NCBI GenBank assembly: GCA_034670305.1
Contig: JAXMNT010000010.1
Location: 126,885 to 190,884, forward strand
Length of the DNA: 64,000 nucleotides
Reading direction: 5' to 3'
Source of the DNA: Deltaproteobacteria bacterium
Lineage (GTDB): Bacteria > Myxococcota_A > Polyangia > Polyangiales > Houyiibacteriaceae
Shown: positions 1-64,000 of the stretch, piece by piece
Position numbering within the stretch: the first letter of the stretch is position 1
Layout: every line of letters begins with the position of its first letter
Notes under the pieces: model-generated
Database searches by the model: none
What the model saw: only the letters and a program-made list of their open reading frames with translations
What the model was told of the DNA's origin: nothing
Translations under genes and position numbers: made by a program

Positions 1-219
1 GACCACGCCCGATGCGATGCGCCGGGCGCGCGGACCATGCGTCTCCACCACGCCCCATCCGGTCACGCGGGTGCCAGGGTCGATGCCGAGGACGCGCAGA
101 CTCGGTGCCGGCGCCCTCGCCACCCGAGGTTTGCCCGCGGCCCGCGGAGCCCCCGAACGCAGCTCGTCCATCGAACGCAACGTGCTCTTCGTCGAGGGAT
201 CCTTCTTCTTCGTGCTCAC
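1..219 (-). CDS. ruvC: Holliday junction resolvase RuvC, 5' part (runs off the window edge)
   Basis: Manual translation from GTG 219 gives ...LRVLGIDPGTRVTGWGVVE..., the RuvC N-terminal motif. The start overlaps the yebC stop (GTGA), and yebC-ruvC synteny is common. Confidence 0.9.
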   Translation of the reverse strand, partial: MSTKKKDPSTKSTLRSMDELRSGAPRAAGKPRVARAPAPSLRVLGIDPGTRVTGWGVVETHGPRARRIASGVV

Positions 220-968
220 TCGTCTTCGAGCGCGGCCAGCGCTTCGGCCGAGAGCTCGAAGTCCGTGAACACGTTCTGGACGTCGTCGTGATCTTCGAGC
301 GCTTCGTAGAGCCCCATCAACTTCGCCGCGTCGTCACCCGAGACTTCTTTGACGTTGTTCGGGATGTACTCGAGCTTCGCTTCTTTGGGCTCCATGCCAC
401 CCGCCGCCAAACCGGTGGAGACCGAGTCGAGATCCTCCCGCACGGTCACGACCAACCAGACGTCGTCTTCGTCTTGCAGGTCTTCTGCGCCGACCCCAGC
501 GGCGAGCTCGAACACGGTCTCGAAGTCGCCCACCTTCTTGTCGAGCCGGATCATGCCCTTCTGCTCGAAGGCCCACATCGCAGCGCCGCTCGAGCTGAGC
601 TCGCCGTTGCCCTTCTCGAAGATCTTTCGAACTTCGGCCGCGGTGCGGTTTCGGTTGTCGGTCATCACCTCGAGCAAGAACAACGTGCCGCTCGGCCCCA
701 CGCCCTCGTAGATGAACTCCTCGTACATCACCCCTTCGAGCTCGCCGGTGCCCTTCTTGATGGCCCGGGTGATGTTGTCGTTCGGCATGTTCTCGGCGCG
801 CGCGGCTTCGATCGCGTGCCGCAGTCGGGCATTGCCGGCTGGGTCACCGCCGCCCATGCGCGCGGAGATGGTGATCTCCTTGATCAGCTTCGTAAAAATC
901 TTCCCGCGTTTGGCGTCGGCTGCGCCCTTCTTGCGTTTGATCGTCGACCACTTGCTGTGCCCACTCAT
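216..968 (-). CDS. yebC: YebC/PmpR family protein
   Basis: MSGHSKWSTIKRKKG...YEG.GP.G...TDNRNRT...LEDHDDVQNV; ATG at 968. Confidence 0.95.
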   Translation of the reverse strand: MSGHSKWSTIKRKKGAADAKRGKIFTKLIKEITISARMGGGDPAGNARLRHAIEAARAENMPNDNITRAIKKGTGELEGVMYEEFIYEGVGPSGTLFLLEVMTDNRNRTAAEVRKIFEKGNGELSSSGAAMWAFEQKGMIRLDKKVGDFETVFELAAGVGAEDLQDEDDVWLVVTVREDLDSVSTGLAAGGMEPKEAKLEYIPNNVKEVSGDDAAKLMGLYEALEDHDDVQNVFTDFELSAEALAALEDE

Positions 969-1148
969 GGGGGCGCTGATAGCACTGGCACGGCCGACGC
1001 GAAAGACAGGTTGTGGCGCCGGGTCGTGGTGCGTGTGCGCCGGCGCCCACGGGAGATCTTCCGAACCTCTGCGCCACGCGGTCGGTCGGAACGGGACCCG
1101 CGATGAAATGGGTCTATGCTGGTGGCTGTGTCCGGCCCTCTCCAAGAC

Positions 1149-3188
1149 ATGCAGCTGCGCACCTCGCGCGGTCCGACGCTCCTCTTCGGACTGCTCGCCC
1201 TCGGTGGCATCGCCACCGGCGCGTGGTCTTTGCTGAGCGACCGGGTGGATCCCACCGCGGTGGTGGTCGCGGTGCGGGGTTGCTCGGAGGCATGCCAGAG
1301 TTCGCTCGTCTCCCGGATGCGCATTCACCTCGAAGACCTGGGTCTCGAGGTCCGCCCGGGCCCCGACGAAGATGTGCCCGAGTCGCTCGCCGAAGCCACC
1401 GATCTGGCGGAGCTCGCATCGGCCACCAGCGATCTGGGCGCGGCGCACGCGGTGTGGATCCTCGTCACGCCCGTCGACCAACGCGAGGCCTCGATCGGTG
1501 GCGCGACGGTTTCGAAAGGCGTCCGGATCTTCGCCCAAAGCATGACCCGTGGCGAAGCCGCTCGAACCCCCCATGAGCTCGTCTTCGCGATCGACGCCGA
1601 CGAAGAAGACCGCGCCCGGCTCGAGGCGGGCATTCGCGGGGTCGACGCCCTCTCCCACGACGTCGGCGCGGAGATCCTACAGAGCGACCGCATCGCGGCG
1701 TACCTCGAGAGCAGCCCGAGCGAGCTCGATCGGTTGAGCGCGGTCAGTGACGCGCTTCGTGGCGCCGAAGCCCGGCAGCGCGAGATGGACCGCTTCGAAG
1801 CCGCGTGCACCTCGAGCGGCGACGACATGAGGCAAGACGACGAAGCCCTCGGCGCGGTCCGATGCCTCACCCAAGGGTGCGACCAGGAGTACCTGATCGG
1901 CGTGATGCCGAATGGGGAAGAAGCCATCCTGCGGGTCGAGACCGCGGCGCCGGTGTTCCCGATTCTGCGCTCGAGCAACGTCGGCACCGCCGAGGTCGCC
2001 GACCGTTTGGTCCGCGCCTCGGGCGAAGGGGTGCGCAGCACCATCGTCTCGGTGGAGAACCTCTACAGCTACGCCACCCTCGCGGCCGACGGGCGCTCGA
2101 TCGCGTTCGTCGAGGTCGCGAACGGGTTGGTCTCGCTCGTGTGGGTGGAGCTCGACGGAATCCGCCGCGCGGTGCTCTTCGAGGTGGATTGGCCCGAGCG
2201 CATGTCGTCCCCGGAGCTCAGTCCGGACGGGCGCCACGTGGCGTTCAGCTACCGGCCCTTCCGCCGCGGCGAACCACAGCTCTTCGTGGTGCGTACCCCA
2301 CCGGAACCCACTTCCGAAGCCGCAGAGGCCGACAGCGAGGAGGACGCGGACAGTGCTGCTGGCAACAACGCAGAGCCGGAAGCGCCGCCCACGCCCCTCC
2401 CCTTCGAGCCGGTGCCCTTCGGTGTCTCGGCGACCTGGGTCGAGGTGGCCAAAGAAGGCGCGCCCGATGAACTCGAGACCCTGCTCGCAGTCGTGGTCCC
2501 AGGCGAGCGCGAGGAGCTGCAACTGGACGACGGCCCCGCTGCCGAAACCCAGGCGGTCGACGAGAGCGACATCGAAGAAGAGCTGGTGGGCGTGAACCCA
2601 GAGCGGGCCGGACTGAACTTGCCACCGCTCACCCACGTCGCCCTCGCCCGGATCACCGGCGACGAATTCGAGATCGTCGGTCGCATCGGCGGGGTGGAGC
2701 GGCCCGTGCGGAGCGTGGTCGGTTCACACACAGGCAAACTCGTCGTCATGTCGTACAGCCGCGTCCACGGCTGCGGCATCGGCATCTACGACCGCAATGG
2801 AGCCGACGGAACCGCGCTCACCTTCGTGCAGCCGGATCACTGTCCCGCCAACCCCCAACTGACGAGCCAGGGAACCGTGGTCGGCGAGGTCGCGGTCGAG
2901 CGCGAGGGGGTGCTGCCGGACCACCAAGGGGAGCTCGTCGCGGTCGATCCCGCGACCGGTTTCGTACGGGTGCTGACGCAGAACGGGATCCGAGATCGGT
3001 ATGTACGGCCGGCCCAAACCCGCGGTGGCACCGAACGGCTCTTCTTCGAACGGTTGCCGCGCCGCCGCTACGCGCGTCACCCGGCGGCCGGGGTCTGCTT
3101 CGTCGACCTGCCCGAACTCGACATGACCCGCCCGCCAGAACCCGCGGAACCGCCGCCAGCCGAAGACACCGGCACCGCACCCGAGTAG
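1149..3188 (+). CDS. Exported TolB/PD40-like beta-propeller protein
   Basis: N-terminal hydrophobic segment; 'LAADGRSIAF' and 'SPELSPDGRHVAF' repeats; alternative start at 1116. Confidence 0.55.
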   Translation: MQLRTSRGPTLLFGLLALGGIATGAWSLLSDRVDPTAVVVAVRGCSEACQSSLVSRMRIHLEDLGLEVRPGPDEDVPESLAEATDLAELASATSDLGAAHAVWILVTPVDQREASIGGATVSKGVRIFAQSMTRGEAARTPHELVFAIDADEEDRARLEAGIRGVDALSHDVGAEILQSDRIAAYLESSPSELDRLSAVSDALRGAEARQREMDRFEAACTSSGDDMRQDDEALGAVRCLTQGCDQEYLIGVMPNGEEAILRVETAAPVFPILRSSNVGTAEVADRLVRASGEGVRSTIVSVENLYSYATLAADGRSIAFVEVANGLVSLVWVELDGIRRAVLFEVDWPERMSSPELSPDGRHVAFSYRPFRRGEPQLFVVRTPPEPTSEAAEADSEEDADSAAGNNAEPEAPPTPLPFEPVPFGVSATWVEVAKEGAPDELETLLAVVVPGEREELQLDDGPAAETQAVDESDIEEELVGVNPERAGLNLPPLTHVALARITGDEFEIVGRIGGVERPVRSVVGSHTGKLVVMSYSRVHGCGIGIYDRNGADGTALTFVQPDHCPANPQLTSQGTVVGEVAVEREGVLPDHQGELVAVDPATGFVRVLTQNGIRDRYVRPAQTRGGTERLFFERLPRRRYARHPAAGVCFVDLPELDMTRPPEPAEPPPAEDTGTAPE

Positions 3189-3200
3189 ATCGACTCCAAC

Positions 3201-3385
3201 GTCGGCGTCGGCATCGGCTTCGGCATCGGCTTCGGCGTCGGCTCGGCGTCGGCTTCGACTTCTGCGTCGGCTTCGACTTCGGCATCGGCGTCGGCGTCGG
3301 CATCGGCTTCGGCATCGGCTTCGGCATCGGCGTCGGCTTCGGCATCGGCGTCGGCTTCGGCGTCGGCTTTGGCTTCGGCTTCGGC
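3201..3385. repeat. Hexamer tandem tract (TCGGC[T/G/A])n
   Basis: ~30 units of GGCTTC/GGCGTC/GGCATC between convergent stop codons. Confidence 0.95.
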
Positions 3386-3392
3386 GCGGCCG

Positions 3393-4235
3393 TCACGCCG
3401 CGCTTCGAACGTCGACCCGGACCTCCCCATCGTCCCCGAACAGCCGCTCCCGCCATACCGCGAGCAGCGCGGCTTTGCCTTTGTCGCGGGGATGAAAGTC
3501 GCGCCGGAAGTACCGGAGGTAGTCCGGCAGGAGTCGGCGCGTCAGTCCGGGCCGAAACCACAGAAACCCAAACACCCGCGCCCAGCCCGAGACCCGAAGG
3601 TGTTCGCCGCGGTCCCGCGCCAAGACCGCGTAGAAGTACGCGACGAAGAGCCCAAAGAGCACGGTGGTGACCAGCATGATCCAGCGGCGTTCGAACGCGT
3701 TCCCACCCGCTGCCATGTACACATCGAACGCCACGTCTTCGTGTTCGAGTTCTTCGAACGCGTGCCACATCCACAGGCGCGTCGTGCCGTCGTGAAGGCA
3801 CGCACCTCGGTGCCGCGCGTCTTCGAGCAACTGGGACGCGAGGATGGAAGTGAAGTGTTCGAGCGCGCAGGTCACCGCGAGCTGCTGCTGATCGTTGAAC
3901 AAGACCGGCGCCAACTTCTTCAGGATGAAGCGCACGTCGCGGTCGACGCGCGGCATGCTCGGAAAGCTGCGCGCGACCGCCCGGTTGAACGCGCGGTGCC
4001 CCACCCCATGCGCCGCCTCTTGGCCGACGAACGCGTCCAGTCGTTCGCGCAGCACGTCGTCGTCGATCAGACTTCGGTGGGCGCGCACCGCACGCACGAA
4101 GAAGTTCTCGCCTTCGGGGAACGCCGCGCTGAGCGCATTCCAGAACGTGGTCACGTGCACGTCGTCGCCGTACCAAGCCGTCGGCAGGTCCGAGAGGTCG
4201 TCGAGCAGGATTCGCCGAACCGTGGGCATCGTCAT
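3393..4235 (-). CDS. Predicted metal-dependent hydrolase (ferritin-like, PF10118-type)
   Basis: FPEGENFF, QEAAHG..H, LEHFT, WHAFEELEH motifs; GGAG upstream of ATG. Confidence 0.8.
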   Translation of the reverse strand: MTMPTVRRILLDDLSDLPTAWYGDDVHVTTFWNALSAAFPEGENFFVRAVRAHRSLIDDDVLRERLDAFVGQEAAHGVGHRAFNRAVARSFPSMPRVDRDVRFILKKLAPVLFNDQQQLAVTCALEHFTSILASQLLEDARHRGACLHDGTTRLWMWHAFEELEHEDVAFDVYMAAGGNAFERRWIMLVTTVLFGLFVAYFYAVLARDRGEHLRVSGWARVFGFLWFRPGLTRRLLPDYLRYFRRDFHPRDKGKAALLAVWRERLFGDDGEVRVDVRSAA

Positions 4236-4348
4236 GTCTCCAGCCTGCCGCACCGGCCTCTTGGCCGGCAGGGCCACCGGTGCCATCTTCATGGCAATTC
4301 GGGCCACCGGGCCACCCGGTCGTCTTGATCCCCGCACACTCGCCACCG

Positions 4349-5320
4349 ATGCAGAACATCCCCGCCGCCCACGCCCTTCACCTCGCCGACGTGGCGGAGG
4401 TGCTTGGCGTGTCGCGCGAGCGCCTCTTCGAGGCCTGGGATCTGAGCGAAGACGAGCTCGAAGATCCCGACCGCACCCTCGACCTACGCACCCTGCGCCG
4501 GCTCGTCGCGACCACCCGCCGGCTCTCGGGTGAAGAAGCGCTCGGGTTGCTGCTCGGCTCGCGCATGCAGATCGCCAACCACGGCAACCTCGGCTTCGCG
4601 GTCATGACTGCGCCGACCCTGCGCGCGTGCATCGAGACCGCGATCCGATTCGCGCCGACCCGCACCCGCGCGCTCGAACTCTCCCTGCACCTGGAAGACG
4701 CGATGTGCGCGGTGGTCATCGAAGAGCGCGCCGACTTCGGCGACGCACGCGACGTCGTGCTCGTCGCGCTGGTCGTCGGCATCTGGCACATCGCCCAGGC
4801 GCTGGCCGGTACCGCGGTCGTCGGCGACGTCGAGTTCGGCTTTCCGGCGCCGAGTTACGCGGCGCGTTTCTCATCGCTCGCCCCGGGCCGGCTGCGCTTC
4901 GAGCAACCGCAGACCCGGCTGGTGTTCGACGCGGGCGTGCTCGATCTTCCGGTGCGGACCGCCGACCCCGCCGCCCACCGGCGGGCGCGCGAACAGTGCG
5001 AACGGGAGCTCGCGCAGTACGCGCCCGCGGACGTGCCCAAGTTGCGCGCGCTTCTCGGCGAGTCGCCGCCCCCGACGTTGCTCGAGGCCGCCAAGCGGCT
5101 CGGCGTCTCCGCGCGCACGCTCAAGCGGCGGCTGCGGGATGAACAGACGACGTTCGGAGAGGTGCGGGCCTCGGTGTTGACGGAGCGCGCGGTGCTCCTG
5201 CTCCGGCAGGGCCGCACCCTCGACGAGATCGCGGAGCAGCTCGGCTACGCGGACGGCACCAGCTTCGGCCGGGCGTTCCGACGGTGGACGGGTGAGAGTC
5301 CAGGCCGGCAACGGACATGA
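4349..5320 (+). CDS. AraC family transcriptional regulator
   Basis: C-terminal AKRLGVSARTLKRRL...IAEQLGYADGTSFGRAFRRWTG; divergent from the hydrolase. Confidence 0.92.
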   Translation: MQNIPAAHALHLADVAEVLGVSRERLFEAWDLSEDELEDPDRTLDLRTLRRLVATTRRLSGEEALGLLLGSRMQIANHGNLGFAVMTAPTLRACIETAIRFAPTRTRALELSLHLEDAMCAVVIEERADFGDARDVVLVALVVGIWHIAQALAGTAVVGDVEFGFPAPSYAARFSSLAPGRLRFEQPQTRLVFDAGVLDLPVRTADPAAHRRAREQCERELAQYAPADVPKLRALLGESPPPTLLEAAKRLGVSARTLKRRLRDEQTTFGEVRASVLTERAVLLLRQGRTLDEIAEQLGYADGTSFGRAFRRWTGESPGRQRT

Positions 5321-5334
5321 CTGCGACGCCCACA

Positions 5335-5376
5335 GCCAGCACTGCGGTTCTCGAGGCCAGCACTGCGGTTCCCGAA
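5335..5376. repeat. 21-nt direct repeat x2, plus a degenerate third unit
   Basis: GCCAGCACTGCGGTTC(T/C)CGA at 5335 and 5356. Confidence 0.8.
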
Positions 5377-5405
5377 GACAGCACCGCTTCCCGGAAGAGT
5401 TCGCC

Positions 5406-6272
5406 ATGAGCGCGCGCGCCTGGATCCGCGCCGCGCGCCCCCTCGCGCAGGCGAACCTCGCCGGACCGCTCCTGTTCGGCCAAGCGCTCGCCTACCAAGC
5501 GACCGGCCAGTTCTCCTTCGGGGTGCTCGCCGCGGTCGCGTTCTGGGGCGTGCTCGATCAACTCTTCATCGTCTTCGCGAACGACTACGCCGATCGCGAC
5601 CACGACCAGGCCGACGCACGCACGCCGTTCAGCGGCGGCTCCGGAGTCCTGGTCGATGGTGCGCTGAAGCCGCGACAGCTCCTGCACGGCGCGATCGGCG
5701 CGGCGGTGTGTCTGTTGTTGCTCTCGCTCGCGTTCGCGATCCGCTCGTGGTGGATCCTCCCGCTCGGCGTCGCCGCGGTCGCCCTGCTCTATGCGTACAG
5801 CTTCGGTCCCCGGCTGAGCTATCGGGGCGGCGGAGAGTTTCTCCAGGGCCTCGGCGTCGGCGTCGTGCTGCCGCTCGTCGGGTTCGCCGCCCAAGCCGGA
5901 CAGCTCCACAGCTACCCCTTCGTCACCCTGCTCTCGACCTTCGCGCTCGCCTTCGCGGGCAACATCGCCACCGCGCTCCCGGACCGCGACGTCGACCGAC
6001 GCGCCAAGAAGAAGACGTGGCCGGTGAAGATGGGCGTCGCGCGCGCCGCCTGGGCCTGCGCCGGCATCACCCTCACCGGCATCTACCTCGCGCTCGCCAC
6101 GAGCGGCCTGCTCCACAGCCACGGCGGCTGGCTCGCCCTCAGCGGCCTCCCCCTCACCGCCCTCCCCTTCCTGAACTTCGCCCGCCGCCGCCACGCGATC
6201 GCCTTCGTCGTCCTCCAAGGCATGAGCGCCCAACTCCTCCTCCTCACCTGGTCCCTCGCCGCCATCGCCTGA
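5406..6272 (+). CDS. UbiA/MenA-family prenyltransferase
   Basis: WIRAARP, NDYADRDHD, FSGGSG, PDRDVD...KKT; multiple TM segments. Confidence 0.85.
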   Translation: MSARAWIRAARPLAQANLAGPLLFGQALAYQATGQFSFGVLAAVAFWGVLDQLFIVFANDYADRDHDQADARTPFSGGSGVLVDGALKPRQLLHGAIGAAVCLLLLSLAFAIRSWWILPLGVAAVALLYAYSFGPRLSYRGGGEFLQGLGVGVVLPLVGFAAQAGQLHSYPFVTLLSTFALAFAGNIATALPDRDVDRRAKKKTWPVKMGVARAAWACAGITLTGIYLALATSGLLHSHGGWLALSGLPLTALPFLNFARRRHAIAFVVLQGMSAQLLLLTWSLAAIA

Positions 6273-6377
6273 AGCACGACGTCGGCATCCGGTGTCGGCC
6301 ATGAAGTGAAACGCCTCGAAAGATGCAGAGGCTGGTCGGAGGACGCAGCGTCGCGATGATGTCGCGGGGTTGAGAAA

Positions 6378-6860
6378 CTAGAACTTGAGTAGGTGGGTGA
6401 GGGTACCGAGGTGGGTTTGCGCATGTCGCTCGATCTGCTCTGCGAGTTCGTCCTTCGTCGGCGACTCGTTCTCTGCGACAAATTCGTGAAGCGCGGCGCG
6501 CAGTTCCCAGACGACACACAAGAGCGCGTGCCAGAGTAACTCAGCAGACACCGACAGTTCAGCGCCCTCAAGAGTGTGGGGGACCCGGCGAAGAAGCAGA
6601 ACCTGTCGGCTGAGGTTTGCAAACCCATTTTCCAGATCCAACGCACCGCACCGCCGATGGAGTTCGTCGAGAGCACCTTCCACAGGAAGGTGGGTGGCCA
6701 GTGCTTCGAGTGAGGCCAGGAGAAACTCCCGTTCGTTCAGCGCAGAAACAGCACCAACGTTCATGCTCTCATGACCACCCAGCGACCGGATGGTCGCCGT
6801 CAGCACCGCCAAGTGGTCGAGGCGCGAGATGACGCAAACGATTGAATGTGTGGACTGCAT
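6378..6860 (-). CDS. Hypothetical protein, putative immunity protein
   Basis: Lower-GC ORF whose ATG overlaps the stop of the upstream toxin-like fragment (TGATG). Confidence 0.5.
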   Translation of the reverse strand: MQSTHSIVCVISRLDHLAVLTATIRSLGGHESMNVGAVSALNEREFLLASLEALATHLPVEGALDELHRRCGALDLENGFANLSRQVLLLRRVPHTLEGAELSVSAELLWHALLCVVWELRAALHEFVAENESPTKDELAEQIERHAQTHLGTLTHLLKF

Positions 6861-7360
6861 CAGAACCCCAGCGGTGAGTTGAAGAATGCTTGGATGGCGT
6901 CGGCGGTTGGAACCACAGTCAGGTCGCTTGAGTTGAGTATGTCGATCTGGGCCTGCGTAGTCGCAAGGAACTCAGGTTGCCGTCCACCGGGACCGCCCAT
7001 TTGTGCCATTGAATCCGCCACTTCCTTCGTAACCCGCACTCTTACCACGACCCCGTTGGAGCCCGTACCATACCCAGACGCAGCCCGGAGGAAATCGTCG
7101 GTCAGGTAGACTCCAGCAACCGGAGTGTGGCTACCTTGGTTTGCCCTGGAACGAGGCTGAAAGGCGTCCTACGAAGGCCTGGGACCCGTGGTACAGCGTC
7201 ACCATCCGCGTGTTCCGGAATGCCCGTGCGATTCGGCGGGCGGTACTCCCTGCTACCTTGACCATCGCCGCGCCCGGGAGGACCGCGAGCACTTCCCACC
7301 CAAGTGAACTCGCTCGGTCGCTCCTGGACGCTTCGCTATCCGTGAGCGTCTCCCAGTTCT
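6860..7360 (-). pseudogene. Frameshifted orphan RHS C-terminal toxin module, ADP-ribosyltransferase-like (H-Y-E)
   Basis: Stitching frames gives NWETLTDSEA...TLYHGS...(shift)...GVYLTDDFLRAASGY...VVVRVRV...QPEFL. Confidence 0.55.
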
Positions 7361-7371
7361 GCGCCCGACCG

Positions 7372-7975
7372 CGGTTCACGGGGCACGAACACGACGACGA
7401 GTGGGGCGTCATCAACATGCGGGGGCGGCTCTACGACCCCGCAATGCGCCGCATGCTCTCGCCTGACCCCGTCGTCGTCGATCCCTACGCGAGCCAGGCC
7501 TACAACCGCTACGCCTATGTCCTCAACGACCCGATCAACCTGACCGACCCCACCGGGTTCACGCCGGAGGGCGGCTCCTGCCACGACTGCAGCTTCAGCA
7601 AGAGGCGGACAGGGGCGGGAGACCGATCCCGCCATGGCGGGCGTGCAAGCGGACATCGCCGCGGGCCGACTGCCGAGCCAAATGGAGCTCGCCCACGACG
7701 GCGCCGGGAGGCTCGGCCGAGCCATGGAGGGCATCAACATGGGCCCCACCGGACCCGGCGGCTTGTCGAGATGGACCATGTCCCCCGGCTCATCTCTAGG
7801 TGCGATGGCTGTGTTCGGCGATACCCGCGGTCGCGTGGAGAACTGGGAGACGCTCACCGATAGCGAGGCCACTGGGGGTGACCGTGCCGCGGCGGCGAGT
7901 TGGGAACTGTTGGCAGTGCTGCCAGGGGCGGTAGTGGCGGGCGCTGGTGCGCGGGCGCTACGAGGGATTGGGTCG
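7372..7975 (+). pseudogene. RHS repeat-associated core fragment with frameshifted downstream linker
   Basis: FTGHEHDDEWGVINMRGRLYDP..RRMLSPDP...NRYAYVLNDPINLTDPTG; no upstream RHS body and no credible start. Confidence 0.85.
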
Positions 7976-8340
7976 CTCGCCCACGTGCAGTGGGATCCAG
8001 AGGAACACTACGAGGGCCGGATGCGGTTGCAGTCGTTCGCGAGCAGTACGCAGGGCGGGTACCTGGTCTGGCTCTACAGCCGGGAGCTCTCGGGCATCCC
8101 GAACGAGGTGGTGGTGATGGGCATCGGACCCGACAATGTGGTCCGGCAGGTGCGGCGGCTCGAGTTCCCGCACGCGTTCGACACATTCAAGATGCTTCCC
8201 ACCGTCGACGGCTCCGTGTTCTTTGCCGACGATGACGGCACCCACCGCTACCCGCCCAGCGGCCCGGTCGAACACCTCTCTCCCATCCAGGCCGCCTGGC
8301 TCCACCCCGGCCCCGCCAGCCGCCCGTAGCAACGGGCGAC

Positions 8341-8520
8341 TTCGGCTTCGACGTCGGCGTCGGCATCGGCATCGGCATCGGCATCGGCATCGGCGTCGGC
8401 TCCGGCTGCGGTGTCGGCATCGGCATCGGCTTCGGCATCGGCTTCGGCGTCGGCGTCGGCATCGGCGTCGGCTTCGGCGTCGGCTTCCGCTTCGGCGTCG
8501 GCTTCGGCTTCCGCTTCGGC
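8341..8520. repeat. Hexamer tandem tract (TCGGC[A/T/G])n
   Basis: Direct inspection. Confidence 0.95.
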
Positions 8521-8600
8521 GCCTGCACTCACAAGGGCAAGGGCGACCGCGCCGAACTCTTCGGAACGATCCTTCCGGTTCTGTCGTACAACCGAACGCC

Positions 8601-9239
8601 ATGCGGTTCTACTTCGACTACATCTCGCCTTACGCCTACCTCGCCTGGACCCAGATGCGCGGACTCTCGGCGCGCACCGGGGTCGCCGTCGAACCCGTTC
8701 CCATCCTGTTCGCGGCGCTTCTCAACCACTGGGGCCACAAAGGGCCGGCCGAGATCCCGCCGAAACGGCTCTACGTCTTCAAAGACGTCGTGCGCCGCGC
8801 TCACGCCTACGGCGTGCCGCTCCAGCCGCCGCCCAGCCATCCCTTCAACCCGCTGCTCGCCCTTCGTGTCACCGAAGCCGCGCCGGCGGACCGCACGGCA
8901 GAAGTCGTCGACACGCTCTTCGCGCACACCTGGGGCGACGCGCAGCCACGCGGCGTGGATGGGCCCGACACCATGCGCGCGATCCTCGCGCCGCTCGGAC
9001 TGGAAGCGCTGGTGGACGACGCCGGGACCACGCCCATCAAGGACGCGATCCGAGCGCACACCGAAGCGGCGCTCGCGGCGGGTGTCTTTGGCGTTCCGTC
9101 CATGGTGGTGGATGACGAGGTCTTCTGGGGCACCGACAGCCTGGAACATCTGGAAGCGCATCTGAACGGCGACGACCCCGTCGACGAGGCGCTCCTCGCG
9201 CGGTGGCGCGATCTGCCCGTGGGCCAAGCGCGGCGATGA
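8601..9239 (+). CDS. 2-hydroxychromene-2-carboxylate isomerase / GST-kappa (DsbA-like)
   Basis: [20 protein letters not shown]...FWGTD. Confidence 0.9.
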
Positions 9240-9262
9240 AGGCGCGCTGCCAGACGCGCGAC

Positions 9263-9334
9263 GGACACACGCTGCGGAACGCTGGGTACGCGCTGCGGCA
9301 GACTGGACACCCGCAGCGGCAGGCTGGGTACGCG
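9263..9334. repeat. Degenerate 21-nt tandem repeat (~3.5 units)
   Basis: GGACACACGCTGCGGAACGCT / GGGTACGCGCTGCGGCAGACT / GGACACCCGCAGCGGCAGGCT / GGGTACGCG. Confidence 0.75.
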
Positions 9335-9342
9335 GGCGCCTC

Positions 9343-9930
9343 GTGTCCCGGCTGACCCTGCTCGTGCTCGTCGCGCTCGGGCTCGACGCCGCGCTCGCGC
9401 TCGCCGACCTCGGGAGCACCCTCGAGGAGTACTCGGTGCTCCAGCAGCTGCAGCGCGCGTCGCTCGAACAAACGCTCGATCTCGGCGCGCGCATGGAATC
9501 GATCGCGGAGCGGATCGTGTTCCTGCGTCGCCTGCGGCTTGGGGCGCTGATCCTCACCGCGGTGGTGTTTCTCACCTGGTGGCAAAAGATCCACACGCTC
9601 GCGAGGTCCCAGATGGAGATGCGCAAAGGCATGGGTACGTTGCTGGAGTGGTTCGTGCCCATCGCGAACTTGTTTCTGCCGTACCGGCGCGCGCGGGTGC
9701 TCAACGATCACTGGACGACGTTCGTGTGGTGGGCGTCTTGGCTCTGCGCCGCGCTCTTCGAGCAGCTGGCGTGGCGCGCCGAAACCGGCGTCGACTACGC
9801 GGCGATGCTCGACGCCGATCGGCTGCACGCCGCGTCCGCTGGCGCCGCGTTTGTCGCCGCGGTGGGATGCGCCGCGGTGGTGAAACGTTCCACGACCCGG
9901 TTCACGACCGGACGGGCGCCGCGTCGATGA
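9343..9930 (+). CDS. Membrane protein, DUF4328-like
   Basis: WFVPIANLFLPY motif, several TM helices. Confidence 0.6.
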   Translation: MSRLTLLVLVALGLDAALALADLGSTLEEYSVLQQLQRASLEQTLDLGARMESIAERIVFLRRLRLGALILTAVVFLTWWQKIHTLARSQMEMRKGMGTLLEWFVPIANLFLPYRRARVLNDHWTTFVWWASWLCAALFEQLAWRAETGVDYAAMLDADRLHAASAGAAFVAAVGCAAVVKRSTTRFTTGRAPRR

Positions 9931-11474
9931 AGGCTGTCCGCATCACCTTCGTCACGCTCGCGGCGCTGGCGCTCATCTGGGGGGGCTTGGCGCTCATCGC
10001 TTGGCTCAGCGGCGCGCTCGACGACCGCATCGCCTCGCTCGAACCAGAAGACGATCCTGCGGGCGCGACCGAGGATCCCGCCGTCGGCGCGGAGCCTGGC
10101 GACCCCGAGCCGGCGATCGATCCGGACCCGACGCCGGGCGATCCTCCGGCGGAAGGCCAGCCGCCCGAACCCGGCCCCGAAAACACCGAACCCGGACTTA
10201 CAGAACCTGGTGGGCCCGTGTTGCCTGCGCCCGCCGAACCGGCACCGCCGCCGGCCGTCACGCGCCGGTTCCGGGTGTGTGAGACCCCGACCGACATCGC
10301 GCACTCGATCGATCCGTTGGTCACCTTCGGGCAGCTCAGGCCCGGCGGCTTGCCGGAAGCCGTCGTCGCGTGCGCGGACCGTTTTGTCGTCGTGACCTTC
10401 CAGCGCCGCGGCGACGAAGTGCACGCCGCGGTGATCGCCGAAGCGAGCCAGACCTCGACCCGCAACATCCCCAAACACACCGGCCGAGCCGCCATCGGCG
10501 ACGTGACCGGCGACGGCCGCGCCGACATCGTCTTGCCGTTCTTCTTCCGCGCGAGCGGGGGCGGCTCCCGCGGTGGGCGTCTCGCGCTTTGGTCCGGCCG
10601 AGAAGACGGAACGTTCGGACCGCTCCGCGCGTTGCCGCAGCACACCTACCTCGCGGCCACGTTGTTCGAAGCCGACGGCCGACCGGGGCTCGAGATCTTC
10701 GCGCTCGATCGCGGTCGCCCGTGGGCCGACGAGGGCGGTGCGGTGCGCGTGCTCCGCGGCGGGCGGTCGCCCTCGCAGATCGCCCAGGCCAGCGCGTCGA
10801 AGTGGCCGGGGCCACCGGCGCTGCTCGACCTGGATCTCGACGGGCAACTCGACGCCGCGATCCCTGGCGAAGACGCGCTGCACTTGCACCAGAACGTCGC
10901 CAGCCGACGTTCGACCCGCACCGAACGAGCCGGTCATTGCCGCCAGGCCTACGCCGCCGACCTTGACGAAGACGGCCATCCGGACCTCGTCGTCTCCACC
11001 CACCATGGGCTCGAGTACGTGCTCGCCCGGGTGGGACTGAGCTTCGATGGGCTGGCGTTCGAGAGCCTCGTGCGGACCGACGACATCCTGAACGTTGCGG
11101 GCCACCTCGACCAAGACGGAGACGGGACCCGCGAGCTGATGGTGGTACGGGACCAGCGAGAAGGACGGGGCGGTCGCTGGTCCAAGGGCATCACGTTTCT
11201 CGATCGGGCGGGCAGCGGCTCGGATGCCACCTGGACCGTGCGCAACGGCTACTGGTTCTTCGGCCACGACGTCGACGAATCGGTGCACCTCGAAGACGAG
11301 GTCCTGATGGCGGCCGTCCGGCGCGGCGCGTTCGTGGATCTCACGGTCGTGATCCACCCGCGCTGGGGCGACGACCCTGATCCGTCCAACACCCTCTTCG
11401 ACTCGGATGCACAGCCCGAAGGACTGATCACGCTCACCGTGCCGCCGGAAGCCACCCGGACGTCGGTGCGCTAG
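9927..11474 (+). CDS. FG-GAP/VCBS-repeat membrane-anchored protein
   Basis: N-terminal TM, Pro-rich linker, GDVTGDGRADIV / DLDLDGQLD / ADLDEDGHPDLVV repeats; ATGA overlap with the upstream gene. Confidence 0.8.
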   Translation: MKAVRITFVTLAALALIWGGLALIAWLSGALDDRIASLEPEDDPAGATEDPAVGAEPGDPEPAIDPDPTPGDPPAEGQPPEPGPENTEPGLTEPGGPVLPAPAEPAPPPAVTRRFRVCETPTDIAHSIDPLVTFGQLRPGGLPEAVVACADRFVVVTFQRRGDEVHAAVIAEASQTSTRNIPKHTGRAAIGDVTGDGRADIVLPFFFRASGGGSRGGRLALWSGREDGTFGPLRALPQHTYLAATLFEADGRPGLEIFALDRGRPWADEGGAVRVLRGGRSPSQIAQASASKWPGPPALLDLDLDGQLDAAIPGEDALHLHQNVASRRSTRTERAGHCRQAYAADLDEDGHPDLVVSTHHGLEYVLARVGLSFDGLAFESLVRTDDILNVAGHLDQDGDGTRELMVVRDQREGRGGRWSKGITFLDRAGSGSDATWTVRNGYWFFGHDVDESVHLEDEVLMAAVRRGAFVDLTVVIHPRWGDDPDPSNTLFDSDAQPEGLITLTVPPEATRTSVR

Positions 11475-11788
11475 CAGGTCGCTGAAAAGCGACCTGCTCC
11501 CTTGCCGTTGCCCTTGCCCGTGCCCTTGCCCGCGTCGTGGACGCCGTGTGTTTCGCGACGGCGAGGCCGCGAATCGGAGCCCGATGCCCAGCGGACGAAG
11601 CCGCCGGGCATCGGTCGGTGCTACGCGGCGCAGCTCCGCAGCCGCGCGACGCGTAGGAGGTCGTCGCGATGCTCGTCGCGCTGATCAAGCGATCTGACCG
11701 CTGATCCGCGGGCAAGGGCAGGGGCAAGGGCAGGGGCAAGGGGCAGGGGCAAGGGGCAGGCTGCGGGCGTTCTTCAGCAGCCTGCTAG
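11471..11788. mobile_element. MITE-like element, copy 1 (CTAG-bounded, terminal inverted repeats)
   Basis: CTAGCAGG..GCTGAA ... TTCAGC..CCTGCTAG ends; inverted (CCCTTG)n/(GGGCAA)n arms; core nearly identical to the reverse complement of ~63780-64000. Confidence 0.7.
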
Positions 11789-11817
11789 CCTCACTCCGGT
11801 CCGGTAAGCCCCGTCAC

Positions 11818-12909
11818 TCAGAGCGGGAGCGGGTGTTCGAGCAGGCGCTCGAGCCCGGCGAGATCGCGGATGTCTTCGGCGCGCTCGGGCAGTGCCCACA
11901 ACTCGGCGGTGGGTGCGACCTCGTCGCGGAACACGCGGGCCATCTCGAACGCTGCGTCGTTCCCGTCCGCGACTTCTTCCCGAAGCGCGGCGAGCAACGC
12001 GCCGTCCGCGCCCGGAGGCGTGGCGCCGGAGCCATGGGTCACCGGCGCGCCGTCGAACGCCACGAACGCGCGGTTCATCAAGATGGTGTGCGCGGGCACG
12101 AGCCGGTCGGCGAGCTGCGCGCCGAGGTGGGTCGCGTCTTCCAGGCTGGCCTGGGACGGAGCGGCGACCAGCACGTACGCGGTGGAAGGATCCGCGAGCG
12201 TGCGGCGCACCCGATCGGCGCGCGCTTCGAATCCATCGCGGAGGTGCGAGAGCACGCGCAGAAACTCCACCAGCTCTTGCACGATGTCGTCGCCGGCGAG
12301 CCGCCCGAGCAGGCGCGTCGCGGCGGCGCCCCCGAGACTCGCGAGACGCGCGAAGCTCAATCCGCCCGTGTCGCGCTCCCGATCGAGCAACCAGCGCAGC
12401 ACGGACTCGTCCAGGAACGCGGAGAGCCGCGCGGGTGCGTCGAGGATGTCGAGCGCGCTCCGGGTCGGCGGCGTGTCGAGCACGATGAGGTCGTAGTCTT
12501 CGTCGAGCGCGTCGTGCAGCCGTTCTGCGGCGACGTACGCGTGCGAGCGCGCGAGGGTCCGGGAGAACGCTTGGTAGACGCGGTTGTCGAAGATGGCGTC
12601 GCGGGACTCGGCGTCGGTCAGGCGGGTGATGAGGGCGTCGAAGCTGGCTTTCGTATCCAGCATGGCCGCGTCGAGGTGTTCGGTGACCGAGCTCGCGGCG
12701 TCGCGGCTGCGATCGAGGGTGAGTCCCAGCGCATCCGCCAAGCGCTTGGCCGGGTCGATGGTGAGCACGAGCGTGCGCCGCCCCGCCCCTGCCGCGCGCA
12801 GTGCGAGCGCGGCCGCGGTCGTCGTCTTGCCGACGCCACCGGGACCGACGCACACCACGAGTCGGCGGTCGAGCAGGTCCGAGAACGGGTCCGGCGTCGG
12901 ATCAGGCAT
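11818..12909 (-). CDS. ArsA/Get3-family ATPase
   Basis: GPGGVGKTT, TIDPAKRLADALG, VLDTPPT. Confidence 0.9.
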   Translation of the reverse strand: MPDPTPDPFSDLLDRRLVVCVGPGGVGKTTTAAALALRAAGAGRRTLVLTIDPAKRLADALGLTLDRSRDAASSVTEHLDAAMLDTKASFDALITRLTDAESRDAIFDNRVYQAFSRTLARSHAYVAAERLHDALDEDYDLIVLDTPPTRSALDILDAPARLSAFLDESVLRWLLDRERDTGGLSFARLASLGGAAATRLLGRLAGDDIVQELVEFLRVLSHLRDGFEARADRVRRTLADPSTAYVLVAAPSQASLEDATHLGAQLADRLVPAHTILMNRAFVAFDGAPVTHGSGATPPGADGALLAALREEVADGNDAAFEMARVFRDEVAPTAELWALPERAEDIRDLAGLERLLEHPLPL

Positions 12910-13789
12910 CGGCGAACATCCGGGCCGAGAGCTCGGCACCCGTCGCGCGGAGCAACGCGTGGTCGGCGCCTGCGTGAAACGCCGGGTTCTCGTCCAGCAC
13001 CACCATGGGGCGATCGATCCGCGCCAACACCTGGGCGACCGCAGCTTCGGCTTGGGTCCGTCGCAGCGCGGCGCGTTCGCCAACCGCCACCTCGACGGGG
13101 AAGTCTTCTCGCAGCGCGTCGTAGTCGACGGCCGGCGCGGGCGCAGGCATGCGGTTGAGCACGATCGATCCGAGACGAACCCGCGGGCCGGCCGAGAGCG
13201 CGGCATCGAGCTCGAGCAGCTCCTGGGCGGGGAGCGGCGCCGGCAACCCCACCAGGTGCAGCACGGTCGACGGATCACGCAGCAGGCTCGTGGTGCGTTC
13301 GAGCAACTCCGCGAGTGGACCGGTCTTCGCCAGCCCCTCGAACACCTGCGGCAAAGACAGGAACATCATCGCGTGCCCGGTCGCGTCGAGGTCGACCAGA
13401 ATCGGATCGAAGCGGCCCGATGCACGCAGACGATCGAGTTTGTCGAGGGTCACCACTTCGGTCACCGCGGGGGCCGCGTGCAGAAGCGCCGCGAGGGTGG
13501 TCTGCCGCACGATGCGTCGCGCGAGCGCGCGGATCCGCACCTGGGTCGCGACGTAGTCTTCGATCGCGTCGGTGGCGACCATGTTCATGGCGAACACCCC
13601 GTGACCGATGTCGCGTGGGGTGAAGTCGATGGGCTTCTTCGGCCGGAAGAGCGACTCCATCGTCGCCCGATGACCGAGTTCCACGACCAGCGGCGTCTGG
13701 CCTGCGTCGGCGGCCGCGAGCGCCAACGAGGCCACCACAGTGGACTTGCCGACCCCGCCTTTGCCCGTGAAGAGCCGCAGCGTCACCAC
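12902..13789 (-). CDS. ArsA/Get3-family ATPase (paralog)
   Basis: FTGKGGVGKST, LVDLDATGH; 8-nt overlap with the downstream paralog; GTG start at 13789 or 13786. Confidence 0.85.
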   Translation of the reverse strand: MVTLRLFTGKGGVGKSTVVASLALAAADAGQTPLVVELGHRATMESLFRPKKPIDFTPRDIGHGVFAMNMVATDAIEDYVATQVRIRALARRIVRQTTLAALLHAAPAVTEVVTLDKLDRLRASGRFDPILVDLDATGHAMMFLSLPQVFEGLAKTGPLAELLERTTSLLRDPSTVLHLVGLPAPLPAQELLELDAALSAGPRVRLGSIVLNRMPAPAPAVDYDALREDFPVEVAVGERAALRRTQAEAAVAQVLARIDRPMVVLDENPAFHAGADHALLRATGAELSARMFADA

Positions 13790-13799
13790 GCACCCCGGC

Positions 13800-13871
13800 T
13801 GCACTGGGCGACCTGTCTGCACTGGGCGACCTGTCTGCACTGGGCGACCCGTGTGCACTGGGCGACCTGTC
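13800..13871. repeat. 18-nt tandem repeat x4 (TGCACTGGGCGACCTGTC)
   Basis: Three identical units and one variant, no spacers. Confidence 0.95.
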
Positions 13872-14057
13872 TGTACCCGTCGACTCGGCTGCGCGCGCCG
13901 ACCTGGCCTTCGTCCGGCCGGACGGCGGATGGGCCAAGGTGCACTGCGTCGCGAACAAACACCGCGGGCCTGTAGCAGCCTATCCACCCGAGCACGAGGG
14001 ACCGCCCACCGCGGCGCGCATGGCGCCCCTACCGAAGCGTGCTACTTCCCGCCCGCC

Positions 14058-15884
14058 ATGGAGCCCACCCCCAAAGACAAGCTGCGAAACATCGCGATCA
14101 TTGCCCACGTCGACCACGGAAAGACGACGTTGGTGGACGCGATGCTCCGCCAAACCGGCGCTTTCCGCGCGGGGGAAGAGGTGCAGGACCGCGTTCTGGA
14201 CTCGAACGATCTCGAGCGCGAGCGCGGCATCACGATCCTGGCGAAGCACGCGTCCGTGCGATGGCAGGACTACAAGATCAACATCATCGACACGCCCGGA
14301 CACGCCGATTTCGGCGGGGAAGTCGAACGAACCTTGCGCATGGCCGACGGAGCGCTCTTGCTCGTCGACGCCGCCGAAGGCCCGCTCCCGCAGACCCGCT
14401 TCGTGCTCGGCAAGTGCATCGAGCTCGGCATGCCGGTGGTGGTCGTCGTGAACAAGATCGACCGCAAGGACGCGCGTCCGAACGAAGCGCTCGACGAGGT
14501 GTTCGACCTCTTCTGCGATCTCGGTGCCTCCGACGAACAAGCGGATTTCGCGACGGTCTTCGCGATCGGCAAAGACGGCATCGCACAGCACAAACACGAC
14601 GTGCCCGGCACGGATCTCGTGCCGCTCTTCGAAGCGATCGTCGACCGAGTGCCCGCCCCGAAGGAGGATCCGGACGCGCCGCTCCAGTTCCTGGTGCACA
14701 ACACCATTCACGACGACTACGTCGGCAAACTCGCCATCGGCCGCCTCTGGGCCGGCCGCATCGTCGCGCGCCAGAAGGTGACGATGATCGGCGAAGAGAA
14801 GTCGAGCGACCACGAGATCGGCACGCTCTGGGGCTTCGAGCAGATGGACCGCGTGCGGATCGAGTCGGCCTCCGCTGGCGACATCGTGGCCGTCAGTGGT
14901 CTGCCGGACGTCACGATCGGCGACACGCTGGCCGACCCCGCGACGGCGGTCCCGCTTCCCCGCATCAAGGTCGAAGAACCGACCATCCAGGTTCAGTTCC
15001 GCGTCAACACGTCGCCGCTCGCTGGGCTCTCCGGCAAGTACGTGACCTCGCGTCACGTGCGCGAGCGTCTCTTCAAAGAAGCCGAGCGCAACATCGCGCT
15101 TCGCGTCGAAGAGACGGACGATCCGGAAGCGTTCCGGGTGCTCGGCCGCGGTGAGTTGATGCTCTCCATCCTCGCCGAGACGATGCGGCGCGAGGGCTAC
15201 GAGCTCGCGATGGCCATGCCCGAAGTGGTCGTCAAAGAAGTCGACGGCAAGAAGTTCGAGCCGTACGAGCGGGTGACCGTCGACGTCGACGAGGCCCACG
15301 TGGGCGCCGTCACCCAGGCGCTCGGCGAGCGCAAAGGCCAGATGGAAGCGATGAACAACCTCGGCTTCGGCCGGGCGCGCATCGAGTACCGGCTTCCGGC
15401 GCGTGGGCTGATTGGCTTCCGCTCCATCTTCCTCACGATGACGCGCGGCAGCGGCCTGTTGAACTCGATGTTCGACGGCTGGGAGCCGTACCTCGGACCG
15501 ATGCTTCGCCGCACCAACGGCGCGCTCGTGTGCGATCGCAAGGGCACGACCACCCCGTACGCGCTCTTTCACCTGCAGCCGCGCGGCGTGCTCTTCGTGA
15601 CCAACGGCACCGCGGTCTACGAGGGCATGATCATCGGCGGCCACAACCGACCGAACGACCTCGACGTCAACGCGACGCGCGAGAAGAAGCTCAACAACAT
15701 CCGCGCGGCTGGCAAAGACGAGAACGTCATTCTCACCCCGCCGGTCGATCACACCATCGAGTCTGCGCTCGAGTGGATCGACCAGGACGAACTGGTGGAG
15801 ATCACCCCGGAAGCGATCCGCATCCGGAAGAAGGTGCTCGACATCAGCCGCCGTCCCCGCCGCGACGGCAAAAAGAAGAAGTAG
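14058..15884 (+). CDS. typA: Translational GTPase TypA/BipA
   Basis: [55 protein letters not shown]. Confidence 0.97.
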
Positions 15885-15902
15885 GCTTTCTTGCTTTCGT
15901 TG

Positions 15903-16024
15903 CGGGCCTGGCTCGCTTCGCGAGACTGGCGGCCCTAAGTCGCGCCCGTAGCGGGCGTGCTCGTTTCGCTGGACTGGCGGCCTGCGTGCTCGCTTCGCTC
16001 GACGGGCGTGGCTCGCTTCGCTCG
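15903..16024. repeat. REP-like palindrome cluster (GCTCGCTTCGC x4)
   Basis: 35-nt unit at 15903-15937 is identical to the reverse complement of 54304-54338; lies between convergent genes. Confidence 0.75.
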
Positions 16025-16037
16025 GCTGGCGCCTTAC

Positions 16038-17393
16038 CTACTTCGCGAGGTTCATGTTCACGTAGGCGCTCTCGTCCGTGACCTCGCGGACCAGGTGCGG
16101 CTGCAGCCAGGCGGGGATCGCGGGCACCGCGTTCGCGTTCGTGAGTTCGACTTCCGCGAGCACCAGATCTCGGTCGAGGAACTCGTCGATCTCCCAGGAC
16201 CGTTCGCCGACCCGCACGGTGTACCGGCGCTTGTGAACCCGCGCGCCCGCGGTCGCAGGCCAGAGCTGCTCGAAGAGCGCTTCGTCGATGTCTTCTTCCA
16301 CTTCGATGCGCTGGATGCCGCGGCCGGCTTTTAGGGTGCGGCGATAGCGCGCGTCGGCGCCTTGGCCGATCTTCCGCAACCGCTCTCGGATCTCTCCGCC
16401 CGGTACGTACCCTTGAACCAGCTCCTTCACGGGGTGGGTGCGCACTTCGTCGGGCACGCTGCGCAGCAGGTACTTGCGTTCCACTTCGACTTGGCGGGTC
16501 TGGTCGAGCCGGCGGGCGAGCGCTTCGATCTGGTCGGTGAGGTTGGCGAGCGCGAGCGGGGTTCCGAACCGCTCGAGGTAGGTCGCGAACACCGCGCCCG
16601 CGTGCTGCGCCGACCGAAGCTGAATCGCGTCGAGCCCATCGTGCAGACCGTGGCGAAGCCGGTACTCGTCGACGGCGCGCCCAAGGTTCGCCATGTCGTT
16701 CAGTGAACCGAGCAGGTCCTGCAGTTCCTTGAGCCGAGCGACGATCGGCGCGGCGCCGGGTGCGTGTGCACAAATCGGCTCGAGCACGTACCGCAGCCGC
16801 TTGCCCTCGATGCGGGCATCGTGGATGGCCTCCGCATCCGAGGGCGCGTCGATGCGCTCGAGTGCGCACAACAGTTCGGCGAGCTGCCGACGCGCGGTGC
16901 CCGCGACCACCGTGCCGTAGGTGTCTTCGTCGTCGAGGTGGGCGAAGAGCGGCACCGCCATCCAAGAGAGGCCCGTCCGCAGAGCAGGTTCGAGCGCACG
17001 GAACTGGCGCACCGCTTTGTCCGCTTTGGGTTGGGTGCCCTCCGCAAGCGACGCAACGAACGCATCGACCCCCGCTTGCTCCGCCTCCGAGAACGTCTGC
17101 CCAGCGATCCAGGCGCGTTGAACGTCCGCGTCCCGGGCACCACCGGTGCGGCGCTGAACTTTCTGGAGCGCACCCATCACCGAAACGTCGAGCACGTCTT
17201 GCAGGTGGCGGGCATGCAAGCGTCCCAGGGTCCGCAACCGCCGCACCGCGACCCGGAGATCGTGGAGCGCTTCTTCTTCACCGCGCTTGCGGTACCGGCG
17301 CGCGGCGCGGCGGCCCGCTTCGAGTATGGTGAGGGACGCCCGACGGGTGCCTTCGTCGGGGCTACGGTGGAGCAGGTCGTCCGGTAGATCCAT
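16038..17393 (-). CDS. CHAD + CYTH domain protein (polyphosphate-related)
   Basis: CHAD: LHDLRVAVRRLR, IHDARIEGKRLRY, LQDLLG.LND. CYTH: EVERKYLL, QGY, KRRY, WEIDEF, LAEVEL. Confidence 0.9.
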   Translation of the reverse strand: MDLPDDLLHRSPDEGTRRASLTILEAGRRAARRYRKRGEEEALHDLRVAVRRLRTLGRLHARHLQDVLDVSVMGALQKVQRRTGGARDADVQRAWIAGQTFSEAEQAGVDAFVASLAEGTQPKADKAVRQFRALEPALRTGLSWMAVPLFAHLDDEDTYGTVVAGTARRQLAELLCALERIDAPSDAEAIHDARIEGKRLRYVLEPICAHAPGAAPIVARLKELQDLLGSLNDMANLGRAVDEYRLRHGLHDGLDAIQLRSAQHAGAVFATYLERFGTPLALANLTDQIEALARRLDQTRQVEVERKYLLRSVPDEVRTHPVKELVQGYVPGGEIRERLRKIGQGADARYRRTLKAGRGIQRIEVEEDIDEALFEQLWPATAGARVHKRRYTVRVGERSWEIDEFLDRDLVLAEVELTNANAVPAIPAWLQPHLVREVTDESAYVNMNLAK

Positions 17394-17478
17394 GCCGCAA
17401 GTGTGCGTCATGCGGGCCGCACGACAACTCCGTCGTCTTCGTTGTCACGAAGGCCGAGACTGCTATGGTCGCCGCCGC

Positions 17479-17835
17479 ATGAAGTACGCCGTTCCTCATG
17501 ATCTCGACCTCCCGACCGCACGCAAGGCGGCCGAGAAGGCGTTCGCTTCCTACGCCATTCGTTTCGCCCAGTATCAGCCCAAGGCGAACTGGCCGACCGA
17601 CACGCACTGCGATGTCTCGTTCACGGTCAAAGGTCTGAAGCTCGAGGGCACGATCGACCTCGAGCCGAAGGCGATCGACCTGGACCTCGACGTGCCGTTT
17701 CTGTTTCGGCCGTTCAAGTCCCGCGCGCTCGCGAAGATCGAAGAAGAGATCGAGAAGTGGATCCAGAAGGCCAAAGACGGCCGCCTCGACGATCCGCTCG
17801 ACGCCGTGGCCGAGCCCGACGACGAGTCGGAGTAG
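17479..17835 (+). CDS. Polyhydroxyalkanoic-acid-system (PHA granule region) family small protein
   Basis: VPHDL...A...; LDVPFLFRPFK..A...IEEEIEKW. Confidence 0.65.
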   Translation: MKYAVPHDLDLPTARKAAEKAFASYAIRFAQYQPKANWPTDTHCDVSFTVKGLKLEGTIDLEPKAIDLDLDVPFLFRPFKSRALAKIEEEIEKWIQKAKDGRLDDPLDAVAEPDDESE

Positions 17836-17924
17836 TCGGCGCAAGCGCCGAACAGCGACTTGGCAGCCGGCTGGTGGTCGACCAGCTTTGAGCTACCAGG
17901 GACCCCGCCCCCGCTGCACCCAAG

Positions 17925-17961
17925 GGGGCAAGGGCAGGGGCAAGGGCAAGGGCAAGGGGCA
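17925..17961. repeat. (GGGCAA/GGGGCA)n short tract
   Basis: Same unit as the MITE arms; between convergent genes. Confidence 0.8.
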
Positions 17962-17967
17962 GCAGGT

Positions 17968-19404
17968 CTACGACCTGCTGCAGGCCACCATCGGAAGACC
18001 GTTCTTCGGGCGCAGGGTGATCACCGGCTCCGGTTCCACCGGGTGGCCTGGAATCAAATCGAGACGCCACTTCCGCACGATGGTCGCGAGCACGAGCTGC
18101 ATCTCCATCATGGCGAAGTGGTTGCCGATGCAGAGGCGCGGTCCACCGCCGAACGGAAAGTAGGCGAAGCGGTGACGGCCTTCGGAGCGGGCCTTGGAGA
18201 AGCGTCCCGGATCGAATCCTTCAGGGTCCTCCCAGTGGTCCGGGTGCCGATGCACGATCCACGGGCTGGTGAAGATCAGGCTGCGCGCCGGCATGAAGTA
18301 GCCGCCGAGCGTGGTGTCCTCGAGCGGTGATCGCGTCGTCATCCAGGCCGGCGGGTACAGCCGCATGGCTTCCTGCATGACCTGCTTGGTGAACTCGAGC
18401 TTCGGCACATCGGCCACCGTCGCGCGGCGGTCGCCGAGCACCGAATGCACTTCGGCCGCCAGCTCACGCGCCACCGACGGGCTCTTGCTCAGAAGGTAGA
18501 GCGCCCAGCTCAGTGCGTTCGCGGTGGTCTCGTGGCCAGCGAGGAACATCGTCATGACTTCGTCGCGCAGCTGCATGTCGTCCATGCGTTCGCCGGTGTC
18601 GAGGTCTTCGGCTTCCATGAACATGGCCAGAAGATCGTCCTTGGGCGGTTTGCCTTCGGACCGGTCGCGGCGGCGTTCCGCGATCATGTTGAGCACGATC
18701 CGGTCGAGCGTCGCCATGGCGCGCTGGAACTGCAGATTGCGTGGGGTGGGCATGGGCGGACCGATGTCGACCAAGCGGTTCACCCGCATGTTGACGTCCT
18801 CGACGATCACCGAGACCGCCTTGCCCACCGCCTCCGCATCCTTGGTCACATCGGTGCTGAGCAGTGTCTCTCCGACGATGCGCAGGGTGACCTTCATCAT
18901 CTCTTGGTGTGCGTCGATCGGCATGCCGTCGCGCCACGAACCGACCATGTCTTCGGCTGCGTCGACCATGCGTTCTGCGAAACTCGCGAGCCGACGTTTG
19001 GCAAACGCTGGCTGTGCGATGCGCCGTTGTCGCAGCCAGAACTCTCCCTCGCTCGTCAGCAGCCCACGCCCGAGCACCAAGCGAAGTTTGTGTACGCCGC
19101 GGGTGGCCTTGCCGAACTCGCGGTTGCGCTTGTGGAAGACCTCTTCGACCAGCGCCGGGTCGGCGACGATGTGCGCGTTGATCGACCCGAAGCGCAGTCG
19201 AACCACGTCTCCATGCTCCTGGCGCATCGCGAGGATCGCCCGCAACCGATCGGTGCCGCTCGAGAACTGCTTCAAGTGTCCGAGGAACGGAAGCGCGCCC
19301 GGTGGGGTCGGGGCCAGCCGCGCGCCCGGCGGCGGGCGGAGCGACCCACGCATCGCGTGATCGAGCGACTCGATGCCCCGATGGCCAGAGGGCACCTTCG
19401 ACAT
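17968..19404 (-). CDS. Cytochrome P450
   Basis: AGHETT, EAMR, FDPGRF, FGGGPRLCIG; start uncertain (19353/19404/19482). Confidence 0.95.
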   Translation of the reverse strand: MSKVPSGHRGIESLDHAMRGSLRPPPGARLAPTPPGALPFLGHLKQFSSGTDRLRAILAMRQEHGDVVRLRFGSINAHIVADPALVEEVFHKRNREFGKATRGVHKLRLVLGRGLLTSEGEFWLRQRRIAQPAFAKRRLASFAERMVDAAEDMVGSWRDGMPIDAHQEMMKVTLRIVGETLLSTDVTKDAEAVGKAVSVIVEDVNMRVNRLVDIGPPMPTPRNLQFQRAMATLDRIVLNMIAERRRDRSEGKPPKDDLLAMFMEAEDLDTGERMDDMQLRDEVMTMFLAGHETTANALSWALYLLSKSPSVARELAAEVHSVLGDRRATVADVPKLEFTKQVMQEAMRLYPPAWMTTRSPLEDTTLGGYFMPARSLIFTSPWIVHRHPDHWEDPEGFDPGRFSKARSEGRHRFAYFPFGGGPRLCIGNHFAMMEMQLVLATIVRKWRLDLIPGHPVEPEPVITLRPKNGLPMVACSRS

Positions 19405-19511
19405 CCGCGCCCGCTCGAGGGCCATCTCACGGGCTCGGGAGTCGCCGGCGAAGGGAGCAAGGAGGGAAGGAGCGCGCTGCATGGGATGGCCTCAGAGGGG
19501 AGCGAAGGGGG

Positions 19512-19554
19512 TTGACGTGGGTCCAAATGAGAATCAGAATCGGATTCTGGTTCT
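19512..19554 (+). promoter_or_regulatory. Sigma70-like promoter overlapped by a palindromic operator
   Basis: TTGACG-N17-CAGAAT; AGAATCAGAATC-G-GATTCTGGTTCT (19530-19554, 11/12 symmetric) between divergent P450 and TetR. Confidence 0.65.
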
Positions 19555-19559
19555 GAATC

Positions 19560-20309
19560 ATGGATCTCAAACCCACCGCTGGCAAGACCCGAGTACAAAA
19601 GAGCTCGGTGCGCAGTCCAGGACAGAAGAATAGGGACGCCACAGAGCGCTCTAGGTCCACCAAGGGGTCGGCCAAGGACGGCTCGCTCGACTCGGTGTCG
19701 ACGCCGAAGCAGGCCCGCAGCGAAGAGACGCTGACCAAGATCTTGGATGCCGCAGAGACACTCATCCTCGAGCGAGGTCTCGCCGGGGTGAGCGTGCAGG
19801 ACATCGTGCGCGCCGCGGGGTCGTCGGTGGGCGGGTTCTACGGGCGGTTTCGCGACAAGGGCGAGCTGCTCTTGGCGCTGCACGAGCGACGCCAGCGCGA
19901 CGTGCAGGAACGCATCAGCGACTTGTTGGACTCGGAGTTGCTCGCGAAGGCGAGCGCGCGGGAGGTCGTGCGCGCGTGCGTGAAGATGTTGGTGGCGGAG
20001 ACAGCGTCGCGGCACCGCATGCAGGCCGCGTTTCTTCAGGCGGTGGTCGATCAGCCGGAACGGTGGCTCACTGGGATCCAGTACCGGCAGCGCTTGGTTG
20101 CGATGGTCACCGAGATCCTGCTCGCGCGCCGGGATCAAATCGGCCACCCGGAACCGGAGCGCGCGGTGCCCTTCGCGGTCCAGGCGGCGCTCTCGCTCAT
20201 GGACCAGCGCGCGCTCTTCGGCGACGTGGACGACACCTGGCACACCGTGCGAGACGCCCTCGCCCCCGAACTCGAACGGCTGGTCTGCGCGTACTTGGGT
20301 TTGAGCTGA
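19560..20309 (+). CDS. TetR/AcrR family regulator
   Basis: KQARSEETLTKILDAA...VSVQDIVRAAGSSVGGFYGRFRDK. Confidence 0.92.
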   Translation: MDLKPTAGKTRVQKSSVRSPGQKNRDATERSRSTKGSAKDGSLDSVSTPKQARSEETLTKILDAAETLILERGLAGVSVQDIVRAAGSSVGGFYGRFRDKGELLLALHERRQRDVQERISDLLDSELLAKASAREVVRACVKMLVAETASRHRMQAAFLQAVVDQPERWLTGIQYRQRLVAMVTEILLARRDQIGHPEPERAVPFAVQAALSLMDQRALFGDVDDTWHTVRDALAPELERLVCAYLGLS

Positions 20310-20344
20310 GCGCACGGTTCGGCTGAATCGGACCCGTCGCCGAA

Positions 20345-20753
20345 TCCGCTTCCGAAGCCGACGGCGAAGCCGACGCCGAAGCCGACGCCGAAGCCGACGC
20401 CGACGCCGACGCCGACGCCGAAGCCGACGCCGACGCCGACGCCGACGCCGCTTCCGAAGCCGACGCCGAAGCCGACGCCGACGCCGCTTCCGAAGCCGAC
20501 GCCGAAGCCGACGCCGACGCCGAAGCCGACGCCGAAACCGACGCCGACGCCGAAGCCGAAGCCGACGCCGAAGCCGACGCCGACGCCGCTTCCGAAGCCG
20601 ACACCGCTTCCGCTTCCGACGCGTCCGGTTCCGGTTCCGCTTCCGGCTTCCGCTTCCGGTTCCGGTTCCGGTTCCGGTTCCGCTTTCGGTTCCGGTTCCG
20701 CTTCCGGTTCCGGTTCCGGTTCCGCTTCCGACGCCGCTTCCGCTTCCGCTTCC
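20345..20753. repeat. Bipartite hexamer tract (GCCGA[A/C])n followed by (TTCCG[G/C])n
   Basis: Direct inspection. Confidence 0.95.
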
Positions 20754-20807
20754 GTTGCTGAAATGGCCGGCCGTGGCGTGCGGCGGGGTTTTGCTGCAAC
20801 GTGAGGG

Positions 20808-21881
20808 GTGCTCTCGACGCTTGCCCACCCGACCCTGCTCGCACCGATGGAGGGGATCTCCCATCCGGCGTTCCGTGCACGCGTCGCGGCGCTCGGGGGC
20901 GTGGGTCTGGTGTGCACCGAGTTCGTACGCGTCTCGCGCGCGCCGTTGAGCCACGAGGCGCTCCGCCGGGAAGTCGTTCGTGCGCCAGGCGTGCCGTTGA
21001 GTGTCCAGGTCATGGGCAACGACGCCGACAAGATGGCCGACGCAGCCGGGTGCATCTCCATCGCCGGTGCGGACGTCGTCGACATCAACCTCGGGTGCCC
21101 GATGCCGCGGGTGGTCCGCAAGGGCGTGGGCGCGGCGATGTTGAAGGACCCGGTGCTCCTCTACGAGGTGGTCTCCGCGATGCGGGCTCAGGTCGGTGGC
21201 GCGTTGAGCGCCAAGATCCGGGCTGGCTTCGACGACGCCGACCGTGTCGTCGAGATCGCACGCGTGGTCGAGAAGGCGGGCGTCGACTTCATCGCGGTTC
21301 ACCCACGCCGCCGCAAAGACTTCTACCTCGGGGTCGCGGACTGGCGCATCGTCCGCACCCTGGTCGACGCGCTCGATGTGCCCGTCGTCGGCAACGGCGA
21401 CGTCTGGTACGCGGCGGACATCCTGCGGATGCAAGAAGAGACCGGCTGCGCGGCGGTGATGGTCGGCCGACCGGCGATCCGCAACCCATGGATCTTCGCC
21501 CAGGCCGCAGCGCTCGCCGAGGGCCGAGCCCCGGTGGAGGTCTCGGGACGCGACGTGGTCGGGTGGCTGGAAGCGCTCGCGGGAGATTTCCGAGGCGCGC
21601 GCAAAAGCAACGGTCGGCGCGGCAAGAACAAACGCAAAGGCAACCTCGCCGGCAAGCTCAAGGAGATGCTGAGCTTCCTCGCGCGCGCGGTGCCGGATGG
21701 AGGCGTATTCAAGACGGCCGTGCTGCGCGCGCCCGATGCGGAGGCCGTGCTCGAGGTGTGCGAGGCCATGCTCGGACCCCTCGCACCGGTGGAGCTCGAT
21801 CTCGACGCCCACGGCCGGCACGCGCTCGAGCACAGCGGCTCGGTCGAAATCGACGACCGTCCGATCGCCGAAGCGAGCTGA
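20808..21881 (+). CDS. tRNA-dihydrouridine synthase (DusC-like)
   Basis: LAPMEG, CTEFVRV, DINLGCP, VHPR, GNGDV, VMVGR. Confidence 0.9.
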   Translation: MLSTLAHPTLLAPMEGISHPAFRARVAALGGVGLVCTEFVRVSRAPLSHEALRREVVRAPGVPLSVQVMGNDADKMADAAGCISIAGADVVDINLGCPMPRVVRKGVGAAMLKDPVLLYEVVSAMRAQVGGALSAKIRAGFDDADRVVEIARVVEKAGVDFIAVHPRRRKDFYLGVADWRIVRTLVDALDVPVVGNGDVWYAADILRMQEETGCAAVMVGRPAIRNPWIFAQAAALAEGRAPVEVSGRDVVGWLEALAGDFRGARKSNGRRGKNKRKGNLAGKLKEMLSFLARAVPDGGVFKTAVLRAPDAEAVLEVCEAMLGPLAPVELDLDAHGRHALEHSGSVEIDDRPIAEAS

Positions 21882-21891
21882 ACGGGTCGGG

Positions 21892-22752
21892 CTACGACGT
21901 CTGTTCGGCTGAACGCGGCGGCGGGCTGAGGGCGACGAGCGTGCCGCAGCCGCCGTTGGCTTCGAGCCGGGCCGCCGAACTCATGCGCACTACCAGCCCC
22001 TGGGCGCGCAGTCGTTCGTACGCCGCTTCGTAGCGTGCCCGCGAGACCGGCTTCTGGCTGGAGGTGCGGACCGGGTTGTACGCGAACAGGTGCACCGCCA
22101 CCCCGAGCGGCACCGCCCGCGCCGCGAACGCGTCGAGCTCGGAATCCTCCGCGCTCACGCCTTGCATCATCAGGTACGCGAGCGCGACCTTCTTGCGGCG
22201 TTTGCGCGTCAAGGTCGGCAGTACCGACTCGAGCAACCCGAAGAGGGGCTCGAGCGCCGGCCCGTGCGGCACGAGTTGTTTTCGCACCGCTTCGGTGCCG
22301 GCGTGCACGCTGAGGGTGATGCCGTTGTGCGGCACCGTCTCGAGCCAAGTGCGCAACCTGGGCAGCGGCCCGCCCGACGTCGTGAGGCTTGCCTTCAGGT
22401 TCTGTTTGCACGCCCACTCCACGAACCGAGTGGTCACCGCGTGGTTGTGCAGGGGCTCCCCGATGCCCGAGAGGGTGAGCCGCTGCAGCGGGTGGCGCGC
22501 GTGCACCAATCGAACGGTGTCCGTCATCTCCCCGAGCGTGAGCTGGCGGCCGAGGCCCTTGGCGCCCGAGGCACAGAAGGGACATCCCACCGCGCAGCCG
22601 ACTTGAGTCGACACACAGAGCGTGTCCCCTCGGTAGAGCACCGCTTCGACGCGGGATCCGTCGTTGAGTCGGATGCCGAACCGCCGGTTCTGTTCACCGA
22701 CCTCCTCGGACTCGATGCGCGCTTCGAGCGGCCGGTCGCGGGGCAAGTCCAC
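21892..22752 (-). CDS. RlmN/Cfr-like radical SAM enzyme, short form
   Basis: TLCVSTQVGCAVGCPFCAS, SGIGEPLHN, LSVHA, GGCGTL. Confidence 0.85.
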   Translation of the reverse strand: MDLPRDRPLEARIESEEVGEQNRRFGIRLNDGSRVEAVLYRGDTLCVSTQVGCAVGCPFCASGAKGLGRQLTLGEMTDTVRLVHARHPLQRLTLSGIGEPLHNHAVTTRFVEWACKQNLKASLTTSGGPLPRLRTWLETVPHNGITLSVHAGTEAVRKQLVPHGPALEPLFGLLESVLPTLTRKRRKKVALAYLMMQGVSAEDSELDAFAARAVPLGVAVHLFAYNPVRTSSQKPVSRARYEAAYERLRAQGLVVRMSSAARLEANGGCGTLVALSPPPRSAEQTS

Positions 22753-22808
22753 AACGCGTACCTATCACGGAATGGGGGTCCGGTTCTCACGTGTTGGCGC
22801 ACGACCTC

Positions 22809-23447
22809 ATGCGTGTCCGATCCCTCGTGCTGGCGTCCGCCTTCGCCGTGTCCCTGCTCTTCGCGCGAATGCTGTGGACCCAGACGTTCCTGTTCGCGTT
22901 TCTGCTCTGGAACCTCTTTCTCGCCTGGATGCCAGTGCTCATCGCGTGGCCCGAGCGCCGCGAGATCGCGACTGCCAAACGGCTCCCTCGAAGCTTCTGG
23001 GCGCGTGCGATCGCGTGGCTCTTGTTCTTCCCGAACGCTCCCTATCTGGTGACGGACTTCGCCCATCTCGGCAGCCACCGCGTGCCGCGCCAGGTGGACG
23101 TCGCGCTCCTGGCGTCGTTTGCGTGGGCGGGGCTGCTCGCTGGCTGTTTGTCCCTGCACTGGATCCATGGCCGCATCCGCGCCCACCACGGTCTGTGGCC
23201 CGGCCGGCTGTTCGTGTTGGCGGCGTGCGGACTGGCCGGCTTCGGGATCGCACTCGGCCGACAGCTCCGTTTCAACAGCTGGGACATCGTGACCGATCCC
23301 TTGCCGCTGCTCCGGGCGATCGCCGGGCTCTTTCTGCAACCCCGGCTCCACTTCGAGTCCTGGTCGGTGGCGGTGCTCTTCGGCGCCCTGCTCTGGGTGG
23401 TCTACCTGGGCGTCGCGCAGCCCAGATCGCTCGTGCGTTCGTCCTAG
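22809..23447 (+). CDS. DUF1361-like membrane protein
   Basis: WNLFLAWMP, WLLFFPNAPYLVTD, LRFNSWD. Confidence 0.8.
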   Translation: MRVRSLVLASAFAVSLLFARMLWTQTFLFAFLLWNLFLAWMPVLIAWPERREIATAKRLPRSFWARAIAWLLFFPNAPYLVTDFAHLGSHRVPRQVDVALLASFAWAGLLAGCLSLHWIHGRIRAHHGLWPGRLFVLAACGLAGFGIALGRQLRFNSWDIVTDPLPLLRAIAGLFLQPRLHFESWSVAVLFGALLWVVYLGVAQPRSLVRSS

Positions 23448-23560
23448 AGCGCTCTGGAGCGTCGGTATGGATCGGGTGGCAAGACGGGCCCGGAAGAAGT
23501 GCTAAGGTCGCCGCCCTGCCGGCCGGCCGTTCGTGGAGCCGTCCGACACACGGAGGACCT

Positions 23561-25351
23561 ATGAGCGAGTTCAAGCCGCGCTTCGCAAACCTGGTGGAGA
23601 TCTTCGAACACGCCACCGGCGCGTTCGCGGAGCGGCCCCTCTTCGGCGTGAAGAAGAACGGCGCGTGGAACTGGATGACCTACGGGACGTTCCGGACCCA
23701 GACCGACGCGATCCGAGGCGCACTCGCGGGCATGGACATCGGACCGGGCGACGTCGTTGCCGTCATCTCGAACAACCGCCCCGAGTGGGCGATCGCCGCG
23801 TACGCCACCTACGGGCGCGCTGCGTCCTACGTACCGATGTACGAGAACATGCTCCCGAAAGACTGGGAGTTCATTCTCTCGGACTGCAAAGCCAAGGTGC
23901 TCTTCGTCGCGAACGCCGAAGTCGCCACGAAGCTGGCCACCGTCCGTGCCCAGCTGCCCGACCTGAAGACCGTGGTGGTGATGGATGGAGATCCACCGGG
24001 GGACGAGATCCGCTTCGCCGACCTGCTCGCCACCGAACCGGTGCCGCTCGAGACGCCCGACACGAAAGCGATCGCGGGGTTCATCTACACCTCGGGCACG
24101 ACCGGCAAACCCAAGGGTGTGCTGCTCACCCACGCGAACCTCGCGAGCAACGTGTCGGCGATTCACGAGTTCTTCCCGATGACGCCCGAAGACCGCTCGC
24201 TGAGCTTCCTGCCGTGGGCCCACAGCTTCGGGCAGACGTGCGAACTCCACGGGCTCTTCTCGATGGGCGCCTCGATGGGCATCGCCGAAGCGGTCGACAA
24301 GATCGTCGCGAACCTCTCCGAAGTGCAGCCCACCCTGCTCTTCAGCGTGCCGCGCATCTTCAACCGCATCTACGACGGCCTGCACAAACGCATGGCCGAA
24401 GAAGGCGGCTACAAACTCGCGATGTTCAACGCGGCCGTGAAGAATGCGGACTACCGCAAGGACCTCGCCGACAGCCGCAAGCGGAGCGGCTGGGCGGATT
24501 TCAAACACGGCATCTTCGACAAGCTCGTGTTCTCCAAAGTGCGCGACCGTTTCGGCGGCCGGCTCAAGTACGCGTTCAGCGGCGGCGCCGCGCTCAGCAA
24601 GGACGTCGCCCAGTTCATCGACAACCTCGGCATCATGGTTTACGAGGGCTACGGCCTGACCGAGACCTCGCCCATCGCCACCGCCAACAGTCCGAGCGGG
24701 CGCAAGATCGGGTCGATCGGCAAACCGATCCCGGGCGTGCGGATCGAAATCGATCGCGAAGTCACCGGCGACCCGAAGCACGGCGAGATCATCGTGTTCG
24801 GTCACAACGTCATGCAGGGCTACCACGGGCTCGACGAAGAGAACGCGAAGGTGTTCGTCGAACGCGATGGAGAACGTGGCTTCCGCACCGGCGACATGGG
24901 CTACGTGGACGGAGACGGATTCGTCTACATCAGCGGCCGCATCAAGGAGCAGTACAAGCTGCTCAACGGCAAGTACGTCGTGCCGACGCCGCTCGAGGAG
25001 AAGATCAAACTCTCCCGGTTCATCAGCAACGTCATGGTCTACGGCATGAACCAGAACTTCAACGTCGCGGTCGTCATCCCGGACATGGAGTCCCTCGGCG
25101 CATGGGCGGCCGAGAAGGGACTCCCGACCGACCTGAAGAGCCTCGCGGACAACGCAGACGTGAAGCAGCTCCTGCAGGCCGAGATCGACGAGCTCTCCGC
25201 AGAGTTCAAGCAGTACGAGAAGGTCCGGAAGTTCGCCATCGGCGACGAAGACTTCACGCCCGAGAACGGCATGCTGACACCGACCCTGAAGCTCAAACGC
25301 CGCATCGTGCTCCAGCACTACCAGCCGGTCATCGACGCCCTCTACGCGTAG
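23561..25351 (+). CDS. Long-chain fatty acid-CoA ligase (AMP-binding)
   Basis: GGAGG RBS; IYTSGTTGKPKG, EGYGLTET, FRTGD, LTPTLKLKR. Confidence 0.93.
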   Translation: MSEFKPRFANLVEIFEHATGAFAERPLFGVKKNGAWNWMTYGTFRTQTDAIRGALAGMDIGPGDVVAVISNNRPEWAIAAYATYGRAASYVPMYENMLPKDWEFILSDCKAKVLFVANAEVATKLATVRAQLPDLKTVVVMDGDPPGDEIRFADLLATEPVPLETPDTKAIAGFIYTSGTTGKPKGVLLTHANLASNVSAIHEFFPMTPEDRSLSFLPWAHSFGQTCELHGLFSMGASMGIAEAVDKIVANLSEVQPTLLFSVPRIFNRIYDGLHKRMAEEGGYKLAMFNAAVKNADYRKDLADSRKRSGWADFKHGIFDKLVFSKVRDRFGGRLKYAFSGGAALSKDVAQFIDNLGIMVYEGYGLTETSPIATANSPSGRKIGSIGKPIPGVRIEIDREVTGDPKHGEIIVFGHNVMQGYHGLDEENAKVFVERDGERGFRTGDMGYVDGDGFVYISGRIKEQYKLLNGKYVVPTPLEEKIKLSRFISNVMVYGMNQNFNVAVVIPDMESLGAWAAEKGLPTDLKSLADNADVKQLLQAEIDELSAEFKQYEKVRKFAIGDEDFTPENGMLTPTLKLKRRIVLQHYQPVIDALYA

Positions 25352-25363
25352 TCGAGCTCCGCT

Positions 25364-25630
25364 CTACAGAACGAGTAGGCCGAGGGCTTCGCAGTCGCGG
25401 CGGAGCACCGCGCTTGGCGGGACCTCGCCTAGACCGAGCCGCCTGGACAGCTCGCGCGCCGCCGCTTTGACCTCTAGCCGGGTCGGCACATCGGTCGCGT
25501 GCTCGCGCACTTCGCACTTGGCGCGGGCCAGCCGCCAGGCCGCAGCTGCGAGGCCGCCGGCTTGGTCGAGCAGGTCCGAATAGCCGCGCTCGGACTGGGT
25601 CATCTCCAGGAGCCACTCTACCGGTCGCAT
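25364..25630 (-). CDS. Small hypothetical protein (88 aa)
   Basis: GGAGGTGA Shine-Dalgarno upstream of ATG; fills the gap between genes. Confidence 0.65.
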   Translation of the reverse strand: MRPVEWLLEMTQSERGYSDLLDQAGGLAAAAWRLARAKCEVREHATDVPTRLEVKAAARELSRRLGLGEVPPSAVLRRDCEALGLLVL

Positions 25631-25766
25631 GTCTCACCTCCGATCCGGAGAAGCCCGCCCGCCGCCCCGGTCTCACTAAGACGCGGCAAGCGCGCTCGAA
25701 AGTCAAAAAAGTGGCGCACTTCTCTGTTGCTCGCCACGACCCTGACTCGCTTCGCATGCCACGATG

Positions 25767-26246
25767 TCACCGCGCGGGGATGCGGTGGCCGCGGTCGATC
25801 TGCGCGACCCCGCGTGCGTTGCCGATGGGGCTCGTGACGGAGAGTTCGATGCGCCAACTCGACTGGTTCTGCATGGAGGCCGGAAGCTGAAACCCGACGG
25901 TGATCGGCACCGACCCGTGGGCCGGGACCCGGACGACGCGTCGATCGATCGGCCCGCCCGGCCGGTGGTGCACGCCGCGGACCTGCGCCGGGATGCGCAT
26001 GCCGTTGTCCAGGACGAGCACCTGATGGACGAACACGTCCACGGCTTCGTCTCCGTCGTTGTGAATGGTGTAGAACGCCGACGCCGGTCCGCCTTGGTGG
26101 GTCACCGTCGAGGGCAGGCCTTCGACCCGCAAGAGGATGGGGCCGGGCACCACGTCGGCCAACGCTTGGCCGCCCCAAAAACCCGCGAACAGGGTCGCGG
26201 CGCCAAGGCACAGCGCGGCCTGCTGGAAGAACGTTCGTCGTCGCAT
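25767..26246 (-). CDS. Secreted hypothetical protein with Tat-like signal
   Basis: MRRRTFFQQAALCLGAATLFAG...ALA signal followed by a beta-rich domain. Confidence 0.6.
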   Translation of the reverse strand: MRRRTFFQQAALCLGAATLFAGFWGGQALADVVPGPILLRVEGLPSTVTHQGGPASAFYTIHNDGDEAVDVFVHQVLVLDNGMRIPAQVRGVHHRPGGPIDRRVVRVPAHGSVPITVGFQLPASMQNQSSWRIELSVTSPIGNARGVAQIDRGHRIPAR

Positions 26247-26281
26247 GAAGGTTGGAACCCTGGGTGCGGTCGCGGCTTGGG

Positions 26282-27718
26282 TCACAGTCCGACGCAGACG
26301 TATTTGAGCTCGGTCCACTCGTCGAGGCCGTGCTTCGAACCCTCGCGCCCGAGCCCGCTCTCCTTGATGCCGCCGAAGGGCGCGACCGTCGTGCTCATCG
26401 CGCCGGTGTTCACGCCGACCATGCCGTACTCGAGCGCTTCGCTCACCCGAGTCACCCGGCCGATGTCGCGGCTGAAGAAGTAGGAGGCGAGACCCATCGG
26501 CGTGTCGTTCGCGATTCGGATCGCTTCCTCTTCGGTGTCGAACTTGGTGAGCCCAGCGACCGGGCCGAAGGTCTCTTCGTTGGCCATCTGCATGTCCATC
26601 GTCACGCCTTCGAGCAGCGTCGGTTGAAAGAACGTGCCGCCCCGTTCGTGCCGTGCTGCGCCGACCCGCACCGTCGCGCCGCACCCGCGCGCGTCTTCGA
26701 TGTGGGCTTCGACTTTCTTCAGTCCGCCCTCGTCGATCAGCGGACCTACGTCCGTGCCTTCTTCGATGCCGGCGCCGACCCGGAGGCCTGCGACGCGCGC
26801 CGCCATCGCATCGGCGAACTTCGCGTACACACCGGCCTGCACGAGGATGCGGTTCGCGGCCACGCACACCTGACCGGCGTTGCGGAACTTGGCGACCATC
26901 ACCCCATCGACCGCCGCGTCGACGTCCGCGTCGTCGAACACGATGAGCGGCGCGTTGCCGCCGAGCTCGAGGCTGACCTTCTTGATGGTCGACGCGCACT
27001 GAGCGAGGAGGATCTTGCCGACCGCGGTCGAGCCCGTGAAGCTGAGTTTTCGAACCCGCGGATCGCTCGTGAGCACCCCGCCGATCGTGGCGGCGTCTTC
27101 GCGCGCCCCCGGCACCACGTTGAACACGCCCGCCGGCACGCCCGCTTCGTGGGCGAGCTGCGCGAACGCGAGCGCAGAGAGGGGCGTGGCCTCCGCGGGT
27201 TTGAGCACGAAGGTGCATCCCGCCGCCAGCGCCGGTGCGAGTTTGCGGGCCGGCATCGCGCTCGGGAAGTTCCACGGGGTGATGCCGGCGGCCGTGCCCA
27301 CCGCTTGGCGGATCACGTGCAGCCGCCGGTCGCGCCACGGAGACGGGATGGTCTCGCCGTACTGGCGCGGCGCTTCGGAGGCGAACCAGTCGAGGAACGA
27401 CGCCGCGTACCGGATCTCTCCCCGGGCTTCCCCCAGCGGCTTGCCCTGCTCCCGGGTCAGGAGCGCCGCGAGGTCGTCCTCGTGGCGGTGAAGCAACTGT
27501 TCCAGCCGACGCATGATCTTGGCGCGCTCGATCGCCGGTGTGCTTCGCCATGCGGGCAGCGCGGCTTCGGCAGCGTCGATCGCTTGGCGTGTGAGCGCTT
27601 CGGTCGACCGGGCGACCTGCGCCACGACATCACCGGTGGAGGGATCGAACACCGGAAAGGTCTCGTCGGCCGAAACCCAGGACCCGTCGATGAACGCGTT
27701 CGTGTTCAGGAGCTTCAT
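26282..27718 (-). CDS. gabD: NAD(P)-dependent succinate-semialdehyde dehydrogenase
   Basis: ITPWNFP, SFTGST, LELGGNAP, FRNAGQVC, EETFGP, PFGGIKESGLGREGS. Confidence 0.9.
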   Translation of the reverse strand: MKLLNTNAFIDGSWVSADETFPVFDPSTGDVVAQVARSTEALTRQAIDAAEAALPAWRSTPAIERAKIMRRLEQLLHRHEDDLAALLTREQGKPLGEARGEIRYAASFLDWFASEAPRQYGETIPSPWRDRRLHVIRQAVGTAAGITPWNFPSAMPARKLAPALAAGCTFVLKPAEATPLSALAFAQLAHEAGVPAGVFNVVPGAREDAATIGGVLTSDPRVRKLSFTGSTAVGKILLAQCASTIKKVSLELGGNAPLIVFDDADVDAAVDGVMVAKFRNAGQVCVAANRILVQAGVYAKFADAMAARVAGLRVGAGIEEGTDVGPLIDEGGLKKVEAHIEDARGCGATVRVGAARHERGGTFFQPTLLEGVTMDMQMANEETFGPVAGLTKFDTEEEAIRIANDTPMGLASYFFSRDIGRVTRVSEALEYGMVGVNTGAMSTTVAPFGGIKESGLGREGSKHGLDEWTELKYVCVGL

Positions 27719-27735
27719 GGCGCGGAGGATACCGC

Positions 27736-28932
27736 TCACTGGGCGAGCGCGCCGGGCAACGCCTCGAGGAGCCGTTCGTACTCCGGGACCATGTTGTACG
27801 GCCCGGCGCTCAAACGGATCAGCCGCTTCGGCGGCTTCGGCCATGGAATGACCGGCACTTCGACGCGGGCCACCTCGTAGAGGCGCCGTTGCAGTGGATC
27901 CGCGTAGAGCGCGTTCGTGGGCGGCGCACCGTCGCCGTCCGGCAGGGGCAGCGAAGCGAGCAACCCGATCATGTCGTCGGGCGCCGGCACGGAGACACCG
28001 AGCGCGTCGGCGAGCAACCGTCGTTGTTCGAGCAGCATCGTGCGCTGCTTCTCACGGCGCGCACCGAACGCGCCGATCGACTCCAAGAATTCGATCGCAG
28101 CCGGCACGCACAAGAGCGGCGTCGGATCGCTGGTGCCGGTCCAGTCGAAGGTCTCGAGGTACCGCGAACGCGCGCGCGGCGAGTGGTAGCCGTGGCTGAC
28201 GCAGGTGGGCACGACGTCGCCCTGCAGATCGCGGCGCACGTGAAGCAGGCCGGACGCTTTGGGCGCACACATCCACTTGTGGAAGTTGCCCGTGTAGTAG
28301 CCGGCGCCGAGCGCCTCGAGGTCGAGATCCAGCATGCCCGGACCATGCGCACCGTCGATGAGGGTCTCGACGCCGCGTTCCCTGAGCGCGGCGACGATCT
28401 TCTCGATCGGGAGGACGAGGCCGGTCGGACTCGTGACGTGATCGAGCACCACCAAACGCGTTCGATCGGTCACCGCCGCGAGCACCGCTTCGACGACCTG
28501 CGCCTTGTCGCTGATCGGAAATGGGACGTCGGCCACCACCCGCTTCGCGCCGGCACGCTCGCAGACGTACTCGACGCAATGGTTCACCGCGCCGTAGCCG
28601 TGCGACGTGATGACGACCTCGTCGCCGGTATCGAGGCGCAACGAACGCAGCACGGCATTGCAGCCGTCGGTCGCGTTGCGCACGAAGACGAGGTCTTCGG
28701 GATCACAGTGCACGAACGATGCAACTCGGGTCCGGACCGCGGCGAGTTGGGGCTCGAGCTCGTGAAGGAAGAACCGGACTGGCTCCGCTTCCATCTGCCC
28801 ACGAAGGCGGGTCTGCGTCTCGAGCACGACTCGGGGACACGCACCAAACGAACCGTGGTTGAGGAACGAGACGTCCCCGTCCAGGGTCCATCGGGTGCGG
28901 ATGGGTGCCCGCCGGTCGGTCGTGGTGGCCAT
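27736..28932 (-). CDS. PLP-dependent class V aminotransferase (isopenicillin-N epimerase / C-S lyase-like)
   Basis: FLNHGSFGACP, DHVTSPTG, IDGAH, GNFHKW. Confidence 0.88.
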   Translation of the reverse strand: MATTTDRRAPIRTRWTLDGDVSFLNHGSFGACPRVVLETQTRLRGQMEAEPVRFFLHELEPQLAAVRTRVASFVHCDPEDLVFVRNATDGCNAVLRSLRLDTGDEVVITSHGYGAVNHCVEYVCERAGAKRVVADVPFPISDKAQVVEAVLAAVTDRTRLVVLDHVTSPTGLVLPIEKIVAALRERGVETLIDGAHGPGMLDLDLEALGAGYYTGNFHKWMCAPKASGLLHVRRDLQGDVVPTCVSHGYHSPRARSRYLETFDWTGTSDPTPLLCVPAAIEFLESIGAFGARREKQRTMLLEQRRLLADALGVSVPAPDDMIGLLASLPLPDGDGAPPTNALYADPLQRRLYEVARVEVPVIPWPKPPKRLIRLSAGPYNMVPEYERLLEALPGALAQ

Positions 28933-29169
28933 GGAATGGAGAACCACATGCCGTCCCACCTGGCAACCGACACGCGTGTCCGTCGGGACTTCGAGGCGTC
29001 GATGGCTCGGCCCATCGGTGGCGACTCGATCCGCCAGTGGGGTCCACGATCCCCCATGCGCAGCGCCTCCGGCGGAACCGAGTGCAGCCGATCTCCACGG
29101 GAAATGGTGTGAGAACCCCACCTGCCAGGGACTTTCCCGCTGGCACGAGGCGTGCTTTAGTGGCCGGAT

Positions 29170-31038
29170 ATGTTCACGCCCGCACGCAAGGTGCTCTTCT
29201 CCTCACTCCTCGTCGGCCTGGCCTTTGGCTGTGGCGACGGCGGAGACCCGCCCATCGAAGGCGACCTCGACTTTGGTCTCGAGGACCTCGGAACCCTGAT
29301 GGACGGTGTGCCCGACAACAGCTCGTTGCCCGAAGAGGGCAAAGCCGACGAGGTGCTTCCCGCGCAGTTCGACCTGGTGGCCACCCAGAGCGGGGTCAAG
29401 AGCCAGGGCTCACGCGGCGTCTGCTCGATCTTCGGAACGGTGGCGCTCGCAGAGCACCTCTACATCACCGAGGGCACCATCATGAACCCGGACTTCTCGG
29501 AGCAGTTCCTCCAGTGGTCGTCCAAGTTCGAAGAGAACGCCTTCCCGCGCAGCGGCGGCAGCAACGCCAACAGCAACATCCGCGCGTTCAGCCGTCACGG
29601 CGGCGTGGTGGAGAGCGCCTGGCCGTACGAGACGAGCCCGTGGAACAGCTCGAACGACGAAGCCTGCACCGGCGAAGACGACCAGCCGACCCGCTGCTAC
29701 ACCAACGGTGAGCCGCCGGCCGAGGCCCTGATGGCGCAGCGCTTCCGCATCCCGAGCGGCCGATGGATCAACTCGCGCGCCCGCAGCATCAAGGGCCACA
29801 TGTTCGAGACGAACACGGCCGTGCAAATCGGCGGCGACTTCTACTACCAGTCGTGGGGCCACGGCGGCTCGCTCATCCCGACCTACCGTCCGTACCGCGC
29901 CCAGGGCTACGTCCTCGCGCCGAACGCCGCCGACGTGGAGTCGAGCAACACCCACAGCGCCGGTCACTCCTACCTCGCGGTGGGCTGGGACGACGACCTC
30001 GAAGTGCAGGCCGTCAACGCCGAGGGCGAGCTCGCCGTCGACGAGATGGGTGAGCCGATCATGCAGAAGGGCTTCTTCCTCATCAAGAACAGCTGGGGCA
30101 CCGGCTGGGCCACCGAGAACCCGTTCGGCGCCGGCTACGGCTGGATCGCCTACGAGTACGTCGAGCGTTACCTCAGCGCGTACGCCAGCGGCGTGCCCGA
30201 GGTCATGGTCAACGAACGTTGCGGCGACGGCGTCGACAACAACTTCGACGGCCTGACCGACTGCGCCGACCCGATGTGCTCCGAGGACCGCTCCTGCGTC
30301 GACCCCTCGGGCACCTACGAGAACAACACGCCCTCGCCCATCCCCGACAACGACTCGGCCGGTGTGTCGAGCGTCATCGAAGTCGCCGAAGGCGGCACCC
30401 TCAGCGGCGTCAGCGTCACCGTCGACATCACCCACACCTACCGCGGCGACCTCACGGTCCGCCTCGAAAAGGGTGGCGTCACCAGCACGCTCATCGAGCG
30501 CGACGGCGGCGGTGAAGACAACCTTCAGCGCACCTTCGACGTGGGCGACTTCGACGGCCAGGACGCCGCCGGCACCTGGACCCTCACGGTCGTCGACAAC
30601 GCCAACGCCGACACCGGCACCCTCAACAGCTGGTCGCTCAGCCTCACCCGCTGCGCCGGTGGCGACTGCGAGTCCATGCCGACGATGCTCACGGGCACCA
30701 ACGACACCCTCGTGGTCATTCCCGACAACGACTCGACCGGCATCACGAGCGACATCGATGTGACCGGCGCGGGCACCATCGCGACGCTTCGCGTCACGGT
30801 GAACCTCACCCACAGCTTCATCGGCGACCTCACCATCGGCGTGAGCAAGGACGGCGGCACGGAAGCGACGCTGCTCTCCGAAGAGCTCGTCGAAGACACG
30901 ATGCTGGTCCGCACCTTCACCGTCGAGGACTTCAACGGCGACGCTGCCGCGGGCACCTACAGCCTGCACATCGTTGACGGAGCAGCCCGCGACGAAGGCA
31001 CGCTGAACAGCTGGAGCGTCGAGATCACGACGAACTGA
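29170..31038 (+). CDS. Lipoprotein: papain-like C1 cysteine protease with two proprotein-convertase P domains
   Basis: Lipobox [23 protein letters not shown]; two IPDND...HT/S..GDL...GT..SW.. repeats. Confidence 0.85.
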
Positions 31039-31125
31039 GCCGAAGCGCCGCGCACCCCACGCGGCACTTCGAACCTGCACGACGCCGCGTTCCCCTTCGG
31101 GAATGCGGCGTCGACGCGTTCGGGG

Positions 31126-31410
<285 letters not shown>

Positions 31411-31555
31411 GGATCGCGCCCATGTGGCACGGCGGGTGTCGCACCGAGCGCACGCTTGTGTCACTGGGGGCAACGGGCCGGCGCGTGGCGGGTCTCGTTT
31501 TCGTTGCCGAAGCCACGGTGCGCAGCCGGCATGCTCCTTGCGTTCTGGGAGCGCG

Positions 31556-32839
31556 ATGTTGGTGCGGCTTCGGTGGGTGTGGGTGGGTGCGGTGCTGGCT
31601 TCGGGCATCGCAGCGCTGATCGGCGCCGGCACGGTCGCGGCACAGCCGCCGGACAACGGTGAGACCGCAGGTGCGGATGACGTACCTGCGATTCCGGACG
31701 CGGCCGTCGAGGTCGAGGTCGAGGTCGACACGGGGCTCGTACTCACCGCGCCACGTGAGGTCGTGCCCACCGCCCCGACCACCGACGTCACCGTGCCTGG
31801 CGGGTACCAGGACGACGACGCGATCTGGGCGCTCTACCACCGCGCCGCGCTGGCCCTCGCGAGCGACGACGAAGACATCGCGATCGAGCTCTTGCTCCGC
31901 ATCCGGCAGCACCCCACCCACGCGGCCGCGGACCAAGCGACGCTCATGCTCGAGCGGCTCGGCATCCGCGACGAACAACCCACGCGCAGCGGGGAACGTC
32001 GGTCGGCTCTGGCGCGCGCGGAGCTCGTCGGGTTCCAGGCGCTCGCCGGCGCGGGCACCGCCAACATGGTGTGCGGTCTGGCCGAGTGCGATGGCGCGCG
32101 CGTCTGGACCCTCGCCAACTTGGCTGGACTCGGCGCAGGCCTCGGACTCTCGGTGGGTCTGAGCCGGGACGGCATCACGCCGGGCCAGGCGTCGCTCTAC
32201 AACGCCGCGCACCGGTGGGGCATTCTCAACGGGTTCCTCCTCTTCAGCGCGACGGGCGCGAGCTACCGCCAGGACGAGTTCGGAGACCACCGCTACGAAG
32301 CCCGACCCATGATCGCGAGCTTCCTGGTCGGCCAGGCCCTCGGCATGGGAAGCGCGGCGCTGCTGGACCGGTTCGTCGGCCCCCGATCCGGCGACGTGGG
32401 CATGGTGGACTCGATGATGCTCTTGTCTTCGACGCTGGTGGCGCTGGCCGGGCCGGCGCTCGCGGATCACATCGACGATCGCGGCATTCGCGCGTGGCTC
32501 GGCACGATGCTGCTGGCCAACGCCGCGAGCATGTCGCTCGGGGCGTGGCTCGCGACGGAGACCAAGCCGAGCCGCGCCCGCACCCTGCTCTTGGATGTCG
32601 GGCTCGGGGTCGGCATCGGGGTGGTCGCGGGTGTGCAGGCGCTCATCCAGGGCGAGGACATCAACGGCCGCGCGATGCTCGGCTTCGGCGCACTCGGCGG
32701 CCTCGGCGGCTTCATCTTCACCTGGTGGCTCACCCGCAACTTCGACCGCCGCGGCGAACCCGACCGCATGCCCGCCGTGCAGCTCGACGTCTCCCCCACC
32801 CTCGGCGGAGCGACCGCCAACTTCCGCCTCGCGCTGTAA
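31556..32839 (+). CDS. Hypothetical Gly-rich membrane protein
   Basis: Signal peptide followed by multiple Gly-rich hydrophobic segments. Confidence 0.6.
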   Translation: MLVRLRWVWVGAVLASGIAALIGAGTVAAQPPDNGETAGADDVPAIPDAAVEVEVEVDTGLVLTAPREVVPTAPTTDVTVPGGYQDDDAIWALYHRAALALASDDEDIAIELLLRIRQHPTHAAADQATLMLERLGIRDEQPTRSGERRSALARAELVGFQALAGAGTANMVCGLAECDGARVWTLANLAGLGAGLGLSVGLSRDGITPGQASLYNAAHRWGILNGFLLFSATGASYRQDEFGDHRYEARPMIASFLVGQALGMGSAALLDRFVGPRSGDVGMVDSMMLLSSTLVALAGPALADHIDDRGIRAWLGTMLLANAASMSLGAWLATETKPSRARTLLLDVGLGVGIGVVAGVQALIQGEDINGRAMLGFGALGGLGGFIFTWWLTRNFDRRGEPDRMPAVQLDVSPTLGGATANFRLAL

Positions 32840-32864
32840 CCCGGCGGTAGCAGCCATCACGGTC

Positions 32865-32946
32865 GCGGAGGCCGTCGCGGAAGCGGTCGCGGAAGCGGAT
32901 GCGGATGCGGATGCGGATGCGGAAGCGGAAGCCGAAGCGGAAGCGG
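32865..32946. repeat. Short hexamer tract (GCGGA[A/T])n
   Basis: Direct inspection. Confidence 0.85.
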
Positions 32947-33006
32947 CGGAGCAGTCGGTCCCCGCCGCTGGTTGACCCGTCCGGGTGGCGCGGGTAGCAC
33001 GCGCGC

Positions 33007-34458
33007 ATGAGCGATGTGCGTGTACGGTTTGCCCCCTCCCCCACCGGGTCCCTTCACATCGGCGGGGTGCGCACCGCGATGTACGCGTGGCTGTGGGCCA
33101 AAAAACACGGCGGCACGTTCATTCTCCGCATCGAGGACACCGACGCCGAGCGCAACACCGAAGAGAGCGTCCAGGTGGTGCTCGAGTCCATGAAGTGGCT
33201 CGGGCTCGACTGGGACGAAGGCCCTGGCGTCGAGGGTCCGCACGCGCCGTACTTCCAGAGCAAACGCATCGAGACCTACCGGACGTGGGCGAACACGCTC
33301 ATCGAGAGCGGCCACGCCTACCGCTGCTACGCCACGCGTGAAGAGATCGGCGCTGCGCGCGCCGCTTACGAAGAAGCCAAGGGCAAGAAGGGCTTCCGGT
33401 TTCAGAGCCCGTGGCGCGACCGGACCGACGGCGACCCCGATGCATCCCACGTGGTGCGGTTCAAAGCGCCACGCGATGGCAAGACCGGCTGGACGGATCT
33501 GGTGTACGGCGACGTCGCGTACCCGAACCGCGAGCAGCAAGACTTCGTGCTCATCCGCGAGAACGGACTGCCGCTCTACAACTTCGGTTGCTTCGTCGAC
33601 GACCTGACGATGAAGGTCACGCTGGTCACCCGTGGCGACGATCACTTGGTGAACACCCCGCAGCAGATCCTGCTCTACCGCGCGGCCGGCCAAGAGCCGC
33701 CCCAGTTCGCGCACCTCCCGATGGTGCTCGGCCCCGACGGCAAGAAGTACAGCAAACGCCACGGCGCGGTCGGGGTGATGGACTTCGCCGACGAAGGCTA
33801 CGTGCCGGACGGCCTCTTGAACTACCTCGCGCGCGTCGGCTGGAGCCACGGAGACCAAGAGCTCTTCACCCGCGACGAACTCATCGCCGCGTTCGACTGG
33901 GCGCACGTCGGCAAGACCTCCGCGCGCGTCGACTTCAAGAAGATGGCGCACGTGCAGGGCCACCACCTGCGGCTCAAGAGCGACGCCGAACTCGCGGAGC
34001 TCGTCGTGCCATTCTTGAAGAAGCGCGGCGTGGAAGTCGCGGCCGACGACGCGCTGCTGCGCTCCGCCATCGCACCGGTGAAGCTGCGCGCCGCCACCCT
34101 CGCCGAGCTCGCGGAAGGCCTCGACTACTTCTTCCGTGCGGACGCCGACCTCGAGATCGAAGAGAAGGGCGCGAAGAAGTTCCTCACCCCGGAGTTCGCG
34201 CCGAACCTCACGAAGCTCGCAGACATCGTCGAAGCCGCGGACCCGTTCGACGAAGCCACCCTCGAAGCGGCGGTGGTCGCGTGGACCGAAGCGGCCGAGC
34301 TCAAGATGAAGAACGTCGCGCAGCCGGCCCGCATGGCGCTGACCGGACGCACGCGCAGCCCGGGCCTTTACGAGACCATCGTCTTGCTCGGGCAGGCGCG
34401 ATCGCTGCGTCGCCTGCGCGCGGGTGCGGAGACCGCTGCAGCCAACGCCGGTTCGTGA
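33007..34458 (+). CDS. gltX: Glutamate--tRNA ligase
   Basis: RFAPSPTGSLHIGG, LRIEDTD, RGDDH, KYSKRHG. Confidence 0.95.
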   Translation: MSDVRVRFAPSPTGSLHIGGVRTAMYAWLWAKKHGGTFILRIEDTDAERNTEESVQVVLESMKWLGLDWDEGPGVEGPHAPYFQSKRIETYRTWANTLIESGHAYRCYATREEIGAARAAYEEAKGKKGFRFQSPWRDRTDGDPDASHVVRFKAPRDGKTGWTDLVYGDVAYPNREQQDFVLIRENGLPLYNFGCFVDDLTMKVTLVTRGDDHLVNTPQQILLYRAAGQEPPQFAHLPMVLGPDGKKYSKRHGAVGVMDFADEGYVPDGLLNYLARVGWSHGDQELFTRDELIAAFDWAHVGKTSARVDFKKMAHVQGHHLRLKSDAELAELVVPFLKKRGVEVAADDALLRSAIAPVKLRAATLAELAEGLDYFFRADADLEIEEKGAKKFLTPEFAPNLTKLADIVEAADPFDEATLEAAVVAWTEAAELKMKNVAQPARMALTGRTRSPGLYETIVLLGQARSLRRLRAGAETAAANAGS

Positions 34459-34583
34459 CAGCAGGGTCCAGTTCGGCCACGGCGGCCTCGAGCCAGGTCG
34501 TGTCTGCGGGCTTCGCTGTGCGGGCTCCCGGAGTCGCATCGCTTTCTCCGCGCGCAGCCGCCCACACCACGTCGAGGATCTGA

Positions 34584-35447
34584 GTGACGTCTCGGCTCGC
34601 CGAGCTGCATCCGCGGCGCTTCTTTCTCGAGACCTGGCGCGCGCTCGACGAGCGCGCTCGGCGGCTTCGGGCCGAGCGTGCCGAAGCCGGGCTCGGCTAC
34701 GACTACCGGCCGCTGATCGTCTTCTGCACCGGCGCGCTGCTGCTCACCGCGATGGAGTACTGCGGCATGCAGGAGCACTTCGACGCGCTCGTGCTCTGGA
34801 TGGTCGAGCTCGAGATCGCCGGGTCGGTCGACGGCATCTTCTTCACCGAGCTGCGCCACTCCGAGTGGTACCTGCTCATCGCGCACGCTTGGTGGGCGCT
34901 GTGGCGGGTGCTCGGGTTTCTGCTCTTGCCGATGCTCATCATCAAGTTGAGCAAAGGCAAAGTGCGTGACCAGTATTGCTCGACCAAGGGCTTTCGCGAC
35001 CACCTGTGGATCTACCTGCTCGCGTTCGCCGTCGTCTTCGCGTGCGTGATCGGTGTCTCGTTCACCGAGGGGTTCTCCACCCACTACCCGTTCTACGAAG
35101 AGTCGCACCGCAGCTGGTTCGACCTGCTCACGTGGGAAGTGCTCTACATCCTCCAGTTCCTCGGGCTCGAGTACTTCTTCCGCGGCTGGTGGCTGCGCTC
35201 CTGCGAGTCCGCGCTCGGCAGCCACGCCATCTTCGCGATGATCGCGCCTTACGTGATGATCCACTTCGGCAAGGAGTGGGCGGAGACCTGCGGCGCGATC
35301 TTCGCCGGCGTCTTCCTCGGGACCCTCGCGATGCGGACCCGCAGCATCTGGGGTGGCTTCCTCGTGCACTGCCTGGTCGCGGTCAGCATGGACATCGCTG
35401 CGCTGCTTCAGACGACCGGCCTGCCGACGACTTTCTGGCCGGAGTAA
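34584..35447 (+). CDS. CPBP/CAAX-family intramembrane glutamic protease
   Basis: LEYFFRG, MIHFGK...E, TRSIWGGFLVH. Confidence 0.85.
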   Translation: MTSRLAELHPRRFFLETWRALDERARRLRAERAEAGLGYDYRPLIVFCTGALLLTAMEYCGMQEHFDALVLWMVELEIAGSVDGIFFTELRHSEWYLLIAHAWWALWRVLGFLLLPMLIIKLSKGKVRDQYCSTKGFRDHLWIYLLAFAVVFACVIGVSFTEGFSTHYPFYEESHRSWFDLLTWEVLYILQFLGLEYFFRGWWLRSCESALGSHAIFAMIAPYVMIHFGKEWAETCGAIFAGVFLGTLAMRTRSIWGGFLVHCLVAVSMDIAALLQTTGLPTTFWPE

Positions 35448-35637
35448 GTGCAGGTTTGGGACACCTGCGACGGTTTGGCGCCCTCGCTGACAAGGAATTA
35501 CAAGTCCCAACAATTGTTGGGGAGCGGCCTTCCGAGATGTGGATCACGGTGCGATCGCGGGTCGTCGTGGGTTCACGAGGCTTCGCAGCCGACCGCTCGG
35601 GCACAGCTCAGCCGGTCGCGCAGGAACGGAAGTCTAC

Positions 35638-37086
35638 GTGGATACGCTGATCATCACCCTCTACCTCATCGCCCTGACGGTTCTCGGCATCTATGGCGCG
35701 CACCGCGGTGCGCTCCTGATGCTGTACTTGAAGCATCGCCAGAACGTGCCGAAGCCGAAGGGCAAGTTCGCTGACGAAGATCTGCCGATCATCACGATCC
35801 AGCTTCCCGTCTTCAACGAGCTGTACGTAGTCGAGCGTCTGGTCGATGGGATCGCACTCATCGACTACCCGAAGGAGAAGCTGCACATCCAGCTGCTCGA
35901 CGACTCCACCGACGAGACGGTGAAGATCGCCCGCGCCAAGGTGGATGATCTCTGCGAGCAGGGCTTCGACGCCGAGTACATCCACCGGGTGGACCGCACC
36001 GGCTACAAGGCCGGCGCGCTCGAGCACGGGCTCAAGACCGCCAAGGGCGAGCTCGTCATGGTGTTCGATGCGGACTTCGTGCCGAGCAAGTCGATCATTC
36101 GCAAGCTCATCCACTTCTTCACCGACGAGAAGGTCGGCATGGTGCAGGCGCGCTGGGGTCACCTCAACCGCGACTACTCGGTGCTCACCCAGTGTCAGTC
36201 GATGATGCTCGACGGCCACTTCATCATCGAGCACATCGCCCGCAACCGCTCGGGCCGCTTCTTCAACTTCAACGGCACCGCGGGCATCTGGCGCAAGTCG
36301 ACCATCGAAGACGCGGGCGGCTGGCAGCACGACACGGTCACCGAAGACATGGACCTGTCCTTCCGCGCGCAGCTCAAGGGCTGGGAGTTCATCTACGTTC
36401 AGGACGCGATCGCGCCGGCCGAGCTCCCGTGCGAGATGAACAGCTTCAAGACGCAGCAGTTCCGCTGGGCCAAGGGTTCGGCGCAGACCACCAAGAAGCT
36501 CCTCGGCACCGTTCTGCGGGCGGACATCCCGTTCAAGGTGAAGGTCGAAGTCGTCTTCCACCTGACGAACAACTTCGCGTACCTCTTCCTGGTGCTCCTC
36601 GCAGCGCTTCAGCTGCCGAACATGCTCTTGCGCCGGCACATGGACAACCCCGAGTTGCTCCTGCTCGACGTGCCGCTCTTCGCCTCGACCTGCGGCTCGA
36701 TCTGCATCTTCTACCTGGTCACGCACCGCGCGCTCTACGACAACATCTGGGACGCGATCAAACGCCTTCCGCTGATGATGGCGCTCGGCATCGGCCTGAG
36801 CATCAACAACGCACGGGCGGTCATCGAAGGGCTCTTCGGCAAGGACCTCGAGTTCGTCCGCACGCCCAAGCACGGCATCACGCTCGACAGCGACCAGTGG
36901 AAGAAGAAGAAGTACAAGGCGACCTTCCCGGTCCACTCGCTCGTCGAAGTCGGCTTCGGTCTCTACTTCGTCGCGACCATCGTACTCGCGGTGATCACTG
37001 GAAGCTGGATCAGCATCCCCTTCCTGGTGCTCTTCATGATCGGCTTCCTCTACGTCGGATCTCTGAGCCTCTACCAGGCCCGCTGA
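35638..37086 (+). CDS. GT2 processive glycosyltransferase (cellulose-synthase-like)
   Basis: DDSTD, GYKAGAL, FDADF, TEDMD, QQFRW. Confidence 0.92.
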   Translation: MDTLIITLYLIALTVLGIYGAHRGALLMLYLKHRQNVPKPKGKFADEDLPIITIQLPVFNELYVVERLVDGIALIDYPKEKLHIQLLDDSTDETVKIARAKVDDLCEQGFDAEYIHRVDRTGYKAGALEHGLKTAKGELVMVFDADFVPSKSIIRKLIHFFTDEKVGMVQARWGHLNRDYSVLTQCQSMMLDGHFIIEHIARNRSGRFFNFNGTAGIWRKSTIEDAGGWQHDTVTEDMDLSFRAQLKGWEFIYVQDAIAPAELPCEMNSFKTQQFRWAKGSAQTTKKLLGTVLRADIPFKVKVEVVFHLTNNFAYLFLVLLAALQLPNMLLRRHMDNPELLLLDVPLFASTCGSICIFYLVTHRALYDNIWDAIKRLPLMMALGIGLSINNARAVIEGLFGKDLEFVRTPKHGITLDSDQWKKKKYKATFPVHSLVEVGFGLYFVATIVLAVITGSWISIPFLVLFMIGFLYVGSLSLYQAR

Positions 37087-37105
37087 CCCCGACCGCAGAA
37101 CGCTG

Positions 37106-37144
37106 AGAAAAGGGCCAAGCGACGAGCGTCGCTTGGCCTTTTCT
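37106..37144 (+). terminator. Rho-independent terminator
   Basis: GGCCAAGCGAC-GAGC-GTCGCTTGGCC stem-loop followed by TTTT, A-run on the 5' side. Confidence 0.75.
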
Positions 37145-37191
37145 CACTGCCCCCACCCACGGATCCCCCACCGCACCGGGTACCATCCCTT

Positions 37192-38886
37192 ATGACTCGG
37201 ATCTTCGGCCTCTTCGGACTGGTGGCGACCGCGCTGCTCCTCGTCTCGCTCATCGTGCCACCGCAGGTCCACGCGACGTGCTCCTGCATGATGTTCCGCC
37301 GGCCGCCGCCTTCGACGGTCGCCCAGTCCCAAGGCATCGCGTCGGACCCCGCGTACAACCCGACCTCGGCGGTGTTTCTGGTGCGCGATGGGACCAAGAC
37401 CATCCTGACGATGGAGACCGCCTACCAAGGGCCGAGCAAAGAGGTCACCCTGCTCATCCCGGTGCCTCAGGTCGTCGCGCGCGATCAGGTGCGGACCATT
37501 GCTGGCTCGGTGTTCCGCAACTTGGACCGACGCACTGCGCCCACCGTGAAACACGTGTGGCCGGCGTGTCGGCGCGTCCGCAGGCCACGCCCGATGGCGC
37601 GTGCCGCGAGCGCAGATGGCTTCGGAGGGGGCGGCGGCGGGAGCCGGATCGAGGCGATCGAGCAGGAGTACTCGATCGACGTCGTCGACGAGTGGGAGGT
37701 GCAGGAGTACGACATCACCCTGCTCGGGGCCGAGCAGTCGACGGGTCTGCTCCGGTACCTGACCGAACAAGCGAACCTCGAACTTCCACCGAGCGCCGAC
37801 GCGGTGCTGCGCTCCTACATCGAGAGCGACTTCCGATTCGTGCTCGCGAAGGTGGACCCGGCGCGGGCGCACCGCCTCGGTGACCGGATGATGCTCTCGC
37901 CGATCCAGATCGAATACGACTCCGACCAGCTCCAGGTCCCGGTCCGGCTCGGCACCCTGAACAGTCCCGGCGAACAGGAGCTGCTCCTCTACGTACTCGC
38001 CAAGGACGGGCGCTACGAACTCGCCAACCGGCCGAACGTCACCGCGCCGAGTGAACTTCAGCTCGAGGAGAGTGCTGCCGGCAACGTCGCGGAACTCTAC
38101 AACTCGCTCATGAACGAGACCTTCCGGCGCACCCCAGGCGCGGCGGTCACGGAGTACGCGCACAACCTCGGGAGCAAGGTCGGGCGGTTTCACGTGCAGT
38201 CGTTCGGGATCCCAAGCGACCGAGAAGCGCGCCGCGTGGAGGAAGCCGGGGGACGCCGCGGCCGGTGGACGCTCACCCGCATCCGACACCGCTACGGCAA
38301 AGACCTCGACTCCGATCTGATCCTCAGGCCCGCGTCCTCGCCGCTCCGCATGACGCGTCGCTGGTCGCACCCGGAGCTCCGGGTGTGGGCGCCACGCGGC
38401 GAGAGCGGCTTCCACGTGCAGTTCGCGGTGGTGCACGGCGGCAGCTGCCCGAGCACCCAGCGCCAGCAGCGGCTGGCACAGCAGTTCGCGACCGCGGAGT
38501 CCATGTGGGAAGGCGAGCGCGACTTCTGGCCCGGCGACGTTCTGCTCGACGACGTGACCTCGCTCGGCATCACGGCCCAGAGTTCGGCGCCCGCCGGCTG
38601 GCCGCCGCCCGCGGTCGCGCCGCGCGAGGTGGAGATCGAGAAACCCGACGACGAAGTCGCGGTGCCCACCGGCCCGATCTCGATGAGTGAGATGCAAGCT
38701 GGATCCGGAACGGGGCTCAGCGCGGAAGAAGTCCGCGCGCTCCAAAACCAAGGCGCGCCCGCGGCGGCCCCGGCGGCCGACAGCGGCGGATGTGGCGGGT
38801 GTGCGACCATCGAAGGAGCGCCCGCCGCCCCAGCGCTCGGCTTGCTCTTCCTCACCTGGGTCGCCACGCGCCGCAAACGAAGCTGA
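37192..38886 (+). CDS. DUF2330-like exported protein with MYXO-CTERM-like sorting tail
   Basis: Signal peptide; TAP, P.RLG..N, TEYA, LTR motifs; C-terminal GGCGGC...LGLLFL...RRKRS. Confidence 0.75.
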
Positions 38887-38905
38887 GCCAAACCTCGCGG
38901 AAACA

Positions 38906-39289
38906 GGAAGCGGAAGCGGAAGGACCCGGAAGCGGCAGGCGGCAGCGGCAACGGCAGCGGAAGCGGAAGCGGCAGCGGCAGCGGCAGCGGCAGCGGCAGC
39001 GGCAGCGGCAGCGGCAGCGGCAGCGGTAGCGGCAGCGGCAGCGGCTTCGGCTTCGGGCTCGGCGTCGGCTTCGGCGTCGGATTCGGCGTCGGCGTCGGCT
39101 TCGGCTTCGGCTTCGGCGTCGGATTCGGCGTCGGCGTCGGCTTCGGCTTCGGCTTCGGCGTCGGATTCGGCGTCGGCTTCGGCGTCGGCTTCGGATTCGG
39201 ATTCGGCGTCGGATTCGGCGTCGGCGTCGGATTCGGCTTCGGCGTCGGCTTCGGATTCGGCGTCGGCGTCGGCTCCGGCGTCGGCGTCG
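38906..39289. repeat. Bipartite hexamer tract (GCGG[A/C]A)n followed by (TCGG[C/A][T/G])n
   Basis: Between convergent genes; reverse-complement arrangement of 20345-20753. Confidence 0.95.
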
Positions 39290-39310
39290 CAGTCGAGATG
39301 GCGACGAGCG

Positions 39311-40135
39311 CTACAGGTCCGGCCGCCCGCCCTTCCACCCGAGCGCCCACCCCATCGTGTACCGCGCGTTCACTTCGGAACGCAGGTTCCACGCCTTCGC
39401 CCCGCCGTACCGGAACGCGTCCACCCCGAACGGTCCCCAGTAGCCGTGATCGAGAAGCGCCCGCCCCACCACCTCGACCTCGCGCTTCAGCTCGTCGACT
39501 GGAAGTGCGTCGTTTCGGGTCGCGGCCCGCGACTCGACCCACTTGCCGCCTTCCACCCGCTGAACAACCGGCCCGCCCACCTCGACGCGACCTTCCGCGT
39601 GCACAAATCCTGGTGTGCCGACCTCGAGATCGATGTCGACGAACGGCTCGAGTTGGTAGCCGCCGTGGTCCCGCACCGACGCGTCCAGCCACGCGAGGTC
39701 CGCATCGGACAGACCCCCTGCTCCGACCCGCAACCGTCGTTGACCCCGTCCGACGAAGCTCATCGGTCGCTTCGCGATCCAGGACCCATCGGCCAAAGCC
39801 GACGGGTGCGGCGGGGCGTGGACGAAACGCGCGCCCTCGAGCAGCGACTCGAAACACGCGCGGTGGTTCACCCGGCGCAGCGTGGTTTCGTCTGGCGCCG
39901 GCGCGGCCACGAGTCCCGCCTCTCGGACCTGTCTGAGCGCAACCGTCGTGGGACACCAAAGCCGTGCAGGCTGACCTTCGTAGCGCCGGTCTGGCGCCAT
40001 CCGTTCGTCCCCGGCCGGAACGAGCATCGGCGCGACCTTGCCCGCCGCCTTGCGTGCGGCGACGACACCGCGAAGCGGCGCCGCGCGCCCTGCCAGTTCG
40101 AACTCGGCCAGCAAGTTCAAGTACCAGATCCGCAT
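39311..40135 (-). CDS. ATP-grasp-like hypothetical protein
   Basis: WIAKRP...[29 protein letters not shown]. Confidence 0.6.
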
Positions 40136-40139
40136 CGAC

Positions 40140-40934
40140 TCAGAGGTCCGGCTGCCACGCGTCGAGCGCGCGAATGAACGCCGCGCTCAGCCCGGCCGCG
40201 GACCGGCGCTTTTCGTGGAGTGGGCGACCGCGCATCACCATGGGCGACAGGGGCTCGGGAAGTTCCGCGACCCAGCGGTCGAACTCGAGCGGGCCGCCGA
40301 AGTGGTGGAACCATGTCACCGCGAAGCGGACGTGCGCGACCTCTTCGACACCGACTTGGTCTTGCACCTCGGCCCCGACCTCGTCCCCGACGGCACGGAA
40401 CCGCTCCGCGAACCGAGCGGCGTGTTCGAGGTTGCCGCCCTCGAATCCGATGCCGAGGCACGCGACGAACTGAAGCGGCGTCTCGCAGGAAGGCACGCGC
40501 TCCCAGAACCAGTCGCGCACCGGAAAGTCACCGAAGGCGTATCCGAGCGTCTGCATGTGTCGCTCGTACATCGCCATGTGCCGGAGCTCGTCCTGCATCA
40601 CCGCGAGCAGTCCCGCGCGAAAGTCTGCCGGGGTGTCCGGAAACGCGAGGATGGCCCAGGCCATCAGCTCGGCGGCTTGCAGTTCGTGGTGCAGGAAACG
40701 GTGGAGGATGCGGGCGCGCGCTTCGGGCGAACGCAGCGAGCGCGGCATGCGCGGCGCTCGGTCGACGATCTCGAGTTCCGGCGGGCGACCGGGGCGTTCG
40801 ATGCGCGTTGCGGCGCGGTCGCGCTGCCAGGTCGTGGGCGGCGGCGGTGGGCAGAGCTTCGTCGCGAGCACGTCGGTGCCGATGTAGGCCTCCGCCCATG
40901 CTTCGACGGTCTCTTGGCTGGTCGCGCGGTTCAC
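40140..40934 (-). CDS. Ferritin-like di-iron protein (DUF455-like)
   Basis: HHELQA, DELRH, FEGGNLE, EEVAHV ligand spacing; GTG start inferred. Confidence 0.75.
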
Positions 40935-41001
40935 CAGGACGGTGTGCCATGGACGGAGGGGGATATCGAATCGGGAGGGAGGTGGGGACCCTTGACGTTC
41001 T

Positions 41002-41329
<328 letters not shown>

Positions 41330-41330
41330 T

Positions 41331-42650
41331 TCAGCTCAGGGCGGAGAGCCGGTCGAGGAAGGATTGGCCCTTCTTCGGATCGCACATGTAGACGTAGGCG
41401 GCCCAGCCGCGGAGGACGTCCAGGCTCTCGCCCCGGCCGGGACGACCGTTCTCGCGGTTGTGGATGGCGGCGCGCAGCTCGCGGACGAGCTTGCGCGGCA
41501 CGCGCGCGGTCGGTGCGCCGTCGGGGCTCGACTTCTCGAGCGCGTTGACGACGAGGCCGGTCACCTTCTGTCGGCGGCCGCTGCGCATGACGCGGGTCTT
41601 GTACGGGTGGACCCGGAAACCTTCGTCGGTGCAGATGCGCGCGACCGCTTTGCTCAGGCGTCCAACGGGCGCCTTGTCTTTGTCCGACGAGAACGTGAGG
41701 TCGTCCGCGTAGCGGGTGTAGGTCAGGCCGAGGGTGCGGGCGAGGCCGGCCAGCCGCGCATCGAGCCGCAGACACAGGGCGTTGGTGATCGAGGGGCTCG
41801 TCGGCGCGCCCTGCGGCAGGGACCGGTCGCCCGTCGCGACGAAGTGTTTGCGACCGCGCAGCATCATCTCTTCACGCGGCGACTCGGTGCACAGGAGCGC
41901 GAGCAAGAGCGCGGTCTGTTCGCCGTAGCCAGCTTTGCGGAAGAGTCCCTTCACCCGGCCGGTGGTGATCGTCGGGTAGAAGTCGCTGAGATCGAACTTG
42001 ATGATCGTCTTGCCGCCGGCGTGCGCCTCGGCGTTCGTCTTGGTGCTGCGTCCGCGGACGAACCCGTGGGCCGCACCGTGAACCGGCAGCCGCTCGCTGA
42101 TGTTCAATGCGATCCACTTCTGGGCGCCCATCAGGATCGGCTTTGGTGCGCTGATGAGGCGCTGCCCGCCGGTACGCTTCGGAATGTGCCAACGGCGGTA
42201 GTGGGTGCCGGTGTCGACTTCGCGGTGAAAACACAACCAGCGCAGCTGGCTGATCGTCAGTCCCAGCGCTTCGCCGAGGGCGTGCTGGTCTTTGATCGGC
42301 GGGAGGTCGTTCTGCTCGCGGCGCGCCTCGATCTCGGCGATGTCGTACTTGTCGACGTCGGCGGTGTCGTGGTGCCAGAACCCGACCCCGACATGCACGA
42401 GGTGGTTCTTCTTGTACTCGGCCCAACCGTGGGCCTTGAGCAGCTTGCGCACGCGTCGCTCTTCTTCGCGGCGCGCCTTGTAGCGTTTGCGTTCGGTCTT
42501 GCTCAGGCGCGATGTGTCGACGCCTTCGTCCAAGAGGTCGCGTCGGCGGAGCTCGGCGAGGACCCAGGGCTGGACGCCGCCGGCCTCCTTGATGTCGGCC
42601 CACCGTGCGACCGGCGCCTCCGCCGGATCGGTCTTCGTCTCGTCGCTCAT
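41331..42650 (-). CDS. ret: Retron reverse transcriptase, myxobacterial Mx162/Sa163-like
   Basis: [22 protein letters not shown] (region X NAxxH), [38 protein letters not shown] (region Y VTG); long N-terminal extension. Confidence 0.96.
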
Positions 42651-42817
42651 TGGGACAACCCGCTCGCCAAATCCAGCACTGAATGAAGGGGACTCGAGCC
42701 GAAGCGCGAAGACTCAGTGCGCCATCGCACCGGTGCTTCGACCTCATCTCGGCGGCACCCGCGCGAACGATGCAAGAGGGCATCGGTGCGGGCACTCGAG
42801 AACGAAGAAGAAAAGAT

Positions 42818-43069
42818 GAGAGGGGAGGTGGAGCGCCACCTTCTTACCTGGGACACGGTAGGCTCACCGGTTGGCCCGGGGGAGGGGGTATCCCCGCCCC
42901 CCCTAAACCGCGGTTGCGTGGTTGGCCCAGCTAGGGGGGGCGGGGATACCCCCTCCCCCGAGGCCAACCAAGAACAGCCTACCTTGTGGAGCATTGAGGA
43001 ATGTTTTGCCTGGACGGCGCGACGCCGCCCTCGTGACGAGCACGGGCTGACACTCCACTCTCCCCTCTC
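42818..43069 (-). ncRNA. Retron msr-msd non-coding RNA
   Basis: Inverted repeats at 43048-43069 and 42818-42838; UCAG*CC branch context (G = complement of 43047); msr stem-loops CUCG-UCA-CGAG and GGGCGGCG-UCG-CGCCGUCC; msd stem 42869-42905/42932-42969. Confidence 0.92.
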
Positions 43070-43179
43070 GAAGTTTCTCCTCGGACCGGCAGCGCCGGTC
43101 TGGTTGTGATCGCTTCCGAAGAAGCGAAGACGTTCGCTGCGGACGCTATCGGTCCTGCAGGTTTGGATCAAGAACGAAC

Positions 43180-44991
43180 TCACGCGTCACCCCGCGTGGC
43201 GTCCAGAAATCCTTTTTGAGCACACCGATCGAGTCGGCGGAAGTACTCCTCACGCGCCTCGTCCGCGGACGAGAAGAAGAGTTTCTGCACCCGTTCGACC
43301 GTCGCACCCGGTCCACCGCGCAGGATCACCATCCGGTCGTCGAGGGACACTCGGAGCGTCGACGACCCGGTGCGTTCGCGTCGCACGAGTGTGCGGGTCT
43401 CGGCGCGGATGAGCTTGCGGCCTTCTTCGGTCTCGCGGGCGCGCTCGAGTTCGGTCTTCTGACGTGCGTAGAGCAGCCGCAGTGCGATCATCGGCGCGCT
43501 CGGTCCTTCGCGCAGGCCAGATCGTCGAAACTGAGGACTCGTGCACGAGGCGTCCACAGTCCGGCCTTCGCGGTCGAGCGTGAACGCGGTCTCGTAGCTG
43601 CGGTGGGCTGTGGCGTCTTCGACGCGGCCTTCGATGCGGGTGCCGTCGCTCCCGAGGTCGTGCACCTTCGTGAGCTGCACCGCACCTTCGGTGTCGAGCA
43701 ACCGGTGCGCCTCCGCTTCACGGGCGTCGCGGAACCGGAGCTTCGTCTCGTCGAGCGGGGTGACGAAGAGCGGCCGCGCGCGCACGGTGCCGGTCGCCGC
43801 GTCGAAGAGGATCTGTCCGCGCTGCATCAACACGAGGGTGCTGGCCCGCACCGCGCCGACATCGGCGCCGACGTTCTTTGCGAGCGCGTCGAAGCCGATG
43901 GGGGACGTCGCGGCCGCGAGCACCTTGGCGTCGAGGGCGGCATCGCGCGAGTGCGCCACCAGCAGGTCAAAGGTCGTGATGCCGGCCCAGCCGCGGTCGG
44001 TCCAGCCGCTGAGTGCCAAGGTCAGGGTCATGCCGTCGAGATCGACGATGTAGTAGGTCGGCAGCCCGGCGCCGGACAAACGCACCCGGACCGACTTCGC
44101 GTACGGCAGAAGCGGTGCGAGCACCCCGAGGCGGCGGCGTCCCCAGGTGCGCACCACGTTCGGCCGCGCGCCTTCGAACGTACCGGCGTTGCCCTCGAGC
44201 ACTCGGTCCCAGGGTTCGAGCACGAGCCGCGGCGCGTCGCCGGGGACGAGCTCGAAGCGGAGCGACCTCGGCGGCTTCTTCGACCGGTGCATGCGCAGGG
44301 TCAGCAGCACGTTGTAGATGTCGATGGGCGCGAGCGGGCAATCGTCCGCGGGCAAGGTCGCCGCGGCCTGCACCTGAGAGAGCGCACGGGACCAGCGGTT
44401 GGGCACGTGGCGGTCGGCCGGTTCGGCCTGGCCCGGCTCGAGCACCAACACCGTCTCGCGGTACGCGCGGATGTCGTCGAGTGCGCGCACCGCCGCGGCG
44501 TCGAGGCCGATGTGTGTGGTGCCCGCCGAGACGGTCGCGTCGGAGTAGCAGTCGGGTCCCACGTGCAGGTGCGCGTAGCTGGACTCGTCGGCGCTGAACA
44601 CTTCCAGCCGAAGTCCGTCCTCGCCGATGGTCAGGAGCGGGTCGAGCGGGCCCTCGGCGCGCGTCTCGGGGGGCGCGAACTCGGCTTCCAGGAACCGCTT
44701 CTGGGCTTCCCAGAGTTCCTTGGTGGCTTTGCGGCCCTGCTTGAGCAGGAACGCGAGGTAGTCCGATCGGTCCGACGCTTTGCGCCGCATGTCGGAGGCC
44801 CTGACTTCCGCCATGGTGGCCAGCACCGCGCGCAGCACGTCGGGCCGTTTGAACGTTCCGCGGAACTTCGCCTCCGAACGTTCGGCATCGGTCGGGAGCG
44901 TGAGCGTGAGTCGCTCGCCCTCTCGCACCGGCTTGGGTGCCGACGCGAGTCGTGTGCGGACGGCCGCGAAATCGTCTTGGGTGTCGCTCAC
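43180..44991 (-). CDS. Retron-associated protein with degenerate SWIM-like and WGR-like C-terminal domains
   Basis: LEVFSADESSY; ASCTS...GPSAPMIAL (SWIM-like spacing); C-terminal LRGGP...FSSADEAREEY...KGF (WGR-like); GTGA overlap with the upstream gene. Confidence 0.7.
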   Translation of the reverse strand: MSDTQDDFAAVRTRLASAPKPVREGERLTLTLPTDAERSEAKFRGTFKRPDVLRAVLATMAEVRASDMRRKASDRSDYLAFLLKQGRKATKELWEAQKRFLEAEFAPPETRAEGPLDPLLTIGEDGLRLEVFSADESSYAHLHVGPDCYSDATVSAGTTHIGLDAAAVRALDDIRAYRETVLVLEPGQAEPADRHVPNRWSRALSQVQAAATLPADDCPLAPIDIYNVLLTLRMHRSKKPPRSLRFELVPGDAPRLVLEPWDRVLEGNAGTFEGARPNVVRTWGRRRLGVLAPLLPYAKSVRVRLSGAGLPTYYIVDLDGMTLTLALSGWTDRGWAGITTFDLLVAHSRDAALDAKVLAAATSPIGFDALAKNVGADVGAVRASTLVLMQRGQILFDAATGTVRARPLFVTPLDETKLRFRDAREAEAHRLLDTEGAVQLTKVHDLGSDGTRIEGRVEDATAHRSYETAFTLDREGRTVDASCTSPQFRRSGLREGPSAPMIALRLLYARQKTELERARETEEGRKLIRAETRTLVRRERTGSSTLRVSLDDRMVILRGGPGATVERVQKLFFSSADEAREEYFRRLDRCAQKGFLDATRGDA

Positions 44992-47900
44992 GAGCCAGTC
45001 TCCGTGGATTCTTCGAATCGGGCGTCACGCTCGAGGCGTCTTTGCACGCGCCGCAGCGACTTGAAGGCCGCCTTGCGGATCGTCTCACTCTCCTTGGCGT
45101 CCTCGGTCAGAAGTGCTTCGAGGGCGGCCTGTGCCGCTTCCCCGCCGCCGCGGCCGAGCGCGGAGAGCGCCACGAGCCGCGTGGCTTCGTCCCCGGTCTT
45201 CGACTTCGCGATGAGTGTGTCTTCCCCTCGCGCGAGCAGCGGCGGCAAAGCTGCGCGCCGCACCTTCGGCTGCTCGAAGGTCGCGCTCAGATCCAGCGCC
45301 GCAGCGAGGATCAACGCGACCGTCGGGTCCGGCGCGTGAAGCGACGTGAGCACCGAGGCGACTTGGTCCGGGAAGCGGCGGACGATGGCACGGGCCGCGA
45401 GCGCGCGGTCGGGGGGCGCCGCAGTGTCGAGCCAGCCCGCGAGTTCGCGCGCGTCGAGCCGCTCGAGCAGCACGCGACGCGCCACTTCGGTCACCCGCGT
45501 CTCGTTCAGATCGAGCGCTTTGCGCGCCGTGTCGGTCACGTCGGAGCCCAGCCGCTCGGCGGCCCAGAGCGCAGCGGTCAATGCGGCTCGGGCTTCGGTA
45601 CGCACATGCGACGTCTCGCCGGCATCGGCGAGTGCCTTCGCGGCCGCCTGCGCGACATCCGGGGCAAGGGAGCCGTCGCCCTTCTCACCGGCCATCCAAG
45701 CCGCGTCCTCCCGCGGTCCATGCTTCTCCCCGCGGAGCAGGGTGCGGAGCGCGTCGACGGGCGCGAGTCCGCGGCGCAGCAGCCCGGCGCGGAGTCGTTG
45801 CCGGATGTGCGGGCTGTCGATGTCGGCGAGGCGCGAGAGCAAGGTCGCCGCGTCGCCTTCGCGCGCCAAGTACGCCGCCGCCTCGGAGTTGAGATCGTGG
45901 AACGGACTCTGGAGCGCGTGGAGCGCGACGCGCGTCGCATCCTCGGGGAAGATCTTGGTGAGGGACTCACGCGCGATCTTGCGGACCTGCCAGTCCGGCG
46001 AGAGCATCGCGTCCGCGAGCGCTTGCTCGGATGCTTTGTTCGCGAGCTGGCCCAGCAGACGGGCTGCCTGCACGCGCGCCGTCGAGTCGTCGTGCGGGTC
46101 GCCGAGGACGCGCTCGAGCAAGGTGCGCGCGGCCTCGTCCGCGATGTAGCCGAGGCCGATCATCGCGCGGGACCGCAAGAGCGAGGTCCCTTGAAGCGCG
46201 GTGCGGTCGATGTACTCGCGGATGGGTGCGGCGACTTCGGAGGTCAGGTCGCCGTTCTTGAGAAGGCGCGCGAGCGCTTCGGTGCCGTCGCCGATCAACA
46301 TGCGGTCTTCGGGATCCGCGTCGTCCGGCGGGTGCGCGAGCAACTGCAGTTCATCGAGGGCCCGGACGTCGCCCAGGGCACCGAGGGCAAGCACCGCTTT
46401 CGGACGCTCCGTCGGAAGCCCAGCCTTGAGCACGAGCAAGAGCGACTGGAGCACGCTGTCGGCCACCTGCCGGGTGCGGCTCGGGTCGGCCGATTCGGCA
46501 AGCGCCACCGCGGCGGGCAACACCAGCTCCCGGCGCCCGATGCGGAGCGCGGCGGCGAGCGCATCGCGCGCCGCGGGACGGTCGAGCTTCTCGGCCCGAA
46601 AGGCGAGCGCGCGGATGGCGCCGACGCGCACCTCTTCGTCTCGGTCCTCGGTGAGCGCGCTCAGGGTCGCGTCCGCGCTCGCATCCTCGAAGTGCTGGAG
46701 CGGGGCGATGACTTCTTTTCGAACCTTGGCGACGACCGAACGGCGCGCGGCGTCGAGCAACGGGTGCAGCCACGCTTCGTTGAAACGCAGGCGCAGCGTG
46801 CCGTTCGGAAGCTTCTCGGAGGCGCCGGTCGCGATGGCCCGCGCGGCGGTCATGGCCTGCGACCAGAGGTCGCCGTTCTCCTCGGTGAGGAGCGTGAGCA
46901 GGAGCGGGCGTGCCTCGAGGCTGCGCACGTCACCGATGGACTTGAGCAAGCCCGGCTTGTTGGCGGTGCCGTCTGGGTCGTCGGTGAACCGGGCGACCAG
47001 CGCCTGCGCGATCTCGTCGCGAAGCGGCGCGTCGCCGTCCGGTTGTTTGCGCGCGAGCGCAACCAGTGCGTTCTGCGCGGCCGTCACGACCTGCGCGCGC
47101 TCGTTGCGAAGCAACCCAGCCAGCACACCCACCGTGCGGGGGTCGCCACGGAACGCGAGCGTCGTCGCCGCCTTGAGCTGGAGGTCGACGTGTTCGCTCT
47201 CCATCGCGCGACCGAGCGCTTCGGAGATGCGCGCGTCGTCCGCACCACCACCCGTGCTCGCCACCAGCCGGTCGACGACCTGCAGCCGCACATCGGAGAA
47301 GCGGCTGCCGAGCGCCAGGAGCCACGGCTCGAGCGAACCGCTCTCGTAGAGCGACGGAAGCCGCGCCAGCGCGTGGGCGCGCACTTCGGCGTGGGACGCT
47401 TCGAGCGCTTCCACCACCAGCGCCTTGGCGGCGGCATCCGGTGCGTTGGCGTCGGTGGCCAGGGCCACCAACTCGTCGACCGCACCCCGGCCGACGTCGG
47501 GCGCGTCGGACTGGAACATCAGTCGGTACGGAGTCGGGTCGCCACCTGGACCGCCGGGATGGAGCGCCTTGAGCGCCGTCGACGCGGCTTTGCGCACCAA
47601 GTGGTGCGGATCGGAGAGTCCACGCCGCAGCACCGGCACCGTCGCGTCGCGACCGACGACCGGTGCGAGCGCTTCCACCCGTCCGAGCGCGTCCCGGCGG
47701 ATGCGGTGCGTCTCGTCCGCGGCACCCGCGGCGGGCGCCTGGCGCACGAGCCCGGCGTACACGCCAAAGACCAGTGGTGCGACTTCTTGGTCGGTCGCGG
47801 CGGTGCCGGCGGCGCGCACGAGCGAGTGCATCCAGCTCTTCTTCCGAGGCGCGCGCGTCTCCGCACTCCAGGTGGTGTGCGGGATTCGAATCTGTCCGAG

Positions 47901-50900
47901 GGCGCGCGGGCCTTGGAGCCGCGCCGCTTCCCTCCAGAACGTCTCGGCCTGCGGTCGCAGCGCGAGCAGCTGGGTCGCCGCGTATCGGAGCGGCGGGTCG
48001 TCGCTCGCGAGCGCCTCCACGACCACCCGCAGCAGCGCTTCTTGTTGCGCCTCTTCCGGCCAGTTCTTCATGTCGGCCGCGCGCTGCGGTCGGCGGGGCC
48101 CGATGAGCTCCCGGGTGCGTTCGTGGGTTCCGTCCTGGCCGCGCTCCTCGAGGAGGCGGGCCGCCGCAAACCGGATCTCCGGATGGCTGGAGCTCATCGC
48201 GCTGGAGAGCAGATCGGCGGCGAGCGCCTTCTTGGCCAAAGCCTGGTCTCTCGCGACCACGACCCCGAAGACGAGCTCTTGGATCTCCCGATCCTGATCG
48301 TCGAGCGCCATGAGCAGACCGCGGGCGCCCTCTGGGCCGAGCGCCGCGAACCCCATGATGGCGCCGAGTCGGATCGGCCGGTGATCGTGCTGGAGGGTGC
48401 CGATGAGCACCGGCAGTCCCCGCGGGTCGCCGAGTCGGGCCAGGCCTTCCGCGAGCCAACTGCGCACCGCGATCGATTCATGCGAGAGCCAGTCGACCAG
48501 GTGTCCTTCGCCGCCGGGGAGGACCGCGGTCGCCATGCCGCGGGCGGCCTGCTCCGCCACGAGCGGGTCGGTGTCTTGCAGCAGCGTGATGAAGAACGGG
48601 ATGAGGCCGGTCACGCCAGTGTTCGCGAGCGCCTGCGCGAGGCGCTGGCGATGCGGTGCCACCGGGCGGCGCGGATCTTCGAGCGGCAGGGTCAGGAGGC
48701 GCCGGGCCGGTTCGACGCAGCGCCGGTCGCGGCGGGCCGCGCAGAGTTCGATCGCGCGGACGCGCAGCTCGTAGAACACACTTCCGAACGCGGTCGTGAA
48801 CGCGACCTCGTCGCCCGGCTTGAGCCGGTCGAAACATCGGATCGCGGCCAGGTGCACCGCGCTGCGTTCGTCTTCGATGAGCTGCAGCACCGTCGGGCGC
48901 AGTTCGAGGAACGCGGAGGGGGGAAGTTTGCTGCAGGCGAGCGCGAGCACCTTCTCGGAGCTCGAGCGAAGCGCCGCCGCGTGCAGATCCACCCGGGTCA
49001 CTTCGAGCGCGAGCAGCCCTTCGTACGCTTTGCGGGCGACGTCGAACGACGAGTCGGAGGCGAGCTCTACGAGCAAATCCTCGACCCAGGCCTCCGCAGG
49101 CTGCTCCTCGGTCGCGGCCTTTCGCAACCTCAAGAGCTCGTCGACGATCTTGCCGCGCAGATCCGGGTGGCGGGCGCGACTGGCGCGGCTGAGCGCGGGC
49201 TCGGGAGACGCGGAGTGCCACGCCCACAGCGTCCGGAAGGCTTCGTCGCGGGTCTTCGCGTCTTCGTCGTCGAGCGCGTGCCCGAGCCAGTTGTCCGCGC
49301 GTGCGCCGAGTTCTGAGTCCCCGGCGTACTCGCCTTCGCCGCCAAACGCGACGAGGAGCTGGAGGCCGCGGCGTCGGACCGCGGGATGCGGACACCGCAG
49401 AGCGATCTCCGAGAGATCCAGCCGTGCGCTGCCGTCTTTGCCGGCGAGCCCTTCGAGGGCATCGAACGCCGCGGTGCGGGCACCGTCGTCGTCGTCCGCG
49501 AGCAACCACTCGAGCCGTCCTCGGAGCGCGGCCAAGCCCACGCCCTGGCGGATCGCTTGCAGGGCGACGCCGATGGCGATGCGACGAACCGATGCCTGCG
49601 GGTTGCGGGAGAGCTGCAGGATCGCGCCGGTCGCGCGTTCGTCTCGCAGGGTCGCGAGCGCCGAGGCACCCGCGATGGCGGAGCCGACATTGCGGCACGC
49701 GAGCATCGCGAAGAGCGGCTCTTTGGCCTTCTCGAGCGGGATCGTCTCCTGAGGGAACGCGCCCTCCGCCTGTGCGGCGGCGAGCTGTTTCATCAGGACT
49801 TCGTTGCTCGAGAGCGCCGAGACGAGCGGGGCGCGGCAGCCGATGGCGACCGAGACCGCGGCCTGACGCACGTCCGAGCTCTCGTCGTCGAGCGCGGCTT
49901 CGACGATCTCCGCCCCGGTGGTGAGCGCGAGCCGGGCACGGGCCAGTTTGTAGAGCGCCTCGCGTTTGACGTCCGCCTCGCCGCGCGCGAACGCGGTGCG
50001 GGCGGGTTCGATCGACTCCGGTCCATCGAGTGAGACGAGCGCGTCGAGCGCGGCGAGCCGCACCTTGGAGTCGCCGTCTTTGAGCCGCTGCGCGATGAGG
50101 CCGGGCACGAGCGGCGAGGCTTTGCGCAGCATCGGAAGCCGCGCGAGCGCGACGATGCGCATGTCGGGCGCAGGGGACGCGAGCGCGGCCTGCGCCACGG
50201 CCAGCGGCCGGTCGCGTTCGATCGAGGTGAGGGCGTCGAGGGCGGCCTTGCGGACCCCGGCGTTCTTGTCGCCGAGCGCGGTGCGCAGTGCGGGACGGCT
50301 CGCGCGCCGGGCCGAGCGGCCGATGAGCACTGCGGCGTGGCCACGCATGGCGGGCGCCCCGTCGCTCGTGAGCGAACGATCGAGCAACCGCCGCGCGTCG
50401 TCTTCCGGGAGGCCGCCGATGGTGTCGAGCGCCGCCTTGCGGGCTTTCTCGGCCGAAGCTTTCGCAGCCTTCGCGAGTTCGGCGAGGCGCGACTTGACCT
50501 GACGGGCCTGGCCCACGGTCGCGTCGGGTTCGAGGGCGATCGCGTCCACGCGGCGCGTGCGACCCACCACGACGAGCCCGCCGGTCTGACTCGCTGCGTT
50601 GGGCGCCGCGGCCACCCAGGCCATGGCGCTGGGATCGCCACCGAGTTCGTGCGTCTTCGGACGTTTGCGCGAGTCGAGGTCCCACACCCGCAGCGCCGCA
50701 TCGCGGGCCACGGTGTAGAGGCGTCGCGGCAGCGCACGGCCCACATCGTCTAGGAGCGCGGGGCCGCGCACGATGCCGACGATCGCGCGCTCGTGGTCGA
50801 TGCCCTTCGAGCGGTGTTCGAACTCGGGTGCCCCTTCGAGGTACCCGACGTGGAGGGAGCCGTCCAAACAGCCGGCGACCACCCGGCCATCGTCGGTGGT

Positions 50901-51476
50901 CAAGACCGCGCCGACCCCTTCGGGCGTCGGCATCCGGCGGGGCGTGGCGCCCAGGTCAGCGGCTGGTACGACCACCACTTCGCTGGCGTCGCCACCGACC
51001 ACGATGCGTTCCCCGCGCGCGTCGAATGCCACACACAGAAGCGGTCGCGCCCCGAGCGAGAGTTCGCCGGCGGGCGACAGGGTGCCGCCTTCGAGGGTCC
51101 AGACCTTGAGGGCTCCGTCGTCGCCCACACTCGCGACCTGGTTCCCGAAGGTCGCGATGCCGCGCACCGCGCCACCGTGTGCGGCGACCGCCGCTCCGAA
51201 CGTCTGCGCGCCGATCTGGGCGACGTGCAGCTCTCCTCGTTCGTTGCCGATGAGTGCGACGTCGTCGGTGGCGCATGCGAGGGCAGTCGTCGGATGCGGC
51301 ATCGCCAGCGCGCCGGCGGCTTTGAGCTCCGGCACGACGAGAATGTGTACGCTCGAGAGCGCGCGCGCCGCGTCGTCCGCGTCGACTTCCCGTCGCCCGC
51401 CGATGAGTACGTGGCCGCCGGCCGGAGTCGATGCGACCGCCTCGAGGCGTTCGATGTGGGGTCCAAACGTGGTCAC
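44988..51476 (-). CDS. Retron-associated giant WD40 + HEAT/ARM-repeat protein (~2160 aa)
   Basis: N-terminal HGGAVRGI...SVGDDGALKVW and RDAALRVWD; many LxD.d..VR.aA..aL repeats; GTG at 51476 overlaps the upstream TGA. Confidence 0.85.
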   Translation of the reverse strand: MTTFGPHIERLEAVASTPAGGHVLIGGRREVDADDAARALSSVHILVVPELKAAGALAMPHPTTALACATDDVALIGNERGELHVAQIGAQTFGAAVAAHGGAVRGIATFGNQVASVGDDGALKVWTLEGGTLSPAGELSLGARPLLCVAFDARGERIVVGGDASEVVVVPAADLGATPRRMPTPEGVGAVLTTDDGRVVAGCLDGSLHVGYLEGAPEFEHRSKGIDHERAIVGIVRGPALLDDVGRALPRRLYTVARDAALRVWDLDSRKRPKTHELGGDPSAMAWVAAAPNAASQTGGLVVVGRTRRVDAIALEPDATVGQARQVKSRLAELAKAAKASAEKARKAALDTIGGLPEDDARRLLDRSLTSDGAPAMRGHAAVLIGRSARRASRPALRTALGDKNAGVRKAALDALTSIERDRPLAVAQAALASPAPDMRIVALARLPMLRKASPLVPGLIAQRLKDGDSKVRLAALDALVSLDGPESIEPARTAFARGEADVKREALYKLARARLALTTGAEIVEAALDDESSDVRQAAVSVAIGCRAPLVSALSSNEVLMKQLAAAQAEGAFPQETIPLEKAKEPLFAMLACRNVGSAIAGASALATLRDERATGAILQLSRNPQASVRRIAIGVALQAIRQGVGLAALRGRLEWLLADDDDGARTAAFDALEGLAGKDGSARLDLSEIALRCPHPAVRRRGLQLLVAFGGEGEYAGDSELGARADNWLGHALDDEDAKTRDEAFRTLWAWHSASPEPALSRASRARHPDLRGKIVDELLRLRKAATEEQPAEAWVEDLLVELASDSSFDVARKAYEGLLALEVTRVDLHAAALRSSSEKVLALACSKLPPSAFLELRPTVLQLIEDERSAVHLAAIRCFDRLKPGDEVAFTTAFGSVFYELRVRAIELCAARRDRRCVEPARRLLTLPLEDPRRPVAPHRQRLAQALANTGVTGLIPFFITLLQDTDPLVAEQAARGMATAVLPGGEGHLVDWLSHESIAVRSWLAEGLARLGDPRGLPVLIGTLQHDHRPIRLGAIMGFAALGPEGARGLLMALDDQDREIQELVFGVVVARDQALAKKALAADLLSSAMSSSHPEIRFAAARLLEERGQDGTHERTRELIGPRRPQRAADMKNWPEEAQQEALLRVVVEALASDDPPLRYAATQLLALRPQAETFWREAARLQGPRALGQIRIPHTTWSAETRAPRKKSWMHSLVRAAGTAATDQEVAPLVFGVYAGLVRQAPAAGAADETHRIRRDALGRVEALAPVVGRDATVPVLRRGLSDPHHLVRKAASTALKALHPGGPGGDPTPYRLMFQSDAPDVGRGAVDELVALATDANAPDAAAKALVVEALEASHAEVRAHALARLPSLYESGSLEPWLLALGSRFSDVRLQVVDRLVASTGGGADDARISEALGRAMESEHVDLQLKAATTLAFRGDPRTVGVLAGLLRNERAQVVTAAQNALVALARKQPDGDAPLRDEIAQALVARFTDDPDGTANKPGLLKSIGDVRSLEARPLLLTLLTEENGDLWSQAMTAARAIATGASEKLPNGTLRLRFNEAWLHPLLDAARRSVVAKVRKEVIAPLQHFEDASADATLSALTEDRDEEVRVGAIRALAFRAEKLDRPAARDALAAALRIGRRELVLPAAVALAESADPSRTRQVADSVLQSLLLVLKAGLPTERPKAVLALGALGDVRALDELQLLAHPPDDADPEDRMLIGDGTEALARLLKNGDLTSEVAAPIREYIDRTALQGTSLLRSRAMIGLGYIADEAARTLLERVLGDPHDDSTARVQAARLLGQLANKASEQALADAMLSPDWQVRKIARESLTKIFPEDATRVALHALQSPFHDLNSEAAAYLAREGDAATLLSRLADIDSPHIRQRLRAGLLRRGLAPVDALRTLLRGEKHGPREDAAWMAGEKGDGSLAPDVAQAAAKALADAGETSHVRTEARAALTAALWAAERLGSDVTDTARKALDLNETRVTEVARRVLLERLDARELAGWLDTAAPPDRALAARAIVRRFPDQVASVLTSLHAPDPTVALILAAALDLSATFEQPKVRRAALPPLLARGEDTLIAKSKTGDEATRLVALSALGRGGGEAAQAALEALLTEDAKESETIRKAAFKSLRRVQRRLERDARFEESTETGS

Positions 51477-54202
51477 GCGCGTGCCTCCGCGTCGGTGGGT
51501 TCGAGCGAGAGCTGCGATGCGAGCGAGGGGTGCGCCCGGCGAATCCGTGCGAGCGCCGCCACACAGGCGTGCCACTCACCCTTGGCTTCCGAGTGGGCGA
51601 ACGAGGTCAGCGGGGCAGCGGCGAGGGCTGCGAACTCGGCGTTCTCCATGGCGAGGTCGCGCACCACTTCGATCAGCCGGCGCTTGGCCACACTGGCGGG
51701 GATCGGGCGCTGCTTGAGGGCGTCGTCGCCGCGGCGTTCCATGCGTCCCGGCGGCAGCCCGAAGAGAATGCGTCGCACGAAAAGCTCCAGCGCGGCGCGA
51801 TCTTCGAACTCCTCGTTGCGACGGCTCCAGAGCAGACGCACCGCGAAGATGCGCACGTCCCGCTCCGAACTCTCCATCAGCCACACCAGCCGCGCGGTGC
51901 TTCCGATCGCGGCGTAGTGGGTGAGGATCACATCGAGCGCCGCTTCGCGGGTCGACTTGTGGCGGCTCTCCGCGAGCTCGAACATCAACGCTCCGTCGAG
52001 CCATTCGATCGGCACCGCGTCGACCGGCCGCCAGGCGTCTTCGCGACCCGACGCGAGCGAGCCGGCGTCGCGGGCTTCCCCGATGGCGCGCAGTACGCTC
52101 GTACCGAACCGGCGGGCTTCGGGTTTCGGCGCGCCGGAAAGTCGGTACGCGAGCTTCGGCTCGTTCCAGACAACGATCTCTTGTTTGGCCACGGCGACGG
52201 CGAACCGTCGAAGCTCGGGCAACGCGTCGCGGAAGACCGGAGTCACCCGCGCGGCCGTGTACGATTCACGCGCCAGACGCGGCGCCACGCCGAGCTGGCG
52301 CGCGGACTCGGTCTTCGGCCCGAGCACCGGGTGGTGCAGGGTCAGGTAGTTCGCGGCGAACTGGCGAACCGCATCCGGCTCGGTCGGGGCGAGCAGCGAC
52401 CAGATCTTCTCTTCTCCGGCCGCTTCGTTGCCGCCTGCGAAGTCCGCCGGCGCAAAATGCTGCAGCAGGTAGCGCTGTGCGAACTGCGCGATCTGGGCAT
52501 CCGACTGACGCGACATCGAGAGCAGCCAGGCGAATCCCACGCGGTGTGGTTCGACGAACTTGGTCAGCACCGTGAACGCCATGTTGCGGGTGCTGGCCCG
52601 GTTCACGAGGCCCTTGAGCCAGTCGACGTCGAGCGCGGCGCCCTTGAGTTTGCCCGCGGTCAGCCACCGCTGCACTTCGGACGCGAAACGCCGGTCGTGC
52701 ACGCCCTGCATCACCCACGCCGCGCCGATCTCCTCGATCGGGCGCTTGCCCAGCTCACCTCGCAAGACGTTGTTGATCTGCCACTGGTTGAAGCCATCGC
52801 TCTCGACGAGTGCGATCAGGTGGCTGGTCGGTGGCTCGGTCTTCGTCTCCTGGTACCACTTGGCGAGGAAGTTCTCTTGCCCGCCGCGACGCAGCTGGAT
52901 GTACTGCGCTTCGGTCAACGCGGTCGGCGCGAACGCCTCTTTGAGCTTGGTCTGCGCCAGGTTCTTGAGCGACCCGATCTTCAGCATGCGCAACAGCCGC
53001 TCGAGACCGAGCTGCGTCGCGGAACGTTTCTCGAGCCGCTCGACCGCGAACTTGGTGGCGGGCGGCAGGGGCGCCTGCGCGACTTCCAGCAGCGCGTCGT
53101 CGTCGAGGTCGGGCGCATGCGCTTGCGCGTACTCCACCGCGTAGAGACACGCGTCCAGGAGCGTGGACCGAAGAAGTGAGAGCACCAGATCGTGCAGGCC
53201 CGCGGCCTTGAGTTTCGACTGGTGGAAGTCGGGGTTCGCCTTGAGGGTCTCGACCACGAACTGATGCAGGCGCGCTTGAGGGCGGCTTCCGAGCCGCACC
53301 AGCCAGGCCACATCGGGTGAACGGAGCTCGTCGGGGAAGTCCTGCTGCAGGCTCCGAATCGCGAAGTCGAGGACCTCGTCTTGCTGGCCGTCTTCGAGCA
53401 AACGCAGGAGCGGCTCGGGGGTGACCTTCCACGCTTCGTCGAACGCGCGGCGCGAGAGATCCTGGGGCGGCTTGGTGATCCAGGAGCTGGTGACGTACTT
53501 GAGGTCTTCGTGGGCCCACATCTGCGGGAGCACCCACGTGCCCCAGAGGTTGTTGCCCCGGTAGTGGCGCATCACCTGGACCGCGTAGTTCGGGTAGGCC
53601 TCCGGCACCGAAGCGCCGAGGTGCCGCAAGAACCGCCACGCCCGACGACGCAAGTACGCGTAGGTCGCGCCACCGACTTCGTTGTTCTGCTTGGTCTGAT
53701 AGATCTGATCGAAGCGCCACGCGAAGAGCCCGAACAGCTCTGCATCGAACCGGGCCTCGGCGCGTTTGTAGAGCTTCTTCAGCCCGCGCCAGATCCCCCA
53801 CGAGATGCGGACGTCGCGCACGATCTGCAGCAGCTGCGCCCGCGCGTACGCGTCGCCGGCTTCCGCGCGGTCGTCGAGGTCGAGCACGAAGGGCCCGAGC
53901 CGCAGACGCGGCGGTGGGTGGTCGATGTCCTCGAGCTGCCGCCAAGCGTTCTGCCGAATCGCTTTCTTCTGCTCGTCCGTCTTGCCGTAGAGCGACCATT
54001 TGCCGAGCGCGGTCCGGACCTTCTGCAGGTTCCAGGCATCGGACGGTGGTCTCGGTACAGGCTTCTGCGGATCGTGATCCTCGGGCACGCCGTTGGGCGG
54101 GTCCGGTTGTTCGGCGTACGCGCAGACGAGCTCGGCCAGTCGTGGGTCAGAGGACTCGAGCGCCCGCTCCAGGTCCTCGAAGTAGTGCAGGCGGTCCCCC
54201 AT
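51473..54202 (-). CDS. Retron-associated large alpha-helical protein (909 aa)
   Basis: First gene of the coupled operon; YLRRRAWRFLR motif; helical-repeat character. Confidence 0.75.
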   Translation of the reverse strand: MGDRLHYFEDLERALESSDPRLAELVCAYAEQPDPPNGVPEDHDPQKPVPRPPSDAWNLQKVRTALGKWSLYGKTDEQKKAIRQNAWRQLEDIDHPPPRLRLGPFVLDLDDRAEAGDAYARAQLLQIVRDVRISWGIWRGLKKLYKRAEARFDAELFGLFAWRFDQIYQTKQNNEVGGATYAYLRRRAWRFLRHLGASVPEAYPNYAVQVMRHYRGNNLWGTWVLPQMWAHEDLKYVTSSWITKPPQDLSRRAFDEAWKVTPEPLLRLLEDGQQDEVLDFAIRSLQQDFPDELRSPDVAWLVRLGSRPQARLHQFVVETLKANPDFHQSKLKAAGLHDLVLSLLRSTLLDACLYAVEYAQAHAPDLDDDALLEVAQAPLPPATKFAVERLEKRSATQLGLERLLRMLKIGSLKNLAQTKLKEAFAPTALTEAQYIQLRRGGQENFLAKWYQETKTEPPTSHLIALVESDGFNQWQINNVLRGELGKRPIEEIGAAWVMQGVHDRRFASEVQRWLTAGKLKGAALDVDWLKGLVNRASTRNMAFTVLTKFVEPHRVGFAWLLSMSRQSDAQIAQFAQRYLLQHFAPADFAGGNEAAGEEKIWSLLAPTEPDAVRQFAANYLTLHHPVLGPKTESARQLGVAPRLARESYTAARVTPVFRDALPELRRFAVAVAKQEIVVWNEPKLAYRLSGAPKPEARRFGTSVLRAIGEARDAGSLASGREDAWRPVDAVPIEWLDGALMFELAESRHKSTREAALDVILTHYAAIGSTARLVWLMESSERDVRIFAVRLLWSRRNEEFEDRAALELFVRRILFGLPPGRMERRGDDALKQRPIPASVAKRRLIEVVRDLAMENAEFAALAAAPLTSFAHSEAKGEWHACVAALARIRRAHPSLASQLSLEPTDAEARA

Positions 54203-54303
54203 GGACCGCGGACGCTACCGGATCGAAGCAACCTCGATCAACGAACATCCGCAACGAAGAAGAAACTCTCGACCGCAAGGGAGGATTGCCCCGCGCGAGC
54301 GTA

Positions 54304-54338
54304 TAGGGCCGCCAGTCTCGCGAAGCGAGCCAGGCCCG
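54304..54338. repeat. REP-like palindrome, second copy
   Basis: Exact reverse complement of 15903-15937. Confidence 0.8.
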
Positions 54339-54347
54339 TAGTGCCAA

Positions 54348-55712
54348 CTAAAAAGCAGCGTGGAGAATGACGTGGGCGACGCTGAAGTAGACGAGCAGAC
54401 CGAGCACGTCGACGACGCTGGCGATGAACGGGGTGGAGCTGACCGCGGGGTCCAGGCCGACCCGGCGGATCAACATCGGCAAAAGCGACCCCACGACCGT
54501 GCTCATGACCACGATCGCCACGATCGAGAGGCTGACCGCACCAGCGAGCCGCATCGCCTCGGCGTCGCCGCCGTTGAAGTAGGCGCGCGCGAAGCCCATC
54601 GCACCGAGCGTCGTGCCAAGGGCGAGTCCGATCACGACCTCGCGGGAGAGCACGCGCGCCCAGTCCCGCGGTTTGGCTTCCCCGACCGCCATCGCGCGAA
54701 TGATGAGCGTCGAAGACTGGGATCCGGCGTTGCCACCGGAAGAGATGATCAGCGGAATGAAGATGGCGAGCTCCACCGTCGCGAGCAGCGCCGCCTGGTT
54801 GTGCTCCATCACCGTCGCGGTGAGCAGCTGCCCGAGGAAGAGCACCATGAGCCACACGCCGCGTTTCCAGATGAACTCGACGAGGCCTGTCGAGAAGTAC
54901 GCGTCCTCGAGCGGCACGACGCCGCCCATCATCTGCGCGTCTTCGGTGGCCTCTTCGATGACGACGTCGACCATGTCGTCGATCGTCACGACGCCGACCA
55001 GCACTTCGTGTTCGTCGACCACCGGTACGACGGTCAGGTCGTACCGCGCGATCACCCGCGCCACTTCTTCCTGGTCGTCCTGCGCCTCCACCCGCACAAC
55101 CTTCTCGGTCATGATGTCCGCCAGCGTCTGGCCCGGATCGCTGAGGATCAGATCCCGCAAGGAGACGACGCCCTGCAACTTGGCACCGAACGCGATGACG
55201 TAGATCGCGTACACGGTCTCGGCATCGCCGGTGCGCGAGAGTTCACGAACTTCGTCGATCGCTTCCCAGACCTTCGTGTCCGGGGCGAGGCCGACGTAGT
55301 CGGTCGTCATCAGGCCGCCGGCGGTCTCCGGGTCGTAGCCGAGCAGCTCCAGGGTCTCTTCGACGACCTCGGGATGGAGCGTCTCGAAGTAGGCCTTGGC
55401 CTCGTGTTTGTCGAGTTCCTCGAAGAAGTCGGCCCGGTCGTCCGGGTCCATCTCGGTGAGCAGCTCGGCCGCGGTTTCTCGCTGGAATCCGTCGAGCACT
55501 TCGAGCTGGCGCTCGGTCGAGAGCCGTTCGACGACGTCGGCGGCGAGACCGCTCGGGAGCGCCTCGAGCAGCTCGACGACGTCGGCTTCGGGCAAGTCCT
55601 CGAGAAGCTCCGCCACGTCCTCCGCGTGGAAATCCTCGAACGCCTCCGCGAGCGCTTCGGGATCGGCGATGAGGGCCTTCAGATCGGGGCCGAGAAGTGT
55701 CGCGAGCCTCAT
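54348..55712 (-). CDS. mgtE: Magnesium transporter MgtE
   Basis: TAGGLMT, CBS pair, GGNAGSQ, DPAVSSTPFI...DV.G. Confidence 0.95.
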   Translation of the reverse strand: MRLATLLGPDLKALIADPEALAEAFEDFHAEDVAELLEDLPEADVVELLEALPSGLAADVVERLSTERQLEVLDGFQRETAAELLTEMDPDDRADFFEELDKHEAKAYFETLHPEVVEETLELLGYDPETAGGLMTTDYVGLAPDTKVWEAIDEVRELSRTGDAETVYAIYVIAFGAKLQGVVSLRDLILSDPGQTLADIMTEKVVRVEAQDDQEEVARVIARYDLTVVPVVDEHEVLVGVVTIDDMVDVVIEEATEDAQMMGGVVPLEDAYFSTGLVEFIWKRGVWLMVLFLGQLLTATVMEHNQAALLATVELAIFIPLIISSGGNAGSQSSTLIIRAMAVGEAKPRDWARVLSREVVIGLALGTTLGAMGFARAYFNGGDAEAMRLAGAVSLSIVAIVVMSTVVGSLLPMLIRRVGLDPAVSSTPFIASVVDVLGLLVYFSVAHVILHAAF

Positions 55713-55761
55713 GCGCGGAGTCTCCCACCCGGCCCGCCTCGGGGCACGCGTTCTCGCTGAA

Positions 55762-55786
55762 GAAGCCGAAGCCGAAGCCGAAGCCG
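55762..55786. repeat. Short (GAAGCC)x4 tract
   Basis: Direct inspection. Confidence 0.7.
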
Positions 55787-55798
55787 CTCAGCGCCTCG

Positions 55799-56581
55799 CT
55801 AGACGTCTCCTCCGGCGGCGTCCTCCGGCACGAAGGGTTCGTCGTCTACGTCGCCCGGGATGATCGACTTGCCTTTGACCTTCTTCCGAAAGCGCATGTT
55901 GAGCAGCTCGATCATCAAACCGAAGCCCATGGCGAAGTAGATGTACGCCTTGTCGAGATGCTGCCCGAGCGACTCGGCCACCAGCAGCACGCCGATCAAC
56001 ATCAAGAACGAGAGCGCGAGGATTTTCATGCTCGGGTGGCGGTTGACGAAGTCGCCGACCGGTTTGGCGAACGCGAGCATCACCAGAACCGCCAAGACGA
56101 TCGCGATGACCATCACCTCGATGTGGTCCACCATGCCGACCGCGGTGATCACCGAGTCCAGCGAGAAGATGATGTCGAGCACCATGATCTGCGCGACGAC
56201 GCCCGGCAGACTCTTGGCCCAGCCGCTGACCTCTTCTTCGCCCGCGCCTTCGACCTTCTCGTAGACCTCGTGCGCGCTCTTGGCGATCAAGAACAAGCCA
56301 CCGCCGAGCAAAATGAGCGAACGGCCGGACAAGTCGTGCCCGAGCACCGTGAACAATGGCCGCGTGAGGTGCATGACCCAGGAGATCGCGAACAGCAGCC
56401 CGATGCGGCTGAGCATCGCGGCGCCGAGGCCGAGCCGGTACGCGGTCTGCTGCTGATGTTTGGGAAGCTTCGCGGTCAGGATCGCGATGAAGACGATGTT
56501 GTCGATCCCGAGAATGATCTCGAGCGCGGCGAGACTCGCCAGTGCAACCCACGTGTCCGCATGAGAGAAGATTTCGAGCAC
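55799..56581 (-). CDS. TerC family membrane protein
   Basis: LEIILGIDNIVFI, DIIFSLDSVITAVG. Confidence 0.93.
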   Translation of the reverse strand: MLEIFSHADTWVALASLAALEIILGIDNIVFIAILTAKLPKHQQQTAYRLGLGAAMLSRIGLLFAISWVMHLTRPLFTVLGHDLSGRSLILLGGGLFLIAKSAHEVYEKVEGAGEEEVSGWAKSLPGVVAQIMVLDIIFSLDSVITAVGMVDHIEVMVIAIVLAVLVMLAFAKPVGDFVNRHPSMKILALSFLMLIGVLLVAESLGQHLDKAYIYFAMGFGLMIELLNMRFRKKVKGKSIIPGDVDDEPFVPEDAAGGDV

Positions 56582-56642
56582 GCGGCATACTACCCAAACT
56601 GTTCGCGCCCGCGGACAGTTGGTTGACGCGGACGTCTCGGGA

Positions 56643-58760
56643 TCAGCCGGCGGGGCAGTTCAGCTGGATGTCGAGGGAGTCGACACGCGGAGTGCGGCTG
56701 TCGTCGTCGCTCGTCAGCGTGATCTCGACCTCGAGGAAACGTTGCCGCGGCACCGGGCCGGGGGGCGCGTTCAGATCCACCGGTTCTTCCGTGAAAGGTC
56801 CGATCCACGTCGCTTCGCTCAGACCGGCGCGGGTGCCCGCGGCGCGGACCCGGACCTCGACGGCGGTGCCGCGCGGGGTCGTGGCGTCCCAGGTGAGCGA
56901 CTCCCATTCGGTGGGCCCAGACGCACAGCCTTCCACGGTCGTGCGGAAGAAACCGTTGGGCACCGTGAAGGTGCGCAGCGCGAAGCCGGTGAAGTCCGAG
57001 TAGGTGTAGGGCATGTCGCCGACCGGGTACTCCCGCGACGCACCCGTCTCCGTGTTCACGCGGGTCGTGGTGCCGCTCTCTTGGTTGACGAGCCAGATGT
57101 TGCGGTCCGAGTCGAGACCCACCCCGACCGTGCCGAGTCCCGGCAGGGGATCGGCTTCGGTGCCGAAGACGCGAATGTCGCCCCCGTCGTCAGCGCGGAA
57201 ACGGGTGACCCGCGCGATCGGGTCGCCGGCGGTCAGGGTCCCGAGCGGCGTGATGTTGATGTAGGTGTGCGAGGCGCCGACGTAGATGTTGCCGAGATCG
57301 TCCGCGGCGATGCCGCGGGTCGCGCCGGAGTCGGGGAGCACGACCTCGGTCCAGGTGTCCGTCGGCGGATCGTACCGAAACGCCGAGGTGCACTGCAGGC
57401 CCGCGACCCAGACCCGGTTGCGGGTGTCGATCGCGATGCCGTAGCTGCCGCTGCAGCTGGTGCTCTCGCTGAACGCCATCGTCTCGTGGGTGACCGAACC
57501 GCTGGCGGCGTTGATGCCGAGCACCCGGCCGGTGAACGACTCGGTGAACCAGACCGTGCCGTCGCCACCGATCGCAGCGCCGTACGGACGGAAGTTGCGG
57601 CGGAAGAGGTTCACAGTGCGTCGGCGCGCGCCGTCGGCTGGCTCGAGCTGAACCACCCGAAACTCCTGGTAGAGGCCCACCCACACGAACCCATCGGCGT
57701 CGATGGCGACCGCGCGCGGGATGCTGTCGGGCCCGCCGACGTTGACCGTCCAGAGGATGCACTCGTCGGCCTGACCGAGGTACTCGCCGGTCACGTCCGC
57801 TTCGATCACTCCGTCGCCGTCGACGTCGCGGCTGGTCTCGATGCGACCGTTGCCGTTGCGGTCGATGCAGTCGGAGACGTCGCCCGCGATCTTGGTGATC
57901 GTGCCTTGCTGGCGGAACGCGCGGTTGGCGACGTACACATTGCCGCGCAGATCGACCGCAGTGCGCGAAGGACAGTTGCCCCCGCCGCTCTCCGGATCGC
58001 ACTCCTCGCGCGCCGGGGGCGCGTCGTTCGAAGCGTCGTTGATCACGCTGTCGTACTCGGCGGTCTGGGCTCCCGTGCGCAGGTCGAGTTTGGTGAGCGT
58101 GCCGTAGCGGGTGTTGGCGATCCACGCGAAGGTGGTCTCCGAGCGGGTCTCCCCGAGCCGAAGCGATCCGTCGCCACCCACGATCACACCGCTGACCTCC
58201 GCGTCCACATCGTCCCAGCCGCCGCCCACTTCGCGGGGCAAGTTGATCACCGAGCAGCCGGCGCGGCAGTCGCCGCACTCGCTGAGCATGCCTTCGTCCG
58301 CGCGGCCATCGCAGTCTTGGTCGATCCCGTCGCACACTTCGTCCGCGCCAGGAAAGATGCGCGCGTCCGAGTCGTCGCAGTCGCCGGCGCAGCCCGTCAG
58401 CCCATCCCGGTCCATGTCGCGCTCGACCATGATGTTCACGCAGCCGTCGGTGGCGGGATCGCAACGGTCCTCGGTGCACTCGTCTCCGTCGTCGCAGGCG
58501 GGTGGACCGGGCGACCAGCAACCGAACTCGAGGGTGCAGATCTCTTCGCCGGTGCAGAAGAAGCCGTCGTCGCAGTCCCGTCCGCAGATGGCGGCATCGA
58601 CCTCGGCGGGGGCGTCCACCGACGCGTCGCGCGGACCACCCGCGTCCGGAACGCCAGCGTCCACCGGCCTTGCCGGGTCCACCCGGATGGGCGTGCGCGC
58701 GCCGCACGCCATCAGAGACACCGAACCAACACACACCATCACACGGACCCACGAAGACAT
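56643..58760 (-). CDS. Cys-rich myxobacterial lipoprotein with putative metal-binding repeat and beta-propeller
   Basis: Lipobox LMAC; CDDG..C repeats; DCDD...PGADEVCDGIDQDCDG; PYTYSDFTG; propeller repeats. Confidence 0.75.
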   Translation of the reverse strand: MSSWVRVMVCVGSVSLMACGARTPIRVDPARPVDAGVPDAGGPRDASVDAPAEVDAAICGRDCDDGFFCTGEEICTLEFGCWSPGPPACDDGDECTEDRCDPATDGCVNIMVERDMDRDGLTGCAGDCDDSDARIFPGADEVCDGIDQDCDGRADEGMLSECGDCRAGCSVINLPREVGGGWDDVDAEVSGVIVGGDGSLRLGETRSETTFAWIANTRYGTLTKLDLRTGAQTAEYDSVINDASNDAPPAREECDPESGGGNCPSRTAVDLRGNVYVANRAFRQQGTITKIAGDVSDCIDRNGNGRIETSRDVDGDGVIEADVTGEYLGQADECILWTVNVGGPDSIPRAVAIDADGFVWVGLYQEFRVVQLEPADGARRRTVNLFRRNFRPYGAAIGGDGTVWFTESFTGRVLGINAASGSVTHETMAFSESTSCSGSYGIAIDTRNRVWVAGLQCTSAFRYDPPTDTWTEVVLPDSGATRGIAADDLGNIYVGASHTYINITPLGTLTAGDPIARVTRFRADDGGDIRVFGTEADPLPGLGTVGVGLDSDRNIWLVNQESGTTTRVNTETGASREYPVGDMPYTYSDFTGFALRTFTVPNGFFRTTVEGCASGPTEWESLTWDATTPRGTAVEVRVRAAGTRAGLSEATWIGPFTEEPVDLNAPPGPVPRQRFLEVEITLTSDDDSRTPRVDSLDIQLNCPAG

Positions 58761-58821
58761 GAGGCCAACCTGTCACAGCCAAGGCGCCCCGTCATCTTGC
58801 CGGGGTCCTGGTCGGGCTCGG

Positions 58822-59073
58822 TCGGGTCGGCTTCGGCTTCGGCTTCGGCGTCGGCTTCGGCGTCGGCTTCGGCTTCGGCTTCGGCTTCGGGGTCGGCTTC
58901 GGCGTCGGGTTCGGCTTCGGGGTCGGCTTCGGGGTCGGCTTCGGCTTCGGGGTCGGCTTCGGCTTCGGCTTCGGCTTCGGGGTGTCGGCTTCGGCTTCGG
59001 GGTCGGCTTCGGCTTCGGCTTCGGGGTCGGATCACCTTGAGGGCAAGGGCAGGGGCAAGGGCAGGGGCAAGGG
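58822..59073. repeat. Hexamer tract (TCGGCT/TCGGGG)n followed by (GGGCAA/GGGGCA)n
   Basis: Between divergent genes. Confidence 0.93.
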
Positions 59074-59167
59074 ATCGGGCGAGGCCGTGTCGGTTTTTTG
59101 GGGCATGGGATCCCCGCGGGTATGTTGTGCACCTACATCGGAGCACATCTCCGACACGAGGGACTTC

Positions 59168-59527
59168 ATGACCATTCGACGCAAGATTCTTCGCCGAGCC
59201 AAGCGCGCCCGCTGCCACGCCGTGGGCGTCGAGGGGTTCCGGCACCTCGGCGACAAGGTGCTCGACATCTCCCCGTTCGGCCTCTTGGTCGCAGCCGACG
59301 ACGAGGTGTTCGTCGGAGAAGACGTGATCGTGACCTTCCAACTCGACGGCAAGTGGTTCGACGCGGACGGCAAGGTCTCGCGGGTCATCGAGGGCTACCG
59401 GGAGGGCGATCCGGGCTACGCGTTCGGGATCGAGTTCACCTGCATCTCGCTGACCGACCGAATCGACATCGGCGAGCGGCTCGTCGGCGTGCCCCCGCCC
59501 GTTCCCCAGCGACTCGTCCGCGCCTGA
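59168..59527 (+). CDS. PilZ domain protein
   Basis: RRAKR (RxxxR), DISPFG (DxSxxG), GIEF. Confidence 0.8.
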   Translation: MTIRRKILRRAKRARCHAVGVEGFRHLGDKVLDISPFGLLVAADDEVFVGEDVIVTFQLDGKWFDADGKVSRVIEGYREGDPGYAFGIEFTCISLTDRIDIGERLVGVPPPVPQRLVRA

Positions 59528-59569
59528 TCCTCAGCGGGTGGCACCCTGCGGTGCTGCTAGGCTGATTCC

Positions 59570-60415
59570 ATGCTCGAGGTGACCGAAGCGCTTGTCGCGC
59601 TGATGCGTGGCGGCGGACAGGGCGCGCTCGCGACCGTCGTGCGCACCAGCGGGTCGACCCCTCAGCGGCCCGGCGCGCGTTTGCTCCTCCAAGGCGATGC
59701 CCTCGTCGGCACGGTGGGTGGCGGCGCCATCGAAGCGCGCATCGTCGACGCGCTCCGCGCCTGTCTCCGCCATGGCAAACCGGAGCTGCTCTCGATCGAT
59801 CTCGGGCGGGAACTCGGCATGTGTTGTGGCGGAAGGATGGAGGTCTTCGTGGAGCGGGTCGAACGGCAACCCAGGTTGATCCTCTTCGGGGCCGGCCACG
59901 TGGCCAAACCCACCGCCGCCCTCGCCCGCTCGATCGGGTTCCGGGTCGTGGTGGTCGACGATCGCGAAGACCTCAACACCGAGGATCGGTTTCCCGAGTG
60001 CGAACGTCTGCTCGCCGATCCGGAGCAAGCGGCCGAGCGCATCGACACCGACGCCTCGGACTCGCTCTTGATCGTCACCCACGATCACCACCGAGACGAA
60101 CTGGCGCTGGATGCGTTCGCGCGGCGTCCCCACGCCTACATCGGCATGATCGGGAGCCGGCGAAAAGTCTTCCGGGTGCTCCAGCGCATCCATCAGCGCG
60201 TCGGTCTGCCGCCGCTGGAACGTGTCTACGCGCCGGTCGGGCTCGAGCTCGGCGCGGTGACCCCGGAAGAGATCGCGGTGAGCATCGCGGCGGAGCTCGT
60301 CGCCCTTCGCCACGGACAGCCTGGGTCGCACATGCGTGCGGTCGACGACCCGCGTCTGCGGCGGGTGCTCGATGGCTCACTGACGCCTGAGTCTGCCGCC
60401 CTGCTCCCCGAATGA
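59570..60415 (+). CDS. xdhC: XdhC/CoxF family molybdoenzyme accessory protein
   Basis: GSTPQRPGA, GTVGGGAIE, LGMCCGG, FGAGHV, YIGMIGS, TPEEIAVSI. Confidence 0.9.
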   Translation: MLEVTEALVALMRGGGQGALATVVRTSGSTPQRPGARLLLQGDALVGTVGGGAIEARIVDALRACLRHGKPELLSIDLGRELGMCCGGRMEVFVERVERQPRLILFGAGHVAKPTAALARSIGFRVVVVDDREDLNTEDRFPECERLLADPEQAAERIDTDASDSLLIVTHDHHRDELALDAFARRPHAYIGMIGSRRKVFRVLQRIHQRVGLPPLERVYAPVGLELGAVTPEEIAVSIAAELVALRHGQPGSHMRAVDDPRLRRVLDGSLTPESAALLPE

Positions 60416-60421
60416 GAGAGC

Positions 60422-60901
60422 TCAGGATTCGGGAACCGGCGGCGGGCCGGTCGGGATCCGCAGGTCGCTGAAACTCTGGCGCAGCTTCTCGCGTCGCTCG
60501 GCCGGCGGCAACGACTCGACTTCGATCTCGAGCACCAAATCCGCGTACTCGGACTCCTTCATGTCGAGGCAGCGCGCGAGGTCCCGGATGAACTGATCTT
60601 CGCGCATGTCGACCTCTCCGTCGGCGTCGACCATCTTCACGACGAGTTCCAGCAGTCGGCGCTTCTTCATGGGCGGGTCGTCGAGGAAGTCCGCGACCGT
60701 CTTCTCGAGATCGAACTCGAAGAGCCGAAACTCACGAATGCGCGCATCGACTTCGGCCGGGAGGGCGTCGGGCTTGGTCAGGAGCAGATCCGCGAGCACC
60801 GCACGCGCGGTGTCGTCCTCGGCGCCCATCATCGTGCCGTCGCAGTGAATGGCCGCAATCAAGAGGTCTGTGATGACCAGGATCCGATCTCGAATTTTCA
60901 T
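60422..60901 (-). CDS. TerB-like protein
   Basis: IHCDG...E and VDADGEVD.RE motifs. Confidence 0.7.
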   Translation of the reverse strand: MKIRDRILVITDLLIAAIHCDGTMMGAEDDTARAVLADLLLTKPDALPAEVDARIREFRLFEFDLEKTVADFLDDPPMKKRRLLELVVKMVDADGEVDMREDQFIRDLARCLDMKESEYADLVLEIEVESLPPAERREKLRQSFSDLRIPTGPPPVPES

Positions 60902-61026
60902 CTGATGTCTTCTGCCCCGATTCGGCCGCGCCGCAACTCGTTCTACCGATTCCGGCGCAACTCCTCCCCGCGCTCGACTCCCAAACCCTTTGCAATGGGA
61001 AAAGACCTCGGTCCACCCTCACGCCC

Positions 61027-61971
61027 ATGTCGCTCCGACTGCTCACGTGGAACGTCAAGTTCCTCCCCAAGTACGCGAAGATGGTGCTCAAACCGTTCGG
61101 GCCGACCGCGTGGTGGGAGACCGGAGGACGCGCGAGCGACGAGGTCCGGGCCGAGCGCTGTCTGAAGGCCATGCTCGCGGGCGACTGGGACGTGATCGCG
61201 CTGCAGGAACTCTTCGAAGAAGGCATCCGGGCGAAGTACCGCGCAGCGTTCGAAGCAGCCGGCTACACGACGACCCCTGCGCTCGGCAACGATGTGCTCC
61301 ACGAGGACAGCGGACTCTTCGTCGCGTCTCGGATCCCGATGCACTGGTTCCGGTTCGTGGAGTACGCCGCCAAGTGGGGGCAGGACGCGCTGAGCGACAA
61401 AGGCATCGGGGTGTTCTGCCTCGACACCTCGACGATCTGGGGACCCGAGCGGCACAGCCTCTACCTCTTCCCGACCCACCTCCAGTCCGACGACCGGCAC
61501 TACGCGGTCCGGCTGCTGCAGCTCGACCAGCTGCGCAGCGTCATCCACGCAACGCTCGCCCGCGTGCCAGACCTCGACGCGGTCTCCGCGATCGCGTGTG
61601 GCGACTTCAACGTCCGGGCCGAACAGCCGGTCCTGGGCGTGCCCGGTGCCGCGGTGGCGACCTCCGAGTACGCGGCCCTGCAAGAGCTCTTGGGTCGACC
61701 CCGGGACGTCTTCCGAGAAGCGCATCCAGCCGCGCCTGGGTTCACGTGGGACGGGAAGATCAACGCGATGACCCGCGACAACGACAACGACCAGAAGCGG
61801 CTCGACTACATCTTCGCGTTCGACTTCGTGCCGCAACCGCTCCGCGAAGCGCAGACCGCCGCCCTCGGGCGGCTCGACTGCTCGGCCGTCGCGATGGAAC
61901 CCTTCCTCGGAAGCGAGCGGCACCTGTCGGACCACTTCGGGGTGTCCGCCAGCTTCGCCCCCCGTCCCTGA
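61027..61971 (+). CDS. Endonuclease/exonuclease/phosphatase family protein (sphingomyelinase-like)
   Basis: LTWNV, LQELF, DSGL, THLQ, GDFNV, LDYIF, SDHFGV. Confidence 0.88.
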   Translation: MSLRLLTWNVKFLPKYAKMVLKPFGPTAWWETGGRASDEVRAERCLKAMLAGDWDVIALQELFEEGIRAKYRAAFEAAGYTTTPALGNDVLHEDSGLFVASRIPMHWFRFVEYAAKWGQDALSDKGIGVFCLDTSTIWGPERHSLYLFPTHLQSDDRHYAVRLLQLDQLRSVIHATLARVPDLDAVSAIACGDFNVRAEQPVLGVPGAAVATSEYAALQELLGRPRDVFREAHPAAPGFTWDGKINAMTRDNDNDQKRLDYIFAFDFVPQPLREAQTAALGRLDCSAVAMEPFLGSERHLSDHFGVSASFAPRP

Positions 61972-61977
61972 GCACGC

Positions 61978-62038
61978 GTGCCCGTGCCCGTCCGTGGCGG
62001 TGCCCGTCCGTGGCGGTGCCCGTCCGAGGCGGTGCCCC
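61978..62038. repeat. GTGCCCGT / GGCGGTGCCCGTCCG short repeats
   Basis: ~16-nt unit x3 between convergent stops. Confidence 0.65.
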
Positions 62039-62096
62039 TCCCAGGCGGTGCGTCTCCGTGACCGATGGTTGCGAAGGTCGCGACGGGTGGCGTCCG

Positions 62097-62687
62097 TTAC
62101 GCCACGAGCCACGCGGCCGCTGCGGCGATCGGGACGAACAGGTTGTCGTCGAGGCCGCGCCGCGAGAGCAGCTCGGCCAGCACCGAAGCGATCGCGACCC
62201 ACGCCGCCCGCTCGGCGATCGGGAGGCCCGCGGACCACGCCACGATCCCCGCCACGAGCGCCGCGACCACCGCCATCGTCGCGCTGCCCGCCAACGACCG
62301 TCCCCACAGTTCGCCCCGGCCGAAGCGGCGACCAACCAACGACGCGAGCGGATCGCCGAACCCGATCACGGCCACACCCACGAGCCGCGCCTCGATCGGC
62401 GCCCAGTGCGCGAGCACGAAGAGCGCGCTGACGAACCACGTGCCCGAAGTGATCGACGTTCGTTCGTGGGGCCGGACGACGGGCCCGAGGGTTCGCAGGA
62501 CAGCCCGCTGAGTCGGCGCGTGGTGCCGCCGGACGAGCTCGACCAACCACACGAACGCGAACGCACAGCTCGCGGTCCAATGGATGAACCGCTCGTCTGC
62601 GAGCACGAGCACCGCCAGCACCAACGCCGCGTTGAAGGCGTGAAACCCGGCGCGTCGCACATGCGATGGTCTCGAGGGGGCGTTCAC
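62097..62687 (-). CDS. Polyprenol/diacylglycerol kinase family membrane protein (SEC59/VTE5-like)
   Basis: RR.GFH, RPHE, GFGDPLASLVGRRFG, RSLAGS, DDNLFVP; start inferred. Confidence 0.8.
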   Translation of the reverse strand: MNAPSRPSHVRRAGFHAFNAALVLAVLVLADERFIHWTASCAFAFVWLVELVRRHHAPTQRAVLRTLGPVVRPHERTSITSGTWFVSALFVLAHWAPIEARLVGVAVIGFGDPLASLVGRRFGRGELWGRSLAGSATMAVVAALVAGIVAWSAGLPIAERAAWVAIASVLAELLSRRGLDDNLFVPIAAAAAWLVA

Positions 62688-62767
62688 AGGTGGCTCTGGC
62701 TCTGGGCGTGGGCTCGATCCGGATCGCAGCGGAGCCGCGACGCGTCCAGGTGGTATGCTGCGCGTGG

Positions 62768-63709
62768 ATGTCTCTCTACCCGGAGATCCAACCTTACGAC
62801 AGCGGCATGCTGGCCGTCGGTGGGTTGCATCGAATTCATTACGAGCAGTGCGGCAACCCCGGCGGCAAGCCGGCGCTCTTCGTCCATGGCGGACCGGGAG
62901 GCGGCACCGATCCTTCGCAGCGTCGCTTCTGGGATCCGGAAGCGTACCGCGTGGTGCTCTTCGACCAGCGGGGCTGCGGACGCAGCACCCCGTACGCGAG
63001 CCTCGAGGAGAACACCACCTGGGATCTCGTCCGCGACATGGAGAAGCTGCGCGCACACCTCGGGGTGGAGCGCTGGCAGGTGTTCGGTGGTTCGTGGGGC
63101 AGCACGCTCGCGCTCGCGTACGCGCAGACCCACCCAGACCGAGTGACGGAGCTCGTCTTGCGCGGCATCTTCCTCGTGCGTGAAGAAGAGGTTCGCTGGT
63201 ACTACCAAGGCGGTTGCGGTCGCATCTTCCCGGACGCCTGGGAGAAGTTCCTCGCGCCGATTCCCGAAGCCGAGCGCGGCGATCTGGTCGCCGCCTACCA
63301 CGCGCGGCTGACCTCCGACGACGACGCGGTGCGCGGCGAAGCGGCGCGGGCGTGGAGCGGCTGGGAGGGCCGCACGAGTCGACTCATCGTCGACCCGAAG
63401 CTGATCGCGAAGACGGAGTCGCCGCGGTTCGCCGAAGCGTTCGCGCGCATCGAATGCCACTACTTCACGAACCACGGGTTCATGGATCACGACGGCCAGT
63501 TGCTCGACGACATGCCGAAGATCGCACACGTGCCGGGCGTCATCGTACAAGGTCGCTACGACGTCGTCTGTCCCCCGAAGAGCGCGTGGGAGCTCCACAA
63601 GAAATGGCCCCAGTCGAAGCTGCACATCGTCGCGGACGCTGGCCACAGTGCGCTCGAGCCCGGCATCACCAAGGCCTTGGTCGCCGCCACCAACAAGTTC
63701 CGGCCCTAG
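62768..63709 (+). CDS. pip: Proline iminopeptidase
   Basis: HGGPGGG, DQRGCGRS, GGSWGS, QGRYD, AGHS. Confidence 0.95.
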   Translation: MSLYPEIQPYDSGMLAVGGLHRIHYEQCGNPGGKPALFVHGGPGGGTDPSQRRFWDPEAYRVVLFDQRGCGRSTPYASLEENTTWDLVRDMEKLRAHLGVERWQVFGGSWGSTLALAYAQTHPDRVTELVLRGIFLVREEEVRWYYQGGCGRIFPDAWEKFLAPIPEAERGDLVAAYHARLTSDDDAVRGEAARAWSGWEGRTSRLIVDPKLIAKTESPRFAEAFARIECHYFTNHGFMDHDGQLLDDMPKIAHVPGVIVQGRYDVVCPPKSAWELHKKWPQSKLHIVADAGHSALEPGITKALVAATNKFRP

Positions 63710-64000
63710 CAGGCTGCGAGAACGCCCGCAGGGCGTTCTCGCAGCCTGCCCCTTGCCCCTGCCCTTGCCTTTGCCCTTGCCCGCGGATCAGCGGTCAGAT
63801 CGCGTGATCAGCGCGACGAGCATCGCGACGACCTGCTCAAGGTGGGCGAGAGCCCGTTCGATATCGGGCCTCGACAACCTCCTACGCGTCGCGCGGCTGC
63901 GGAGCTGCGCCGCGTAGCACCGACCGATGCCCGGCGGCTTCGTCCGCTGGGCATCGCGCTCCGATTCGCGCCTCGCCGTCGCGAAACACACGGCGTCCAC
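63706..64000. mobile_element. MITE-like element, copy 2 (inverted, truncated by the window end)
   Basis: Starts CTAGCAGGCTGC at the pip stop codon; core is the reverse complement of copy 1. Confidence 0.7.

Follow-up and report, generated by a model that had tools for sequence, protein, structure and literature searches.

Within the window, the whole 64-kb stretch of DNA that was analysed, a retron cassette spans positions 54202-41331 on the minus strand and comprises three accessory genes, an msr-msd RNA gene and a reverse transcriptase (RT) gene, with the following features:

54212..54241, minus strand: promoter-like motif TTGATC-N18-TAGCGT, of putative function, with its end 10 nt upstream of the 909-aa gene's ATG
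54202-51473, minus strand: 909-aa HEAT/ARM solenoid protein (P0004; PADLOC HEAT-ARM_XIII PDLC02921, 1.9e-228, residues 8-895)
51476-44988, minus strand: giant WD40+HEAT protein, 2162 aa (P0003 read from GTG 51476; PADLOC HEAT-ARM_XIII PDLC02919)
~51353-50610, minus strand: WD40-like beta-propeller at the N-terminus of the giant, with HEAT repeats from there to the C-terminal end
44991-43180, minus strand: 603-aa SWIM_XIII-family protein (P0002; PADLOC SWIM_XIII, 1.9e-134, residues 17-511)
44637-44002, minus strand: clamp-fold module of P0002 (approximate; residues 119-330; AF2 and Foldseek)
43986-43777, minus strand: winged helix of P0002 (approximate; residues 336-405)
43680-43492, minus strand: SWIM-like domain of P0002 without zinc ligands (approximate; residues 438-500)
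43404-43198, minus strand: WGR-like C-terminal domain of P0002 (approximate; residues 530-598)
43143..43171, minus strand: promoter-like motif TTGATC-N17-TAGCGT, upstream of msr-msd
43069-42818, minus strand: msr-msd ncRNA gene, 252 nt, between the SWIM gene and the RT (inverted repeats, fold energy, covariation)
43069-43053, minus strand: a1 repeat of msr-msd (inverted-repeat search)
43047, minus strand: candidate branching G, within a conserved (T/C)AGCC
43044-43012, minus strand: two msr hairpins
42969-42869, minus strand: msd with long hairpin
42833-42818, minus strand: a2 repeat of msr-msd (inverted-repeat search)
42650-41331, minus strand: retron RT, 439 aa (P0001; PADLOC RT_XIII, 1e-151)
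42035-42021, minus strand: NAEAH of the RT (residues 206-210, read in translation)
41711-41700, minus strand: YADD of the RT (residues 314-317, read in translation)
41564-41556, minus strand: VTG of the RT (residues 363-365, read in translation)

For all four proteins the best-scoring PADLOC models are those of type XIII retrons; for the RT the next-best model was RT_other, at 1.1e-92. The RT also matches Pfam RVT_1 (7.2e-21), and its closest solved structure in a PDB profile search is the RT of Ec86 (1.8e-35). Because the type XIII models come first for all four proteins, and the RT motifs are accompanied by an RNA with a1 and a2 repeats and a long hairpin, the locus is almost certainly a type XIII retron of the Mx162/Sa163 family, and it is the sub-variant with two HEAT/ARM genes. 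An earlier note on this DNA had reported a complete retron of the Mx162 clade, or type XIII, whose RT bears NAxxH, YADD and VTG; all three motifs are present, every feature it described was found where it had been placed, and PADLOC together with synteny in relatives bears out the assignment. Its view that the function of type XIII is uncharacterised also agrees with our literature search, which returned no experiments on this type. The arrangement itself is not new: dedicated PADLOC models cover the full length of both the giant and the 909-aa protein, and Mestre et al. 2020 already describe the class (Retron-Mxa1/Mx162, Mxa2/Mx65, Sau1/Sa163 and Nex2/Ne144), including a variant with two HEAT/ARM genes. 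The window resembles that description in its best RT model, in a 'cluster 114'-type SWIM protein encoded immediately before the RNA and RT, in HEAT/ARM genes upstream of the SWIM gene, as in the published 'two genes' variant, and in a structured ncRNA with a long msd hairpin; clusters 259_1 and 1688_1 of the same source are candidate counterparts, in either order, of the giant and the 909-aa protein. Four features were not met in the literature searched: the predicted clamp fold of the SWIM protein, the loss of its zinc motif together with a WGR-like C-terminus, its predicted docking on the RT, and the shared promoter-like motif.

The msr-msd region folds with an energy of -181.9 kcal/mol (z = -12.08), which none of 200 shuffles equalled, and the msd includes a perfect 29-bp hairpin (42877-42905 with 42932-42960). 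Of 20 related loci, 17 have a detectable copy of the RNA. Alignment A3, with 17 sequences, shows compensatory changes in 43 of 75 consensus pairs; the sequence of the msd hairpin is highly variable while its pairing is kept. Rfam gave no match at the gathering score, and its sub-threshold matches were to generic hairpin models only. The conserved core lies 158 nt from a2, from which we infer an msDNA of about 160 nt; presumably the long msd hairpin would yield a product of Mx162/Sa163 size. At the other three related loci (L007, L012 and L020) the gap between the SWIM gene and the RT is less than 60 nt and the msr-msd or long hairpin is not recognisable nearby, so that the RNA may there be located elsewhere or be dispensable.

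The three accessory genes are joined by two GTGA overlaps, both reported previously, one between the TGA of the 909-aa gene and the GTG of the giant (51476-51473), the other between the TGA of the giant and the GTG of the 603-aa gene (44991-44988). Since the same promoter-like motif stands before the 909-aa gene and before msr-msd, the cassette probably forms two transcription units, an accessory operon and an RNA-RT unit; of the single minus-strand unit proposed in the earlier note, the coupling of three genes therefore stands and the single transcript probably does not. The pattern TTGAYN{16,19}TASCKT has two matches in the 64-kb window, against 0.07 expected, one before each unit. Of 15 related loci checked, five (L005, L006, L007, L010 and L021) also have it close to where the 909-like gene begins, and in 9 of 14 related RNA-bearing loci checked it lies 22-59 nt ahead of the start of the RNA profile match.

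An RNA-RT unit with seemingly its own promoter would suit a minimal retron of RT and ncRNA, to which the three upstream genes are functionally unconnected neighbours. So would a terminator-like hairpin overlapping the stop of the 603-aa gene, though such sites number 13 against 7.8 expected, and so would loci L014 and L020, where no HEAT genes lie upstream. This reading is contradicted by synteny. The cassette is found in other Myxococcota, and the 909-like, giant and SWIM genes keep the same order in 15 of 20 related loci (14 by tblastn, and L019 by PADLOC) with unrelated flanks; 14 of these 15 also contain the RT, L006 being cut off by a contig end. In 18 of the 20 loci the RT comes next after the SWIM gene, and the remaining two stop at a contig edge. 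A full-length giant occurs in 13 of 201 sampled genomes of the phylum: SWIM_XIII adjoins it in all 13, and the RT is beside SWIM_XIII in 11, the other two contigs stopping 17 and 268 nt past the SWIM match. Synteny, a check suggested in the earlier note, supports three large accessory proteins that are inherited together. With one promoter motif ahead of both units, a predicted interface between the 603-aa protein and the RT, and the co-evolution reported by Mestre et al. 2020, mere neighbourhood is exceedingly improbable. What is observed is a set of four conserved, syntenic genes and a covarying msr-msd RNA.

Pfam assigns no family to the 909-aa protein. Its AF2 model (pLDDT 90.0) is helical throughout, and Foldseek returned only generic HEAT scaffolds (CAND1, SF3B1, PP2A-A; TM ~0.2); a 909-like homologue, P0130, bears a Pfam-verified WGR domain (1.1e-17). 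The longest reading of the giant is 51575-44988, or 2195 aa, but the GTGA overlap and family and tblastn alignments that begin at about residue 37 favour a start at GTG 51476 and a protein of 2162 aa, in agreement with the ~2160 aa given before. PDLC02919 matches residues 37-2184 of the long ORF with E=0. The WD40-like N-terminus and HEAT repeats previously described are confirmed, by Pfam HEAT_2 (1.2e-59) and by beta-propeller families that reach the N-terminus at sub-cut-off scores only; in a PDB sequence search the sole matches were the designed repeat proteins alphaRep and Tako8.

For the 603-aa protein neither Pfam nor NCBIfam gives a family, and its membership of the SWIM family comes from PADLOC alone. 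The AF2 model (pLDDT 84.8, pTM 0.85) has 485 Foldseek matches in the PDB at E<=0.001; those listed, with E from 2.3e-07 and mostly TMt 0.52-0.71, are PCNA chains or PCNA-containing complexes, except one, which is the Rad9-Hus1-Rad1 clamp. In a viral library the top matches listed are PCNA, DnaN and herpesvirus processivity factors, with TMt up to 0.67 for PCNA and clamps. Residues ~119-330 are accordingly modelled like the two-domain subunit of a sliding clamp, such as PCNA or 9-1-1 (TMt up to 0.71 in the PDB), DnaN or the herpesvirus factors. Unlike true sliding clamps, the module has no sequence-level matches (8-11% identity to the PDB clamps listed; no PDB matches at E<=1 for the alignment profile A1) and shares a single compact chain with winged-helix, SWIM-like and WGR-like domains. 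The N-terminal half is thus predicted to adopt a PCNA/beta-clamp fold, as a resemblance and not as family membership. DprA_WH and other HTH matches were obtained for 11 and 12 of 53 homologues. In the SWIM domain CxC..CxH reads C-T-S...S-A-P and three of the four zinc ligands are gone; this clade, unlike canonical type XIII, lacks CxCx12CxH and keeps only C483.

The genome carries three type XIII retrons in total, and the protein studied here differs from its two canonical paralogues in an added C-terminal domain of ~90 aa. By hhalign, residues 535-598 align to a Pfam-verified WGR domain with E 0.049; Pfam WGR itself matched one of seven C-terminal segments scanned (E 0.13, 12.8 bits against a cut-off of 22), and not the window's own. 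The AF2 model has four strands and a helix here. WGR domains are known from PARP1-3 and from bacterial proteins such as MolR/YehH. The C-terminal 70 residues of the 603-aa protein are in register with the verified WGR of the 909-like homologue, but the match is under the Pfam threshold, 'LRGG' replaces the 'RWG' of most homologues, and the domain is predicted to sit on the RT, instead of or besides DNA ends. Sequence comparison therefore suggests a WGR-like domain only weakly, and of the SWIM/WGR-like call made earlier the first part holds through PADLOC and the second, faintly, for the C-terminus of the 603-aa protein.

Mestre et al. 2020 propose, from a DEDE motif in cluster 114 (Dx7[D]x4Ex30-32Dx37E), that the SWIM protein is a nuclease; it would then be the effector, a domesticated IS256/Mutator-type transposase restrained by the msDNA-RT complex and regulated by the HEAT proteins. 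In agreement with this, D117, E130, D135 and E136 vary little or not at all among 53 homologues and are kept in the two canonical paralogues. Mutator/FAR1 proteins, moreover, have a transposase domain followed by a SWIM domain. But the motif, at ~117-200, falls inside the region modelled confidently as a clamp fold; transposase, integrase and RNase H structures are absent among the top matches listed from the PDB and viral libraries; Pfam, NCBIfam and PDB profile searches gave no transposase family; and three of four zinc ligands are lost in the window's clade. We regard an effector nuclease as distinctly unlikely.

When RT residues 45-439 were modelled together with the 603-aa protein, the median score was 0.78, and the best control reached 0.01. 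Among solved complexes 58 of 80 attain this mark, as do 2 of 110 mismatched pairs, counts that apply only roughly because custom alignments were used; the score is the model's own confidence, with msDNA absent from the prediction. The runs share at least 83% of contacts, with a partner pLDDT of at least 77. The contact involves RT residues 114-115, 182, 186-192, 198-200 and 294-305 and residues 554-589 of the partner, within its WGR-like domain; profile A1 found no similar solved complex. Modelling, a check suggested earlier, thus supports in silico a physical link to the RT for the 603-aa protein, and it is reasonably probable that the two bind. A contact in the WGR-like domain is consistent with the report by Mestre et al. 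2020 that it is cluster 216, which bears WGR, and not SWIM cluster 114 that co-evolves with the RT of type XIII.

The ten flanking ORFs scanned encode MgtE, TerC, DUF455, DUF2330, a glycosyltransferase, GluRS, a PilZ-domain protein, an XdhC-family protein, a repeat protein with Vgb_lyase/MopE matches and one product without a match. The neighbours are housekeeping genes rather than a defence island. As had been claimed, these ORFs include no integrase and the base composition is flank-like (GC 0.667-0.717 in the cassette, 0.64-0.71 in the flanks); the 64-kb window contains no tRNA genes.

These surroundings would fit a domesticated module of host DNA repair, replication or developmental control, made up of msDNA-RT, a reader of clamp-fold/WGR-like build and the giant HEAT proteins as scaffolds, much as DNA ends are sensed in eukaryotes by HEAT giants and by WGR proteins. 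Accessory proteins without a toxin domain, the presence of three type XIII retrons in one genome and the lack of relatives found on viral contigs point the same way. So do Mestre et al. 2020, with a moderate correlation of 0.78 between type XIII and host 16S and the view that some retrons are possibly domesticated. Against this stands a patchy distribution: RT_XIII occurs in 28 of 201 genomes of the phylum sample, RT_XIII, SWIM_XIII and the giant each in none of 13 sampled genomes of the same family, and the window's flanking genes are shared by none of the 20 related loci; the last two of these results do not bear out the long residence supposed earlier. The 909-like homologues also occur in Gammaproteobacteria, for example Candidatus Competibacter, and this points to horizontal spread of the kind that defence genes typically show; the variation of the msd hairpin with its pairs maintained looks like diversification; and the retron types named in the published abstracts surveyed are characterised there as anti-phage. 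Domestication into a non-defence role, a possibility raised in the earlier note, is a rather unlikely alternative.

Characterised guard retrons (Ec86/Eco1 of type II-A, Eco7/Ec78 of type I-A, Eco2, Eco8 and Kva2 of type IX) share with the window a tripartite make-up of RT, msDNA and accessory protein, a homologous RT and direct RT-accessory contact, here predicted only. According to the abstract of PMC12548924, a toxic effector is kept sequestered by the RT together with ncRNA and RT-DNA, and phage triggers its release. The accessory mass here is far greater, at ~3,700 aa, and the N-glycosidase, PtuAB ATPase/nuclease or Toprim effectors reported for those systems have no recognisable counterpart. 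As already remarked in the earlier note, no nuclease, NADase or membrane-effector family was found by Pfam, NCBIfam, PADLOC or fold search; nor was any toxin or enzyme domain found in the accessory proteins, which leaves a guard model without its effector.

We nevertheless favour a type XIII retron in which an adaptor and a scaffold serve a guard. The RT would start from the 2'-OH on the G at ~43047 and copy the msd into ~160 nt of msDNA, which would include a DNA hairpin of ~45 bp. This molecule would be read by the 603-aa protein as adaptor, its clade-specific WGR-like domain strand-pairing onto the fingers region of the RT (residues 186-192), and its clamp-fold module, winged helix and zinc-less SWIM domain holding the stem and ends of the msDNA. 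The 909-aa HEAT/ARM and 2162-aa WD40+HEAT proteins, translationally coupled to the adaptor and driven by the same type of promoter as the RNA-RT unit, would build a very large nucleoprotein scaffold around the adaptor and RT-msDNA. By analogy with characterised retrons, a phage factor that altered or destroyed the msDNA would set the accessory proteins free or rearrange them, and these proteins would then block growth or phage replication. It is tempting to suggest that the output is DNA-bound interference, for instance clamp mimicry at replication forks, instead of an enzymatic toxin, but such a non-enzymatic output is a doubtful guess. An anti-phage guard role has about even chances, and the proposal as a whole, which we judge slightly better than even, is the best explanation of how this retron may work.

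The first retron ever found falls in type XIII, the class to which Mx162 belongs. All four proteins of the minus-strand cassette are named by PADLOC as parts of a type XIII retron, models which as regards anti-phage protection are annotation only, and the placing of this locus with the Mx162 clade in an earlier note is thereby borne out. The best model for the RT is RT_XIII (1e-151, 504 bits), the next being RT_other (1.1e-92); the 603-aa protein matches SWIM_XIII (1.9e-134); the giant protein matches the HEAT-ARM_XIII model PDLC02919 with end-to-end coverage (E = 0); and the 909-aa protein matches another HEAT-ARM_XIII model, PDLC02921 (1.9e-228). The available part of Mestre et al. 2020 (PMC7736814) describes type XIII as comprising clade-10 RTs (Mx162, Mx65, Sa163, Ne144), a cluster-114 protein that combines a winged helix and a 'DEDE motif' with the SWIM motif CxCx12CxH at its C-terminus, a preceding HEAT/ARM gene, 'in some cases' two (clusters 259_1 and 1688_1), and a distinct ncRNA structure. 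Since that account already holds these features, the gene arrangement is a catalogued one, and the cassette is a type XIII retron of the two-HEAT-gene variant. It agrees with the published type in having HEAT/ARM genes ahead of the SWIM gene, in conserved order, and departs from it in that its SWIM protein, which the HMM places in the family, lacks the canonical zinc motif. A 2026 survey (PMC13712802), in its available part, places type XIII among the commoner retron groups as a 'known-type expansion'. In the literature searched, no experimental study of type XIII was found, nor any paper on a retron with a PCNA-like protein or on WGR, SWIM and MoxR together, and for a retron with SWIM and HEAT nothing relevant appeared beyond the SPIRE survey.

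The four genes are long open reading frames, and in all of them GC content varies with codon position as it does in real genes.

Protein-coding genes of the cassette
54202-51473, minus strand: gene for the 909-aa HEAT/ARM protein
51575 (longest reading) or 51476 (GTG) to 44988, minus strand: gene for the giant, 2162 aa from the GTG
44991-43180, minus strand: gene for the 603-aa SWIM_XIII-family protein
42650-41331, minus strand: gene for the RT, 439 aa

The accessory genes are joined, as originally read, by GTGA start/stop overlaps at both upstream junctions (51476-51473 and 44991-44988). Because the family-model and tblastn alignments of the giant begin at about residue 37 of its longest reading, its start is probably the GTG at 51476, and the 2162 aa counted from there agree with the length of about 2160 aa first given. 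Pfam RVT_1 (7.2e-21) identifies the 439-aa protein as a reverse transcriptase; the NAxxH, YADD and VTG motifs previously ascribed to it are read in translation as NAEAH (206-210), YADD (314-317) and VTG (363-365), and are kept across 21 aligned RTs. A spacer of 530 nt separates the 603-aa gene from the RT. The whole of this RNA-gene spacer is covered by a 178-aa ORF (42647-43183, minus strand), which is most likely spurious since it failed the codon-position GC filter and overlaps a conserved structured RNA. A terminator-like hairpin (43181-43198, minus strand) overlaps the 603-aa stop codon, just upstream of the promoter-like motif of the RNA gene; such sites are not rare in the window, where 13 were found and 7.8 expected.

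When one genome per species was scanned with the 603-aa protein, 20 related loci were recovered at 46-64% identity, most of them labelled as Myxococcota or Deltaproteobacteria (Polyangiales, Haliangium, Paraliomyxa, Sandaracinus; MAGs or isolates) and two as 'Proteobacteria bacterium' and 'uncultured bacterium'. Genes for a 909-like protein, a giant and a SWIM protein stand in the window's order in 15 of the 20 (by tblastn; by PADLOC for locus L019), and the RT is also present in 14 of these 15, the other (L006) ending at a contig edge. Over the full set, 18 of 20 loci have an RT after SWIM, and the remaining two stop at a contig edge. In L004 and L018 the sequence breaks off within the giant and in L012 at 280 nt upstream of SWIM, while L014 and L020 have other genes upstream of SWIM. 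In L014 the place of the HEAT genes is taken by an opposite-strand gene (507-3026, minus) for an 839-aa protein with a PADLOC match of PD-T4-6 kinase type (6.4e-66); because kinases of this kind abound in these bacteria, the neighbour may be there by chance.

The phylum was surveyed through an even sample of 201 genomes, the window's own included. RT_XIII (E ≤ 1e-60) was present in 28 of these, SWIM_XIII in 22 and PDLC02919 in 19, the last divided into 13 full-length giants and 6 weak HEAT matches. A SWIM_XIII gene directly adjoins every one of the 13 full-length giants, so that the synteny across Myxococcota on which the earlier note had staked its proposal is upheld; the RT in turn adjoins SWIM in 11 of the 13 genomes, and the contigs of the other two end 17 and 268 nt past the SWIM match. 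The genes flanking the cassette in the window are absent from all 20 related loci, and the RT_XIII, SWIM_XIII and giant families are found in none of 13 genomes of the window's own family. As the order is kept, the flanks are not shared and same-family genomes lack it, the cassette travels as a unit and has a patchy distribution, which argues against the long residence suggested for it before. The observations behind that suggestion stand, the GC content of the cassette matching its flanks and no integrase lying near it; a tRNA gene is likewise absent nearby. Those observations had also been taken to hint at a non-defence role, and such a role, in DNA metabolism, is a rival to the defensive reading set out below.

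Homologues of the 909-aa protein also occur in Gammaproteobacteria, for example Candidatus Competibacter and Contendobacter, and the cultured Haliangium ochraceum has one (P0138). No relative of the SWIM protein was found on viral contigs. Among 14 named control genomes, RT_XIII and SWIM_XIII each match Bacteroides thetaiotaomicron alone and the giant's model matches Methanosarcina acetivorans alone, presumably through its HEAT repeats. In another genome of the survey, G111, contig C79 carries a tail-to-tail pair of type XIII retrons (175956-189768), one with SWIM and RT on the plus strand (175956-179698) and one with giant, SWIM and RT on the minus strand (189768-180075).

The spacer upstream of the RT houses the RNA gene, and a promoter-like motif lies ahead of both this gene and the 909-aa gene.

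Inverted repeats and promoter-like motifs
43069-43053, minus strand: a1, inverted repeat (17/16 nt with a2)
42833-42818, minus strand: a2, inverted repeat with a1
54241-54212, minus strand: promoter-like motif 1, ending 10 nt before the ATG of the 909-aa gene
43171-43143, minus strand: promoter-like motif 2, upstream of a1

Between a1 and a2 lie two short hairpins and a long one, the core of which pairs perfectly over 29 bp, and the fold of this stretch was equalled by none of 200 shuffles (z = -12.08). At the gathering score no Rfam family, and so no retron RNA family, matches the window, and a permissive search gave generic hairpin models (microRNA) alone, below threshold. The core of the RNA is conserved by nhmmer in 17 of the 20 related loci, the L004 copy being truncated. 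RNAalifold, applied to an alignment of 17 sequences, returned 75 pairs, 43 of which keep pairing via changes on both sides; these covarying pairs take in the a1/a2 helix and almost all of the long hairpin, the sequence of which differs freely between loci. On the 3' side of a1 the same alignment has a conserved (T/C)AGCC. The G of AGC is taken here, after the older retron literature, to be the retron branch point, which makes G 43047 the candidate in this locus. The distance from the conserved core to a2, 158 nt, points to an msDNA of about 160 nt, presumably comparable in size to those of Mx162 and Sa163. Three related loci have a gap of below 60 nt between SWIM and RT (L007:11818-11870, L012:2065-2083, L020:11677-11736), and neither an msr-msd nor the long hairpin was found near these genes by RNA profile, motif search or inverted-repeat scan of the available DNA. 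L020 has a GC content of 0.59 and lacks both HEAT genes.

The motif TTGAYN16-19TASCKT has exactly two matches in the 64-kb window against 0.07 expected, and 1 of 100 shuffles reached two, statistics that were calculated after the TAGCGT-type motif had been spotted by eye. It precedes the RNA in 9 of 14 related loci checked and lies near the start of the 909-like gene in 5 of 15; a standard sigma-70 scan found no promoter-like site within the cassette. The locus is read as probably two transcription units sharing one promoter type, a reading that is kept tentative since the −10-like hexamer differs from the sigma-70 consensus. Contigs of two metatranscriptome libraries (X10 and X7) fall on the RNA gene, at 42844-43261 of the window. 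One of 181 nt is identical to 42844-43024; another of 175 nt has the same flanks and a diverged hairpin of equal length, and so probably comes from a relative; the third, of 314 nt, spans 42949-43261 with 11 differences. Such contigs do not prove transcription and are a weak hint that the RNA gene is transcribed, and the parts of the cassette without them are uninformative on expression. Four DNA sequencing runs with a full share are possibly the source sample itself and do not count as independent.

The window's own genome carries two further type XIII retrons, on contigs C67 (L024:9723-15681) and C23 (L025:10943-16261), with RTs 44-46% identical to that of the window. Their HEAT/ARM genes, one in each, are of 850 aa and 573 aa, their SWIM_XIII genes have CxCx12CxH intact, and both retrons are without the giant and without a WGR-like tail. 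The RNA profile of the window matches neither, and Pfam WGR is absent from the HEAT/ARM genes and the upstream ORFs of both. Upstream of the C67 retron, on the same strand, two genes (L024:7586-8377 and L024:8864-9610) encode a Macro-domain protein (2.3e-07) and a product bearing the domain of 23S rRNA intervening-sequence proteins (1.3e-09). That a Macro domain stands beside a system linked with WGR may be significant or may be chance.

The 603-aa protein has no match in Pfam or NCBIfam, and in the protein atlas its relatives are confined to the atlas's own SWIM-labelled Myxococcota clusters. Its structure was modelled with a pLDDT of 84.8 and a pTM of 0.85. Compared with the PDB by Foldseek, the N-terminal half gave 485 matches at E ≤ 0.001, to sliding clamps; among the matches listed, all but one are PCNA chains or PCNA-containing complexes, the exception being the Rad9-Hus1-Rad1 clamp, with E from 2.3e-07, TMt mostly 0.52-0.71 and 8-11% identity. 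The Foldseek probability is 1.00, and TMt reaches 0.71 for PDB PCNA/9-1-1 and 0.67 for viral PCNA/clamp models, the viral structure library giving PCNA, DnaN and herpesvirus processivity factors. The N-terminal half is therefore predicted to have a two- or three-domain clamp fold. Its likeness to PCNA and DnaN lies in the predicted fold and does not extend to sequence homology, a profile of the family having no PDB match at E ≤ 1, and for this reason the protein is not filed as a sliding clamp. Neither clamp nor PCNA is mentioned for type XIII in the available parts of PMC7736814 and PMC13712802. The clamp fold, if true, would take the place of the transposase-like one put forward in 2020. The matches listed in the PDB and viral libraries include neither a transposase nor an RNase H fold, and the published DEDE residues map inside the clamp-like module. 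A rival account makes these same residues a cryptic DEDE nuclease and the output of the system; no enzyme domain is visible in any accessory protein, as the earlier note had held in recognising no nuclease, NADase or membrane effector.

Beyond the clamp-like module lies a winged helix, with matches to DprA_WH or other HTH models in 11-12 of 53 homologues. The description of the protein as SWIM/WGR-like holds in part. Membership of SWIM_XIII is given by the HMM, and the zinc motif has been lost: the SWIM-like domain of the window's clade reads C-T-S...S-A-P, with one of four zinc ligands kept, against the intact motif of the two paralogues. The WGR-like part is a C-terminal extension of about 90 aa, absent from both paralogues. 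Pfam WGR (PF05406) was matched by 1 of 7 C-terminal segments, at 12.8 bits against a cut-off of 22 (E 0.13), and had no match in the window's own segment; hhalign places residues 535-598 in register with the WGR domain of P0130 (E 0.049), and one source names two homologues as WGR proteins. Because its score lies below the Pfam gathering threshold the extension is called WGR-like, not WGR, on weak evidence. P0130 itself is a 909-like protein of 1029 aa, with an N-terminal extension that carries a Pfam-verified WGR domain (residues 132-198, 1.1e-17), and the WGR module therefore moves between partners of the type XIII system.

The 909-aa protein, which likewise has no match in Pfam or NCBIfam, is modelled as an all-helical solenoid (pLDDT 90.0); a fold search gave generic HEAT solenoids alone, at low TM, and so is uninformative on function. 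The giant consists of a WD40-like propeller followed by HEAT repeats throughout, and no further domain was found in it by Pfam, NCBIfam or PDB sequence search.

Of the multi-subunit complex imagined in the earlier note, one pairing was modelled, and its binding is supported as a prediction. Modelled from separate alignments, the RT (residues 45-439) and the 603-aa protein had a median score of 0.78 against 0.01 for the best control. Of 80 solved complexes 58 attain this mark, as do 2 of 110 mismatched pairs; these counts apply roughly here since the alignments were custom ones. At least 83% of contacts are common to the runs, the partner pLDDT is at least 77, and because no like complex has been solved the result is unlikely to reflect a memorised structure. 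The predicted interface joins RT 186-192 (with 114-115, 198-200 and 294-305) to residues 554-589 of the 603-aa protein, that is, to its WGR-like domain. This fits the co-evolution reported in the available part of Mestre et al. (PMC7736814), where the partner of the type XIII RT is cluster 216, which bears WGR, rather than SWIM cluster 114, and it suggests that the WGR-like module may be an RT adaptor wherever it is fused.

The locus is a conserved four-gene and RNA cassette with a covarying RNA and translationally coupled accessory genes. In a model of its action, the RT would make an msDNA some 160 nt long; the 603-aa protein would be tethered to the RT and would bind the long duplex stem and the ends of the msDNA; and the two HEAT proteins would build a large scaffold around them. 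In characterised retrons, according to the available part of PMC12548924, the complex of RT, RNA and RT-DNA restrains an effector until a phage interferes. By analogy, once the msDNA was disturbed the accessory proteins would be released and could act. No enzyme domain is visible for the output step; the preferred guess, ahead of a DEDE nuclease or a role outside defence, would be DNA-bound interference by the clamp-like protein and the scaffolds.

Taken further, this guess leads to the proposal, which is thought improbable, that type XIII may work without an enzymatic toxin, through an RT-tethered clamp-fold reader and a scaffold that impose a phage-triggered block on replication. The SWIM-family reader, tethered to the RT via its WGR-like domain, would keep the long hairpin of the msDNA within a scaffold of HEAT/WD40 proteins exceeding 400 kDa, and when a phage disturbed the msDNA the clamp-like protein and scaffolds would load on replicating DNA and block its replication. 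If true, this would be a new output logic for retrons and a parallel to eukaryotic HEAT-giant/WGR DNA-end sensors. The catalogue of retron classes is unchanged by this locus. The predicted clamp fold and RT-docking domain offer specific leads that can be put to the test in a class for which no experimental account was found, and together with the shared promoter motif they would, if upheld, guide mutagenesis and structural work on cultured carriers.

Follow-up and report, generated by a model that had tools for sequence, protein, structure and literature searches.

The window, by which we mean the whole stretch of 64,000 nucleotides that was analysed, very probably carries a complete and apparently functional type XIII retron msr-msd in a Myxococcota genome. 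Five co-oriented parts were found on its minus strand, namely two HEAT/ARM genes, a SWIM gene, the ncRNA and a reverse transcriptase (RT) gene, in this order. The locus is a genuine but ordinary further example of the long-known Mx162-class retrons, which were the first retrons to be discovered. The features of the ncRNA, and of the DNA predicted from it, are as follows:

42818..43069, minus strand: msr-msd ncRNA unit from a1 to a2, 252 nt (fold z-score, covariance model and covariation)
43048..43069, minus strand: a1 repeat, the 5' arm of the closing stem, 22 nt
43047, minus strand: predicted branching G (2'-OH primer), in UCAGCC, the first unpaired base past a1
43044-43032, minus strand: msr hairpin SL1, 4 bp (RNAfold centroid)
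43030-43012, minus strand: msr hairpin SL2, 8 bp (RNAfold centroid)
42853..42987, minus strand: msd hairpin (inverted-repeat search and DNA fold)
42853-42864 / 42976-42987, minus strand: msd outer stem, 12 nt at 92%
42869-42905 / 42932-42969, minus strand: msd long stem, 37 bp with A42961 bulged
42906-42931, minus strand: msd loop, 26 nt
42818..42838, minus strand: a2 repeat, the 3' arm of the closing stem, 21 nt
42839..43001, plus strand: predicted msDNA, about 155-165 nt (a2 boundary and Mx162 geometry)

An earlier reading of the letters alone (the sequence-only reading) had claimed an intact msr-msd at this place, and this was borne out: all the structural hallmarks were present, and an intact retron-type RT gene lay 167 nt downstream. 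Read from 5' to 3', the unit consists of a1, G43047, SL1, SL2, a linker, the msd hairpin, 14 nt ending in GG, and a2. The two closing arms form 21 pairs across 209 nt, with one bulged A and two G-U pairs, and the pairing stops immediately 5' of G43047. RNAfold returned the same a1/a2 pairing, reaching the branch G as had been claimed, and the two msr stem-loops that were said to follow this G were seen in the centroid fold. The outer stem and the 37-bp, one-bulge stem around a 26-nt loop were likewise recovered where that reading had placed them, the outer stem including the segments GGTAGGCT / AGCCTACC that it had named. The core of the long stem is a perfect 29-nt inverted repeat (42877-42905 / 42932-42960) with its arms 26 nt apart, and this gains 8 bp (42869-42876 / 42962-42969) past the bulged A42961 to make up the 37-bp stem. 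When the 252-nt RNA was folded, its energy was -179.2 kcal/mol, compared to -114.2 ± 5.4 kcal/mol for shuffled sequences (z = -12.05; none of the 200 shuffles as good), and no helix of the fold was broken. The plus-strand candidate for a 162-nt msDNA, folded as DNA, gave z = -10.3.

The four protein genes of the operon are:

51473..54202, minus strand: first HEAT/ARM (WGR-like) accessory gene, 909 aa
44988..51575, minus strand: second HEAT/ARM repeat gene, 2195 aa as listed
43180..44991, minus strand: SWIM-family gene, 603 aa
41331..42650, minus strand: retron reverse transcriptase, 439 aa

Over residues 8-895, the 909-aa protein matched the PADLOC profile HEAT-ARM_XIII PDLC02921 with 759 bits; it also matched WGR_XIII (126 bits), and gave no match at all in Pfam. 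For the 2195-aa protein, the score with HEAT-ARM_XIII PDLC02919 was 1053 bits and the E-value with Pfam HEAT_2 was 1e-59, while its N terminus showed weak matches to beta-propellers (Pfam). Since this open reading frame overlaps the preceding gene by about 100 nt, its true start may lie further downstream. The start of the SWIM gene overlaps the stop of the HEAT/ARM gene before it by 4 nt. The SWIM protein matched SWIM_XIII over residues 17-511 (447 bits, E 1.9e-134), and a Pfam search of it gave no SWIM match. A string that agrees with the published DEDE pattern at residues 414-495 of this protein could have arisen by chance and was set aside. The RT matched RT_XIII of PADLOC with 504 bits (E 1e-151), the next best profile reaching 310 bits. 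Pfam RVT_1 was placed at residues 156-366 of the RT, leaving an N-terminal extension of about 150 aa, and the motifs NAEAH (NAxxH), YADD and VTG were found at 206, 314 and 363, respectively.

The neighbours of the operon are housekeeping genes (DUF455, MgtE, TerC, GluRS and a glycosyltransferase) and not a defence island. Vertical inheritance has been reported for myxobacterial retrons (Mestre 2020, PMC7736814), and the housekeeping flanks fit such an inheritance of the retron. The DUF455 open reading frame (40140-41219, minus strand), just downstream of the RT gene, has runs of SA/SV dipeptides in its N-terminal part; on the strand opposite to it, RS repeats occur over 40038-42686, as a simple-sequence tract. 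A promoter scan of 41200-43400 gave no sigma-70-like site, such a scan being uninformative for a high-GC myxobacterium. A U-rich tract was seen just 3' of a2 (42817-42803, minus strand), where a T-rich tract is also present in four relatives (L002, L008, L009 and L010), and a terminator-like hairpin with a T-rich tail at 43181-43198 overlaps the SWIM stop codon. Either of these could set the ratio of the ncRNA to the RT or SWIM transcript.

Type XIII is defined by an RT of clade 10, a cluster-114 (SWIM) protein and HEAT/ARM genes, and Table 1 of the same source gives Mx162, Mx65, Sa163 and Ne144 as validated members (Mestre 2020, PMC7736814). The locus has an RT_XIII, a SWIM_XIII and two HEAT-ARM_XIII genes, and lacks the CxCx12CxH zinc motif. 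The traits common to retrons are also there: the a1/a2 pair, a priming G in AGC, msr hairpins with an msd stem, and an RT with YADD, NAxxH and VTG. The same ncRNA fold was found beside RT_XIII genes at seven other loci (L002, L008, L010, L011, L005, L006 and L037). The CAGC context of the branch site is that given for Mx162 and Sa163 (Simon 2019, PMC6868368). The label 'Mx162-like' used in the sequence-only reading thus holds at the level of the class, by way of the RT, SWIM and HEAT/ARM profiles together with the CAGC context.

Among the best 120 RT matches, the nearest named relatives were from Polyangiaceae (75% identity) and from Plesiocystis, Enhygromyxa and Haliangium (64-66%), with further named matches in Pseudenhygromyxa, Nannocystaceae and Sandaracinaceae; no Myxococcus RT was named among these 120. 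Because the nearest named RTs are not those of Myxococcus, we read the locus as a relative of Mx162 rather than as an orthologue within Myxococcus. The RT family is very large, 7067 of the 8000 candidate proteins scored having E ≤ 1e-30. In a set of 14 named control genomes, it matched only Escherichia coli, Bacteroides thetaiotaomicron and Methanosarcina acetivorans. The source genome has three RT_XIII genes in all, and a single full msr-msd copy. The other two RT genes (L005, G000 C67:18286-19701; L006, G000 C23:86088-87257) belong to further type XIII retrons. The proteins they encode share 44-46% identity with the RT of the window and score about 500 bits on RT_XIII, and in both retrons the order is a SWIM homologue, a diverged ncRNA (51 and 47 bits, respectively, with the covariance model R1 described below) and then the RT.

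Homologues of the ncRNA were collected by several routes. An RT-based scan of species-representative genomes gave three uncultured relatives. The msr-msd of L002 was 87% identical to the window copy. When 401 genomes of the phylum were searched at the DNA level, 13 loci besides that of the window came up, of which five (L008, L020, L009, L010 and L011) were kept. Seven loci (L013-L019) were dropped as GC-rich matches of 31-45 nt without the msd anchors; L012, which matched the loop region over 47 nt at the end of a contig, was dropped as well. Seven sequences were aligned by MAFFT without reference to structure (alignment A1). RNAalifold gave the same fold on A1, with compensatory double changes in 56 of the 88 pairs; 95.6% of the cells were paired, compared to 73.2% on shuffling (0 of 500 shuffles as high) and 42-45% for slid controls. 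A covariance model, which the sequence-only reading had proposed as a check, was built from A1 (R1), and the fold was found to covary in the homologues. R1 scored the msr-msd of the window at 268.6 bits on the minus strand and 61.4 bits on the reverse strand, the latter because the msd is palindromic.

When 150 other genomes of the phylum were searched with R1, 12 further full-length copies were found in 10 of them, and one R1-matched locus had a third tandem copy. The resulting alignment, A3, holds 20 sequences from 16 genomes, i.e., the window and 19 copies from 15 other Myxococcota genomes. In A3, 94.1% of the cells were paired (65.4% on shuffling, with 0 of 500 as high; slid controls, 41-44%), and double changes occurred in 70 of the 88 pairs. 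The figures for A3 overstate independence, because this alignment was fitted to R1 and contains related sequences; R1 had no part in the result from the MAFFT alignment. Double changes were seen over the 20 sequences in all 17 modelled pairs of the a1/a2 helix, in all five pairs of SL1 and in all 29 pairs of the long stem, where pairing was 98.4%; SL2 was 96% paired. AGC was present at the branch site in 18 of the 20 sequences, and the G that faces this site, immediately 5' of a2, in 19.

Conservation was unevenly spread along the unit. Over the 20 sequences, the mean column identity was 0.90 and 0.91 for the two outer-stem blocks, 0.88 for the second msr hairpin and 0.77 for the msd loop; it was 0.48 and 0.49 for the arms of the long stem, 0.41 for a1 and 0.38 for a2. 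The sequence-only reading had held that the ends and the loop are conserved while the long stem is replaced, and this is true across the family of 20 sequences. Its view that both the structure and the loop sequence are under selection is supported by the covariation of 29 of 29 long-stem pairs and by the identity of the loop as against that of the arms. A compensatory change in the outer stem, also claimed there, exists in the family as G-C to C-G, in L011 and L023 (2 of the 20 sequences).

The helices differed in their content of G-U pairs. An RNA helix tolerates such pairs, whereas each of them turns into an A-C mismatch once the strand is copied into its DNA complement. Of the 537 standard pairs in the a1/a2 and msr helices, 45 were G-U; the msd helices had 12 among 1058, and the outer stem, the 29-bp long stem and the loop helix were free of them. 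This amounts to an odds ratio of about 8 (Fisher p about 1e-12, with related sequences treated as independent). Such a scarcity is expected if the msd must fold both as template RNA and as cDNA, and the contrast indirectly supports the view that reverse transcription does take place in the family.

The locus was also looked for in public sequencing runs. Fifteen runs were found, as contigs only, which show no depth, ends or strand, and four of them were compared over 1.2 kb. A DNA contig from another study (X5) covers all of the 1.2 kb and is about 95% identical to it; the perfect hairpin is therefore not an artefact of assembly. None of the 40 listed differences of X5 falls in 42779-43089, which is suggestive only. 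In the RNA-library run X10, a 181-nt contig was identical to 42844-43024, covering the msd and part of the msr, and in the RNA-library run X7 a contig (42949-43261) extended from the msd through the msr and on into the SWIM gene at its 3' end. Because RNA libraries can contain DNA, these contigs hint only weakly at the presence of the region among natural transcripts or msDNA. A second contig of X10 (42850-42991) has the same msd flanks around a diverged 89-nt centre, and represents a relative, from the same sample, whose stem is different.

The SWIM protein raises the question of decay. At residues 483-503, where the zinc motif CxCx12CxH is expected, it has C483-T-S...S-A-P, so that three of the four zinc ligands are lost, and an effector altered in this way may work differently or not at all. 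A relic that was inherited vertically with its sequence intact, and in which msDNA is no longer made or the effector side is dead, would account for the degenerate motif, for the lack of any promoter-like site in the scan and for the housekeeping flanks in place of a defence island. We consider it very unlikely. All five parts of the operon are full length with respect to their profiles, the catalytic and retron-specific motifs of the RT are intact, and the ncRNA is without a broken helix; the RNA-library contigs add their weak hint. Moreover, the degenerate SWIM motif is kept, along with the residues around it, in L002, L008, L003 and one of the two L036 (G111) copies, and its retention in four relatives argues against decay. 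The canonical CxCx12CxH was found in L010, L011, L035, the other L036 (G111) copy and L006.

We return to the reading of the locus as a functional retron, for which the course of msDNA synthesis may be proposed from retron biochemistry. The minus-strand transcript would fold such that the a1/a2 pairing sets the 2'-OH of G43047 next to the template. The RT would probably bind the msr, for which the conserved second hairpin, GGGCGGCG-loop-CGCCGUCC, is the obvious candidate site, and would prime from the 2'-OH of G43047. Copying of the msd would then proceed to a point some 50 nt 3' of the branch G, with RNase H removing the copied template. What is expected to remain is a hairpin of plus-strand DNA, about 160 nt long, with a 2'-5' link to about 70 nt of RNA.

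Since the template begins directly 5' of a2, the 5' end of the msDNA should be plus-strand 42839 or 42840. The best estimate for the 3' end, placed by analogy with Mx162 alone, is near 42995-43003. For Mx162, a transcript of 241 nt, trimmed by 16 nt at the 5' side, with a 162-nt msd and an overlap of 8 bases has been described (Simon 2019, PMC6868368); the equivalent length from a1 to the template is 231 nt at this locus, and the spacing of the branch G, the second msr hairpin, the outer stem and a2 is near constant over the 20 homologues. From this geometry, the 231-nt length and the near-constant spacing, the product is predicted to be about 155-165 nt long and to end near 42995-43003. The span 42840-43001 put forward in the sequence-only reading falls inside this range, and is, by the same analogy, a reasonable prediction.

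Some retrons of E. coli have their msDNA cleaved from the RNA. We give a very small chance to the msDNA of the present locus being made in a mature form clearly unlike the predicted 160-nt branched molecule, through another stop site or through such a cleavage. Both ends of the msDNA are placed by analogy alone, and processing after synthesis varies among retrons (Simon 2019, PMC6868368); the near-constant distances between blocks over the 20 homologues, on the other hand, fit a conserved geometry.

There is next to no chance that the hairpin is some other palindromic element (a repeat, a terminator or an attenuator) lying upstream of the RT by accident, as Rfam's sub-threshold miRNA-type matches, the lack of a retron family among them and the R1 score of the reverse strand of the msd might suggest, because conservation and covariation are seen in the a1/a2 pairing over 209 nt, in the AGC branch site, in the msr hairpins and in the asymmetry between the strands, and the genome has a single full copy. 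The Rfam search gave no retron family at E ≤ 1, and its miRNA-precursor matches, which fit the perfect hairpin with scores under the gathering thresholds, were rejected as hairpin mimicry.

As to function, a full-text literature search did not find experimental work on that of type XIII retrons. By analogy with other retron types, the msDNA-RT complex, the SWIM protein and the HEAT/ARM proteins might together form a tripartite phage-sensing system, a proposal to which we give roughly equal chances of being right or wrong. The housekeeping context, together with the vertical inheritance noted by Mestre 2020, leaves room for a role other than defence.

The locus was compared with known systems. 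Like Retron-Mxa1 (Mx162, Myxococcus xanthus) and Retron-Sau1 (Sa163, Stigmatella aurantiaca), it is type XIII by its protein profiles, and shares with them the branch G in CAGC, an N-terminally extended RT (described for both in Simon 2019, PMC6868368) and a long msd from which an msDNA of about 160 nt is predicted. Its setting is likewise chromosomal and non-prophage, consistent with vertical inheritance. Unlike these two, it belongs to a different host lineage and has lost the zinc ligands of the SWIM protein, the likeness being one of class, by profiles; its length from a1 to the template also differs from that of Mx162 (231 nt against the 241 nt quoted). Retron-Nex2 (Ne144, Nannocystis exedens) is type XIII as well, from a host group closer to the nearest named RT relatives of the window. 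Retron-Nex1 (Ne160) has repeated msr-msd copies and no RT within a kilobase (Simon 2019, PMC6868368), and these resemble, by description, the unlinked and tandem copies in relatives of the window. In contrast to the retrons of Nannocystis exedens, the ncRNA of the window is single and lies between the SWIM gene and the RT. Retron-Eco1 (Ec86), of type II-A, has in common with the locus the a1/a2 pair, the branching G, the msr hairpins, the msd hairpin and an RT with NAxxH, YADD and VTG. It differs in that its RT is of another clade, its effector is not a SWIM or HEAT/ARM protein, its msDNA is much shorter, and it is borne on a prophage, whereas the present locus is flanked by housekeeping genes.

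The locus is as expected for a myxobacterium, and the current understanding of these retrons is unchanged by it. As a clean and complete five-part example of type XIII, it offers comparative material, as do the alignment with its 19 homologues, the covariance model and the difference between helices that pair as RNA alone and those that pair as both RNA and DNA. The dataset helps to define what the RT recognizes, namely the conserved second msr hairpin, and what may be read by an effector, namely the msd loop and ends, which are conserved. For genome editing, retrons whose long stem can be replaced are useful scaffolds.

Copies of the ncRNA in relatives were not always linked to an operon. An RT and a SWIM gene were present within 1.5 kb of four of the 19 non-window copies (L002, L008, L010 and L011), and absent beside the other 15. 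Unlinked copies (L009, L020/L038, L023-L028, L030-L032, L034 and L029/L039) were found in 12 genomes (G292, G235, G110, G101, G050, G106, G116, G086, G096, G146, G111 and G141). Five genomes were checked, all of them with unlinked copies. In four (G106, G111, G141 and G292), the RT genes lay on other contigs; in G235, one copy was more than 1 Mb away from any RT gene and the other adjoined an RT. All of a1, the branch AGC and a2 are retained in the unlinked copies, whose neighbours are unrelated housekeeping genes. As the whole unit from a1 to a2 is present, they are genes and not retro-copies of msDNA.

The operons closest to that of the window, in L035 (G106 C13) and L036 (G111 C79), have the order HEAT/ARM-SWIM-RT, the end of the SWIM gene abutting the start of the RT, so that an ncRNA would not fit between them. 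When R1 was run with its filters off beside the RTs of these orthologous operons, no ncRNA was found in L035, and in L036 the match was only upstream of a second, paralogous RT. From these searches, the ncRNA for the two operons appears to act in trans from another locus. Three tandem msr-msd units, with R1 scores of 112, 120 and 80 bits, were found in G141 (L039 3293-4184 on C234, the same as L029 1121-2012). They differ in the sequence of their long stems, and no RT is nearby.

One reading of the replaced stems and of the multiplied genes is that the central long stem of the msd is a strain-specific barcode, held strictly to Watson-Crick pairing because it acts as DNA, and that one machine reads several msDNA variants from unlinked, multiplied ncRNA genes. 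We regard this as unlikely. If it were true, the stem would be a swappable specificity module and not a spacer, and the window would represent the linked, single-variant state.

Other arrangements were also observed. In L003, the order is SWIM-RT-msr, with the ncRNA at 2757-2923, downstream of the RT. In L001, a contig of 1.6 kb, the RT has the 3' half of an msd (1-144) before it and the 5' half of an msr-msd (1519-1639) after it; such an arrangement could come from two copies, from a tandem array or from a break of the assembly at the hairpin. Finally, one of the unlinked msr-msd copies of G111 has an IS605 OrfB / TnpB-like gene (L034 146-1285) immediately upstream of it.
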